Positions 1 to 64,000 of a stretch of 64,000 bases of DNA are shown here, piece by piece (the stretch's first letter is position 1; every line of letters starts with the position of its first letter). Source of the stretch: Botryllus schlosseri. Taxonomy: Eukaryota. The stretch spans positions 10,170,001 to 10,234,000 of the forward strand of contig CM119372.1 of the NCBI GenBank assembly GCA_051294905.1, in the 5' to 3' direction. The translations under genes and the position numbers were made by a program. Below the pieces are notes generated by a model. That model made no database searches. It had not been told where the DNA came from and saw only the letters and a list, made by a program, of their open reading frames with translations.

Positions 1-683
1 TACAGAATTCAAGGCTGATTTTGGGGCGCTTCGGCGCCATTATTGGTCAAATAAAATTAATATTTCCGTTATCATCACCACATTAGCTTTTGATTCATAG
101 TGGATTTATCAAATTTCTTGCTTTGTCGGTCCAAATTTTGCCCTAAATTCCCTTTGGTCAAGTGGAGAGAATGATATAACCCAGCGTGCGTGCGAGCGAG
201 CAGTGCTATTTGGCTTTGTCCGCACTGCTCTAGGACACTATGGCTGTATTGCTGTTGGACGTAACAATGAAATTATTACCCATAATGCAACAATTGCTTT
301 AAATAGCCTACTGTTCGGACGGTGTAGTTATGTGTTTGTTTGTTGTAGTAACGCCCTGTTGGGGGACCGCACCCCACTGTCACGCCACACAGTTCAAGAA
401 CCCCTAAACTAAAATAAGCCGAACTCATCTTTCAAAGATGGTAAAAAATTTCTGACACGCCATAAACGAGTTGGAGTCAGTTTGAAACATACAGAAGTTG
501 TAACGAGCTGAGAATGTCAGTGTCATAGGAAAAGGTATGGGGAAAATGGCAACTGGCGACCTGAAAAAACTTTCAAAAATGTAGCATTTTATTTGCATTG
601 CAACAGATATCTATCTGAGTTGAATTGCTAATGGATAACACCTAAATTTTGTGAAGTCGGCCGACTTGTAGCAAACCGGGAAA

Positions 684-12594
<11,911 letters not shown>

Positions 12595-14019
12595 TCGCGA
12601 GATTTCGTTCCGCGTCACCTTTGAGGACGCGCTAATTGACGAGGCTTCCACACGTTGTCGGGGACCTGACGGACGATTTTGATCAAAGCGAATGTCAACT
12701 GTTTCGAGGGCGGTTCGCTTAGGATAATTTTAGTACGGCGCATATTCAGAAATAGCCTGCAATCATGTGCCAAATACCGGCTTCGTTTTATTATGGAAAT
12801 GACAGCTATTCGTATTTCTGATGCCAGTATTAAGGATCAAGTTGGTCTTGTCATCAACTATAGGGTGCCGATGGCGAAGTTACGACGTAGTCTTGATGTA
12901 ATGTTGACTGGATTGCAATAGCTGCCATACCGTTACATGTATAGACGGGTGAATAAAAAATGCTTGTGCCTCTTGCAAACCTTAGGATCTCGACTATCAA
13001 AGCCATCTCAACGATATCATGTTACTACTTTGCCGAAAATCCTTTGGCCTTCTTTCACCTTGTAACGATGAGATGCATCTTATTTCGAATAGTAGGCCTA
13101 GTGTACTCGGGAATTAACTGCGTATACCGTATATCATATACTTATTTAATTTACAATTTTGTTGTTGATTCACTAACAAAATTTATTGTGTTTTTTTCGT
13201 GCTGATCTTCCCTATTCTACTTCTTCGCGTATTGTTTGGTGTGAGCGATTTGTTGCACCACATTGTGCTCGCTTTATATGTGTTTATGCACGACAATGGA
13301 AAGTGCGCTACTCGTCCTTGCTGCAAAATGCACGGCTCGGAAGTCTGTTTCAGTATATACTTCAATAAATAAGTTAACCTGACCTGCTGCGTGGCCCACT
13401 GCACTGAAGACCTGTGTTATACGAGGTGTGGGTGTTTAAGCGCTGAAGCCAGTTGGGCTGTTCTAAATGTAATAGCAGGCAAGGTCTGAAGAGTGGATGT
13501 GGAAGAGCAATACCAGGCGTGTGAGTCGACATATCGTTAGATTGGAGCAGGACTGAGCAATACGTCGATTGCGAATGTGACATCGGTGGATTTTGTAACG
13601 TTGGAAAAGTTAACGTTGTGGGTATCGGTTCACAATAGGTTTTATGTGGCAGTTAGGGGCGATTGTCTTGCGTACTGGTGTGGCTGTGTGTTTTGTGTAC
13701 TCAAAAAAGAAAATAGATGCTCCGTAATGACAAAAGTTAAAAGGAAATACGACGACAGTTTTGGGTAGTGGGGAATGAAAGACTCTGAGGTGGGGAATGA
13801 AGAAAAAAGGTTGTGAACCACTGCTCTATTCAGAATCGATATCACTCAGTTTCTCGATTTTGCCCAGTCCTGCTTATAACGTAGTCGGCATGCTTAAAAA
13901 GATCCAACATAGCTGCATTGGCAACTATTGTCAATTCATTATTGCGTCATAAAGACTCGCTTTGGAACCTCGGTCGGATAGTTTCATTTTGAAGTAAAAT
14001 AAAAGAAGGATGTCGCGAA

Positions 14020-17000
14020 ATGTCTGATGAGGATGAGCCGGCAACTCCGCCAAATGGACGGGAACGCAGTTCCATATCTGGCGAAACTGAAGAATCTAAT
14101 AGCACAAACTTAGTCCGTGAAGATGATTTCGACGATTCAAGCCTAACGACACAGGATCCGGATCAGCCCGTGAGATACCAATATTTTCACTTTCAGATCC
14201 GTTCGGCGCGTGTCGCTAATACGAATAAACGCAGCGTTGTTTCATTGTAATTTAGTTCACTGGATGTGTCTATAGCCTGTCAGTTGATTCAAACGTAGAG
14301 GTTTATCGATAAGCCTGGCCTGCGCGACCAGAGGAGTGCAGTAAATTCAATACAACGGCAGCCCCTTAACCCAAATAAACTGATATTGGCAACTGCAATC
14401 ATCTGTTGCTCAGGATGAAGAAATCGGCGTCGAATCTCTGCTGGAAACCCCTATATTTGAAACTGAAAAGGCACTTGCCGAACCACCGTCTTCTGTTGGG
14501 CAAGTGAGTAGATATCGTCTGTCTTGCAATCAGTAACATTTTTCAAACCTTCCTCGTTTCTATAGGATGAAAGCATCCCAGAAGCAGAATCGGCGGAGCT
14601 CTGCTCAGAATTGAGCTCGGAGATACTGCCTTCCCGTAAAAATTCTTTTCAGCCATCCGGTGTGCGAGTACAGTGCGGAAAGGTAAGCAATTGAGCATGG
14701 CTTAGCGAAGGGGTTTTCTTTGTATGAAACCAGAGTTTGAAACCAGTTTGGGTTGACTACACGCTGATGAAACTACGCACGCAATTTAGGCTTATCATTT
14801 ACAGATTTCTTGGGTTAGAAAAATAAAACGGAAGCGGCCGTTATACAAAAACACACGGTAAATATCAGAAGATTCCACTAACTTCTCGGTGATGTTGTTT
14901 GTGATTAATTTCTGTTAAAACTGCTTGTTTGCCAATTTTCGATCGGCATCATTACTGAAGTAATAGCAGAGGTGGTCAAAGTAGTCAAGAAAGCTACTCA
15001 AGTAGAATTAGAAGTAGCGACGAAAAAATCTACTCAGGTACGAGTAGAAGTAGGCCTACTTCTTCAATAGGCAACTCAAACTTCTTGAAGTAGAATGGAC
15101 TGACTTTGAATCTACTCAAGTAAGTAAGTAGTTTTAAAAACAGTCATAATTCGTTCGCATGGACTGTCAAAAGCTGCAAATTGAGCTATGCGGAATGTGC
15201 AGAGAGCTTGATTCGTAGGCTATTGATGCATCCCAGGAGGTATCAGTTTTCGACAGAATAATCATTCTTTTGCATCATGGGATGCAAATTTTTTATAGTA
15301 TTGATATGAAAATGCGATAATAACCCTTTGTTTACTATAGAAGACTCCATTTTAGAGAGCATCGTGGCATGGCGCCCTACCCCATATTATAATGCCCCAA
15401 GTTTAGACGGAGAGCAATACCGAGAAGTTGCATCGGATACGGTTTCAACACTTTGCGCTATTAGTATACGGAAATAACAAATATTCTGGATCGTAAAATT
15501 TATATTTAGTGCAGCTTTATTTTCGGAAAATAGCGGCATTATTACACTTGCTTTCATTCTTCAACATGTACGTTCTGCAGACAAAAGAACTGAAACTAAT
15601 TAGAACTCAAAGGATGATACTCGGTATTGAAAGTGAAATGCAAATGCCACTTCCAAAAAGCGGAAAATATATTTCATGTATTTTGTCCATAAAGTTTTAA
15701 AGGTGATCAGCTAAAACAGGTGTAACGATAAAAAGCCAGATTTTTCAGATTAGCAGGGAATGTCATGGGCTGCTAGATGACGATATGATAGGTAATTGCT
15801 AGATTGCGAAACGGTAGTTTCAAACATTATGGTGGGCCACATTTACTGTGATGAGAAATATCTGATATGGACGTCAATGCGATGTGAGCGGAACCCAGCA
15901 ATCCGCGACCTAATTTATATTCACTGATACTTTGAACTCTGATCCTCTGTCACTTATTAATAACTGTACCGGTAGCGGTTTTTTCTATGCTCTGGGAGGT
16001 ACAATCGAGGACAATTATACTGGCAAAGTTAAGTTACCTGAATGATTCGATTTCAAAGCGAGTATATCAGGCATAGGCCTATCACTCATTTAGACGTCAT
16101 GGAGTGTGGATGACGTGAAAAGTTCAAAGATGTCGGGTTGTAGGCAGGGCCGTAACTGCCGCACCCCAAATCCCCCAATTGGGGGGGAGAGCTCGAAGGG
16201 GGCCCAAAATTATTTCTTGAATTAGCATAAATTATAGAGTATTTTTTGAAAATTTATGCACCTTTTTCAAAAAATTTTTGCGCTAGGCGCGATTTCAAGT
16301 TGCCAAGTATCTTGATTTTGGGGTACTCTTCCCCCAAGAAAAAATACGCAAGATTTATAGAAATGGGCATATCGGCGGTGGCCATTACCGAGTCACGATG
16401 TACCAAGATATATATATAAAGTTTTAGGCCATGTAACATGCGACTCCGATAGAAGTGCGCCAGAACGGTCGACCGCGAGAAAACCTTGGTCGAAAAGGAC
16501 TGCCCTTATATGCTGACTGAAAACTTCTTTATAAATACAAAATACATATAGGTTTAATTAGGCGCCTAAATGACTGGCGCCGAATGTTCCTGTCTTGGCA
16601 ATCGGAACCTCACAAGACAGATACCGTCCCGCAGGCAAAAATTATATACCAGTGAAGAAATACCAATTTGAAATCGTGTTCGTCTTTTAGTTTAGTTGCC
16701 TACGTTTGGGCGATTCTATATTTTTGATATACGATATAGCAGACAGGAGGTCACGAAATAACATCATGTTACGGAGTCATATACCAACGGGCCCTACAGT
16801 TTCCATAACACTTCACTCAGCTCTACCGGTAAATCTGATTACGTGAGCATAGAGGACAAGAAATTGATAGCAATATAGCCTCCCAGAAGTTCGGTTTGTC
16901 ATCATATGAGGGGCCCAAGACCGACGTTTTGAGGGGGGCCTGACGAAGCGCTGTTACGGCCCTGGTTGTAGGCCTACCTTTTACTAGGCAGCCACGAAGA

Positions 17001-20000
17001 AAATTATGCCAGTTATACACCAAATTGAAGGTAATTTTCTACTTTTCGGCCGTGGCTCTTTATTGCAATTCCATACAATGCTGTGGGTAGATCACGACTC
17101 CACATTAATGTCAGTGCGTAGCTTTGTACTACATATATCGTCTTTCAGTACTGAATTTGGATCTTTACGATTTAAAACTCGAAATCGAATCATCGCCTTA
17201 TATGTCAACGACATTTTTGAAACCTCCTCATTGAACACCACACTGTTCGCTGATGATACTCACCTCCTCTCTTCCGCATCTTCGACGGCAGAGCTGGATG
17301 CCCTGACTGGTGACCAAATGCCCAAAGTCCATGAGTGGACGGCCCAGAACAACCTTTGCATAAACGCCTCGAAATCGCAATTGCTGACAGTCAATTCAAA
17401 AAATAACCTAACCGTTAATATCGCTGGTCAGCCCGTTTCCAACACAGATAATGCCAAATATCTCGGAGTTTTACTGGACTCGAACATGTCCTGGAAGAGT
17501 CATATTCAGTCCCTAGAAACTAAATTATCACCGAAGTGCGGCCTGTTCTACAGCCTTGGGCGCTTCATGCCAGCATGGGTTCTCCTGATACTCTTTAAAT
17601 CCTTAATCCAATCGAAGTTACATTATGGCATCCTCTGTTGGGGGGCTGCCAGTAAAACTGCACTCAAGCCACTGCAGAAACTACAGCATAAAGTGCTCCG
17701 AATCATAGCTAGGGCCCCAAAGGGGCCTGGCTGCCCATCCAATAAGTCGCTGCTGAAGAGATTCGGCGTCCTAAACATAGAAGATATGCGGAAACTAGAA
17801 ATCGCCAAGTTTATGTATCAGTTTCACTGCGGTCGTTGCCCCGAATATTTCAATGACTTCTTTACCTCTGAATCAAAAGCGCACAAGTACAACACACGCG
17901 CGTCCACGTCGTCCAAATATCATATGATCGATCGAAAAGATCATCGCTCCATCAAATATGCCGGACCTGATGTGTGGAACAGTATCCCGCCGGCCATCCG
18001 ACAGTCGACGAGCATGTCCACATTCAAGTCGAAATACAAGCAATTACTACTAAATAAATACAGTCCATCCTCAAGATTACCGGACCACGACTGACCTATC
18101 GATCTCGCTTCCCATGACATGCCGCCCTATTTCTTGTCGCTTTCTTTTTCTATACTGTATCCTTTACTTTCATTCAGTGTGCATTAGGGTTGTCCAAAAT
18201 TTGGAAAATCTTAAAAATACCCCGTGATTGTGTCTCATTCCATAGATTATTGATAAAAAATAACAATGAGCCCAAAAGCAGCTCACGGGAAAGCCGTTAA
18301 GATTTCGGCCAAAGCGTTTTAAAGTAGCTGCCCAAGAATGGGCGTGCCACCGACCATAGAACGGCGAGAAGACTAGTAATCAAATAACCACGGCTCCTGA
18401 TTGGCCAATTGGCTATGCTTCAATGATCACCACAGCAACAACTTGCTGATTATGTGCTCAAGGAGTCTGCTACCGGTGGGGATTCTGAAATCGCGTTGTT
18501 GGTAGGTTGGCAGATGATGATTTAAGATTAATTCAGGACATGTTAAGGTACGAAATACATGATGAACAATCAACAGCTGCTTCACATAAACTTCTACAGC
18601 ATGACTGCTTTGCTGTGAAGGAAACGGCGGTAGCCTACATGCCGTGTTTTCATCGAGGGAAAGCAAAGACGATTATGCAAGTAGTGAACGAATTCCCCGT
18701 TTCAGAAGGGATCCATCATCAGTGAATACAAATATAAAGCTTGACCATGACACTATACTTTGTGAGAGCTTATTGGACTCAAGTTGTAGTATATAGTTGA
18801 TATTTTGAATGCTCTAGGGATTGACTGAATCAGCCGGTTGTGCTTGGCAGTTATACTTACAGCAAATTGAATTCACATGTAAGTGTTGTCAAAGTCCTTA
18901 ATGATGCTGCAGAAAAGAGGTGTAAAGTAAGCACAATGCTGGATATCATGTCCAAACTATGCTGGATACTATGCAGTATAGTCTGTGATTATCTTTACAC
19001 CTATTTTCTGCGGGATCAATAGGGACTTTGACATACCACATTGGGCATAGCCTGTGCGAGTGTGCGTTATCATTAGGGACTTTAGCAACACTTACAAGTG
19101 AATTCAATTTACTGTAAGCATCTGATGAGTGCCAAGCATAACCCGCTGATTCAGCCGATTCCAATATCATTCAAAACGTTACCTATATATTACAGCTTGA
19201 GCCTAATAAGATCACACAAATTACGGTATCGTGTCATTGATAAGCTTTATATTTGTGTTCACTGATGATGGATCCTTTCCAAACGGGGAATTCGTTTACC
19301 GCTTGCATAAGCGCCTTTGCTTTCCCTCGGTGAAAACACGGCATGTAGGCTACAGCCGTTTCCTTCCAATAAAGCAGTCATGCTGTAGAAGTTTTTGTGA
19401 AGCAGCTGTTGATTGTTCATCATGTATTTCGTACCTTAACATGTCCTAAATTATTCTTAAATCATCATCTGCCAACCTACCAACAACTCGATTTCAGAAT
19501 CCCCACCGGTAGCAGACTCCTTGAGCACATAATCAGCAAGTTGTTGCTGTGGTGATCATTGAAGCATAGCCAATTAGCCAATCAGGAGCCGTGATTATTT
19601 GATTACTAGTCTTCTCGCCGTTCTATGGTCGGTGGCACGCCCATTCTTGGGCAGCTACTTTAAAACGCTTTGGCCGAAATCTTAACGGCGTTCCCGTGAG
19701 CTTCTTTTGGGCTCATTGTTATTTTTTATCAATAATCTATGGAATGAGACACAATCACGGGGTATTTTTAAGATTTTCCAAATTTTGGACAACCCTAGTG
19801 TGCATGCCTCCTCTTTACTACGCCTAGGCCAAGGTGGGTGTCCGATTCCATTGACAAATCCAAGTCGCTTCGACATCTTCCTGTCTATTCATTGTATCGC
19901 ATTTTTTGTGGTGTATTGAACTGATAAAATTGCTAATAAACCAATGATGATGATGATGATTGTTCCCATCCATAAGGACAATAAATGAAGCGTCCGTGCG

Positions 20001-23000
20001 CAACACTACCATTTTCAGGTCCCTCCGTGGTGTCCCGGAACGCCCCCTGTCGACAATGCCCTCGTGCTTGTACACAACCAACTGGTAAATTTGGAGAGTC
20101 GTTTCCAAAAAGATCTCCACAGCCTCGAGGCGAGATACTTCGAAGAGCTGTACGGACCGTTGCTTACGCTGCGTAATAGGTTACTGGAGGCATCGAAGGC
20201 TTTCAACACCTACGAATCGTGCGAGAGGAAGACTAGAACAAAACCGTGGGTCTAGAATCGATTCGTCGGGGACCCCGTTGTTGAGATCAAACTTTTCATA
20301 CGCGTCAGGTGTTATTTTCGGGAATGGGACGATTGTGAACATGAGGCTGCAATGTCAAGGCGACGGATCTCGGATATAGGTCTGACCGAGTGTGATCTTT
20401 TCGATTCGTGTTCTAGCGTTATTGCGGCAGAAGAGTTCGGCGAGGACACATGGTGCGCGCTGAAGCATATGTTGTGCAGGATTTCAGATGGTTCGTACAT
20501 TGTAAACAGTAACGATGTGTCGTCGATGGGATTAGGAACCGATCTTTTCGTAAAATGTAAATGCATTGTAACGATTAATCACCTGCAAGCTATATGGGCG
20601 TCTGTATGTCGGGTGAGCAGTTATACCAGTGGTTCCCAACGTGGGCGATATCGCCCCCCAGGGGGCGATTTGGCGGTCTAGGGGGGCGAAAATGACGAAG
20701 GGGGCGACAGGGGGGCGAAAATGGACAAAGGGGGCGACGGGGGGCGAAAATAGCGAAGGGGGCGATAACGCGCCAAATCGGCTGACCTTTTTTTTTTTTT
20801 AGTCAACCCACGGAAATTTAGTTACAAAAGTGTGTAAAATTAGACATCGTGCCGATTTGACCTTTTTTTTTTAGTCAACCCGCCGGTGATTACAGTTTGT
20901 ATGCCCAATTTTCGGTACACAAAATTTGGGGGGCGATGATCGCTGTTGACCTTGAAAAGGGGGCGAAAAAGGTTGGGAACCACTGAGTTATACTGTTGTT
21001 GATGATGCTTCGACAGCAATGGACATTTTACACTCGGCCAATATTATTTTAATGATTACTAAGCTGCTGACTTATAGCACGGCTCATATAGTTGTTCAAA
21101 AACTTTTGTTTCAAATTTTACTGGCTAGAACGTTTTACTGACAACCTAACGTGGAATTGTTTTAAGTTGTCTGAGAAAAACGCTACATATCAAATTTGGC
21201 TCAATTCAAATATGTAGAAGCTATTAGAATAGAGAATTGTGGATTTTTGAAAAAAAAAATTCAAATTTACCAGGAGCTCGAACATCCGCTGAAATGGTTA
21301 GGTTGCCCAAAAAACGATGTAGCCCTTGACAAATTTGGCTCAATGTGAGCCAGTGGAAGTGAAGTTATTGTTCGGATTTGAAAACAATTGTTGAAAGTGG
21401 AAAATTCTATCATTCGGCTATATGCTTGTAAACGAGAAGTGAAGCGTATTCACATGTCTTGATTTTCACATAGCTGCCGGGAATCACGATGTATTGCTTT
21501 ATGCTTGAAAATAATTTGAAAGAAGTCAATTTTATTAAAAGAAAAACTCACGCAAACATTTTGATTATAGCCATTTCACCAAAGAAACAACACAAGTACA
21601 CCAGTACCAAAAAACGAACACATACATCATTGGAAAACCTACAGATACAAATCATAGCGCAATGACATCTCTCTAATTTATAGTCTTGCTTATGCGTTAG
21701 AAGATTTAAAATCTTGGCGCAGCTTGCGAATGGTTTTCGTACTGTTTTGCACACGAGAACAGGAATAATTCACGCGTACGTTTTCCCGACAGCTCTGCAA
21801 CTGCGGTCGCGACACAGCGACTGCGTCATCCAGCCGCATAAGTTCTGGTATCACGTGTTCAAACGGTCTGCCCCGATTCTGAGCGCAATGGTGGGCAGGA
21901 ACGACGCCGAATTTCTCGGATGCATACGCGACGTCAGAGTCCGTCTGTACAACGCGAATTGGCCAGACACTTGCCAGTTCAGAACCGGAGTCAAAAGAAG
22001 GCACCCCCCCTTTATAAAGAAATGCGGGCGACCGCGAGGCCCCGCGAGATATTTGTCTTCTTGCGGGTTAGACTTTTTGCCGCAGGACGATTGCTTTGAT
22101 CCAGGTCAGAAATCTTTTCGACTGAGTTGAGATAGTTGGAGGAATTAAGGTTGTCTTATTATCCCAATACAGCGTTTTTGTCTGTAAGCGAAAGCACGTC
22201 CGACGTGGCCATGAATTGCGTTATGGATGAACCCGCGGATTGCGATGCCGAAGACAGTCCGGTGGTCGGCTTTGAGCTGGAGTTTGAACTCTACCCGAAT
22301 ACCATCGTTCAAAACTCGATCCTGCGAAAGCGGTACCTCATAGACGTGGGACCGCAGAAGGAAGATTTCACGAAAGTGAAAAAGCATAAAGACTTTAAGG
22401 GTCCGACTTGCGACATGAGCAAGGTAACCGCTTCTACCGTGTGTTAGGTAGGGTTACCATACGTCCTCTTTTAAGAGGATTTGTACTCTTTTTTGACTTT
22501 TTTGAAAGTGTCCTCGGAGGACGCCCTTTTGTCCTCTTTTTTGAGATTTTGTCCTCTTTTTTGAAAATTTAGGTCAGATTTAGAGCAAATTGCGAGTGAT
22601 ATGACGTAAATTAGCACAGAACTGACGCACCGGCGGGTATTTCGGAGTGAAAATCGGTTATTTTAGCTCTGGGCGGAAAGATGACCTTTTTTTTTCTTTT
22701 TTTAGTCATCCACCTAGCAATGCGAGAAGAAAAAGGGTATTTTGAGCTCTGAGCGGAAAATATGACCTTTTTTTTTAGTCAACCGATCACAAAGTGGGAA
22801 AAATTCACCGGTTTTTGAGAATTCTTCTCCGGTTTTCCAAGTCTCAAATTTCTGAAAAAGTGTCCTCTTTTTTGATTTCCAAAATATGGTAAGCCTAGTG
22901 TTACGACATGGGTAAAAGTAAATTGTAGTGATGATGATCCCTAAAAGGTTGAACGCGATCATTTAGAAAATGCGAACACGTACATAATGGGTCGTAATGC

Positions 23001-26000
23001 TAATTTAAGTATAGCCTACACTTTTTGAATTGCAATTTCAGTGGAGGTCGTAAATGTCTGCTCAACTACAAGTATAGCCAATAAGTAGCGATTTCTAAGT
23101 CAGGTGAAAACAAATACTTCAAATAGGAGTAGAACATAAAAAACCACACCACAAACAGGTACCATCTTTAGACATCTATTCAGCAGTTACCGTGATGATG
23201 ACGTTTTCACACGTCTCGTATGAGGATCTTACAAGTATAACCGACGGCAACTTAACCCAAAACTAATAGAAGGAGATTATTCGTGTTCAGGAACATATGA
23301 TCATATATATCTAAGCCGGCATGAATTCGAACTGTGGTATCAATTAGCGAGTCCGTGATCTCCCGCTTTCACCAATACCAATATGCCACACATATCACAT
23401 TACAATACATCAAGATCAATCGCTCCATGTCGCGCGCAAATGCATAGCATACGCGACCTCGGCAGACTATTTTCACAAATCAAAATGTTCCAATCTGCTC
23501 GAGAATCCGTATCGTAATGACACCGATTTGAGCTGATTGTGAACTTGTCATCTTTTGTTTTCTCGAGGCTGTAATACATCTTCCGATCGTCATGTTTTTC
23601 TATTAGCGTAAATCGATTACGGCTATTACGCCCATTTGGAGTTTGTTAGGAGCCATGTTTTGCAAATTCCAATTAATTCCATGTCACATTGTCAACCTTG
23701 AATAAGTATGACATCACAACCGCTAATTAACATGATCTTTGATCACTGGCGATCTTTGATCACTGGCCAGCGATGATAGGCGTGGCGGCTTCTTACTACA
23801 ATACAGTAGGAAATTTCAATCATTACATTTCGCGTACAATCGGATAACATCTCAGCGGGAGATCGCGTGCCGCTGCGCACAGTCGATTGTTGCTAATGGA
23901 TCCACTGATAATATGAATTGCTGAATTACATATTTTGTGATACGATTGTTGATATACAATGTTCTTTCCAATTCTCTACTAGTTGCTGACGATTACCCCT
24001 GACGAGTGTCAGCCGAAAATATTCGGGTTCATTTCAATATGAATATACTATTTAATTTTATATTGAAGTTCTGTACCTCCAAGAAGCTCTTCAAATTGCT
24101 GAATTGCAGACGTGCTGAGAAATAGTGGAGATACAATCCGCATTTCAAAAGGACGGCTTGTAATGAGAGTGGTTTCGACCCTAAAACCCAGCTGACTACG
24201 TCACTATTCTGAATAGCTGTGAATTTCACCAATTCATAATACCGCAATTACAATGCAACGAAAACGAATGCTACGAAAAATGGAAGGGTTATCATAGGTC
24301 CTATACTGAGATATTAGGAATATGCCGTTTGCGCGGTTTCGCAAATGAGTGTTTATTATGCGTTTCCAAGAAAGGCGGGTCTCATCACCAGCGACGGAGT
24401 GGGCGAAGAGAGCAGCGACAGCGACGAGTGTCCTCGAACGAAAAGACGTAAGAAGGGCGGAGACAGTTTTCACTACCTGCTCGATTACCAAGGACCGCGG
24501 CTCGTGGGGATAGAGGGCAGCACCGTCAGATGGAAGTGTGGCGCGAGCCGCATGCCAAAACGTACGCGTTTGTAACAACTGGGACTGGGCACGATGATTA
24601 GAATAACGCGAAACAATAACTTCACATTGCTAATATATTCGCTAAATGCATCTGAGCTTCTGTACCTCAAATGGCTAGTTCAAATACAATGGTTCGCGTA
24701 CCGACATTATTGGCTTCTTGTCACTGAGAATTAATTTATCAATGAGAATTATAGTCCACATGCCTTCATTCGCTCCAATATAAAAACATGTTACAAGACA
24801 AGGCTGCACAGTGCGCACTTTGGTGGAATAAGCGATGTTTCGGTGAAATAGTGATTGGCGTTGAAAATATGCAAACGTATCATGTTTACGTAATTAATAA
24901 GCATTCTCGCCTGGTGAGGAACCATACTTCTGGATACAGTAGGAAAACACGGAACCTTACATTTTCATATTTTAATGAAAGCTTGTGTACTCCGTCGCGG
25001 AGACGCCGGCTATCGACCGGCGCATCTGCCGGCGGAACCTCCCTATCCCGGCGAGTCGTGCGACGGAAGCCCGTCTTTCCTCGACTTTTTCGGCTGGAAT
25101 TGGGACATATACAGAAACAGAATCATGACCAACGACGCCCGTCGAATGATTCATGTCAAACCGAGAGAGGTGACCGAGATCATCACTAGGTAATCGCCAC
25201 TGATCTATTGACTATTTCTGATTTATGACCTTGGCTAATGTCTTGTTTAGGGATTACGAGGTGGGAATGTATATTCGCGAATTCGTCATACCGAGAGCGT
25301 TCGATATATACAGACGGTGTCGCCGAGATTCCACTACGGGTGCTGGTAAGAGATATATACCAGGGCTCGCCGAATCAAAATGGGTCGCGGGCCACTTTTC
25401 ATATTTCATTGCGGCCGCGGGCCGCATGAATTCAAATTCGATATAAAATAGGCAACTACGTTTTAAAACTCTACGTCAGTACAACGCTCTGTTACCTAAC
25501 ATATGCGATGGGCATTGTGACCACAAAAGAAGTAGTATTTTATTAAAGGAATACAAATACAAAAATAATTCATTATCATCGATTTCGTTTTATTTTGAAC
25601 TTTGTTCTGTGCACGATATCTGGAAACGCTTTTCGGCCACTAAGGAATCGATATTAGGACCAGTGAGTGAGTGAGATGCAATACTAGCTGAAAAACCATC
25701 TCCACGTAAAGCTTTGATCTTGGGAGAAAGCCCTACGTCAGTGGTTCTCAAACTTTTTTAGACAAAATGCTAGTAATTCCAACGGATATTTTGATGGCAT
25801 GGAAGGTTATGACTGTTGATGAGAGAATTCTATAATATGATTTCCGAACTATACACAGAGCAATAACTACACGAATTCGAGGGAAATCGCGCGAATAAAA
25901 TCTCAGATAATGACCGCAGCTCCGTCAGACGCTTTCACGCCCCAGAAGAGTTAGGGTTTGTTTGAGAACCACTACCGTACGCTGTTATCTAAGCGTATCG

Positions 26001-29000
26001 GTTGCACGCCAAGGCAATGTGCCTATTCATATCAGCTTATTCTCCCTCGATGGAAAGCTGTTGCCATCGCCAAAGCTGTTTTAGCTAGTGGCGAATAATG
26101 ATGTTGGGCACAAGAGAATAGCTTATTTTGAAACCTCAACAACGATATGTGGAAACTGTAATCAATTTCAGCATTCCAAATTGGTTTTCTTCAGGGTTGT
26201 AATGACTCGAGTCATGACTCGACTCGTGTCAGACTCGAGTCACGATTTTCTGATGACTCGACTTGACTCGAGTCATTTTCTCAAAATACGGAAATGACTC
26301 GACTCGAGTCAATGTGTGTATTGACTCGACTTGGACTCGAGTCATTGCGCATGACTCGAACCAAGTCATATGATTCGAGACTCAGACGGCCAATACCGAC
26401 ATTTCATTGTAATTTCGAAGTAAAGTAAAGTAACCACCCTATTAGGATTTCGTCTATTGATACCGGTACTTGAAAATGCGACCAGAAACCGTTAAAAGTG
26501 AGGTAAATTTGTATATTATAGATGCAAACCATTCGATATCACCAAGCAGAGTTATAAAAGTGGGTTTAACAAAACTTTAACTGGAAACTGAGCAGTCAAC
26601 ACAATGACTTGGACTCGGACTCGAGTCATAATACCATGACTCGGACTCGAACCCCTGCTCGATGACTTGGACTCGGACTTGACTCGGTGGTGAATTGGGA
26701 ATGACTCGACTTGACTCGAGTCAAAACTATAAAAGTGAGATTGACTTGTGATTGTGACTCGGAACCTTGTGACTTGGTTACAACCCTGGTTTTCTTAGCT
26801 TTCATCCGAAATCTCAAATCAAGTCGCGGGCCGCAAAATATGACCACCGGGGCTGCATGCTGGCCGCGTGTTGGTGACCCCTGCTATAGACTCTAGCTAG
26901 TCAGCGTTGGTACTCAATTCGAAATTTCATGCCGCGACTTCATATCTTGTGATACGATTGTTGATGTACACTGTACAATGTCCTTTCCAATTCTCTACTA
27001 GCTGCTGACGAGTACCCCCTTGGCCCCGGCGAGTGTCAGCCGAAAATATTCGGGTTCATTTCAATATGAATAAATACCATCCAATTGTATATTGAAGTTA
27101 CGTACCTCCCAGAAGCTCGTCGTACTTTTCTAATCAAGTACCGTATAAAGGAGGTTGGATTTACGTGCAAGTACAAAAAAGGAACTATATGCTAGGCTTA
27201 GTTTAGCCTAAAACTTGAAAACTGTTAAGTAGAAGAGGAAGTTAAAATCTGTTTGGTCGAGACCTCCCATACTTTTTGTCCTCGATCAAAGGTGGCTACT
27301 TTCAATAATATCTGGGAACATCTTCGCGTCAAGCCCAGAGTGGATACTGACGCTAAAATTGGAGCGATTTCAGTAAAATATTTGACTACCGTGATACAGC
27401 GTCAGTCGATGCCACTATTTCTCGCATAAACGTTGTATGGACATCCCAAAAGTGCTTTTTACTTTACAAAATTCAAAGTGTAAAATGTAGTCGAAGTACC
27501 ACTTGAGTTGAGGGTCGACTTACAACTAAAAAGTAAATATTTTTGGTCATGTTTGGCTTATAAGTCTGCGAAGTAGAAGGAGTGCAAAACTCGAGTAACG
27601 AGTGCAAGTAACCAAAGTCTACTTGAGTACTCCGAAAAATAATGGTACTTGCTTACTCAGCCCTCTGAACATATGCCATAAACTGCTGTTCTACCGTTTG
27701 TCACCATTGCGTATTTTACAGACTCAGGCATTCCTGTCGTAAAAACCAGCACGAAAGCAGGGGCGACGCGCGGAATACGCCCCACGTGCAAAGCGACCAA
27801 GGCCCGCCCATGCCCTCAATCATCTACGACGTCAACGTCGCAAGATATTTCGAAAACTGATTCAGGATCGAAGTCTGTCGAGTGTAAGCAGCAGGTTAAC
27901 ATCGGAAAACCGAAGCCTGTGAACCACGCGCGGAGCTACGACGACGTCGATGACGTCATGATCATACCGTCCGCGTTGCCTAAGCACCGCGCCAAAGATT
28001 CAACCGATTCCAACCACGCGGACGGTAGTCTTCAATCGTCGCGTAAACGGTATTCAGAAATAATACAAAACCTCGACTCGGTGCATCAAGGTGAATATCA
28101 GTACATAAATAACTGGCCTGTGCCTGAAGTCGAATTTTATACAATACACCAACCTAGTTTTTGCCAACAGAACAAGTTCGTGTACTATCTAAAATAGTAA
28201 ATTGAGCTCTTCGCCCCGAAATGTCATACCAGAGACGTCATATTTTGCGATGCGATTGTTGATATACAATATTATTTCCAATAATCTATTATAATAGCTG
28301 ACGGTTACCCCCGACGAGTGTGAGCCGAAAATATTAGGGTTTATTTCATTAAAAATTTGAAAAAGGCTACTATTCAATTCTATATTGAACATCTGTACCT
28401 CCAAGAAGATCTTCATATAACTTAGCGACTTATAGATGCGAATTGCGTGACTGCACGTTAGAGCTAGAGCAACTGGATAGAGTAAGCAATTTCTGGTCTC
28501 TTCATAAACAGATACTGTAATGTAGTAGCTGGCGACTCGAACCTGATCTTAAACGAAAGCTGCTATCGCAGTGATTACGAAAATATAAATTACAATATGA
28601 ACTAGAACTAGAACTAGAACACCGCCGAAATTGCCCTCAGTCAGAAATCTGCGTCATTTGCAACCATTCTGAATGCCGCGATGCGACGAGGTGCTCAATG
28701 TCTTTACAATCGGTATGCGGAACAATGCCGATTTCCGAGACAATTTTGGATGGGTTGCAGCGCCCCGAATAAATTATAATATATATTTACGGAATCGTCA
28801 TCATCATCATTGGTTTATTAGCAAATTTTATCAGTTCATTACACCACAAAAGTGCGATACAATGAAAAGATAGGAAGCTATCTAAAAAAAGCCAGAGTAG
28901 TCCCTGTACACAAAGCTGGGGATAGAACTAATGTCACCGACTATACCGTCCGATATCCGTTCTCCCATGCATCGGGATTGTATTCGAAAAGTTGCTCCTC

Positions 29001-32000
29001 TCCCGCCTGTCCTCATTCCTCGCCAAAATGTCTGTCATTTCCCCTCAACAATTTGGCTTCCGAAACAAACACCAAACCGCTCATGCCCTCCTAACAGTGG
29101 CCGAACAGTACTACGATATCTCAGAGAAGCGAAATGTGGGATGTAGCATTTTTCTCGACCTAAAAAAAGCGTTTGACTGCGTAGATCATAAAATTCTCAT
29201 CTCGAAATTGGCGCGTTACGGACTTCGGGGCCCACAACTCGAGCTCATGAAAAGTTACCTCACTGGACGCCAACAAATGGTTGCGATCTCAGACACCTTG
29301 TCCTCTCCTCACCCGGTGACCTGTGGTGTGCCCCAGGGCTCAGTACTTGGACCGGTCCTTTTCACCTTATATGTCAACGACATTTTTGAAACCTCCTCAT
29401 TGAACACCACACTGTTCGCTGATGATACTCACCTCCTCTCTTCCGCATCTTCGACGGCAGAGCTGGATGCCCTGACTGGTGACCAAATGCCCAAAGTCCA
29501 TGAGTGGACGGCCCAGAACAACCTTTGCATAAACGCCTCGAAATCGCAATTGCTGACTGTAAATTCAAAAAATAACCTAACCGTTAATATCGCTGGTCAG
29601 CCCGTTTCCAACACAGATAATGCCAAATATCTCGGAGTTTTACTGGACTCGAACATGTCCTGGAAGAGTCATATTCAGTCCCTAGAAACTAAATTATCAC
29701 CGAAGTGCGGCCTGTTCTACAGCCTTGGGCGCTTCATGCCAGCATGGGTTCTTCTGATACTCTTTAAATCCTTAATCCAATCGAAGTTACATTATGGCAT
29801 CCTCTGTTGGGGGGCTGCCAGTAAAACTGTACTCAAGCCACTGCAGAAACTACAGCATAAAGTACTCCGAATCATAGCTAGGGCCCCAAAGGGGCCTGGC
29901 TGCCCATCCAATAAGTCGCTGCTGAAGAGATTCGGCGTCCTAAACATAGAAGATATGCGGAAACTAGAAATCGCCAAGTTTATGTATCAGTTTCACTGCG
30001 GTCGTTGCCCCGAATATTTCAATGACTTCTTTACCTCTGAATCAAAAGCGCACAAGTACAACACACGCGCGTCCACGTCGTCCAAATATCATATGATCGA
30101 CCGAAAAGATCATCGCTCCATCAAATTTGCCGGACCTGATGTGTGGAACAGTATCCCGCCGGCCATCCGACAGTCGACGAGCATGTCCACATTCAAGTCG
30201 AAATACAAGCAATTACTACTAAATAAATACAGTCCATCCTCAAGATTACCGGACCACGACTGACCTATCGACTTCCCATGACATGCCGCCCTATTTCTTA
30301 TCGCATTCTTTTTCTATACTATCTTCTTTACTTTCATTCAGTGTGCATGCCTCCTCTTTACATCGCCTATGCCAAGGTGGGTGTCAGATTCCATAGACTA
30401 CTCCTTGTCGCTTCGACATCTTCCTGTCATTTCATTGTATCGCATTTCTGTGGTGTATTGAACTGATAAAATTGCTAATAAACCAATGATGATGATGATA
30501 ATGGTGTCGAAGCGACTTGGAGTAGTCTCTGGCATCAGACACCCACCTTGGCCTAGGCGGTGTGAAGAGGAGGCATGCACAGTGTGCACAGATGCATTGC
30601 ACACTGAATAAAAAGTAAAAGAAGATAGTATTGAAAAAAGCAAGTGACAAAATTGGGGTGGCATGTCATGGAAGGCGAGATCGATAGGTCAGGTCGTGGT
30701 CCGGTAATCTTGAGGATGGACTATAGTATTTATTTAGTAGTAATTGCTTGTATTTCGACTTGAATCAGCACGACAGTAGCTTTTGTATAAGTTCTGTTTT
30801 ACACAATTTTTCGCTCGGGTCGCCAGGTACAAGATTACTAATTTACAATGCGAGGCCGCCAAAAATTACTATAGTTTTATTCGGTTGACCAAACTTGCAT
30901 GCAGTCACGTGTTTCGCATCTATTCGAAGGTTAACAATATCTATAATATCAGAAAATCTCGTCAATTTCGTCGTTTGACGTTGTGACTTTTTTTTGGTGC
31001 AGCTAACTCTACGCAAAATGTGGAACGCCAAGCAAGCGGCCCAAAGCTAGGCGAGCCGTTGACTGGTTCGGCCGGCGTGCAATCCGTTTCGAACGGCCAA
31101 GCGGCCTCGGATCGCCACAATGAGTCGCGTTTGGCGCGTAACGATGCTGACAACAGCAGCAGCACCGACGATGAGAAATTGTATGATTGGGTCCTTGTTG
31201 GTTTGGTTTATATCGTTTAACGCTGCAACGAAACCGTTTCAGTGGCGGGGGCAGGCTAAAGTCCAATCCGTCGTTCGCTAACCGTATTCTGAAAAAGAAG
31301 CGGAGCAGAACTAAAGCCGGTGGTGCACTCGCCCGTCAAAGGTGCCCTCCTGTTGTTCTTCATTTTTTGAAGTGATCAAGTACTCTTTTCCTATTTGCGC
31401 AACTTACTCAAGTGGTTATTTTTTTCGACTACTTTCACTCTATTTGGACAGTTTTTTGGGTTAATTTACTTCGGATTTTTGAACAAAGTCGTTTTTCATA
31501 AGTTTACATCACTTTATGAGTGAAATCGTCGTGACAACTACGGGAAACAGCCCCCGCATCACGGTAGCTGAATATAACCTTTAAGATTCTACCTGTTGGC
31601 GGTGTCATTAATCGTTTTGCGTTAGTTGCGAGGACGCATCTTGATATTTCGAATGGTGCCATGCCACCTCCGATTAACAGCTAGGGCGTCGATCGTAAAG
31701 TTTGGTGATCCGGGAGAATGCTAATCATGTGATTAAAAACTTCTAATCGAGACGCATTTTAGGCGGAGATAATCAAGTTAGCTGATCCGGGAGAATGCTA
31801 ATCGTGTGAATAAAAACTGGTAATCGCGACAAACGTTGTAAAAGGTTACGCGCGATGATTAGTCAAGGTGTCCCGAGTTTTCAATCAAGTGGTGTTATTT
31901 GTTGCATCATAATGCGAAAAGCTATAGGCTGTCACTCTGTCAGTAGTCACGCGAAATGAAAGTCGTGTGTAATCAGTAAGGTACAGTGAAGAAACGGATT

Positions 32001-33316
32001 ATTGAATATTGATATCCCTCTGCCATGGTGGGTACATAATTCGTTGATTGTCTAGTAAAGCCATCACCCTGGAGACCTTCGTCACGGTCATTATCGGAAA
32101 TAACTCCGCGAAGGAATGGTACGCAGTCGTCGCAGTGTACGCAGTTTTTTTTATAGATGACTATAAATTATTCCGGCTTGTTGAGTCATGAGATTAAAAC
32201 TAACTTTATGCGCTGCGATCAACCGGTTTCCTTAGTCCTGGGTTGTTAAATCCTGATGAGCGCGATAATCGACTTTACCGATAATCCAACTTCTGATCTG
32301 CGCCTTAAAAGTATGCGACCACTACTTACTACTATCGATAATACTTGCTTGGATAGGCTACAAGTCAAACCAGGGGCCTATACGAAAACCTAATTTAGGG
32401 TTATCGTAGCCCATTCAGACCATTCGATTTCTTCTTCCGCTTGAGGTAGGTTAGGCATTTATTGGAAATTGACATTTGTACTCGAAATTGAGTGGAAATA
32501 TGAATGGTGAGTGAGTACTGACGACAGATTCCGATGTTCCGCTCCATCTGTGACGTCACTTGGTTGTTGAGAGTTCTCGCCTCTTCGAATCTCCATCCCT
32601 GTGTCAGCATTTATTGGCTATCATTCCTACAACGATCATCGCAATTCTCAGGGAGAAGGGAAGCGGAAAAGTCCGCGCAAACGCGTCTAAGTCGAGCTGC
32701 TCTCACGATCGGAGAAAGATCGCTTTCAAGCGCAGTTCTCCTTGCCCGAGCGATCGCGAGGCCGTTCTTGATGGTAGTGATGCGAAGAGCTCTTCTGGAT
32801 CATCTGACGGGCCCAGAAAACATTCACGAGTGTCCGGTAACTGACTTAAATTGGGAAAATTTTGATTTATGTTAAGTATCAATCGTTACGCTTATAAATC
32901 GGATGTCTAATTGATGCGTCGCTTATGAAAGTCGTGTTTTCTATGTAAAATTTGATGCAACATGAAACTAATTTGCGAGGTAGAGATTGTGGTCTGACTC
33001 CGTGGGTGTCTTTCGTAAATAAGTTATATTTCTTGCTCAGGGGCTGCGACGCCATCTACATCCGACGAAGAGACTTTTCCCGATGAATTTGATCCGCTGG
33101 TTTATACAAAACCGGCATGTTCCCTGGGTTTAGAGGAAGAGATGGGTATATTTTTTATGCGCATTCTTGAATTTCTGTTGACGCTTTCTACTGTTTTCCT
33201 CGATAGAGCAAGAAACCCACGACGATCGCAATCAAGACGATATGGAAAATATATATTCGAATTCCGACAGCGAAGCTCCGGTAGAACCAGATTATGAGTC
33301 TTGCAAACAGCAGTAG
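14020..33316 (+). CDS. Divergent, enlarged nucleosome assembly protein 1 (NAP1)-family histone chaperone
   Basis: Phase-consistent exons 20019-20245, 20309-20490, 21793-22104, 22173-22423, 24375-24561, 24982-25189, 25251-25345, 27722-28090, 31003-31180, 31243-31341, 32652-32836, 33041-33145, 33207-33316 (2508 nt, 835 aa plus stop). NAP motifs occur in canonical order: LESRFQKDLHSLEARYFEELYGPLLTLR; KFWYHVFKR..ILSAMV..NDAEFLGCIRDVRV; FELEFELYPN..VQNSILRKRY; DYQGPRLVGIEGSTVRWK; SFLDFF; DYEVGMYIREFVIPRAFDIY; C-terminal CKQQ. Acidic N-terminal exons 14020-14169, 14414-14503, 14566-14682 and 14805-14857 splice in frame with each other. Their link to 20019 is unresolved (phase 2 to phase 0, so an exon is missing from the model). 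Confidence 0.85.
14968..15310 (+). mobile_element. Dispersed repeat / hAT-like MITE end (CAGAGGTGGTCAAAGTAGTC family)
   Basis: About 300 bp closely similar to 48822-49170 and, reverse-complemented, to about 37060-37317. Contains tactcaagta/aagtag subterminal repeats. Confidence 0.7.
16145..16964. mobile_element. hAT-type MITE (CAGGGCCGTAAC TIR)
   Basis: TIRs cagggccgtaac...gttacggccctg; perfect 8-bp TSD gttgtagg (16137-16144, 16965-16972). Confidence 0.9.
17196..19960 (+). mobile_element. 5'-truncated CR1/L2-group non-LTR retrotransposon (RT C-terminal half plus 3' UTR), interrupted by a fold-back hAT element
   Basis: Encodes LYVND...LFADDT...KYLGV..LD and HKYNTR motifs up to the stop at 18094. 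Near-identical to 29365-30500. The 3' UTR resumes at 19798 and ends in aataaacca(atg)n. Confidence 0.92.
18185..19797. mobile_element. 1.6-kb non-autonomous fold-back element with hAT-type ends
   Basis: Termini TAGGGTTGTCC...GGACAACCCTA with an 8-bp TSD gtgtgcat (18177-18184, 19798-19805). The inverted arms extend almost to the centre at about 18960. No transposase ORF. Confidence 0.93.
20627..20985. mobile_element. hAT (Charlie-like) MITE with GGGGGCGA subterminal repeats
   Basis: TIRs cagtggttcccaac...gttgggaaccactg; perfect TSD agttatac. Confidence 0.92.
22449..22897. mobile_element. hAT-type MITE, TAGGGTTACCATA family
   Basis: TIRs tagggttaccata...tatggtaagccta; TSD gtgttagg/gtgttacg; gtcctc subterminal repeats. 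Reverse-orientation relative of 34052-34396. Confidence 0.88.
23936..24100. repeat. Dispersed repeat of about 170 bp (possibly the body of a SINE)
   Basis: The core gatacgattgttgat...gctgacga...cgagtgtcagccgaaaatattcgggttcatttcaatatgaata...tgtacctccaagaag recurs at about 26950-27115 and 28250-28410, and inverted at about 7140-7220. Confidence 0.7.
25739..25974. mobile_element. Small nested hAT MITE
   Basis: TIRs cagtggttctcaaac...gtttgagaaccacta; degenerate TSD ccctacgt/ccgtacgc. Confidence 0.72.
26192..26788. mobile_element. hAT-type MITE with GACTCGAGTC subterminal arrays
   Basis: TIRs cagggttgtaa...ttacaaccctg; perfect TSD gttttctt. Confidence 0.93.
28798..30764 (-). mobile_element. Short, more diverged minus-strand copy of the same LINE 3' end, split into 28798-28877 and 30504-30764 by a plus-strand insertion
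   Basis: 30504-30764 is the reverse complement of the ORF end plus proximal 3' UTR, up to gcttcgacac. 28798-28877 is the reverse complement of the immediately following distal 3' UTR and (atg)n tail. Confidence 0.85.
28878..30503 (+). mobile_element. 5'-truncated CR1/L2-group LINE with a nearly complete RT domain (ORF 28992-30263)
   Basis: Motifs KARVVPVHKAGD..DY/RPISVL (frameshift near 28943), QQFGFR, FLDLKKAFD, GVPQGSVLGP.LF.LYVND and FADDT. The 3' UTR ends in aataaacca(atg)n. No endonuclease domain is present. Confidence 0.95.
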
Positions 33317-34051
33317 CAATTTTTGTATTGTTGAGTATTATGAATACAATATATCTTGACTTTGAAATATATGAAAAAGTGCTGAAAATCGACACGAGTG
33401 AATGAGATAGATCCAAGGGAGAGCAGAGAGTTTAGCAGCTCATTATGACCATACCGCGGTATGACAATATTTCCCCTTACTACGCCTATGACCCAAGTCT
33501 GGAGATCCTGTATTGAATCTGGCTGATCTACCGATGGACCCTGGTTTGCGGCACTGCAGCTGAACTATAGTATGTAACTGAATGGATACTAGCCTGTGCT
33601 TGAGACTCGATCAAGCCAAGATATGACATATCGATTGCGCCTAGCGACACTGCCTCTTCGATTTCATTCCTTGTCATTTCTATGTCATATGTAATAATTT
33701 CTTCATCAGTGCAGCGATCGCGCTGGTATATGTGAGTGTGACACAGCAGATTCACAACGAAGTGAACCAAGCTACTGGTGAGGTTGGCCAACTGCATGGG
33801 CTGCTATATGGCTAACAGGGGTGTTTTTTTCAAATCTACTCCCGAAAGACCTGCTTTAAGGTTAATTTTTAGTTTTCCTCGCCGTCACTGATTTCGCGTC
33901 ACTTATGGCGTTTTTCACTTTTGCCTTGTACAATCACCTGGCTGCAAAGCTGTAAGGTAGGACGAATTTCCTAAAGGAGGACATTTTCGATTTCTTGAAA
34001 AGGGAGGACAAATCCTCCTACAGGAGGACGTATGGTAACCCTAGCTAACAG

Positions 34052-34396
34052 TAGGGTTACCATATTTTGGAAATCTGAAAAGAGGACACTTTTTCAGAAT
34101 TTTCAGACTTGCAAAACTGGAGGAGAGTTCTCAAAAAATGGTAAATTTTTCCCACTTTGTGGTCGGTTCACTGAAAAAAGTCAACTTATCACTCAGCTCC
34201 CGAAATACCCGCCGGACCGTCACTTTGGTGCTGATTTACGGCATCTCAGTCAAATTTTGCTAAGAATATGACTAAAATTGTCAAAAATGAGGACAAAATC
34301 TCAAAAAAGAGGGCAAAATGGCGTCCTCCGAGGACACTTTCAAAAAAGTCAAAAAAGAGGACAAATCCTCATAAAAGAGGACGTATGGTAACCCTA
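34052..34396. mobile_element. hAT-type MITE, TAGGGTTACCATA family, inserted beside the end of a related element (ending at 34043)
   Basis: TIRs tagggttaccata...tatggtaacccta; perfect TSD gctaacag (34044-34051, 34397-34404). Confidence 0.92.
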
Positions 34397-35504
34397 GCTA
34401 ACAGACCATCAGTGGAGTAGCCCAGGCCAATCTAGCAAGCACGTTCAATTTTAACCAGGTCGATACAAAAATATATTTTGTATTCTGTAGGGATTCGTCG
34501 CAATCGAATGTGGTCGGAAATATTTGTCAAAGTGTGTGGGTCAAGGAGCTCACGTTATTAGAATTAGAATTTAAATTTTATTCAACCCATATCGAGAGTC
34601 GAGTAAGGTGACTTGCGTACATGCTTACTGCTTAGCAGTGGCACCGGATGCAACGGTCCCGCGTAAGTTCTTGCCTGGCAGCTTCAACGTATACACAAAT
34701 ACAAAAGTATTGCTATGACGGCTTGCCTCAAGTATTTTGTACCCGTTGAAATACAGTAGGCCTAGGAGAGCGAAATGCGTACGCATTGTCAATTGTCAAA
34801 CGCATTGTAAATTGTGTGTATGTCTTGGACAGATGAAAATATGGATTGATTCCGGTAATCTTGAAAGCTGACTAGTATTCACTGTATTTTGACTTGAATG
34901 TGGATACTGGTCACTGGACGGACATGGTCGACGAACTGTGGATAGCCGGCGAGATGCTGTTCCACAATTGTGGTCCGGCATAAAGACATAGGACAAGTTA
35001 CATACATAATGCAGCGTGTTTTCAACGCGCGTAGCAGAATAGATTGAGAATAAGATACGATAGAGATGATGAAGGGGTCCGTGGACATATGAGCATTGAG
35101 CATGCGACAATTAGGCATGCTATACATGAGCATTGAGCATGTGGGTTAAATTACGGGCTATGGTGTGATTTAGGGTTGGGTTAGGGTAAGGCATGGGGTT
35201 AGCATATATATATAGGGGTTAATTTCAGGGTTGTGTTTCGGGTTAGCGGTCGTTTTGGGATTATAAAGTCGTATGCTGAAGTGACGCATGCTAAAGTGTC
35301 CCATGCTCAATGATCGTTATCCATTGTGTCGCATGCTCATATGCAGCGAGGTGGTCAGTAACGAAGTACTTCTGCTTTTTGAGGTACTCAAGTAGTTTTC
35401 CGCTGCTTGGGTACTGGCTCAAGTACATCTAATTTCTGGCTACTTCTACTTCGGAATATTTTGTGATCTACTTACATACTTTTCGCTATTTTCAGTCTGT
35501 CAGG

Positions 35505-36480
35505 CAGTGTTGGGATCAAGTCACTACCTTCGAGTCACGAGTCATTTCGAGTCATTGCACATTTTGACTCGAGTCAAGTCAAGTCAATCGATTTTCGAAG
35601 GTGACTCGAGTCAAGTCAAGTCACTCGATTTTTGGAGGTGACTCGAGTCAAGTCGAGTCAAGTCAAGTCAAGTCACGAGTCAAGTCACAATTCAAGTCAA
35701 ATTGCCTTTTCGACGTATGAGGCATGATTACGTCATTACATTTTGCTAGCTGTCTGAAATACAGGTGGATGTGGTCATTGATTCTGAACCGATGAACGAA
35801 TATAGAGTTGAATATACACGCAAGAAGGCGCTGTATCGCTCACATATACGCTGAACTGTTAAACTATACGTAAGTAATTGCATAGCATCAGTTTATATTT
35901 ACCTACAAAAATTGAGAAACGAATTGATAAGATGCAATGCATTACTCAATTACATATTGATATGATACAATTCGAGCCTGCGCCAATGGTTGAGGAGTAG
36001 GCTATATAAACTAAATTCGAATTCAATTTTAATAAAACAAGAGGTTTGGTTAAGGTATAAGAACAGAAAACAGAATAGAATATTATGCTGTTAAAATACT
36101 TCACTACTACTTTACGACAACGTAAGCTGTACGCTTCAATCACTACGTTTGTGGTCATTTTATTTATGTGAGAACAATGGAGGCTCAGTCAAACACACGA
36201 TCATTGAATGATTGGTCGCTCTCACGGGTTACAACAGCGTTTCGCGAATCATCCGAACATATGAAAGATACAGTGGTTTTTATCGAAACTAATTACTTGA
36301 TGACTTGAAATTGACTCGTGAATTTTGCTCCGAGTCACGAGTCAATCCACATTTCTGATGCGCCGAGTCAAGTCAAGTCAAGTCATTTTAGCAAAGTGAC
36401 TCGAGTCAAGTCAAGTCATACGAAAAAGGTGACTCGAGTCTGACTCGAGTCAAGTCATGACTCGAGTCATCCCAACACTG
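35505..36480. mobile_element. hAT-type MITE with (AGTCA)n/GACTCGAGTC arrays, nested in an older element of about 35345-37317
   Basis: TIRs cagtgttgggat...atcccaacactg; perfect TSD ctgtcagg. Confidence 0.93.
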
Positions 36481-39400
36481 CTGTCAGGTAGAAGTAGTTT
36501 AATCCTCCAATCAGAAAGATAGCCGGAGGAAATTCGGGGCTGTTTACAAGAAGAAATTTAATTTAATTTTCATAAAAATTAAGTAAAGCCCAGTATTTTC
36601 GTCGCGCTTCGCGCACAGTAGATATGGACTGACCAATATGATTTCACGAAAGTATCGGCGAATACAATTTACGTAGCGGGTTGCGACGTTGCGTGGTTTC
36701 GTTCACATCGCATTGTCGCCCATACGAAATATTTCACCGCAGTAAAGATGGCCCATCATAACGTCTGAAACTCTAGCATTTACTTATCCTATCATAATCT
36801 AGAAGCCCATGGCTGATGGTGTGTCCTAATCTGGAAAAGTGGACTCTGACTTATTTTTAGATTTAGACTTATCAGACCACCGTTGAAACTTTCCGCTTTT
36901 TAGAAGTAGCATTTCTTTTAATATCCAGTATCATATTTTGAGCTCTAATTAGTTTCGGTTCTTTTAACACCCTATCCGATACAACTTCTTCAATATGGGG
37001 GAAGGCCCCACGCTATGACATTTTATAAAACGGGCTGTTCGAGTAAACAGAGGATTAGTATAGAATTTCCATATCAATACCATCATTTTCATCCCATGAT
37101 GCGGACGAATGCTTATGCTGTCGAAGATTGATACCACCTACTGAGATGCATCAATATCAATCAATAAGCTCTGCACTGTTCGCCTAGCTCAATTTGCAGC
37201 TTTTGACAGTCCATGCGAATGAATTACGATCGCTTTCGCAACTACTTACTTACTTGAGTAGATTTTTCTTCGCTACTTCTACTTGAGTAGCATTCTTGAC
37301 TACTTTTATCACCTCTGCTCATATGTCATGCAACCGATGAGGGACCTACCTACAGTCCTACAGTTCCTAACCTTCAATATGGCTCCTTCTCCACTCTTTC
37401 TTGTGCTTTGTTCTTGTCCTGGTGGCGCTAGAGGTCATATTACCGTTCTTCCTCTCGCTTCGTTTAACGCGCGCACGCCTGGCGTGGTCGATAGAAAAAA
37501 GAGGACTGGAAGCGGAACGGTTTTTCTTGGTTACTGGCGCATTGTCAATCAGTCAGAATTTCTTTGTTGAATTGATCGGTTGATAATGATTAATTAGACG
37601 GCATTCGCTAATTGTAGTCTGGATATTAGGAGCACCGCTGTGGGTCTTGAATTTAGCGCATCAGTAACTTTCGTTCTTGTGTAGAAATTATCGTTGCTAA
37701 CTTTCGGTTATTTGGCGCGACGTTCACGGTTTTAACCTGAATATGTGTTGCCATGTCTATCTCAGATTTATATAAAAATCTGGTAGAACTATTTGTTATG
37801 CTGGGAGTAAGCAATCTGTTTTCACTGCTGATTCTAGTAGCCTAAATCTTGAAGTATATACCTACATCGCGTCGAACTCCATGTGAACTGCAATGAATAA
37901 CAATAGCTTGTCAAATAAGATCCGCACCTTGTAACTTTGTATTACATTTTATGCCGCTGCATATTTGGTCTAGATTTGCAGAGGTCGGTAGTAACATCTT
38001 GACCAATTGATGCAGAAAATACTCAAAATAGATCAACACTATCAAGTTTATGTTGAGTATTTTGTTGTTGTGTTCTTGAGTTCCGTTATCATCTGAATGC
38101 CTGAATAGTGGGTATTGTAACGGGATATTTCATGATCAACTTGGGTTCAACAGATCATGTGTTCAATATTGCTGATAAATTCTGCTCAAGGACTCGAAAC
38201 GAATGAGTTCTAAATGGATAATTTAGTTCTTGATATATTTTGAAATAAATTTGAAGAGCAAGACGCCTATTTATGGTTCGACTCAATGAAATTTCTGTTG
38301 TCGATAACTCCCTCGACAATTTTTATTCGGCAGCTGCTAAACCTGTTACTGTACGCAGGCGGCAGAGTATACCAATCGGGACACCAATTAGATAATAATC
38401 TTTAGCCTATGTTATATAGTTAGCGTGCTTCTCGCAATAGATTTTTTGTTAATACTGTCCTCAGTTCTGACTGATATGTAAGCTGGAAATCGAGTGGCCG
38501 CTTGTGAATAATTTATGCATCCTATATACTATCACATCAAATTACTATGCCCGGGTTCCTGGCACTGTTGCATGGTCCACCAATATCTTATTGTCACGCT
38601 GGAATTGTCTGCATCATCCTGGTCAATTGTCGTGGTGACCTGTTGGCCAGAGTGGAGTTGGTGGCAACGTCACGCAGAACTTTCTGTTTAATTGCTTGAT
38701 TACTCTATGCAGAAAAGCTCTCATCACACATGATTTATTTCCAAAAATGAACCGAGATTCCATAGGGGCCTGTTGGCTGTTGGTACGTAATTATTAGTGT
38801 TATAAAGTCCTGGTGGCACAAAGTGGAAATAATAGTTGTTTTTTGCAATAAGTTGCGCAAGACAAGGTTTTCTTCATTTTTTGCATATAATACATTATAG
38901 AGTGTTGCGCATGATGTTGCCACCAATTCGACTTGTGTGGCTATTATGACCTGTATTAGGCGCTGAAGACAAGACATGAGAATGACAAATGATATAAACA
39001 AGTACAATGCACTTTTAATAGCTGTAGTTTCAACAGTTGCCGCCGAAATCGGTACTTGGTAAATTTAGCGTAAGAAATTCAATAACTATTATTCTTGTGA
39101 AAACGATGCACCAACATTGTATTACTAAATTCGAAAATTTACCTTTCACTGAAACAGTGTGGATTGTGAAATACGGTACTTTGGTGTATTCGGCACTTTG
39201 CATGTATGTAATAATGTATTCGGGTTAGGATTAGGGGTCGTCAAGTGCCAAATTCACTGGTAACACTGGCCTTTAGCAAACCGTTTCTAACAAGTTCGGA
39301 TATCCTACTGCAGACTGGAAACAATGGTTGTTTTCGGCAATAAGTTGTGCGCGAAAGAGGGGTTCCTTGCATAGAATAACCAAGTGATTATGCAGGAAGT

Positions 39401-39556
39401 TGCACAATTCCACCCAGGGTTAATAACTGCCGACGTTTCCGTTCCGTAATGTGCACTCTTTCCATGTTTTCCTAGATCAACCACAACTATAAATTAACCT
39501 CGGCTCTGCGCAGTAGCATCCCCTGATTTTTCCGACCGGCGACTTATCTCCGAGCG

Positions 39557-40996
39557 ATGGTAAGAATGAATCACCAAAGTCCGAGCCCTTCTCAAGTCGG
39601 GCGGGAGTTCGTGCGCCAGTACTACTCCCTCCTCAACAAGGCCCCCGAGATACTGCACAGATTCTACGGCAGCAACTCCTCGTACGTGCATGGCGGTTTC
39701 TGCCACGGCGAGCCGGAAGAGGAAGTGGTCGGCCAGACTGCAATCCACAAGAAGATCTTGTCGCTGCAGTTCAAAGAGTGCCACACGAAAGTGTACCAGG
39801 TCGACGCGCACTCTACTATCGGAGAAGGCGTGGTGGTCCAGGTCATTGGCGAACTGTCCAACAATCGCAAGCCTCTGCGTCGGTTCATGCAGACTTTTGT
39901 GCTGGCACCGCAAGGAGACAACCCGTATAAGTTCTACGTACACAATGACGTGTTTCGGTATGAGGACGAGGTGTATCGGGATGAGACGCCGTCTGAGCGA
40001 CACGATGAGGAAGGTCAAGTGTCCGATGTAGAGGAGGACCACGACGACATGGACAGCAGGATGAACGCCATGAACCAGTCGCCGCAAATCGCGAACAAAG
40101 TGGACCAGCACTTGGACCCCGTGGCGAATTCTGATTCTCACCAATCACCGTCGCCACCCTCGCCTGTTAATGTTGTGTCTGACTCGCAACATTTTGAACC
40201 AATTCCGGACCAATCCCATACCGAACCTGAGCCACGGGTTGATTCGCCCGCCTACCCCACATCGAATGATGTGCAAGAGGCTGTGATTGACTCAAACGCG
40301 ATGGACTCGAAAGACGGCGTTGATGTCTCTGTCAAAGACGCGGAATCGTCACAGACTACGTCCTGGGCTGCTTTGGCATCCAAAAACACTCCGGCCCAGC
40401 ATAATTTCCAGCAGGGCACTGTGGTGAAGATGAATCAAGCCTACGAAAGGTACGAAAGTGGCGGGAATACAGACCAGCCGCACAAGCCAGGCCCGCAACG
40501 GGCGCCCCGGTCTCAACCCGCCCCGCCAAGGGATGAATCTGGTGACGGCAGTGGTGATGTGGGCGCCAGGCGCGGCACCCGTTACCCCGACAATCAGCAG
40601 ATTTTTGTCGGCAACTTGCCCTACGAAATCACCGAAAGCGATCTCCGTGAGCACTTTCAGCCGTACGGCGAGATTGTGGACGTGAGAATCAATCACTCAC
40701 ACACCAGCAACCCCAGTTTCGGGTTTGTGATCTTTGAAGAGCCCAAGTCTGTCGAGGAGGTTCTGCGTCAGATGCCTACTACGTTCAAGAACAACAAGAG
40801 GATTAACATCGAGGAGAAGAAGCAACGCGGGCTTAATCGCGACGGCAGGCGCGGTGGCGGCCCCGCCGGGGGCTGGGACCCGCGCAGAGACAACGTCGGC
40901 AGAGGGGGGCGTATGCAGGCCAGGGGCCCGCCGAGGAAAGACTGGGGCGGCTCGAAGGAAGGCCCGCGTTCTAATAATTACGGCCCGAGACGATGA
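39557..40996 (+). CDS. G3BP: Ras-GAP SH3-binding protein (G3BP/Rasputin), 479 aa, single coding exon
   Basis: NTF2-like domain (PSPSQVGREFVRQYYSLLNKAPEILHRFYG...RRFMQTFVLAPQG..KFYVHNDVFRY), acidic region, SWA motif, RRM (QQIFVGNLP; FGFVIF) and RGG-rich tail. Splice acceptor ttttcctag at about 39475 in the 5' UTR. Confidence 0.97.
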   Translation: MVRMNHQSPSPSQVGREFVRQYYSLLNKAPEILHRFYGSNSSYVHGGFCHGEPEEEVVGQTAIHKKILSLQFKECHTKVYQVDAHSTIGEGVVVQVIGELSNNRKPLRRFMQTFVLAPQGDNPYKFYVHNDVFRYEDEVYRDETPSERHDEEGQVSDVEEDHDDMDSRMNAMNQSPQIANKVDQHLDPVANSDSHQSPSPPSPVNVVSDSQHFEPIPDQSHTEPEPRVDSPAYPTSNDVQEAVIDSNAMDSKDGVDVSVKDAESSQTTSWAALASKNTPAQHNFQQGTVVKMNQAYERYESGGNTDQPHKPGPQRAPRSQPAPPRDESGDGSGDVGARRGTRYPDNQQIFVGNLPYEITESDLREHFQPYGEIVDVRINHSHTSNPSFGFVIFEEPKSVEEVLRQMPTTFKNNKRINIEEKKQRGLNRDGRRGGGPAGGWDPRRDNVGRGGRMQARGPPRKDWGGSKEGPRSNNYGPRR

Positions 40997-42368
40997 TCGC
41001 GCCGGCCGGGATCCTGCGAACTGACGACTGACTCTGGCCGGTTTTTTAAGCTCCACTTGTGTAGTTTGAGATCTCGCTGCGGTGTCTATCTCTCTGTGAT
41101 GGCGAGCTGAAATTTTTTCGTGTAACTTATATATTTTTCCGTCGACTAGTATCCGCTCTAGACCCTATTCGTTTTTGTACGCTGGTAGTGTTTTGAACTC
41201 GCGGCGCTGCACTATGACAGCGTGCCGTACCCGGGGTACGTTTAAGGCGGGGCACAATCGAGTACGCGTGTCGTTCAACTCCGAATCTGGTATTAATTAA
41301 TAATTAGCCTTGGAATCAAGTATGTCCTAATGTCATAAGAGTATGGTTCATACGGATGCTGCACAGCGTAAAGATTAATTTGGTATTTTATTCCTACTTT
41401 ATCGGACTTTGTGACGATACTGTGGGATGATCACGGCTTCTCGGAAATGTTATTTTCGTAAGGTGTGTGGTACCTTGCTGGATGATTTGGATGCAGTACG
41501 ATCGGTTAAGTTTCAGGGCTCCGGATTTAGGAAAAAAGGCACCGAAACTATAGTTCTCGATAATAATACAATTTTTAATGAAAAAAGTGGTGTAACATGT
41601 TGACTCTCATTACTCGACTCGGATGGTTAATTTAACACCTGATTCGGACTCGAGTTCTCGAATGATTGTGCCTAGCCTTAGTCGCTGTCACTCGAGACGT
41701 ACCACTTAATCTACGCGACTGTTAATTTTTATTGCGCCCGCTGCTCTCTATTTTTTATTTCTCCTTCCTAATTCTCTGTGATATCTTTCCCGTCTTGTCG
41801 GAATCTATCGAATAAATGCTCCGGCGGTAGGTCAGTTGAACTGCATGTGGGCGGTTTCTCACGGATCTCCCGGCGTATGGCAATTCATTCGTACCTAGTT
41901 TGTGTATTACGTCTGTGTACATTATGTGGATTTGAATTTCAATTACTCTTAGTCGCGAAATTGCTCTCTTCTCATTTTATCGTTAATTTCTTCTTTGTCT
42001 ACAACGCGCCGCGGCGATTTTGACTGTAAACGGCTGACCACACGACCTGGTGTTGCGTAACAAGCTGAAAATGGGTGGTATCGTAATTTTTACTGTTTTT
42101 TTTTACAACTCTGGCGTCCTGCCGTTGGAACTTGATTCACAATTTTTTGCACGAGGGCTTCGAAGTATTTCGGCACTGAATTGTGTATTAGCAACGTAGT
42201 AGTGTATTCGCTGTGGTCAAAATTGGGATGTCTTTGAGTCGGATGTCACCCTTTTTCATGCCTGAATTCTCTGTTGTGTCGCTCTGGAGATTCCGATGTT
42301 CTTGTTTCGAATGATGAGAAATATACCGTCTGAATTGTCTTTACTCGAATCGGTTAACAAATGGTTTA

Positions 42369-42391
42369 AATAAAAGATGTCTTTTTTGCAG
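42369..42391 (+). promoter_or_regulatory. AATAAA poly(A) signal followed by a pyrimidine tract and CAG acceptor abutting the GLMP ATG
   Basis: The sequence reads aataaaagatgtcttttttgcag|ATGtgg, with AATAAA at 42369-42374 and AG at 42390-42391. Confidence 0.55.
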
Positions 42392-45300
42392 ATGTGGTTT
42401 CGTTATCTAAATTTAGGCCTGATTTTGAGTTGTTGGCGGTTGGACGTTGCGTTCTCGTCAAAGGAGGATCTTACGAGAAAGGTATGGATTTGGATTAGGA
42501 GCAGTTGGATTTATGGCAGGTCGTTGACTGGATTGTAGATTGTACAGAGTAGATGGCTGAATTCACTTTTTGTCTGTGGTGCGCAAGGATTTTGTCGTAG
42601 TTACGGATGGATTTTGCTTGATTGAGAGAACATTTGGTATCACCGTGACTCTTCAGCGATTCGTCTGGTTTGCATGTCGGGCACGTCTTGCTAGTAAGGT
42701 GGTGTGGTCGTAAACAACTGCTAAACCTTCGTTTCTGTGTTTAATATTATTACCAGATTAGGTTACTTGAATGTTTTCATTTCTATTGTAGCATCAACCT
42801 AATTTTGTGATGTTTCGATGCTTAATAATAGTGCATAGGAAAGAGTCAGGTACAAATTCAATGATTACTGTTACCAATACAAATGATGCTTATTTTATCC
42901 ACACGAGACGTCCAATATGCAATGCGATGAACAGATAGGTAGATTTCAAAGTGACCATGTGTCGATCAACCATCTGGTGTACAGATGTTTCTCATATACT
43001 GATTACCAGTTTTGTTACTAAAATGATTATGGTACCTAATCAGAAAACGTAACTTTTATCGTTCTGTAGGAAAATGCCATGGTACGTTCCTGTACAGATA
43101 TCAACGAAATGTAGGACTCAGTACACTATGCTGGTTGATGAAAATGCATTTTTCATCTAATCGGGCCTGATCTGTCATGCTAATTTTAAAATGGTCCTGC
43201 TTTATAGGTTCTGTTACTGTATAATGCTGCGGAGATGAATATACCCTGACTGGCCTGACATGTGCTCGGTTGTTAAATTTTGTAGAATTCATCTGTCAGA
43301 GTATAATTGTGTCTTCTTTGCTTACATAGCAAGCAAGGTCTATAACCAAATACTCAAATTCTGTATCAAAACTTGTCTTGTTTGTAATAATCCATCTTTG
43401 AAGTGTTCCAGTCAAAATCTTATCCATCATCGCACCAGAATTTTTTTTTTAACACACTTCGTCAGTACAACTCAGTTAAAACAAATGGCTCAACTTTATG
43501 ATGCTCTGCACAAGTGAACCGATGAACTTATCAGCTCCATACATCAGAGTTCTAAAGTAACCATTTTGAAAAAATGATAAACATCTTTACATCAAATTCC
43601 AGGTGACTGTCACCCGCAACCCAGGATGCGACTTGAAAGAATGTCAAAATAATAGCACGATAAATTTAATTTACGGCAGAGCCCAGGTATTGTATACACT
43701 CAGTATGTGACTAATTATTATGAGTTGAAATATATTCCATTGGTGTTAAGGGACCGAATGATACTTTACATTATGTCATTTCAACTGTGGGACCTTCGAG
43801 CCCGACTATACTACTACTGAGATCACCAGATGCTACAGCTTCTTTACAAGTGAACTGGGCGAGATTCGTCAGCAATTCATCGCACGATTTCGCGGGAGCT
43901 GTCAGTTTGGTGTCAAGTCTTGGAAAGAGTGCGGTTGCCGATGTCGAGACAGTAATCGTTCTCAACCGCGTGAGTACAGTTATGTCCTGCTCGGTTCGAC
44001 CTACTTTTCTTTGTGATCTTGTTGAGGTAAAACACCCGTTGCACACTGTGAGGCTACCTTTTATTCCAAAATATGAATTAAAGTTTACATCCGTAGCTTG
44101 TCCAGCAACGCACTAGAAAGCAAATTTGTTCATGCGCCAATTTTGCCAGATAAATCTCTGCATTCACAAATCTTGATAGCCCAACAAATCAATAAATATT
44201 AGCCAACCGTCTTGGTCTTTATTCAGTGTTCATTATGGACCTGACTTTTCTGCAGAGAAACATGGGATAGCTTTCGGGGTTGTGGATGTGGTAATATGTA
44301 CCCCTCGACCATAGTAATTAGCAATATTCTACATAGGTCGAAGTGAATATATGTTCTTGTTCTAAATAGCATTAGACGTTAAATTCACCTGTCATAGCAT
44401 CCAAGTACAGACTGGTGGTCTGATGTGCTTTGCTATTGCTAGTGATAGAATTGTTTTCTATGGTACAGAAACAGACCTTGTAAATGAAGAATGTATAATG
44501 TTTGTATCTGCCCAAATGCCCACTACACTGCACTATACCTTTATGTGATGGTTTCGTCAGGAGATTTTATAAATTTGCCTCTATTGGAGACAGCAAGACA
44601 GTGACACATATTATCCGATAAACATCAGTTATGATCAATTCTCAACTGCATTGTCATTGCGATATAATATTTGCCTTGTTAGCTGTTGCTGTGTTACACT
44701 TTTTGCAGACCGGCAGAGATATTAACATGCATAGAAAGAGAGACTCATAGCTTTGACTTTTCCTATGTTTTCGATTAAGTGACTTCATTTCAGGTACTCC
44801 AATACAACGATAGTACAGACACAGCAGTATATAACGCCAATACAGAAATCCAGCCGCATATATCGCTGAATCGACTGATTTGGAATGTGACTACGTTGGA
44901 AAACACGACTCAGCTCTTGGTAAGATTCGTTAGGCTACCGGTACATCGCAATACCTCGCCAATTTACATTGTGCGATGGTGATTATTGCTCTGTACATTA
45001 ATATGGAAATCCATAGATGGGTTGTAAGTCATTTTCGCCGTTAATCGTCCCTTACAGGGTAAAGGTGTTGGTGAGGTGTCATTTTCTCCGAACAGCTCCA
45101 TTTCAATGAAATTTACACCTTATGGATGTCGAGGCCAGGCGAGCATACTGCCATCACTGCCGTTTAATGCCAACTCTTCTGGATGGGAGATAAATTTGGA
45201 TTCGCTTCTTACAAAACAAGCGGGATCTAGGTATTTATCCTGTTTTTCATGCTGTTGCCATTTTCTTGATTTTGCGAGATGGAAGGAATGTGTCTTTTCT

Positions 45301-47241
45301 TGTTGCGCAGATTGTCCGGCTGTTTTCACCCACATGTTACAGATTAAAGAGTAGTGACTTCTACCGAGCTGCATGTTCGAGAAAAACTTTTTCTGTTTAA
45401 CATTATAATGTCTAATTCCGACCTTTCTTTATATTTTTTCAGTATTATTTTATAAACGGATGCATTATTTAAATATCATTGTCACTTATCTAACTTTTTC
45501 CGGTAGAGAGTAACTAGATGTTCTATTCGCCGCATTTTCATCGCAAGAGGCACCACGCCTACTAAGCTGTAGCTGATAGGCCTTTGTGTAGCATGGAAGA
45601 TTGTTTGAGTGTTGTATCATTGGCAATTCTGCATTCCCAAATTAACTTCAAGGGCAAGTCTGCAGGAATATTAAGTCTCATCGAATGCCCTCAACTAGTC
45701 GGTCAAACTTTGCACTTGCTTGTTTTAGCCCACCTTCTACCAGAGTATCATCAGTGACTACTTTAACTACCTCTGGTTAGAATAATATATCTTGTTGAGC
45801 TAAATGATGGATCACAGCTCGGTATGATCGTGGAATTACGACGTCGGTCAATCTCCAGCAACCACACTTGCTGGTATGTTCTTTTTCAGATTTGCTATTG
45901 AGGCGCTGTTGCTTGGTGTTGAGACCAATACGTCGAAACTGTCTACGAAATCCATCGATGACGAATATGCGCCCGCCGCGTTCACCACAGATGAAATCCT
46001 ATGGAAGAAAAGCGCCGTGTCTACTTTTCAAAAGTGGAGAGCCGTAAGTTTTTTTTGCTGTGCTCGCGTTTTTGGACTGCTTCCGCTGGTCTTGCAAACC
46101 AGAGGTCCCGGGCACGATTCTCTGATGTCTGTCCACCAAAAAGTCAGCCGCCAGGGAGAAAACACGGACTGTTGTACCATGAATGAAACTGAAATACTCT
46201 CTCTCTCCCACTAGGAGATTTTCCATACCCATAATCAGAATTAACCAGTAAGTAAGTGCTTGTAATTTTTCGCCTCTCTTTCAGATATTTGCCTCGCGTT
46301 TGCGGTTTTGAACCGTTTCAACCTGAAATAGCTTGCCTGAGCACTGGTGACTTCCTCTACTCCGATTTGACTCGATTGTCTTTATTTCCAGGTCGGTTAC
46401 ACCACTTCGGAACACACTCGCAGTTCGGTGACTGACGTCAAATCGACCTCGCTTACCGCACTGAATGAGACTTCGGATCAAGTTAAAGGTCGGTAGTTAA
46501 TCATCAGTCACCTAATTTTAAAGACTTCTCATCAGTTGAACAGTACGATTCATTATTGATCTGAATGCCATTGCCGGTCGAAGGTCATCTGTTTTTACTG
46601 GGGCATCACGCATCAGTGAAAGAATTCTATGATGAGGCTACGATAGCCCTTGCTCAGCTCATGGTTATCTACCGTGTGGGCGTGGCATAGACACCCAAAA
46701 ATGGTTTATCAACGAATGGCCATTTTACTGTAGCCCAATTTTAAAATATTATATTGAATTGTATTGCTTTAGCCTTGAACCTCTCCGTGGTGTATTTCAG
46801 CTTACCATCAAATCCCAAACCCAAGATTAGCATTGGCGTGGGTTTACCAATTCGATAGTCACGTTGCGCGACCGTCTGCAATCTGCATGTTTCGTTTCAG
46901 GCATTCGCGCAAATAGACTTCTTGCGTCGTACTTCGGCTCGGAGAAATTGGCGGCGCTTAAAGTCGAGTCTGTGATATTCTCTTTCGGGCAACCGGAAGA
47001 CGGATTTTATGTCGCCAGCAATTTCACGAGCTGGACTTCCACCGTCGGATTTGGAGATCCGCCCACGGACCAGTTTTCCACTCTCGTGCTGTGCATGATC
47101 TTTATTGGTATCGGATGCCCGTTGTTGGTGATTCTTTTCGGCGGGTTGTACGTGATTTATGTCAGAATCAAAAGATCTGGCAACGCGTTCAGGGCGAAAC
47201 TCTTGCCCACCAACTACGACTATCAGCCGATCGAGAAGTGA
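42392..47241 (+). CDS. GLMP: Glycosylated lysosomal membrane protein (GLMP/NCU-G1/C1orf85-like), 8 exons, about 427 aa
   Basis: Exons 42392-42481, 43603-43686, 43751-43969, 44794-44919, 45058-45230, 45890-46043, 46392-46488, 46901-47241 (1284 nt, phase-consistent). Signal-peptide-like N-terminus, NDTLHYV, LQVNW, the hallmark SIDDEYAPAAF, KWRAVGY, many N-x-S/T sites, one TM helix and a C-terminal YQPI (YxxPhi) sorting motif. An alternative in-frame ATG lies at 42377. Confidence 0.92.
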
Positions 47242-47468
47242 ACGGTCTGCGGCGTTTTTCCTTGCGTTCATGTGCCTATCTTGTCATTTTTCTGATTGTC
47301 CCTTTTCAATGTGATCTCTCATGACTTATGCATTTTCCTCTTGTGTATCATTTATACCTCGAATTATTGTGATTTTACGGCGGCTCTTGTTTGCTACTTG
47401 CTGTTACTGTGCAGATTCAGGAACGGAAGGTCACTCGTTAGAACTGATAAAATATGATGTGGCTAGTT

Positions 47469-48664
47469 CAGGGGTTCTCAAAGGGTGGGCCACAGGAGCG
47501 TCTGAGGTGGGCCACAAAGCTATTTAGAAAATCTTAGAATTAATGTAAATGTAGTTATATTTGTTATGTTAATCGAATTATACGTGGGCTTACGTTTCAC
47601 CCAACTCTGATGAGACGTAGAGTCAAGTATGGAGTCAGCATGTACAAGTCCAAAACGGGAGGGAGAAACGGTGGCGTTTTCCACTGGCTATGGCAACGTA
47701 CGGCTAACAGCAACTAAAATAATTTCGAGTATATAATAACTGGAAGGTAATGCTGAAGTGACCAAGTATTCTCGCAGGAGCTGGGGCATATGTCGTATGC
47801 CGTTGAAAGGGGTGTGCAATAAACTCGGAATGAAGAGTAATTGATGTATAGATTTACTGTAGGCTACTAAGGCAAGTCGTATTATTGTAAGATAAAATAG
47901 CCGTAATTGCAAATTATTCGCAACTCCTGGTGGAGGTATACCGCACCACCGCAACGAATTGTAATGGATTGGGGATTTAGCGGAGCGCATTAATATTTGG
48001 ATTCGGTTTAAAATGTCCGCCCTGATATCATGGTACATAATGTAAGAATCACATGAATTGATTGTATAATTGGATCGAATATTCTGACATCGCAACTTCA
48101 GTAGGTTTGGTACAAGATGTGTTACTGCATGCATATTAAAAAAATATTTCCCTACTTCCCTGCAGTACCCCATTCACCAATGAATTGTTTGAAGCTGACC
48201 CAGAATGATTATATTATTTCCCACAATAGTGGAACTAAAATCCCAATCACAGAGTTGATGCGGGAATTTGATCATTGTGTTTCGCAATGCGAATGGACCA
48301 GCGGACGATCAAAATATACACAAGAGTTTCAGCCTATGATCTAGCAAGGCCGTAACTGCAGCAGCCATACCCTCGATTGCAGGACCTCGAAGGGCCCAAG
48401 ATTATTTCGTTGGTCGTTTGTTGGAGGATATTTATTCGACTTGAAAATTTTTGTCGCGCTTCGCGCGATTGAATGGGCCGAAAGATCTACATTTGAATAT
48501 TATCAGTAAAAGAGAAAAATGTGCATATTATAGAGAAATAGGCATATCGGCGCAGTCGATTACCACGCATTGAACAGGATTATGACTCCAATATAAGAGG
48601 TGGGCCACAGCGCATATTCAAACCGGAAAAGGGGCCACGGCCAAGAAAGGTCTGAGAACCCCTG
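47469..48664. mobile_element. hAT (Charlie-like) non-autonomous element
   Basis: TIRs caggggttctca...tgagaacccctg; perfect TSD ggctagtt; gggccac subterminal motifs. Confidence 0.92.
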
Positions 48665-48821
48665 GGCTAGTTGAAGTGAAAGAGAACAGGACTTTCCGCC
48701 GACATTGTCAGGTAATTTCAAACCGAAATCTGTAGGGTCCACCCCGAAAAGCCCAGGTCCTTACTGCAGTGCACGTCACATGTCGGCCTTATCTTGTGTT
48801 TTAGATCTTGGTATGTCCCGG

Positions 48822-49170
48822 CCAGAGGTGGTCAAAGTAGTCAAGATAGCTAATCAAGTAGAAGTAGAAGTAGCGACGAAAAAGCTACTCAAGTACGAGT
48901 AGAAGTACTTCTTTCATAAGCAACTTAAAACTACTTGAAGTAGAAGTCGAATTTACTGACTTCAAAAGTACTCAAGTTAGTAAGTAGTTGTGAAAACGAT
49001 CCTAATTCGTTCACATGGATTGTAAAAAGGTGCAAATTAAGCTCTGCAAAAGGTGACGAGCTTGATTCATATTGATGCATACCAGCAGGTATCCAATTTT
49101 CGATAGCATAAGCATTCGTCCACATCATAGGATGAAAACGATAGTATTATTATGGAAATGCGATACTTAT
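48822..49170 (+). mobile_element. CAGAGGTGGTCAAAGTAGTC-family repeat
   Basis: Closely similar to 14968-15310. The element may extend to about 49660. Confidence 0.7.
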
Positions 49171-49700
49171 CATCTGCTTTCTCGAATCTGGCCCTTCAAA
49201 ATAAGGACAAATCTTAGAAATAAGGACGGTATGGCAACCCTGTATATATGTATATATATTAATCTAATGGTTTCAGCCAACATGCGGATGTCATTTTCGA
49301 CCAAAGCTTTATTTGGTAAACACACTTCGTGAAGTCGCATGTGGGCCGAAACTCCAGATGTCTTGGTGTGTCGCGGAGAGGTTATGGCAGGCACTGAAAT
49401 GCCTATTTTTAAAGAAATGACACGTACTTTTAGTACTAAATAGACGAAATGTACAGGTACGAAACGATTTCGTGAATCCTCCATCATATGCACCTTTCGA
49501 AACTGCTTACTTGAATACTTTACGGATATTTCACTACCTATACTGCCGCTGGAAATATTTTTCAGATACCTTGCAAAACACTTCTTCTACTATTCTAAAA
49601 ATTCAAGTGGTCCCTTCTACTTGTACTTGGGTAGCAACGCTGTCTGTATGATCACCTTTTCCTTTAACCATTTTGTATTGTATTCGGACATGATGCTTAG

Positions 49701-51210
49701 TAGGGACTAGGGATGGTGTGAACATGAGAATCACGTTCGCGTTCTGTGTGTGAGCCTGGGAAATTTAGAAGTTCACGTTCACAAACGAACCTTAGTAGGT
49801 TCTGCACTTTTAACCTTCTTCATATATTACAATTTTTCAAGTCATAATAACAACCTCGGTTGAAATTATTGGAATTTCAACTTCGGATCAATCTATGTAT
49901 GGAGGTAGCAGCCTAAAAAAATCAACACTAAACGAGCATGCACCTTGCCAATTTTTAAAAATTTTACTTGCTTTGTTACAAAAGTTTGATCGACATATTC
50001 AGCTTTCCATTCGTGAATATTTAGTGACTCTCTGCTGTGAGATTGGCCCACAATCACACTACATCAAGAACGAAATAGTACACTACATCTGGGAAGTCAG
50101 CGCATGATGCTTATTCAAACTATAAGTGAAATTGATATACATGGTTGCCTAGTGAAAAAAAGATCTAGCAGGCGTACGAGATCCATCTTGATTTGATATG
50201 TTTATATTGTGCCATAAAATCCAAATCCGTGTGATTGGGGTGTTGGTTACTGCAGTACATGTACATTGTATTATACATAGGCCTACATGTATAACTCGTT
50301 TATGGGGTGATATCGGCAGCAAGTATAGAAACCCGTTTTACACTCTGCTCAATATCAATGTAGCAATAGTCAGACGCCCAGTACATTGTCCGGTCTGGCC
50401 TAGACCGTTGATGCGTAAGCTTATATTCCCTTGGAAGTCATCGTCGAAATTGTGGGCAAAGCGACGGAAGATGCTCACACGAACCTGAACCTTTTAGGGC
50501 AGGGCTGGCCAACCTTTTCAGCCAGAGGGCCACATTCGATTGACTAACTTTTGCGCGGGCCACTTTCCGCGCGAATCGCGAAAATTTTTTGAAGTTCATA
50601 GGTCAATAATATTGTCACTTGACTGTGTTACGGGCCTGCAGTATACCCCTGGGCTAAGTTTGCGAGGACTGGGCTATTCGGCGCATGGACATATCGATAT
50701 CGAAAGCTGCGACCAACATGCGTCAATCATTTCGTGCCTAGGTTTCATAGTCGACGGTCTTACTGCGAGCGCAAACGCAAGGTCGCATATGTTGAACGAC
50801 AATCTGATACGTACGGTGTTCTTCCATTTTCACAAAAGGGCAACGATATTAAAAACAAGAAATCGAGTGACAACATATTGCGCTAAGCTTGCAGAAAATT
50901 TTTACCTTCGATAAATCTATAGCAAATTATTCTGCTCTATTGTAGTGTACGAAGATATACCAATATGTGAATAGTTGATGGATCTGTCAATGAGTCGAAA
51001 CTGATATTTTATTCATCACATCCCAAGTGTTGAGGCCAGACTAATCAATTTTTTGTTGGCCGCAAGTTCACAATCTGTGCAATCCATTTTTAATGATATT
51101 AGAAATTTCGGAAATTACCTCGCGGGCCACTCAAAACCTTCTCGAGGGCCACATGTGACCCGTGGGCCACGGGTTGGCCGGCCCTGTTTTAGGGGTTCGC
51201 ACCATTCCTA
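49701..51210. mobile_element. hAT-type element (TAGGGATGGTG.GAAC ends) hosting a nested MITE
   Basis: tagggatggtgtgaac (49708)...gttcgcaccattccta (51210); flanks atgcttag/gtgcttag. Confidence 0.72.
50500..51186. mobile_element. Nested hAT (Charlie-like) MITE
   Basis: TIRs cagggctggccaacc...ggttggccggccctg; perfect TSD ttttaggg. Confidence 0.92.
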
Positions 51211-51313
51211 GTGCTTAGGCTTGACGCTGTGCTTAGACTCGCGCGCTTGTGCTGACAACGAACATTTTCTCGGCATTCAAGTACCCTAAAATATGAACCT
51301 GTCATACACACAC

Positions 51314-52288
51314 CAGTGTTGGGATCAAGTCACTACCTTCGAGTCACGAGTCATCTCGAGTCATTGCAGATTTTGACTCGAGTCAAGTCAAGTCAATCGA
51401 TTTTCAAAGGTGACTCGAGTCAAGTCAAGTCACTCGTTTTTTGGAGGTGACTCGAGTCAAGTCGAGTCAAGTCACGAGTCAAGTCACAATTCAAGTTAAT
51501 TTGGGTTTTTGAGCGATGATTCAAAGTCATTACATTTTGCTTGCCGTGTGAAAGACAGATTAATTGATCATGTATCTTGAATCAAATACCGAATATCTAG
51601 TTCAAGATACATGCAAAAAGACGTTGTATCCCTCACGCACACGTTGAACTGTTAATAAAATACGTAAGTGTACACTGTATACTTGTGCGAACAGCTACAT
51701 GCTACAGTCAGTTGTTATCATCCAAAATATAGGACCTAATACGAAGCTTCGAGAAGTTGAAACAAATTGATATGGCAAAATAGCCTACACTATCCATCTA
51801 CACATCCGTGAGAATATAAATGCACAAACTATATTTGTTCGATTTAAATCATAGATAAGGGTTGGTAAAGGTGAGCACTGCGCAACGTAAGCATTGATCC
51901 GTCTAAGAAACAGAGACACATTGCTATTTAGATTGTTATTCTACTACTACTACTACGACAACGTAAGCTGTGATTGTTTCGTTTGCGGTCAATTTATTTG
52001 TGATCTACCACCAATCGAGGATCAGTGTATCGTATAATCAGTGAATGACTAGTTGCTCTCACAAGTGACACCATCGTATCTCGAATAATCCGAACATACA
52101 CAAGATACAGTGATTTATTCGACACCGTTTACTTGATGACTTGAAATTGACTCGTAAATTTTGCTCCGAGTCACGAGTCAATGCACATTTTTGTAGCTTC
52201 AAGTCAGGTCAAGTCAAGTCATTTTTCCAAAGTGACTCGAGTCAAGTCAAGTCATACGAAAAAGTAGACTCGAGTCATCCCAACACTG
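51314..52288. mobile_element. Second copy of the CAGTGTTGGGAT MITE family
   Basis: Same TIRs and subterminal arrays as 35505-36480, and almost the same length. The interior is diverged and the TSD is degenerate (acacacac/atgcacac). Confidence 0.9.
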
Positions 52289-55200
52289 ATGCACACTCTT
52301 TGCTCGCGAGTTTTTGCAACTTGATTGACCTCGGAGTTTTATACCGTGTGGTGGAGATATTGGGATATGTACGATGTAGGATTTCCCCCTGTATTTCGAT
52401 TGCTACAATCATTTACACCCCAGCCGCAAGATATAAATCGGTTACTTGAATCCAAGCATGACACGGCGTGACTTTAGAAAATAAGATTCGAATAAGTAAT
52501 GTAAGTAGTGCCAAAACTAAATACGTAAATCCTGGGGAATTATGTTTTTAAATGTTTCTTGTGCATATATATATATATATATATTCAAAACAAACTTTAC
52601 TTGAGTAATTTAGCAGGGTTACTTTGCATGTTCAGTTTTTTAATTGATTTTGGTTGTACGTTATTGAAAAATATTTTAATTACCCAAGTAGTGCTTGCAT
52701 GAAAAATGCATCATTCCTATAAGGAAAAGTATCATAATCAGTGACCAGTACAATCACGATAACGGCATTTTTTACGAACTTACACTTATTAGTATCTCCT
52801 ATTCTGCATTAGTCGACAGGATATATCTCGTAATTATACAAAACAATCAGAAGATATTGGAAAACGGCTAACTAACTAAAACGCACAGTTCCAAAAGACT
52901 TTTTCTGTCTATTCATAGCCGTATTTGGCAAATATTTCGTTTTTTACTCATATATTTTTGTATATATCTTTTAATTCGCTATTTTGGCGTGTACTCATTT
53001 TCAAATTTGCATCATTATTTCAAATTCTACTCGAGTACCACCATTGACTATTTTGAATACCTCTTACAACTCTCTGTATTTCAATAACGTACAGATGCAA
53101 TTTTATAACTTGTATCGTAATCGGTAGACAAAGCACAGGCAAACAATAATTCCCGATCACAAGTATGCAGCTGAGATGACGGAAAGCACTTCTTGTAACT
53201 AATATATGTATTTCACTTTGTGACTTGTTCGGTAAACAATTTTGTCGAACACGCACAGATACAACATTTTGTTTCCTTCAAATATGCTACAATGAGGCCA
53301 ATAGGCTCAGTCATATTGGTGTTGACGCTTCGTTTATGTTACGATCAACATCTAGGGTAGCACGGAAATTACAAATGATCACGCCAGACTCAGCCAAGTT
53401 TATTCTGCATCTAGCGAAATGAAACGTGAGAAATACACAGAATGGGAATACGTCTCGAGTATGATTCGTACAAAACAGCAGCAGACATACTGGTTATTGT
53501 CAAATCTACGTGTTACTCTCATTCATCACGTAGCCCAGGCCGCGTTACAACCATTTCGGAGTGATGTATCCCTGATTTGAACCAAACAGACGCTCGATGA
53601 TTCTCCATTATTTCGAGAGCATTTTGGTGCGCTGTTAAAACCCCCGACACGTTGACAGACGTGAGAAAAGTAGCCCCTTCATCTGCGCTCAATATCGCCG
53701 CACACGGCGTGGGACCGCGCGACATAATTGACCGAAGCCGTGTCACTTTCAGAAGCAGTTATCGATCCGGGTTTTCATCTTTGAAAAATAGCAGACCTGC
53801 CAGCGAGGAATAGTATTTGGAAGTGTGTCATCGCGCTTGTATCCTCGCTCTGCTTGCAGACTGTTTATTGCGAAATATAAGGGATTTAGATCATATGTGT
53901 AGTAGATTAATATCCTTTGTCCAGGACCAATGTTGTTGTTCGCTCACTCACTCCACCTGTATTGGCGACCGCTTTTCTTGCCTAAATATAAAATATAAAA
54001 TATAATATCATGTACCAGAAAGAATCCATCACTTTTCTCCCGGTTAGATGAAAATAGTTAGGACTTCGGAACTCACCACGGCAAAGTGGCGTAGAACGTG
54101 TAGCGACCTTCCGTGGTAGGCCTTCGTCCTCTCTAATAATGGCCCTATTTTCCGTGGCGATATCGGTCTACTTCAAAGTAACGGTCATAGCAGGGTAGGG
54201 AAAACCGGAGCAAAATTCGCGTTGGGATTGTAATATTGAGATATTTAAGTTTGTGTGCTGCTGTATCCACCTATTAGCTTCCGACCACTCCTCAGAGTGA
54301 TCATGATCAGGTTCAATTCGTATTGGTATTACTGCTCGCTCGTGAGGTACATCGGTGTCGCGATGTCCAATGGAGACAAAACGCGAAATAGTGAGCTGTT
54401 TCTTCCGTCAATTGGTGACGCAATGTATACACAATACACTTCTATCTTTCGAGAATGACAAATGATCGGATACCAGCGATAAATCTATGTCATTGTAGTA
54501 TTTTGGCGCGTTAGGTTTATTTATAGGCGTTAATACCAACTAGAAATCTTCGCCGGTAGTCACGAAGCACAGATTGTAACAACGTTAAACCAGATAAAAA
54601 CGATGTAACCGATTTTCGGGACAGATAATGGTATGGAAAGTGCAGTCAATATTGATTACTAAAAGACCCTTGCTTGGTAACCAATCGGCGTTCTGTTATT
54701 TGTGTTTTAGGAAAATTGCCTTCCATCACGTTTCGCACATCTGCGTATTGTCGGTATAGTTTTACCGGGGTCTAAATAATGTCATCATTGACATGTATGT
54801 ATTTTGTATAAAGTAAACGCAAAACATGCCCGGGAACAGTGATACGAGCAGTGGACGGCGCACCGTTGGATATTTGATCTGCGCTATTTACTCCAGTGAA
54901 AAATCCCTCTATGCTAATTACAACGGAATCGCAAAGGCGAGTGCACGGCGCTGCTCCACCTTCGATCAGTTTTAATTATTTTCATGTAAAACATTCCGCT
55001 CTACATTTGTGATCGCGCATTTGTTATTCGCCTTTTGACCCTAACTTTACTTTTCGCGAACTCAGGGCGACGAGCTCGGATTCCAGAGTATTTTCGCGCC
55101 CACGAGTTACATCAATCATATAATTTATTTGTATTTATGTAAAGTTCCCAGCAACACAAACTTATGAGTTTTAAGGTGATACTTTATCTACAAGTGTAAA

Positions 55201-58200
55201 AAACGAAGACAAAGTGGGTTGATGACTTTAGTATTCTTTTCACCGCTACGTTGTTGAAGTTAACTACGATGACCTTCTAAGCTCGCTACCATTGCCGATG
55301 CGTGACAGGATAAAAACTACATTTATCCCCAGCAGAAAACTAAGCATGATGAATATCCAAGCTGCGTGTAAAGGAATTTCTACGTTTATACGAATTCGCA
55401 TAGAAATTTAATGCGATAATACCTTTCCACCGCGTCATTCCTTTTGAGGGACGAGATAAATCTTATGTCTCAAAGGCTCCTGTCACAATACTCCATCAAT
55501 ATGCCATCACGAAAAGCAAGGTCGGTGTGCATTTTTTCTACTTGTATTTGCGGATGTATCCCAATTACGCAGGATATTCCGAGACAGCACTGTATTTGGT
55601 CGGCTGCAACGTTCGCATTTTGATAACCACAATATCGTAGACGCGATGAATCCCATGCAGTGCTGTTTCGGGATTCCGAATTGTGCTTTCCCGCCGCCAG
55701 ACAGAATGTTGAGGCTAGACTAGTACTGTAGTAGGGGGAAGGGGGGGGGGTCGAAAATGTCGCGTGAATTAGAAAATTGTATTTATGTAACAGTGGAGTA
55801 ATGCCTGCTGCTGCTGCCAGCGCTCGTTAAACAAAACTTGTTTTCCTTCGCTATGCAATTGCAAGTCGCTATGAAGCCGCCATTTTGAATGCAAATGTTA
55901 CTCGCTATATAGCAGTCAGAATCATGCAATCCATTTATGAAAGCACTCCAATTGTTGCATTCTTTATTGTCCTATAGGACACTATGGTTGCATAGTACCG
56001 CTGACGCAAATGAATCTTATCCGTGATTCAAAACCTGCCACTGAAAGATGCAAAGTAATAGGCTATATAGCGAAGACGGACACTCGGACAGTGCTTCGCA
56101 AACAGTGAAAGGCGGCCTAGAATTACTCAATTGTTAGTTGACCTTTTCATTACGCCATGATTGATATCTGGCGTTGTGTCATTCTTTGGAATTTTTTTGC
56201 CCTCCCGAATTTTCACTGTGGTTTTACCCCGGTTGCCATGTATTGTACATAATCTAAGTTTCTGCATAATCGATATCGCGGTGTCGGGCCGTTTCCCAAT
56301 TCAAATCTTCCATACAACTGTCATTCAAAAAGGTTAACGACGCTTAGGATGAAATAGCACGCAGGTAGCATAACAGCGGGCTTAAATTCGATTGTAAAAG
56401 AATTGGAAACCTATACACCCAAGGTATTTCATATGCCGTTTCGTCACAAATGCAGAATTCGGGTTCATTATTTCGAGTAAAAGTTTAGGAGGCCAACGAA
56501 TATTTCAAATTTGAATTGGGCCACGACCATGAAAAGGGAACTTTACTGATATGCAGTATATCGTACGCAAACCTCACTGATGACCTAGAAAGCTGTGATA
56601 ACATGACAGACTTCACGGTTTTCTAATTGCCCAAATACTATATGGACATCAGGGAAAGTGCTTTCCGAATACATTTTTAAACAATAATATGGATGAATTC
56701 TGAAAATGTGGAATCGAAGTATTTTAGTAGTTTTCAGAAATGATGAGACTTAATAGTGAAAAAATGTGTCGCGCAGGGTCTGTATTATTTTGTGTGTGAG
56801 TGCTAGGCAGATGTAAACTACAGTTCACTGATATATATTATGTATAAATATATGCGTTTATGGCTTGAGAAATTGCGCTATCATAGGTGACCGTAGTGTT
56901 CAAATGTTCCTATCTCTCATATCTTTCTACAATTGATAGGGTAGTTAGGAGCATTCAACGAGTGTGCGAAGGTACACTCTTTAAGATTTGTAAACTTAGC
57001 TCGGGTGCCATCACCGCTGCGCACCACAGTCCGTGGTAAATGGATATATCTCAGCAGGGTACATTCAGCGTGGGTCGTGTGAAGACAAACTTGGCATTGA
57101 GATATTGATTTAATGATAGTGCAATGCATATTGAATTATAGTAGCGCTTGTCAGAAAAGATGTGTGTGGTATACTGGCGTAGCCAATGAGGAGTGAAAGT
57201 CGAATTTGCCCCTCCAGATTTTCGACTTGTTAATTTTGATGTCGTCTGTATTCAGTATGTCACAATGAATCCGCTACATCACGGTATTGTTGAAAATTTG
57301 AAAAATCTGAGCATCGGTCTGACATAACCTTGAAATGCTACGCACTACCGCAAGTATCGTGATAAAAGGTATAGATGCCAAAGAACCACTCCTATCATGC
57401 ACAAAGTACATAGGTTACGACACACGGACCATATGCCCCTTCTCGTCATCCCATCCGTGTAAGCGGTGTCTTACAAAAGCCTAGAAGTGGGCCGTGCTAC
57501 AAGTCGGCAGCCATCGAATAAAAATGAAGAAAATTGGCCTGGTGTAAATGGCCGTGACCGTAGTAGTCAAGAAACACCACGAATACCACAAAAAACAACA
57601 CAAAACAACACACGGACCATACGCATTTCCACAATGATATGCGTAAGTTTGTAAAGAGTATACCTCAAAGTCCATATTGATAAATACTCGATTTTGCCGA
57701 GCCCACAGACGAGCATTGCGACACGGCGATAATCGAAACACAGGCAGTACGAGTGTGCTTCCAATATACATAGCATCCGCGTGATCCCAGAATACGCATC
57801 CCAGTATTCGGTGACATATAAATGCGTTTTAATTACAAGTAGATATTTCAGACACTCTGTAGGCATTACTTTGAATAGTCGCCCCACAAACGGAAATCGT
57901 TTCACTCAGGGCGGAACCGCTTGTCAAGTAGTCTCGATACAAACTGCAAAGTAATTGCCGTGTTGTCAGGAATTTTCGAAAGGGCTCGAGTAGCATAACG
58001 CAAAAATAAACCGTGTTACTTGTTTGAGTTAATGCCGGATAACAAGCTTTGCCGGGATGACTTTGTGATAAGGCGTTCTTTAATTGCTGGAACAATATCG
58101 TCCCGTTCGAAACGCTCACTCTACCATCGTGACTGTATTTGCGCAGAGGAATATAGATGCATTTTTGAGTGACACGGAGACAGCTTGTGGACAAACACGG

Positions 58201-61200
58201 CAAATCTATTTGCGGAGCAAAGTTGGCCGGGACTAGATCGTGGGAGATGTCATTATCTAATTTATCACAGGTTGTCACATTCCCGAAGCATTGTCTGCGC
58301 GATGTTCGGCGTGTGGATTGCTGTAAACTGTAATCTATGCTCCACGCAGATATTACAGGCGCAAATGCGTACCGCATAGTCATACACACATTATCGCTAT
58401 TATACGCGCATTTCCGATGATGTCCCGTATTAGTCATAGTAGAACTTTTCACTCCAATGTTACGCGATAACCGCAGTAACGCCACGGCTACGATTTATTA
58501 TTAGATCTTGTACTCATGAAGTAACGGATGCAGGGTGCGTATTGAAAATTATCCCGGCCAGTATAATAAAAATGCGCTTTCTTCTCGAACGCAATGCAAA
58601 GAAATCACAATCGGCCCAGTATAGGTAAGAGGTGGTCTCGTGGTCAGTATCGAAGTACTTTATCTTCTTCTTCGGAGTACTCAAGTATCATTTGACTAGT
58701 TGCACTATCTAAAAAGATTACTTCCACTGAAAATAATTACTTTTGTACTTACGTAGAAGCTGCTACTTAAAATATTACTTGAGTAGACATTTACGAAATT
58801 ATTACTACTCTCACGACCAACGATAAACACTTTAATCCCCTTTCCATAGGCATATATTTTGTTCTAGCCACAATTCCATACGCGCGGATTACGTTGCTTT
58901 AAAGATACAAATTCAAATATGACATGAGTAAATTTGAGGTAAGCCGCAACTGCTCATAAAATATCGACAGTCTCTATTTCTAATGTGTATATATAATATC
59001 TTATCAGCTTGTACAACATTGAAATAGTGGTATGTTTGATAATGATGCACACACATTATAGTGAGTATATCGCTGCAGGTAAATTGCAAAGTTGCTTTCG
59101 TTTACCGGTAATTGGTATCAACAACGCGCAAATTGCGGCGCCGGACAGGAAATCGCAATGAGTCAAGGGACACCGACAGCGAAAACGCGATCGCAGATAT
59201 TTCCGAACGTATATAGTTTGGAAAGTGGCAATTCCGTTAGCACCTGAACATAACGAGGGTTTCGTATGATGTCACATGGCTGACGACTTACCTCAAAACT
59301 TGGTTCATGAATATGTTTCAAGTGGTTACAAGTATTCCCACCTGCGTGAAAACAATGTCATATTTACCACGACTGTAATGTAACCCGCCACGTAACCAGC
59401 CCTACCCCGATTTCGCTTCCGGCTACTCAAGGAATTCCTTCGCCGCCGTGCCTTCACCTCGTCTGTGCTGTTTACGCGGATTAAAAAGATCAGGGCGGAG
59501 CTAGCGCCGGAACCTTCTGTTGTATCGTGATTGCTTTGGCGGGCAAAACGATGCGAAGTCGCTCGCGGGCGGATGTTGAGAATACACGATTTCGCTGTGA
59601 TCCTGCCGGATCGCGAGCGCTAAACAGACAAAAAGGCACGTCGATAAACTGCTGGAGTAGGGCCGTAAATCATTGACTCGAAAACAGTTTTTAAACATTT
59701 TCGTGTTCTTGTTTGTTCATTTATGTTTCACTGTTAGCTTTCCCGACCGTGCGCGTCAGATAACGGTTATGTGTTTTAGTTTGATTGACAGGAAGTGCGC
59801 GAGAAAACTCAATTGTTTCAGTGAACAACAATTTGCTCAGTGGCCCCATCAGAAACATAAGGGATATATTAATTAATGTTTGATAAAGCCAATTCGACAG
59901 TCGGCGATTCTGCCATGTCTTTATCCCGGACAGTTGTAAATGTAGCGTCTGAATACGTTATGTGTTGTTGAACTTTATACAGGTGATAATTAGCGAGTCA
60001 GCACCACCAGACTTGCAGACTTACATCCGGCAATGATCGGGTTGCACAATCCACAAAGCTAAAACGATATGATAAAACAATACCATTGAAGATATAAATT
60101 GCTTGCAGTGTTCCAATGTTTCATTTGCTTTGACGCGTTGTTCGGAAACGTATATACAAGTCAGTCACAAATGTCTTATGTATACAGTTTAGCGAGATAT
60201 GACAGGAGACTGATACTATTTTCCGAAGTTTTGAGTTTACTTCCCTAGTGCTACAACTTAAAAGACTTCAACGTGTCACTGATTGCACCAAACCGGCGAT
60301 GATAAAGAGGTCAAACAAGTCACTTATTGTGTGCATACGGTAAATGTAGCTGTGAGCTCGCCAGCAGTGCCCCGGTTACTAGACACCGACGCGCTGTGGA
60401 GACAGGCCGCGACTCTCGATATAGTCGTGTTTGTCATGCCCGTAAGTTTGCCGAAAACAAGCCGGAGTATCTTCGTCATGTCTCTGACCGACCTGATCGT
60501 GAGTGGGAATATGTTTCGAGGACTTTTGGTCGACTTCGATTATTTTCTTGTATACCACCGGTGTATTGCGTCACTCGTTTATTTGCTCGTTTATCAGAAA
60601 ATACGTAAAATCGGGTTAACAACTGATTCTGCAAATGGCAGGTCTTTTCCCACGCGCGGTGGAATAACAGCGTATAGGCTACATACAGAAACCTTGACTG
60701 GACAGTGGGCATGACTATAGAATGCAAAATTTGAACGCTTTTTAAAAAGTTAGTTCGAGACAGATAAGGCATCAATACGTAATTGCAGAGGCCATTTTGT
60801 TAACCAATTACTTCCCCCAGTGTAGCTACGTATTCGAGTATATAATATATACATTATACATTATACATAGACACACGATTATTGCGCGCTCTCATCAAGG
60901 TTTACTGATTAGATTGGATAGGTTTTCTGAATGCATATTGTTACTCCGTGTACCAATTAACAATTTATTTTGTTATGCAACAAATTTAAAATACTTTTGA
61001 TTGCTTGCGTGTACTAAGATCAGTGCAATTTCTAAGCTATACGCAAAGCTATGTCTTGTGCCTCAAGTATTCCGTGCTTTGCAGCGAAATCCCCGTGAAT
61101 GTTTGGCACACCTGCTGTTTTTTCGCGGATAAATTAACTAAAGTTAACGTTTTCTTGAAGTTTTCGCCACGTTTGAACAGGACTTTACTGGCGTTAGTGT

Positions 61201-62917
61201 TAGCTTAGACTTGTTTCGATCACTTTTACAAACGCCATCAATTACCCAGCTCGCATATTTCGCTCCGTCATACCGGGCGGCTCTAGGCACCATTACGATT
61301 TCAGGCTAATTAGTCGAAAATCGGCTTAAGTTGGACGTGATTCGAAGGGTACACAATGCACACCTTAGGTCTCTAAATTCGAGTAAGTTTGTGACCTTGT
61401 TAGATCCTAGGAAGAGTGGCACTAATAAATATCCGCAAACACCCTCCAGCCGTTCAATCAAGGTTACCATGTTATCTTTGACCGCGCTAATTGCCAACCA
61501 GATTAACCTGCTTACGAGCGCATCAACAAATAGATCGTACCAACCAGTCTAGTTGTCAACTTCCGATCGGGCAATATGTTTATAGTAAGATTTGTCAACA
61601 AATAGGCTAGTGTATCTTCCGAGGAGCATCATGTACCCAGAACTTGACTTTAATTCATTCATTGCAAACGCATACAGTAGTCTACCATTTTGATGAAGAC
61701 GATGATGGCAAGCGATTGGTGACGCCCAACGCTACACGAAACGAAAACCATCGCTTTCCATTTCCCGAGGAACACATATCCCTGTGATTTCTCACTTGCG
61801 AACCTTTACTTAATAGTTCTGACCTTATGAACTTTGACTCATGCGAATGGCTTTTTGCTAGGTGTCTCCGTAATTTCGCGTGTACGAAAAATGATTTCTC
61901 GTGTATCGAACAAGCAGACGAGGCCGCATGAGAATCGGTCCAATAGATGGCGCCGTTATGACCAAGCCAACGCTCAAGTATTCGGAGAACTCCCAAATGG
62001 CGCAATGCGATTTCTCTCGCCCAGTCGGCCAGACGTTTAGTGTGTGTGTGACCTTCGTCAGGTCACGCAGCAATATCTCCGGAGTACATTTCAATGGAAA
62101 GTGTAGATGAAATAATTTATTTGATATAAGAACTTGGAGATTATTAGTCGATATTATATTTGGAATTCTGTCATCAGTGCCATTGTTTTCATGAGAAGTT
62201 ATGGGACTAGCGTCTATGCGCGGAACAGGTTTCCTCGACTTAGAGCCGAGGCGTTCGAAACAAATTTTACACCTGATTGTTGACTGTATGAAGTTTATCA
62301 GAACGCGTTATCTCGAATCTATCAGAAGGCACGCGTGAAGTTGTATTAGTTGTAGTGAGAAAGTCGGGTATTAACGCTATCGACATAATGCCGACATTAG
62401 CTGATAAGAAACCTGCCTTACTCCTTTGTTCGCAATTGTTTAACTTTACTAATTCAAAGTCTGCACGGTGTGAACAAACTACTGCCTGCGACATTGCGAT
62501 AAGCGATTCACTCACAGGATTAAATGAAAGTATCTTTTATGAACCTGACACTAGCAAATATCCTGCTGGGAACTTTGAAGTTCGTATAAGTGGAGATGCA
62601 TATTCGTGTTTTATTCGTGGATATCCTCTGTAATACCACAGCAAATGAATCGTTGCACATTGCTCGATTTTATAACAGTGCTCTATACTTTGTCAGTAAC
62701 CCTGTGTAAAAGCACATGCAGTATATGTATACGCGATACTGCGCCATTTTGTATTTCGTGTCGATATCGAAACTGTAATTCGACGGGAGATGCAATGGAC
62801 TTTTTCGCGACGCCTGATCATTTTTTCAGCATCCGCTATCGTTCGCATGACCACATAACCATACCAAATTTATCGGTTCTCTAGAAAATCTGTTACTGAG
62901 AAGTAGCCATCAGAAAT

Positions 62918-63931
62918 ATGTATATGGAAGATGAAGACGCAACGCAGTCACAGCCGCCGGCTCCCCCGATCTCTTCGCATCTCGGATATTCAAGACAAAT
63001 GTACATGTATCACAATCAAGAACGCGTGGGATTAGATCAAAGTATGTATTTGCAGCGCGCGGGAGGCGGGAGTATCGGCTCGCCAACATCCCCGGGAAGT
63101 AATAATAATGTGGGAGATAGTAACGAATGTGCGAATTCCAATCCCGCAAACAGGTGAGTTATTGATGTTTTTATAATCATTGTGTTTCGGCATTCAGGGT
63201 CATTATATATCAGGTCGATATTTGCTATTGTGGTTCTTGAGTGTCTTACCTATAGCACAACCCACTTTCGTTAGCCAACTGTAAGATACCGCTTATGCGG
63301 ATCGGATGACCCTGAGAAGATGAGTTAAATTATTCTTCAAATATTTTATATTTACCGAGCAAGTTAGCGTATAATATAAATTAAAAATTTGTACGGACTG
63401 CACTTCAGCACAATATGGTCATGGACGCTTTGCTGGTTAAAACAATTGCTAAATCAAAATTGATGTTTAAAAAATCGCTAACCATGCATTACTAATACAA
63501 CCATATTTTTGAACGTAATTACATAAATGATTACCAAGAAAAGACATTGGATATTTCTGCCGGACTATTGTTGCGTCCGTATGGGCATTGTAACGAATGT
63601 AAGCTAGAACTCAGCCATTTTATCTTGCATCGTATTCAGGGTGTCACAAGGCATACCTTCGCAGTACAACCCTGCCTCGCTGGAAGCGAAAATACCTTAC
63701 GACTTGTACCGTGGATCGAGTCGTTACTCCAAAGAGTCTTCCCTAGCTGACCCCTCACAAACCTTTGCGTCGAGAGGAACAGAGAAAAAATCCGGAAGTC
63801 CGGATTCGGGAGTTGAGGTGGACCGGGCCGCAGACATCGCTGGTCATATTCCTACCGGAGCGATATCAAGCATTGCTGTCAGCGGTGAGAATAGATCATT
63901 TTTTGATCCATCAAATGAAATGCTTCGGTCG
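62918..63931 (+). CDS. First two coding exons of an unidentified gene continuing beyond the window (low-complexity S/G/P/Q-rich N-terminus)
   Basis: Exon 62918-63153 (donor ag|gtgagt) splices in phase 2 to exon 63640-63931 (attcag| acceptor, tcg|gtatga donor). An in-frame stop upstream of the ATG and an acceptor ttctctag ending at 62884 support 62918 as the start. No domain is recognisable. Confidence 0.7.
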
Positions 63932-64000
63932 GTATGAGTAATATGTAACTTTAATACTAATTATAAGTATGGTGTCCGAGAGTATTTACTTGTCAATCAA

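What the first reader, a model, noticed from the sequence alone, without database searches (positions are those of the whole stretch)
14020..33316. Giant, heavily remodelled NAP1 paralogue (835 aa minimum, about 970 aa or more with the N-terminal exons)
Seen: all NAP-fold motifs are present in order but separated by large insertions, several of them Cys-containing (exons 20309-20490, 21950-22260, 24375-24470). Established: canonical NAP1 is about 350-400 aa with short loops. Inference: this is a fast-evolving, lineage-specific histone chaperone. Divergent NAP paralogues are often germline/testis-restricted in other animals. The six-frame ORF track shows only fragments, so automated annotation could easily miss or split it.
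Basis: partly seen in the sequence, partly recalled or inferred. Interest (0 to 1): 0.75.

Follow-up and report, generated by a model that had tools for sequence, protein, structure and literature searches.

The report
Sea-squirt giant NAP1 lacking acidic surfaces
A sea squirt carries a real, spliced extra copy of the histone-handling gene NAP1 that encodes a protein more than twice the usual size; it keeps the pairing helix and lipid-tag tail but has lost most of the acidic surfaces used to hold histones, so it probably does a different job.

Summary
Confirmed, with corrections. The locus is one single-copy, 16-exon gene of 954 aa, not about 970+. Spliced contigs of run X5 fit a join of 14682 directly to 20019, so there is no missing exon and 14805-14857 is not in that transcript. 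An orthologue exists in Styela clava (LOC120343036, 'uncharacterized', 1080 aa, Pfam NAP 81.8 bits) and in one unnamed relative. They are colinear and share the C-terminal CKQQ prenylation motif of canonical NAP1.

New here: all three orthologues keep the dimerisation helix (homodimer score 0.61 vs best control 0.00, possibly from memory). All three have lost the acidic histone-binding features. Core net charge is 0/+16/+16 against -18 to -35 in 25 canonical NAP1s. The tail after the last core helix is basic, and the NLS hairpin motif is gone. Only the first insertion has conserved cysteines. None of 11 introns of the genome's canonical NAP1 is shared.

Expression differs between runs, but the tissue is unknown and germline restriction is untested. 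Best reading: a NAP1 duplicate turned into a dimeric scaffold or regulator rather than a standard H2A-H2B chaperone. It is a new variant of a known kind.

The parts
14020..14169 (+). Exon 1 from ATG (aa 1-50), acidic disordered N-terminus; transcript seen from 14014
14414..14503 (+). Exon 2 (aa 51-80)
   Evidence: contig length arithmetic
14566..14682 (+). Exon 3 (aa 81-119); splices directly to 20019
14805..14857 (+).
16988..18094 (+). Truncated LINE (RVT_1) copy in intron 3; 98% identical over 992 nt to the copy at 28932-30263
20019..20245 (+). Exon 4 of model (aa 120-194): NAP dimerisation helix alpha2, 38/54 identical to both relatives
20309..20490 (+). Exon 5 (aa 195-255): replaced accessory domain, helical hairpin with invariant C223, C229, C251
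   Evidence: inclusion inferred from the 181-letter gap in X5 contig 10
21793..22104 (+). Exon 6 (aa 256-359): C266, H271, alpha4-alpha6 with neutralised acidic strip (P283, A287, R291, A294), start of insertion 2
22173..22423 (+). Exon 7 (aa 360-443): end of insertion 2, beta2-beta3 strands, start of insertion 3
24375..24561 (+). Exon 8 (aa 444-505): basic insertion 3, beta4 segment; second AG 4 nt upstream of the acceptor
24982..25189 (+). Exon 9 (aa 506-574): remodelled beta-hairpin (canonical lysine-run NLS lost), conserved aromatic block, loop before alpha8
25251..25345 (+). Exon 10 (aa 575-606): helix alpha8 followed by basic, not acidic, residues
27722..28090 (+). Exon 11 (aa 607-729): disordered tail with conserved island and predicted helix
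28932..30263 (+). LINE (RVT_1, 119 bits) copy in intron 11
31003..31180 (+). Exon 12 (aa 730-788), tail
   Evidence: contig length and bin depth
31243..31341 (+). Exon 13 (aa 789-821), basic tail segment
32652..32836 (+). Exon 14 (aa 822-883), tail with a conserved Ser-Pro site and C853
33041..33145 (+). Exon 15 (aa 884-918), tail with a conserved Thr-Pro site
33207..33316 (+). Exon 16 (aa 919-954 + stop): acidic end and C-terminal CKQQ CaaX motif; 3' UTR seen to about 33362

Best explanation
One intact, transcribed, single-copy gene of an ascidian encodes a 954-aa NAP1 duplicate (shown). It arose before this species split from Styela (shown by orthologues). It possibly came through an intronless copy that later gained 15 new introns and large insertions (inferred). 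It went through a burst of change and has since been conserved in its core. It still forms the antiparallel alpha2 dimer (predicted). A Cys/His-bearing helical hairpin replaces the accessory domain and packs on the partner's helix (predicted; metal binding inferred only). It probably stays farnesylated at CKQQ (inferred from NAP1L1). The acidic strip, the acidic stretch after alpha8 and the net negative core that hold H2A-H2B in canonical NAP1 are gone (shown by sequence), as is the hairpin NLS motif. Most likely it is a NAP-fold scaffold or regulator expressed in a subset of tissues or stages. It dimerises with itself and perhaps with canonical NAP1, and uses its new basic loops and long tail for other partners, with weak or no standard H2A-H2B chaperoning (inferred).
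For: Spliced contigs. Orthologues and colinearity: 35.5% over 870 columns, E 3e-132; 9 of 9 matches in the genome lie in this locus, in order. NAP1 type: best PDB sequence hit human NAP1L1 and no SET hit among 8; core identity 55/177 to own NAP1 vs 35/162 to own SET; CKQQ in all three orthologues, in own NAP1 and in 27 of 33 canonical ORFs. Dimer: score 0.61, best of 3 controls 0.00, runs agree in at least 50% of contacts, pLDDT at least 56; interface residues 158-211 plus 270-293. The mark was reached by 21 of 30 microbial and 17 of 29 eukaryotic solved homodimers and 0 of 23 and 0 of 30 monomers; the pass may be from memory of solved NAP dimers. Charge: core span 0/+16/+16 vs -18 to -35 (n=25); 25 residues after alpha8 +4/+2/+2 vs -12 to -19; most acidic 25-mer -11/-7/-8 vs -14 to -24. 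C. elegans D125 and E129 columns are acidic in 23/25 and 25/25 canonical rows but P/P/P and A/G/G in the giants. Introns 0 of 11 shared. Depth about 23-31 in X5 against 0 over bin 21704-22370 in bulk RNA run X23.
Against: No binding was measured. SET, a working histone chaperone, also has P and A at the D125 and E129 columns, so those two changes alone are not decisive. The E132 column is Q in 23 of 25 canonical rows and is uninformative. 17-20 of 46 conserved acidic columns stay acidic in the giants (SET keeps 12). The window protein has an acidic N-terminus and end (net -19 overall), though the Styela N-terminus is basic. NAPs bind histones by diverse surfaces (PMC9128123). The full NAP fold (Z 16.7, 220 aligned, rmsd 4.0) appears only when canonical rows are in the alignment. 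With giant-only rows the beta-sheet did not form. The tree does not reject a SET origin (p-AU 0.117). Pairing with canonical NAP1 was not tested.
Confidence: 0.5

Rival explanations
1. It is still a histone or sperm-protein chaperone, specialised for germ cells or stem cells like Drosophila milkah/hanabi, tNAP and CG3708. It would bind basic clients through the remaining acidic residues and disordered acidic patches.
For: NAP duplicates are repeatedly testis-enriched in Drosophila (PMC6307840, PMC10520872, passages). Expression here is uneven between runs. 17-20 of 46 acidic columns are kept, and the window protein has acidic ends. Acidic disordered regions enhance histone binding (PMC10542154, passages).
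Against: The acidic N-terminus is not conserved (basic in both relatives; 20/94 identical). The conserved core is neutral to basic and no orthologue has a canonical-strength acidic tract. Tissue is unknown.
Confidence: 0.35
2. The gene descends from the SET/TSPY branch of the family and only resembles NAP1.
For: It shares P and A/G/S with SET in the alpha5 segment. The AU test does not reject giant+SET (p 0.117). The genome has a second SET-like gene on C6, so SET also duplicated.
Against: It has NAP1-specific parts absent from SET: an accessory-domain region, the segment before beta4, a NAP1-type alpha8 and terminal CKQQ. Identity 31% to NAP1 vs 22% to SET. The free tree puts it on the NAP1 side of a 100/100 split, although on a long branch.
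Confidence: 0.07
3. The locus is a decaying pseudogene, or two or three separate genes or fragments joined by the reader.
For: Two contigs rather than one cover the transcript, and the 22423/24375 joint itself was not displayed. The unnamed relative is split by a frameshift near the same place. Coverage in X23 is near zero.
Against: The 954-codon frame is open with canonical splice sites. A single 1080-aa RefSeq protein is colinear across all parts including that joint and the tail. Core blocks are 55-79% identical. 4 of the 6 displayed exonic variants are synonymous.
Confidence: 0.04

Closest known systems
Styela clava LOC120343036 (XP_039268037, 'uncharacterized protein', 1080 aa)
   Same: Orthologue: same insertions at the same places, same four insertion-1 cysteines, same tail islands, same CKQQ end; 110/177 core identity.
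   Different: Basic N-terminus instead of acidic, longer tail. It is annotated but unnamed; 0 papers hold its identifiers.
Canonical NAP1 / NAP1L1 (human 11BC, C. elegans 6K00, yeast 2AYU; this genome's own 414-aa gene on C10)
   Same: NAP domain blocks in order, alpha2 dimerisation helix, terminal CKQQ. NAP1L1 is farnesylated (PMC1847700, passages).
   Different: 2.3 times longer; core span 466 vs 279 aa; core charge 0 vs -29; no acidic stretch after alpha8; hairpin lysine-run motif (24 of 25 canonical rows) absent; accessory domain replaced; 0 of 11 introns shared.
Drosophila milkah/hanabi (tNAP), CG3708, nap-1-1B
   Same: Lineage-specific NAP duplicates with uneven expression (PMC6307840, PMC10520872; passages).
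   Different: Independent origin (inferred). Those are shown to be testis-biased; here the tissue is unknown. I did not compare their sequences or charges.
Mammalian NAP1L2, NAP1L3, NAP1L5
   Same: NAP1-derived paralogues that lost the parental introns; NAP1L5 is truncated (PMC1796624, passages).
   Different: Those are single-exon and eutherian. This gene has 15 introns, none at the parental positions.
SET/TAF-Ibeta, TSPY, Vps75, Ccp1
   Same: NAP fold (Z 9-13 to the model).
   Different: Lower sequence and structure scores than NAP1 (Z 13.6-16.7). The genome's own SET core stays acidic (-16 on shared columns vs +2 to +4).

Membership tests
NAP domain family (Pfam PF00956) | Profile match above the curated cut-off | tested here: met
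   Orthologues score 81.8, 52.1 and 32.8 bits vs cut-off 28.6. The window protein could be scanned against Pfam only exon by exon (4 ordered sub-threshold hits); home-made HMM 43.6 bits vs 4.4 shuffled.
NAP domain family (Pfam PF00956) | Long dimerisation helix plus earmuff domain with antiparallel beta-sheet | tested here: inconclusive
   The model of the orthologue with canonical rows gives the fold (Z 16.7, rmsd 4.0, 220 aligned). Without canonical rows the helices form but the sheet does not.
NAP domain family (Pfam PF00956) | Antiparallel homodimer through alpha2 | tested here: met
   Prediction only, on the Styela orthologue: 0.61 vs best control 0.00; contacts 164-204, 185-185; may be from memory of solved NAP dimers.
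NAP1 subfamily (vs SET/TSPY/Vps75) | C-terminal CaaX motif CKQQ | tested here: met
   All three orthologues, own NAP1, human NAP1L1 and 27 of 33 canonical ORFs.
NAP1 subfamily (vs SET/TSPY/Vps75) | Groups with NAP1 in a tree | tested here: inconclusive
   NAP1 side in the free tree, on a very long branch; giant+SET not rejected, p 0.117; giant+own NAP1 not rejected, p 0.107.
NAP1 subfamily (vs SET/TSPY/Vps75) | Basic beta-hairpin NLS motif | tested here: not met
   The lysine-run motif is in 24 of 25 canonical rows and absent in all three giants; the segment is 6/33 identical between window and Styela. Other basic stretches exist in insertion 3 and the tail.
Canonical NAP1 H2A-H2B chaperone | Acidic concave surface and acidic strip on alpha4-alpha6 | tested here: not met
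   By sequence: shared-column charge +2/+2/+4 vs -8 to -15; D125 and E129 columns non-acidic. No surface-potential map was available.
Canonical NAP1 H2A-H2B chaperone | Acidic C-terminal domain directly after alpha8 | tested here: not met
   +4/+2/+2 vs -12 to -19 in 25 canonical rows. A weaker acidic patch lies about 300 residues later in the window protein.
Canonical NAP1 H2A-H2B chaperone | Binds histones and promotes nucleosome assembly | not testable with these tools
   Needs biochemistry.
Germline-restricted NAP paralogues (hanabi/tNAP, TSPY type) | Testis- or germline-biased expression | not testable with these tools
   Runs are coded without tissue. Of 4 runs laid, X5 has spliced contigs, X23 near-zero depth, X21 a few 3' reads, and X1 looks like DNA.
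NAP1 retrogenes (NAP1L2/3/5 type) | Loss of the parental introns | tested here: met
   0 of 11 own-NAP1 introns match in column and phase. Three lie in well-aligned blocks that are uninterrupted here; one of these is present in 6 of 6 other genomic NAP1 loci examined.
NAP1 retrogenes (NAP1L2/3/5 type) | Single coding exon | tested here: not met
   15 introns. A retro-origin is therefore only a possible history; intron loss and gain after DNA duplication fits too.

The most novel reading that the evidence does not exclude
A charge-inverted NAP1 pseudo-chaperone: a farnesylated dimer with a zinc-bound helical hairpin in place of the accessory domain. It binds DNA, RNA or acidic proteins instead of histones and controls canonical NAP1 by heterodimerising through the conserved alpha2 helix. 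It may also make a truncated, dimerisation-only isoform through a 4-nt alternative acceptor at exon 8.
Probability: 0.2. Interest if true: 0.72.

Novelty: new variant of a known kind. Interest (0 to 1): 0.45.

Why it matters
NAP1 proteins are defined by acidity. An animal paralogue that has kept the dimer and the lipid-tag tail across ascidian genera, but neutralised or reversed the histone-binding charge, is a natural experiment on what the NAP fold does apart from holding histones. It also bears on why the CKQQ farnesylation motif is so conserved. The gene sits unnamed in RefSeq and is missed by exon-wise Pfam scans, in an animal with bulk and single-cell RNA data, so its expression and function are directly testable. 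Divergent NAP paralogues are already known in flies and mammals, which caps the surprise.

Tried and rejected
Missing exon between 14857 and 20019: three candidate exons and an alternative acceptor at 19991 were listed. All are excluded by the X5 contig arithmetic.

Homologue searches: exon 6 against longer proteins found 0 of 31 candidates. The Styela core found 1 of 5040 (itself, 594-1890 aa) and 2 of 5594 (30-593 aa). The representatives search with exon 6 gave 5 hits, of which 3 are unrelated repeat proteins and were dropped (P0002, P0004, P0005). Exon 9 in metagenome contigs gave 0 of 593. These blanks do not prove absence in other tunicates.

Further copies in the genome: none (two weak hits at E 0.05 and 0.4 not pursued).

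ESM Atlas: core nearest to NAP clusters at 0.88-0.89, a lead only; insertion 1 gave no usable hit. The giant-only model had no match with Z of 8 or more among 48,161 chains, and no NAP chain among the 50 rows shown (best Z 7.5, unrelated). This shows neither a new fold nor a different one.

One search listed no holder on record as RNA. The joint table was crowded by repeats (15 of 399 joints shown), so junctions come from contig pieces and arithmetic. Variants: only 40 of 1544 rows were shown, 6 of them exonic. The tail-versus-core difference in contig mismatches (8/368 vs 9/1133, p 0.04) is weak. dN/dS was not computed, since no orthologous coding DNA was at hand.

Alignments A1 and A5 were not used; A1 misplaced several fragments. 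The SET tail was misread; only its core columns were used.

Literature: 0 papers for the Styela identifiers and 0 for Botryllus+NAP1+germline (the genus was my guess from recall). The 4 and 2 listings for the ascidian and tunicate queries did not concern this gene by title or abstract start. Most subscription papers and bioRxiv supplements were not searchable, so a mention in ascidian expression tables may exist. Earlier scan findings: none.


Full report
1. Observation. I rebuilt the gene from the sequence. Adding exons at 14020-14169, 14414-14503 and 14566-14682 gives 954 aa. All 15 introns are GT..AG, and the other five frames carry 19-52 stops. Exons are 53% GC against 41% for introns, and no exon base lies in a window-internal repeat, whereas 6506 of 16432 intron bases do. 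Pfam NAP hit 4 of 11 exon ORFs in profile order, each under the cut-off. A home-made profile of 26 canonical NAP1s scored the spliced model 43.6 bits against a best of 4.4 in 200 shuffles.

2. Transcript. Of four runs laid, X5 holds two spliced contigs. Contig 10 (1280 letters, depth 23) shows pieces on exons 20019, 21793 and 22173. Its gaps fit exon 20309-20490, and it has 363 letters upstream, which equals exons 1-3 from 14014. Contig 11 (1585 letters, depth 31) shows pieces on 24375, 24982 and 27722, and the rest fits the remaining exons plus 46 letters of UTR. Both lengths are reproduced exactly, and five of seven bin depths checked agree within 0.15. The other two are higher than predicted (9.85 vs 7.2, in a bin with repeat contigs; 19 vs 17.7). 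So there is no missing exon, and 14805-14857 is not in this transcript; a minor form cannot be excluded. Several junctions are inferred from this arithmetic rather than displayed, and the 22423/24375 joint falls between the two contigs. X1 contigs run through introns and look like DNA. Bulk RNA run X23 (6% read) has zero depth over 21704-22370 and under 1 in the other low-repeat exon bins. Single-cell run X21 has about 1.2-fold depth at the 3' end, on the strand expected for a sense transcript in such a library (my inference). Expression is therefore uneven, but the tissues are unknown.

3. Relatives. A filter-free search with exon 6 found P0003, which is Styela clava XP_039268037 ('uncharacterized', 1080 aa; Ascidiacea, Stolidobranchia, Styelidae). 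It also found P0001, which with P0014 forms two halves on Logan contigs of the same length (3523 nt, presumably one contig) from an unnamed relative. P0003 passes Pfam NAP at 81.8 bits. It aligns to the model at 35.5% over 870 columns and maps to this locus alone, in exon order, tail included (9 of 9 matches). No other orthologue appeared among 5040 and 5594 candidates. The host is an ascidian by inference from this closest named relative. The genome also holds a canonical 414-aa NAP1 (C10), SET (C16) and a SET-like gene (C6).

4. Anatomy. There is a 127-aa unconserved N-terminus, acidic here and basic in the relatives. The dimerisation helix is 38/54 identical to both relatives. A replaced accessory region has a second half that is 22/49 identical and holds invariant C223, C229, C251 and C266, next to invariant H271. 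In a pairwise alignment H263 faces a Cys in the relatives. The NAP core blocks are split by insertions of about 65 and 30 residues plus smaller ones. The hairpin is remodelled, then come helix alpha8 and a 355-aa mostly disordered tail with conserved islands and two conserved S/T-P sites. The tail ends in CKQQ, like this genome's NAP1, human NAP1L1 and 27 of 33 canonical ORFs. NAP1L1 is farnesylated (PMC1847700, passages). This end ties the tail to a NAP1 ancestry and to the same gene.

5. Structure (on the Styela orthologue; the spliced window protein itself was not folded). With 26 canonical rows in the alignment, AlphaFold2 gave confident core blocks (mean pLDDT 49.9 overall, insertions mostly under 50). 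The model matched C. elegans NAP1 best (Z 16.7, rmsd 4.0, 220 aligned) and SET at 12.9; this is partly circular. With giant-only rows, alpha2, the insertion hairpin (262-305, pLDDT 70-81) and alpha8 formed but the beta-sheet did not. A homodimer of residues 158-657, folded without the alignment, scored 0.61 against a best control of 0.00. The runs agree in at least 50% of contacts and pLDDT is at least 56. The interface is the antiparallel alpha2 plus the insertion helices 270-293. The mark was reached by 21 of 30 microbial and 17 of 29 eukaryotic solved homodimers and by 0 of 23 and 0 of 30 monomers. Solved NAP dimers exist, so the pass may be from memory.

6. Loss of the acidic surfaces. NAP1 binds H2A-H2B electrostatically on an acidic concave surface (PMC13255070, passages). 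In C. elegans, D125, E129, E132, D295 and D296 matter by mutation (PMC9128123, parts 1-2 of 4 read; numbering checked). In 25 canonical NAP1s the core span has net charge -18 to -35; in the three giants it is 0, +16, +16. On 177 shared columns it is -8 to -15 against +2, +2, +4. The 25 residues after alpha8 are -12 to -19 against +4, +2, +2. The D125 and E129 columns are acidic in 23 and 25 of 25 canonical rows and P/P/P and A/G/G here. Conserved hydrophobic columns are mostly kept (43-44 of 53), conserved acidic ones less so (17-20 of 46), conserved basic ones 7 of 13. Against this: SET has the same two substitutions and keeps only 12 of the 46, though its core is -16. E132 is Q in 23 of 25 canonical rows. 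This genome's own NAP1 is itself non-acidic at the D295/D296 offsets. The window protein keeps acidic ends (net -19; Styela +1), and acidic disordered tails aid histone binding (PMC10542154, passages).

7. History. On 177 core columns and 30 rows, the giants form a 100/100 clade on a stem of 3.05 on the NAP1 side. Neither giant+SET (p 0.117) nor giant+own NAP1 (p 0.107) is rejected, so the NAP1 origin rests on motifs more than on the tree. Fifteen of the 39 metagenome loci were left out of the tree as partial, genomic or redundant. None of 11 introns of the genome's NAP1 matches any of the 15 here. One of those parental introns is seen in 6 of 6 other genomic NAP1 loci examined. Retroposition followed by intron gain fits, as for mammalian NAP1L2/3/5 (PMC1796624, passages), but intron turnover after a DNA duplication fits too.

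8. Mechanism. Shown: one expressed gene, conserved orthologues, NAP1-type domain, CaaX end, loss of core acidity and of the hairpin NLS motif. Predicted: homodimer with the new hairpin over the partner's helix. Inferred: farnesylation, metal binding, weak canonical chaperoning, and a role as dimeric scaffold or NAP1 regulator (0.5). The main rival is a specialised germline chaperone as in Drosophila (0.35; PMC6307840 and PMC10520872, passages). Heterodimers among mammalian NAP1 paralogues are recalled, not supported by a call (one search listed one paper and I did not check it for this point).

9. Novelty. It is a new variant of a known kind. I found no paper on this gene (subscription papers and bioRxiv supplements not seen). 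PMC9358863 and PMC6060140 (passages) added nothing beyond a reference title on plant NAP1 farnesylation. Interest 0.45.

Noticed in passing
window 24368-24375; P0001/P0014: Two AGs 4 nt apart at the exon 8 acceptor. X5 contig 11 ends exactly where the spliced and genomic forms diverge. Use of the upstream AG would give a 469-aa truncated protein that keeps the dimer helix. The unnamed relative's two halves are split by a frameshift within a few codons of the same junction. Could be alternative splicing, unspliced reads or assembly error.
   Followed up: partly
window 39527-40996 (+): Single-ORF, apparently intronless G3BP-like gene (NTF2 103 bits + RRM 63 bits + RG-rich end, about 480 aa) in an otherwise intron-rich region.
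   Followed up: partly
window about 900-12594 (+): Multi-exon ABI-like gene (proline-rich, C-terminal SH3; the name ABI is from recall). Its polyA-type signal near 13365 leaves under 650 bp before the NAP paralogue's transcript.
   Followed up: partly
window 43724-47241 (+): NCU-G1/GLMP lysosomal membrane protein exons.
   Followed up: no
window 16988-18094 and 28932-30263: Two copies of the same LINE, 98% identical over 992 nt, in two introns of this one gene; the second has a 443-codon open frame with RVT_1.
   Followed up: partly
L011 (G000:C6 about 26.760-26.765 Mb): A second, divergent SET-like gene (68/139 core identity to the C16 SET; long branch 1.7), so both NAP branches duplicated in this genome. 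Only partly reconstructed.
   Followed up: partly
window 14010-14027: An out-of-frame upstream ATG 10 nt before the start codon opens a 5-codon frame overlapping it; the X5 contig begins at 14014, so its presence in the mRNA is unknown.
   Followed up: no
P0003 residue 398: Styela isoforms X1 and X2 differ by one residue here, suggesting a tandem acceptor and an intron near the place of the window's 22104/22173 intron.
   Followed up: no

Follow-up and report, generated by a model that had tools for sequence, protein, structure and literature searches.

Two genes, G3BP and GLMP, lie one behind the other on the plus strand of a window of the Botryllus schlosseri genome (the whole stretch of DNA analysed, 64,000 nucleotides), with no spacer between them (Table 1). 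The upstream gene is a single 479-aa open reading frame with the domains of the G3BP family, an N-terminal NTF2-like domain (E 1.6e-29), an RRM (E 1.9e-17) and an RG-rich tail. It aligns over its full length with tunicate and frog G3BP, sharing an identical start position. A preliminary description of this DNA had named the gene correctly, but its intronless structure went unnoticed there. This structure is backed by an ungapped RNA-type contig (set X1) covering 39474-42093; X1 was treated as RNA by guess, and its spliced joints support an RNA origin. No second G3BP copy was found in the assembly of this genome. How does the G3BP mRNA begin? The first X1 record starts precisely at 39474, on an AG that is probably a spliced leader (SL) acceptor; no leader reads were seen at 39474-39475.

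The downstream gene has eight exons, with coding sequence from 42392 to 47241, and seven GT-AG introns; reads or a contig show the joint of each. Its open frame of 427 aa is 50% identical to Styela GLMP across 430 columns and shows the features of the GLMP/NCU-G1 family: PF15065, 12 sequons, matching the N-glycosylated lumen of the family, a single transmembrane helix and, at the C terminus, a tyrosine motif, YQPI, which we take to be of the YxxPhi type. NCU-G1 Pfam matches were obtained with five of the six ORF pieces scanned, the exception being the signal-peptide exon, whose signal peptide is predicted by hydropathy only. With the last exon as query, a word-indexed search came back empty and a HMMER search gave matches. 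A hexamer scan of the GLMP 3' end found neither AATAAA nor ATTAAA in 47242-47700. Are there further cistrons? Candidates on both sides were rejected. Upstream, RNA run X22 has depth over 39200-39483, but a dispersed repeat (41 matches, 320 candidates) lies there at about 39311-39403, and the signal is ascribed to misplaced reads. Downstream, none of the 95 ORFs of at least 55 aa beyond 47400 hit Pfam, depth falls after 47435 and a repeat begins near 47463.

Table 1. Features of the G3BP-GLMP locus (positions within the window)
Feature	Position	Strand	Evidence or remark
Probable SL acceptor for the G3BP 5' end	39474..39475	+	AG closing a pyrimidine tract; inferred from sequence
G3BP coding sequence	39557..40996	+	One exon, 479 aa: NTF2-like, acidic linker, RRM, RG-rich tail
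G3BP 3' UTR	40997..42391	+	1395 nt; depth tables and poly(A) loose ends; terminus also carries the GLMP trans-splice signals
Proximal AATAAA	41811..41816	+	Little or not used
Candidate branch point TTAAC	42354..42358	+	Motif scan, one of two YTNAY matches in 42330-42385; inferred only
Distal AATAAA	42369..42374	+	15-17 nt upstream of the poly(A) sites
Upstream in-frame ATG	42377..42379	+	5' of the leader joint
Pyrimidine tract and AG	42380..42391	+	GLMP SL acceptor and G3BP poly(A) site; zero spacer
GLMP exon 1	42392..42481	+	ATG is the first base; predicted signal peptide
GLMP exon 2	43603..43686	+	Joints in RNA data; reading frame
GLMP exon 3	43751..43969	+	Pfam scan, joints, frame
GLMP exon 4	44794..44919	+	Pfam scan, joints, frame
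GLMP exon 5	45058..45230	+	Pfam scan, joints, frame
GLMP exon 6	45890..46043	+	Pfam scan, joints, frame
GLMP exon 7	46392..46488	+	Joints, frame
GLMP exon 8, coding part	46901..47241	+	One transmembrane helix; C-terminal tyrosine motif YQPI
GLMP 3' UTR	47242..47435	+	End approximate; X22 depth 133.5 at 47152-47435

What happens at the boundary? The preliminary description had read there an AATAAA, a ttttttgcAG acceptor and the GLMP ATG, and had predicted poly(A) near 42391 and a spliced leader at 42392. The layout held on re-reading, with 17 nt from the last base of the distal AATAAA to the G of the acceptor AG, and public RNA reads bear out both predictions. In 17 reads (run X24) a non-genomic leader precedes the GLMP ATG, attached at the AG, and poly(A) stands behind 42390 in 16 reads and behind 42392 in 10 (run X22), each from one run with duplicates kept and from the 20 of 96 loose-end entries listed. 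Co-oriented G3BP and GLMP mRNAs thus meet as had been proposed, the first ending at 42390-42392 and the second starting at 42392. The two runs belong to separate studies, X22 being single-cell 3' data, and the genomic sequence itself has no A-run where the tails begin. Run X21, from another organism, has only nine partial reads at the locus and is uninformative. The leader is identical to the 'Chordata 1' SL exon (PMC3795323 Table 1) and differs by at least seven mismatches from every position of the window, being untemplated locally. Elsewhere in the genome assembly it has 236 exact copies, 101 of them followed by GT, against 0 for the control. The 30 of these 101 sites that were read are dispersed and heterogeneous, 19 carry YTGGACC, and no canonical SL RNA gene (leader, GT and Sm site) was picked out among them.

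Two caveats raised at the outset concerned a second AATAAA and a second ATG. Both are present. The ATG at 42377, however, precedes the leader joint and is therefore missing from the SL-GLMP mRNA. The proximal AATAAA, the only other such hexamer from the G3BP stop to the GLMP ATG, is not the main G3BP end: X22 depth is 2.3 at 41472-41755, 11 at 41756-42039 and 626.5 at 42040-42323, and no poly(A) at this hexamer is among the 20 of 96 loose-end entries listed. These depths speak against G3BP ending only near 41830. Nor is a joint from a cis-spliced GLMP 5' UTR exon into 42392 among the joints listed.

Zero-spacer operons are recognised by same-strand genes less than 100 bp apart, an SL at the boundary and an upstream poly(A) site that is at the AG or precedes it by 2-6 nt, and all three are found here. 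Since G3BP poly(A) falls on the same AG to which the GLMP leader is joined, the genes most likely share a single transcription unit; together they are very probably an operon of the Ciona type, resolved by the SL and free of intercistronic DNA. Does one transcript yield both, as had been suggested? The abutting mRNA ends agree with this, but no record holding both coding regions was seen, the X1 contigs breaking at 42094-42144. The second X1 contig (42145-47301) spans the junction and all seven GLMP introns and includes 247 nt of G3BP UTR; a contig crossing two genes is no proof of a single transcript.

Could GLMP rather be trans-spliced but monocistronic, transcribed from a promoter of its own in the G3BP 3' UTR, the outron overlapping the UTR and the coincidence of ends reflecting a selected overlap or chance? 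X24 coverage sets in at about 41188, leaving the G3BP coding region empty; 3' bias or read filtering would account for this, as would an internal start. CpG o/e, 1.35-1.47 across 41200-42399, peaks in 41200-41999, and the Ciona outron median of 458 nt (PMC11155486) would fit the 1395-nt UTR. Yet CpG o/e is about 1 or above over the whole region, X24 depth decays smoothly away from the poly(A) end, and X24 has no cluster of read beginnings among the rows listed. Moreover, the tail sits exactly on the acceptor dinucleotide, for which an independent origin is very unlikely according to Satou 2006 (PMC1488885). A separate promoter is accordingly judged quite improbable. A further reading has part of the GLMP mRNA cis-spliced from a strong donor-like site after the G3BP ATG (39560) to the acceptor at 42391, which would nest G3BP in a GLMP intron. 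A donor-like GTAAGA does directly follow this ATG, but these letters are codons of the M-V-R start common to Styela G3BP, and reads entering 42392 from outside bear the leader. The joint is absent among the eight listed, where a rare form could escape as X24 and X22 leave 39484-40335 uncovered. We consider such nesting extremely unlikely. Its product would be in-frame GLMP with one extra Met.

The best explanation overall, and in our view a highly likely one, is a single transcription unit resolved at 42390-42391, probably by two routes. One promoter upstream of about 39476 would drive G3BP and GLMP. Overlapping signals (candidate branch point, AATAAA, pyrimidine tract, AG) crowd into about 40 nt, so each precursor would likely take one route. 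In the first, AATAAA would direct cleavage at the CA, giving G3BP mRNA and destroying the acceptor; it seems reasonably likely that this route contributes as drawn. In the second, SL trans-splicing would produce a capped GLMP mRNA and release the RNA upstream of it with AG at its end, perhaps followed by debranching and tailing of this fragment. With AATAAA intact, output would shift toward G3BP, and the first 50 nt of GLMP exon 1, with 74% G+T, could double as a downstream poly(A) element. One molecule may give just one of the two mRNAs; that the two products of an operon molecule may be mutually exclusive was raised by Satou 2006 (PMC1488885).

The zero-spacer SL arrangement is already known from Ciona and is here extended to a styelid. 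As described for Ciona SL operons (PMC1488885, PMC2760879), two co-oriented genes abut, the SL start is at the acceptor, upstream poly(A) is added at the final G of the acceptor or a few nt ahead of it, with some ends 2 nt short, and the 5'-most gene is single-exon, as are 60% of them in Ciona. How does this locus differ? Its canonical AATAAA, 17 nt upstream and within 40 nt of the boundary, departs from the usual, non-defining absence in Ciona, where 16 of 18 operons lack the hexamer and 2 have it (PMC1488885); the AATAAA, first offered as support for an operon, is thus real but not typical. Ends without the G make up a larger share here (16 of 26 against 14 of 55 in Ciona, Fisher p 0.003), an excess expected from AATAAA-directed cleavage, but, as Satou cautioned, oligo(dT) mispriming may account for the short ends, which weakens the comparison. 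The leader has 24-25 nt here and 16 nt in Ciona. Caenorhabditis SL1-type operons (via PMC1488885) resemble this one in having little or no intercistronic sequence, common-leader resolution and an AATAAA in the upstream cistron; they belong to another phylum with another leader and are a small minority class of at least 25 operons. In B. schlosseri, the fuhc sec/tm pair (PMC3691228) also consists of two close, co-oriented genes with linking transcripts, but 227 bp separate the genes, the second carries no SL, and the authors favour read-through. The names G3BP and GLMP are absent from the Satou 2006 (PMC1488885) supplementary files searched, and the full operon list may still bear them; no named Ciona GLMP was retrieved. 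A literature search, with most subscription journals outside its scope, found no published nucleotide-level zero-spacer operon in a styelid.

Can the junction motif itself reveal operons? Its strict form (AATAAA, gap, pyrimidines, YAG, ATG) is present once in the 64-kb window against 0.07 expected, and in seven of 100 first-order resamples of it. Genome-wide, a similar pattern gave 64 matches versus 4 in the control, but 46 of the 64 are one repeat family, so it is the reads, and not the motif alone, that identify the operon. At the 17 other motif sites no same-strand ORF above 165 codons lies in the 4 kb upstream, a scan that multi-exon neighbours would escape. As a genome-wide operon finder the motif was rejected, its matches being mostly one repeat and the 17 others lacking a long upstream ORF.

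Why are these two genes together? One reading takes the operon as real and as kept for coupling G3BP, of stress granules and the lysosomal TSC tether, with the lysosomal membrane protein GLMP. Mammalian G3BPs are located on lysosomes (PMC7868890), in lysosomes GLMP serves MFSD1 as an accessory subunit (PMC6819133), and the pair is apparently kept between this genome and Styela clava, where G3BP (XP_039268040) and GLMP (XP_039268041) have consecutive accessions and equally long contigs. However, the abstracts of the same two papers place the proteins in different complexes, and Ciona operon genes are described as neither tightly coordinated nor exclusive (PMC1488885). Adjacency in other tunicates, to which the preliminary description had looked, is indicated by Styela but not by Clavelina, with accessions 99 apart, and the MDR1-like name of Phallusia GLMP hints at another neighbour. 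Nothing here supports the stress-granule/lysosome link suggested earlier, and functional coupling is unlikely. Most likely the pairing is one of convenience, GLMP riding a broadly active promoter, with no stress-granule/lysosome module.

When, and how, did the operon arise? Consecutive accessions in Styela and none in Clavelina suggest that it formed in the styelid line. Ciona robusta g3bp has nine exons and eight introns, which we take to be ancestral; the G3BP ORF here spans the entire Ciona protein with none, a loss of all parental introns as in a retrocopy. One tentative scenario, given somewhat less than even weight, is that an intron-free G3BP cDNA copy with its own AATAAA entered the GLMP outron and replaced the nine-exon parent, GLMP (already trans-spliced, with another upstream gene in Phallusia) being the passenger. 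Three other retrocopy marks were absent: no A-run at the G3BP 3' end, no leader match in the window, no second copy. Such remnants are expected to be missing after an old event, and in-place intron loss, a possible alternative, is therefore also compatible.

About one fifth of Ciona genes lie in zero-spacer operons, so one more is ordinary. The value of this locus is as a test case for two questions: how the upstream 3' end forms when it coincides with the acceptor, left open by Satou 2006 (PMC1488885), and why first genes are single-exon, left open by Satou 2008 (PMC2760879). Its AATAAA, two measurable end classes and a G3BP with eight versus zero introns make both testable here. Annotation may fuse G3BP and GLMP or choose the wrong ATG, and changing the G3BP 3' end is predicted to affect GLMP as well. 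If the two-route model is true, cleavage and trans-splicing competing for one AG would be a natural switch. If birth by retrocopy is true, the locus would be a datable case of ascidian operon origin and would explain why first genes are often single-exon, an intronless first cistron having no donor in use that might vie for the acceptor downstream.

The preliminary description had proposed that G3BP and GLMP form an operon without an intercistronic spacer, and this zero-spacer operon is well supported as real. The junction coordinates all proved correct on re-reading of the sequence (see the table). The window contains one instance of the strict junction motif, where chance would give 0.07. 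Genome-wide there are 64 similar motifs, 46 of them in one repeat family, so the motif is not diagnostic. What, then, do the transcripts say? The RNA evidence consists of four runs, of which X21 is uninformative; the leader comes from X24 alone and the tails from X22 alone, a single-cell library from a different study. Among the 20 of 96 loose-end (unaligned read part) entries listed, 17 X24 reads with the leader as loose 5' end enter the genome at 42390, and X22 has poly(A) behind 42390 in 16 reads and behind 42392 in 10, with no genomic A-run at 42390-42392. Tails near 42391 and a spliced leader at 42392 are what had been predicted. An extra piece before the leader on the X24 reads is presumably a template-switch tail. 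Together with the shared AG, the leader equals the 25-nt 'Chordata 1' spliced-leader exon in Table 1 of PMC3795323. Two caveats raised earlier concerned the proximal AATAAA and the upstream in-frame ATG. X22 depth is 2.3 at 41472-41755 versus 626.5 at 42040-42323, which marks that AATAAA as a little-used site, and the leader joined at 42392 leaves the ATG outside the mature GLMP mRNA. None of the four runs holds a record covering both coding regions, and X24 has no depth over that of G3BP.

Features of the junction and long open reading frames in the window
Feature	Position	Strand	Basis or length
Proximal AATAAA	41811-41816	+	sequence
Distal AATAAA	42369-42374	+	sequence
Upstream ATG	42377	+	sequence
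Pyrimidine tract and AG	ending 42391	+	sequence
GLMP ATG	42392	+	sequence
Long ORF, LINE-type reverse transcriptase-like by eye	16988-18091	+	368 aa
Long ORF, LINE-type reverse transcriptase-like by eye	28932-30260	+	443 aa

G3BP is a single ORF with NTF2 and RRM domains (Pfam-type domain scan), and 39557-40996 is its only match in the 495.5-Mb assembly; the closest named G3BP is that of Styela clava (63%), with Ciona, Clavelina and Phallusia further off, a ranking that points to a styelid ascidian. An RNA-type contig (X1) gapless over 39474-42093 shows that the gene has no intron, and its 3' UTR spans 1395 nt, whereas the g3bp gene of Ciona robusta is divided into nine exons and its 3' UTR measures 360 nt (PMC11324471). 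The first X1 contig begins precisely at an AG, at 39474, as a leader/genome fork would give, and the Ciona model carries an SL label (PMC11324471); G3BP is thus probably trans-spliced like GLMP. A strong donor-like GTAAGA directly follows the G3BP start codon (39557-39565), and joining it to 42391 would yield in-frame GLMP; no such joint is among those listed from the RNA data. GLMP has eight exons and seven GT-AG introns, an open frame of 427 aa and 50% identity to Styela GLMP, whose four matches in the assembly all fall at this locus. An X1 contig (42145-47301) crosses the junction with every GLMP intron spliced out. Neither AATAAA nor ATTAAA occurs in the GLMP 3' UTR (within 47242-47460, its end approximate); RNA coverage declines around a pair of CAG sites (47412, 47418) and the GATAAA at 47446. 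Two genes are the best reading of the operon's extent: upstream, the read depth of a candidate third cistron coincides with a repeat, and nothing resembling one was found downstream of GLMP. Dispersed repeats lie on both sides (39311-39403, 320 candidates; 47463-47760, 1166 candidates).

Where is the leader encoded? The window holds no template (best match, 7 mismatches); the 24-nt core has 236 exact, dispersed copies elsewhere in the assembly (control, none), 101 followed by GT and 135 not. The 30 leader+GT loci read (L008-L037) look like families of leader-headed repeats, not one SL RNA array; YTGGACC occurs within 75 nt in 19 of them, and several have common upstream flanks. The junction-like family (L038, L040 and 44 further sites) spaces AATAAA, pyrimidine tract, CAG and ATG as at the G3BP-GLMP junction, with a first frame of 38-43 codons in two copies read. 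Two other AATAAA-acceptor-ATG sites, L084 (G000:C15:23601490-23607490, minus) and L069, could be operon junctions; one follows a hydrophobic, transporter-like last exon at a distance of ~800 nt and the other opens a 193-codon frame.

How might one junction serve two mRNAs? Only 40 nt hold a candidate branch point (42354-42358), the distal AATAAA, the pyrimidine tract and the AG, and G+T makes up 74% of the first 50 nt of GLMP; signals for polyadenylation and for splicing therefore overlap. Satou 2006 (PMC1488885) argues that the acceptor is destroyed if cleavage comes first, and that the upstream RNA is left branched if trans-splicing does, so that one molecule may give one mRNA only; each precursor here may likewise give either G3BP or GLMP mRNA. 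G3BP ends fall into two classes, those without the G making up 16 of 26 X22 reads among the loose ends listed, against 14 of 55 Ciona cDNAs in that paper (p 0.003). Active AATAAA-directed cleavage at CA would explain this excess, but it could also stem from duplicate reads and from mispriming by oligo(dT). Output would be tilted to G3BP, which the top 3' bins of X22 fit (626.5 versus 133.5 for GLMP, a rough measure).

The locus has the operational and nucleotide-level features of Ciona zero-spacer operons as defined by Satou 2006 and Satou 2008 (PMC2760879), and its intronless first gene is the majority state there (790, 60%), of significance 'not clear' according to Satou 2008. Its AATAAA is absent from 16 of 18 Ciona operons and present in the three characterised nematode SL1-type operons (according to PMC1488885); the prediction was right, but its clue was thus the atypical feature. 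The Botryllus fuhc sec/tm pair, by contrast, has a 227-bp spacer and no leader (PMC3691228). Our literature search found no description of the G3BP-GLMP pair or of styelid zero-spacer operons; the accessible parts of PMC4893630 and PMC5753386 hold references or passing mentions, and that of PMC11155486 leaves operons out.

In Styela, the accessions of G3BP and GLMP follow one another and their contigs are equally long, which suggests that the genes adjoin, in data carrying neither strand nor introns. The two Clavelina contigs also match in length, but the accessions are separated by 99 in one annotation and by 1953 in the other. The Phallusia mammillata GLMP orthologue (CAB3219615.1) is named 'multidrug resistance protein 1-like' with NCU-G1 as its sole domain, a name hinting that the model was fused with a different neighbouring gene; this may reflect an ABCB-GLMP operon or a fused model. 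Together with the Ciona introns and UTR, these neighbour data suggest that the operon may have arisen among styelids, either through retroposition or through loss of all introns. G3BP showed no scar of retroposition, be it an A-run at its 3' end or a relict leader. Mammalian G3BPs tether TSC to lysosomes (PMC7868890) and GLMP stabilises MFSD1 (PMC6819133). The stress-granule-lysosome connection hinted at earlier gains no evidence here joining the two, and the apparent change of neighbour argues for a pairing by convenience.
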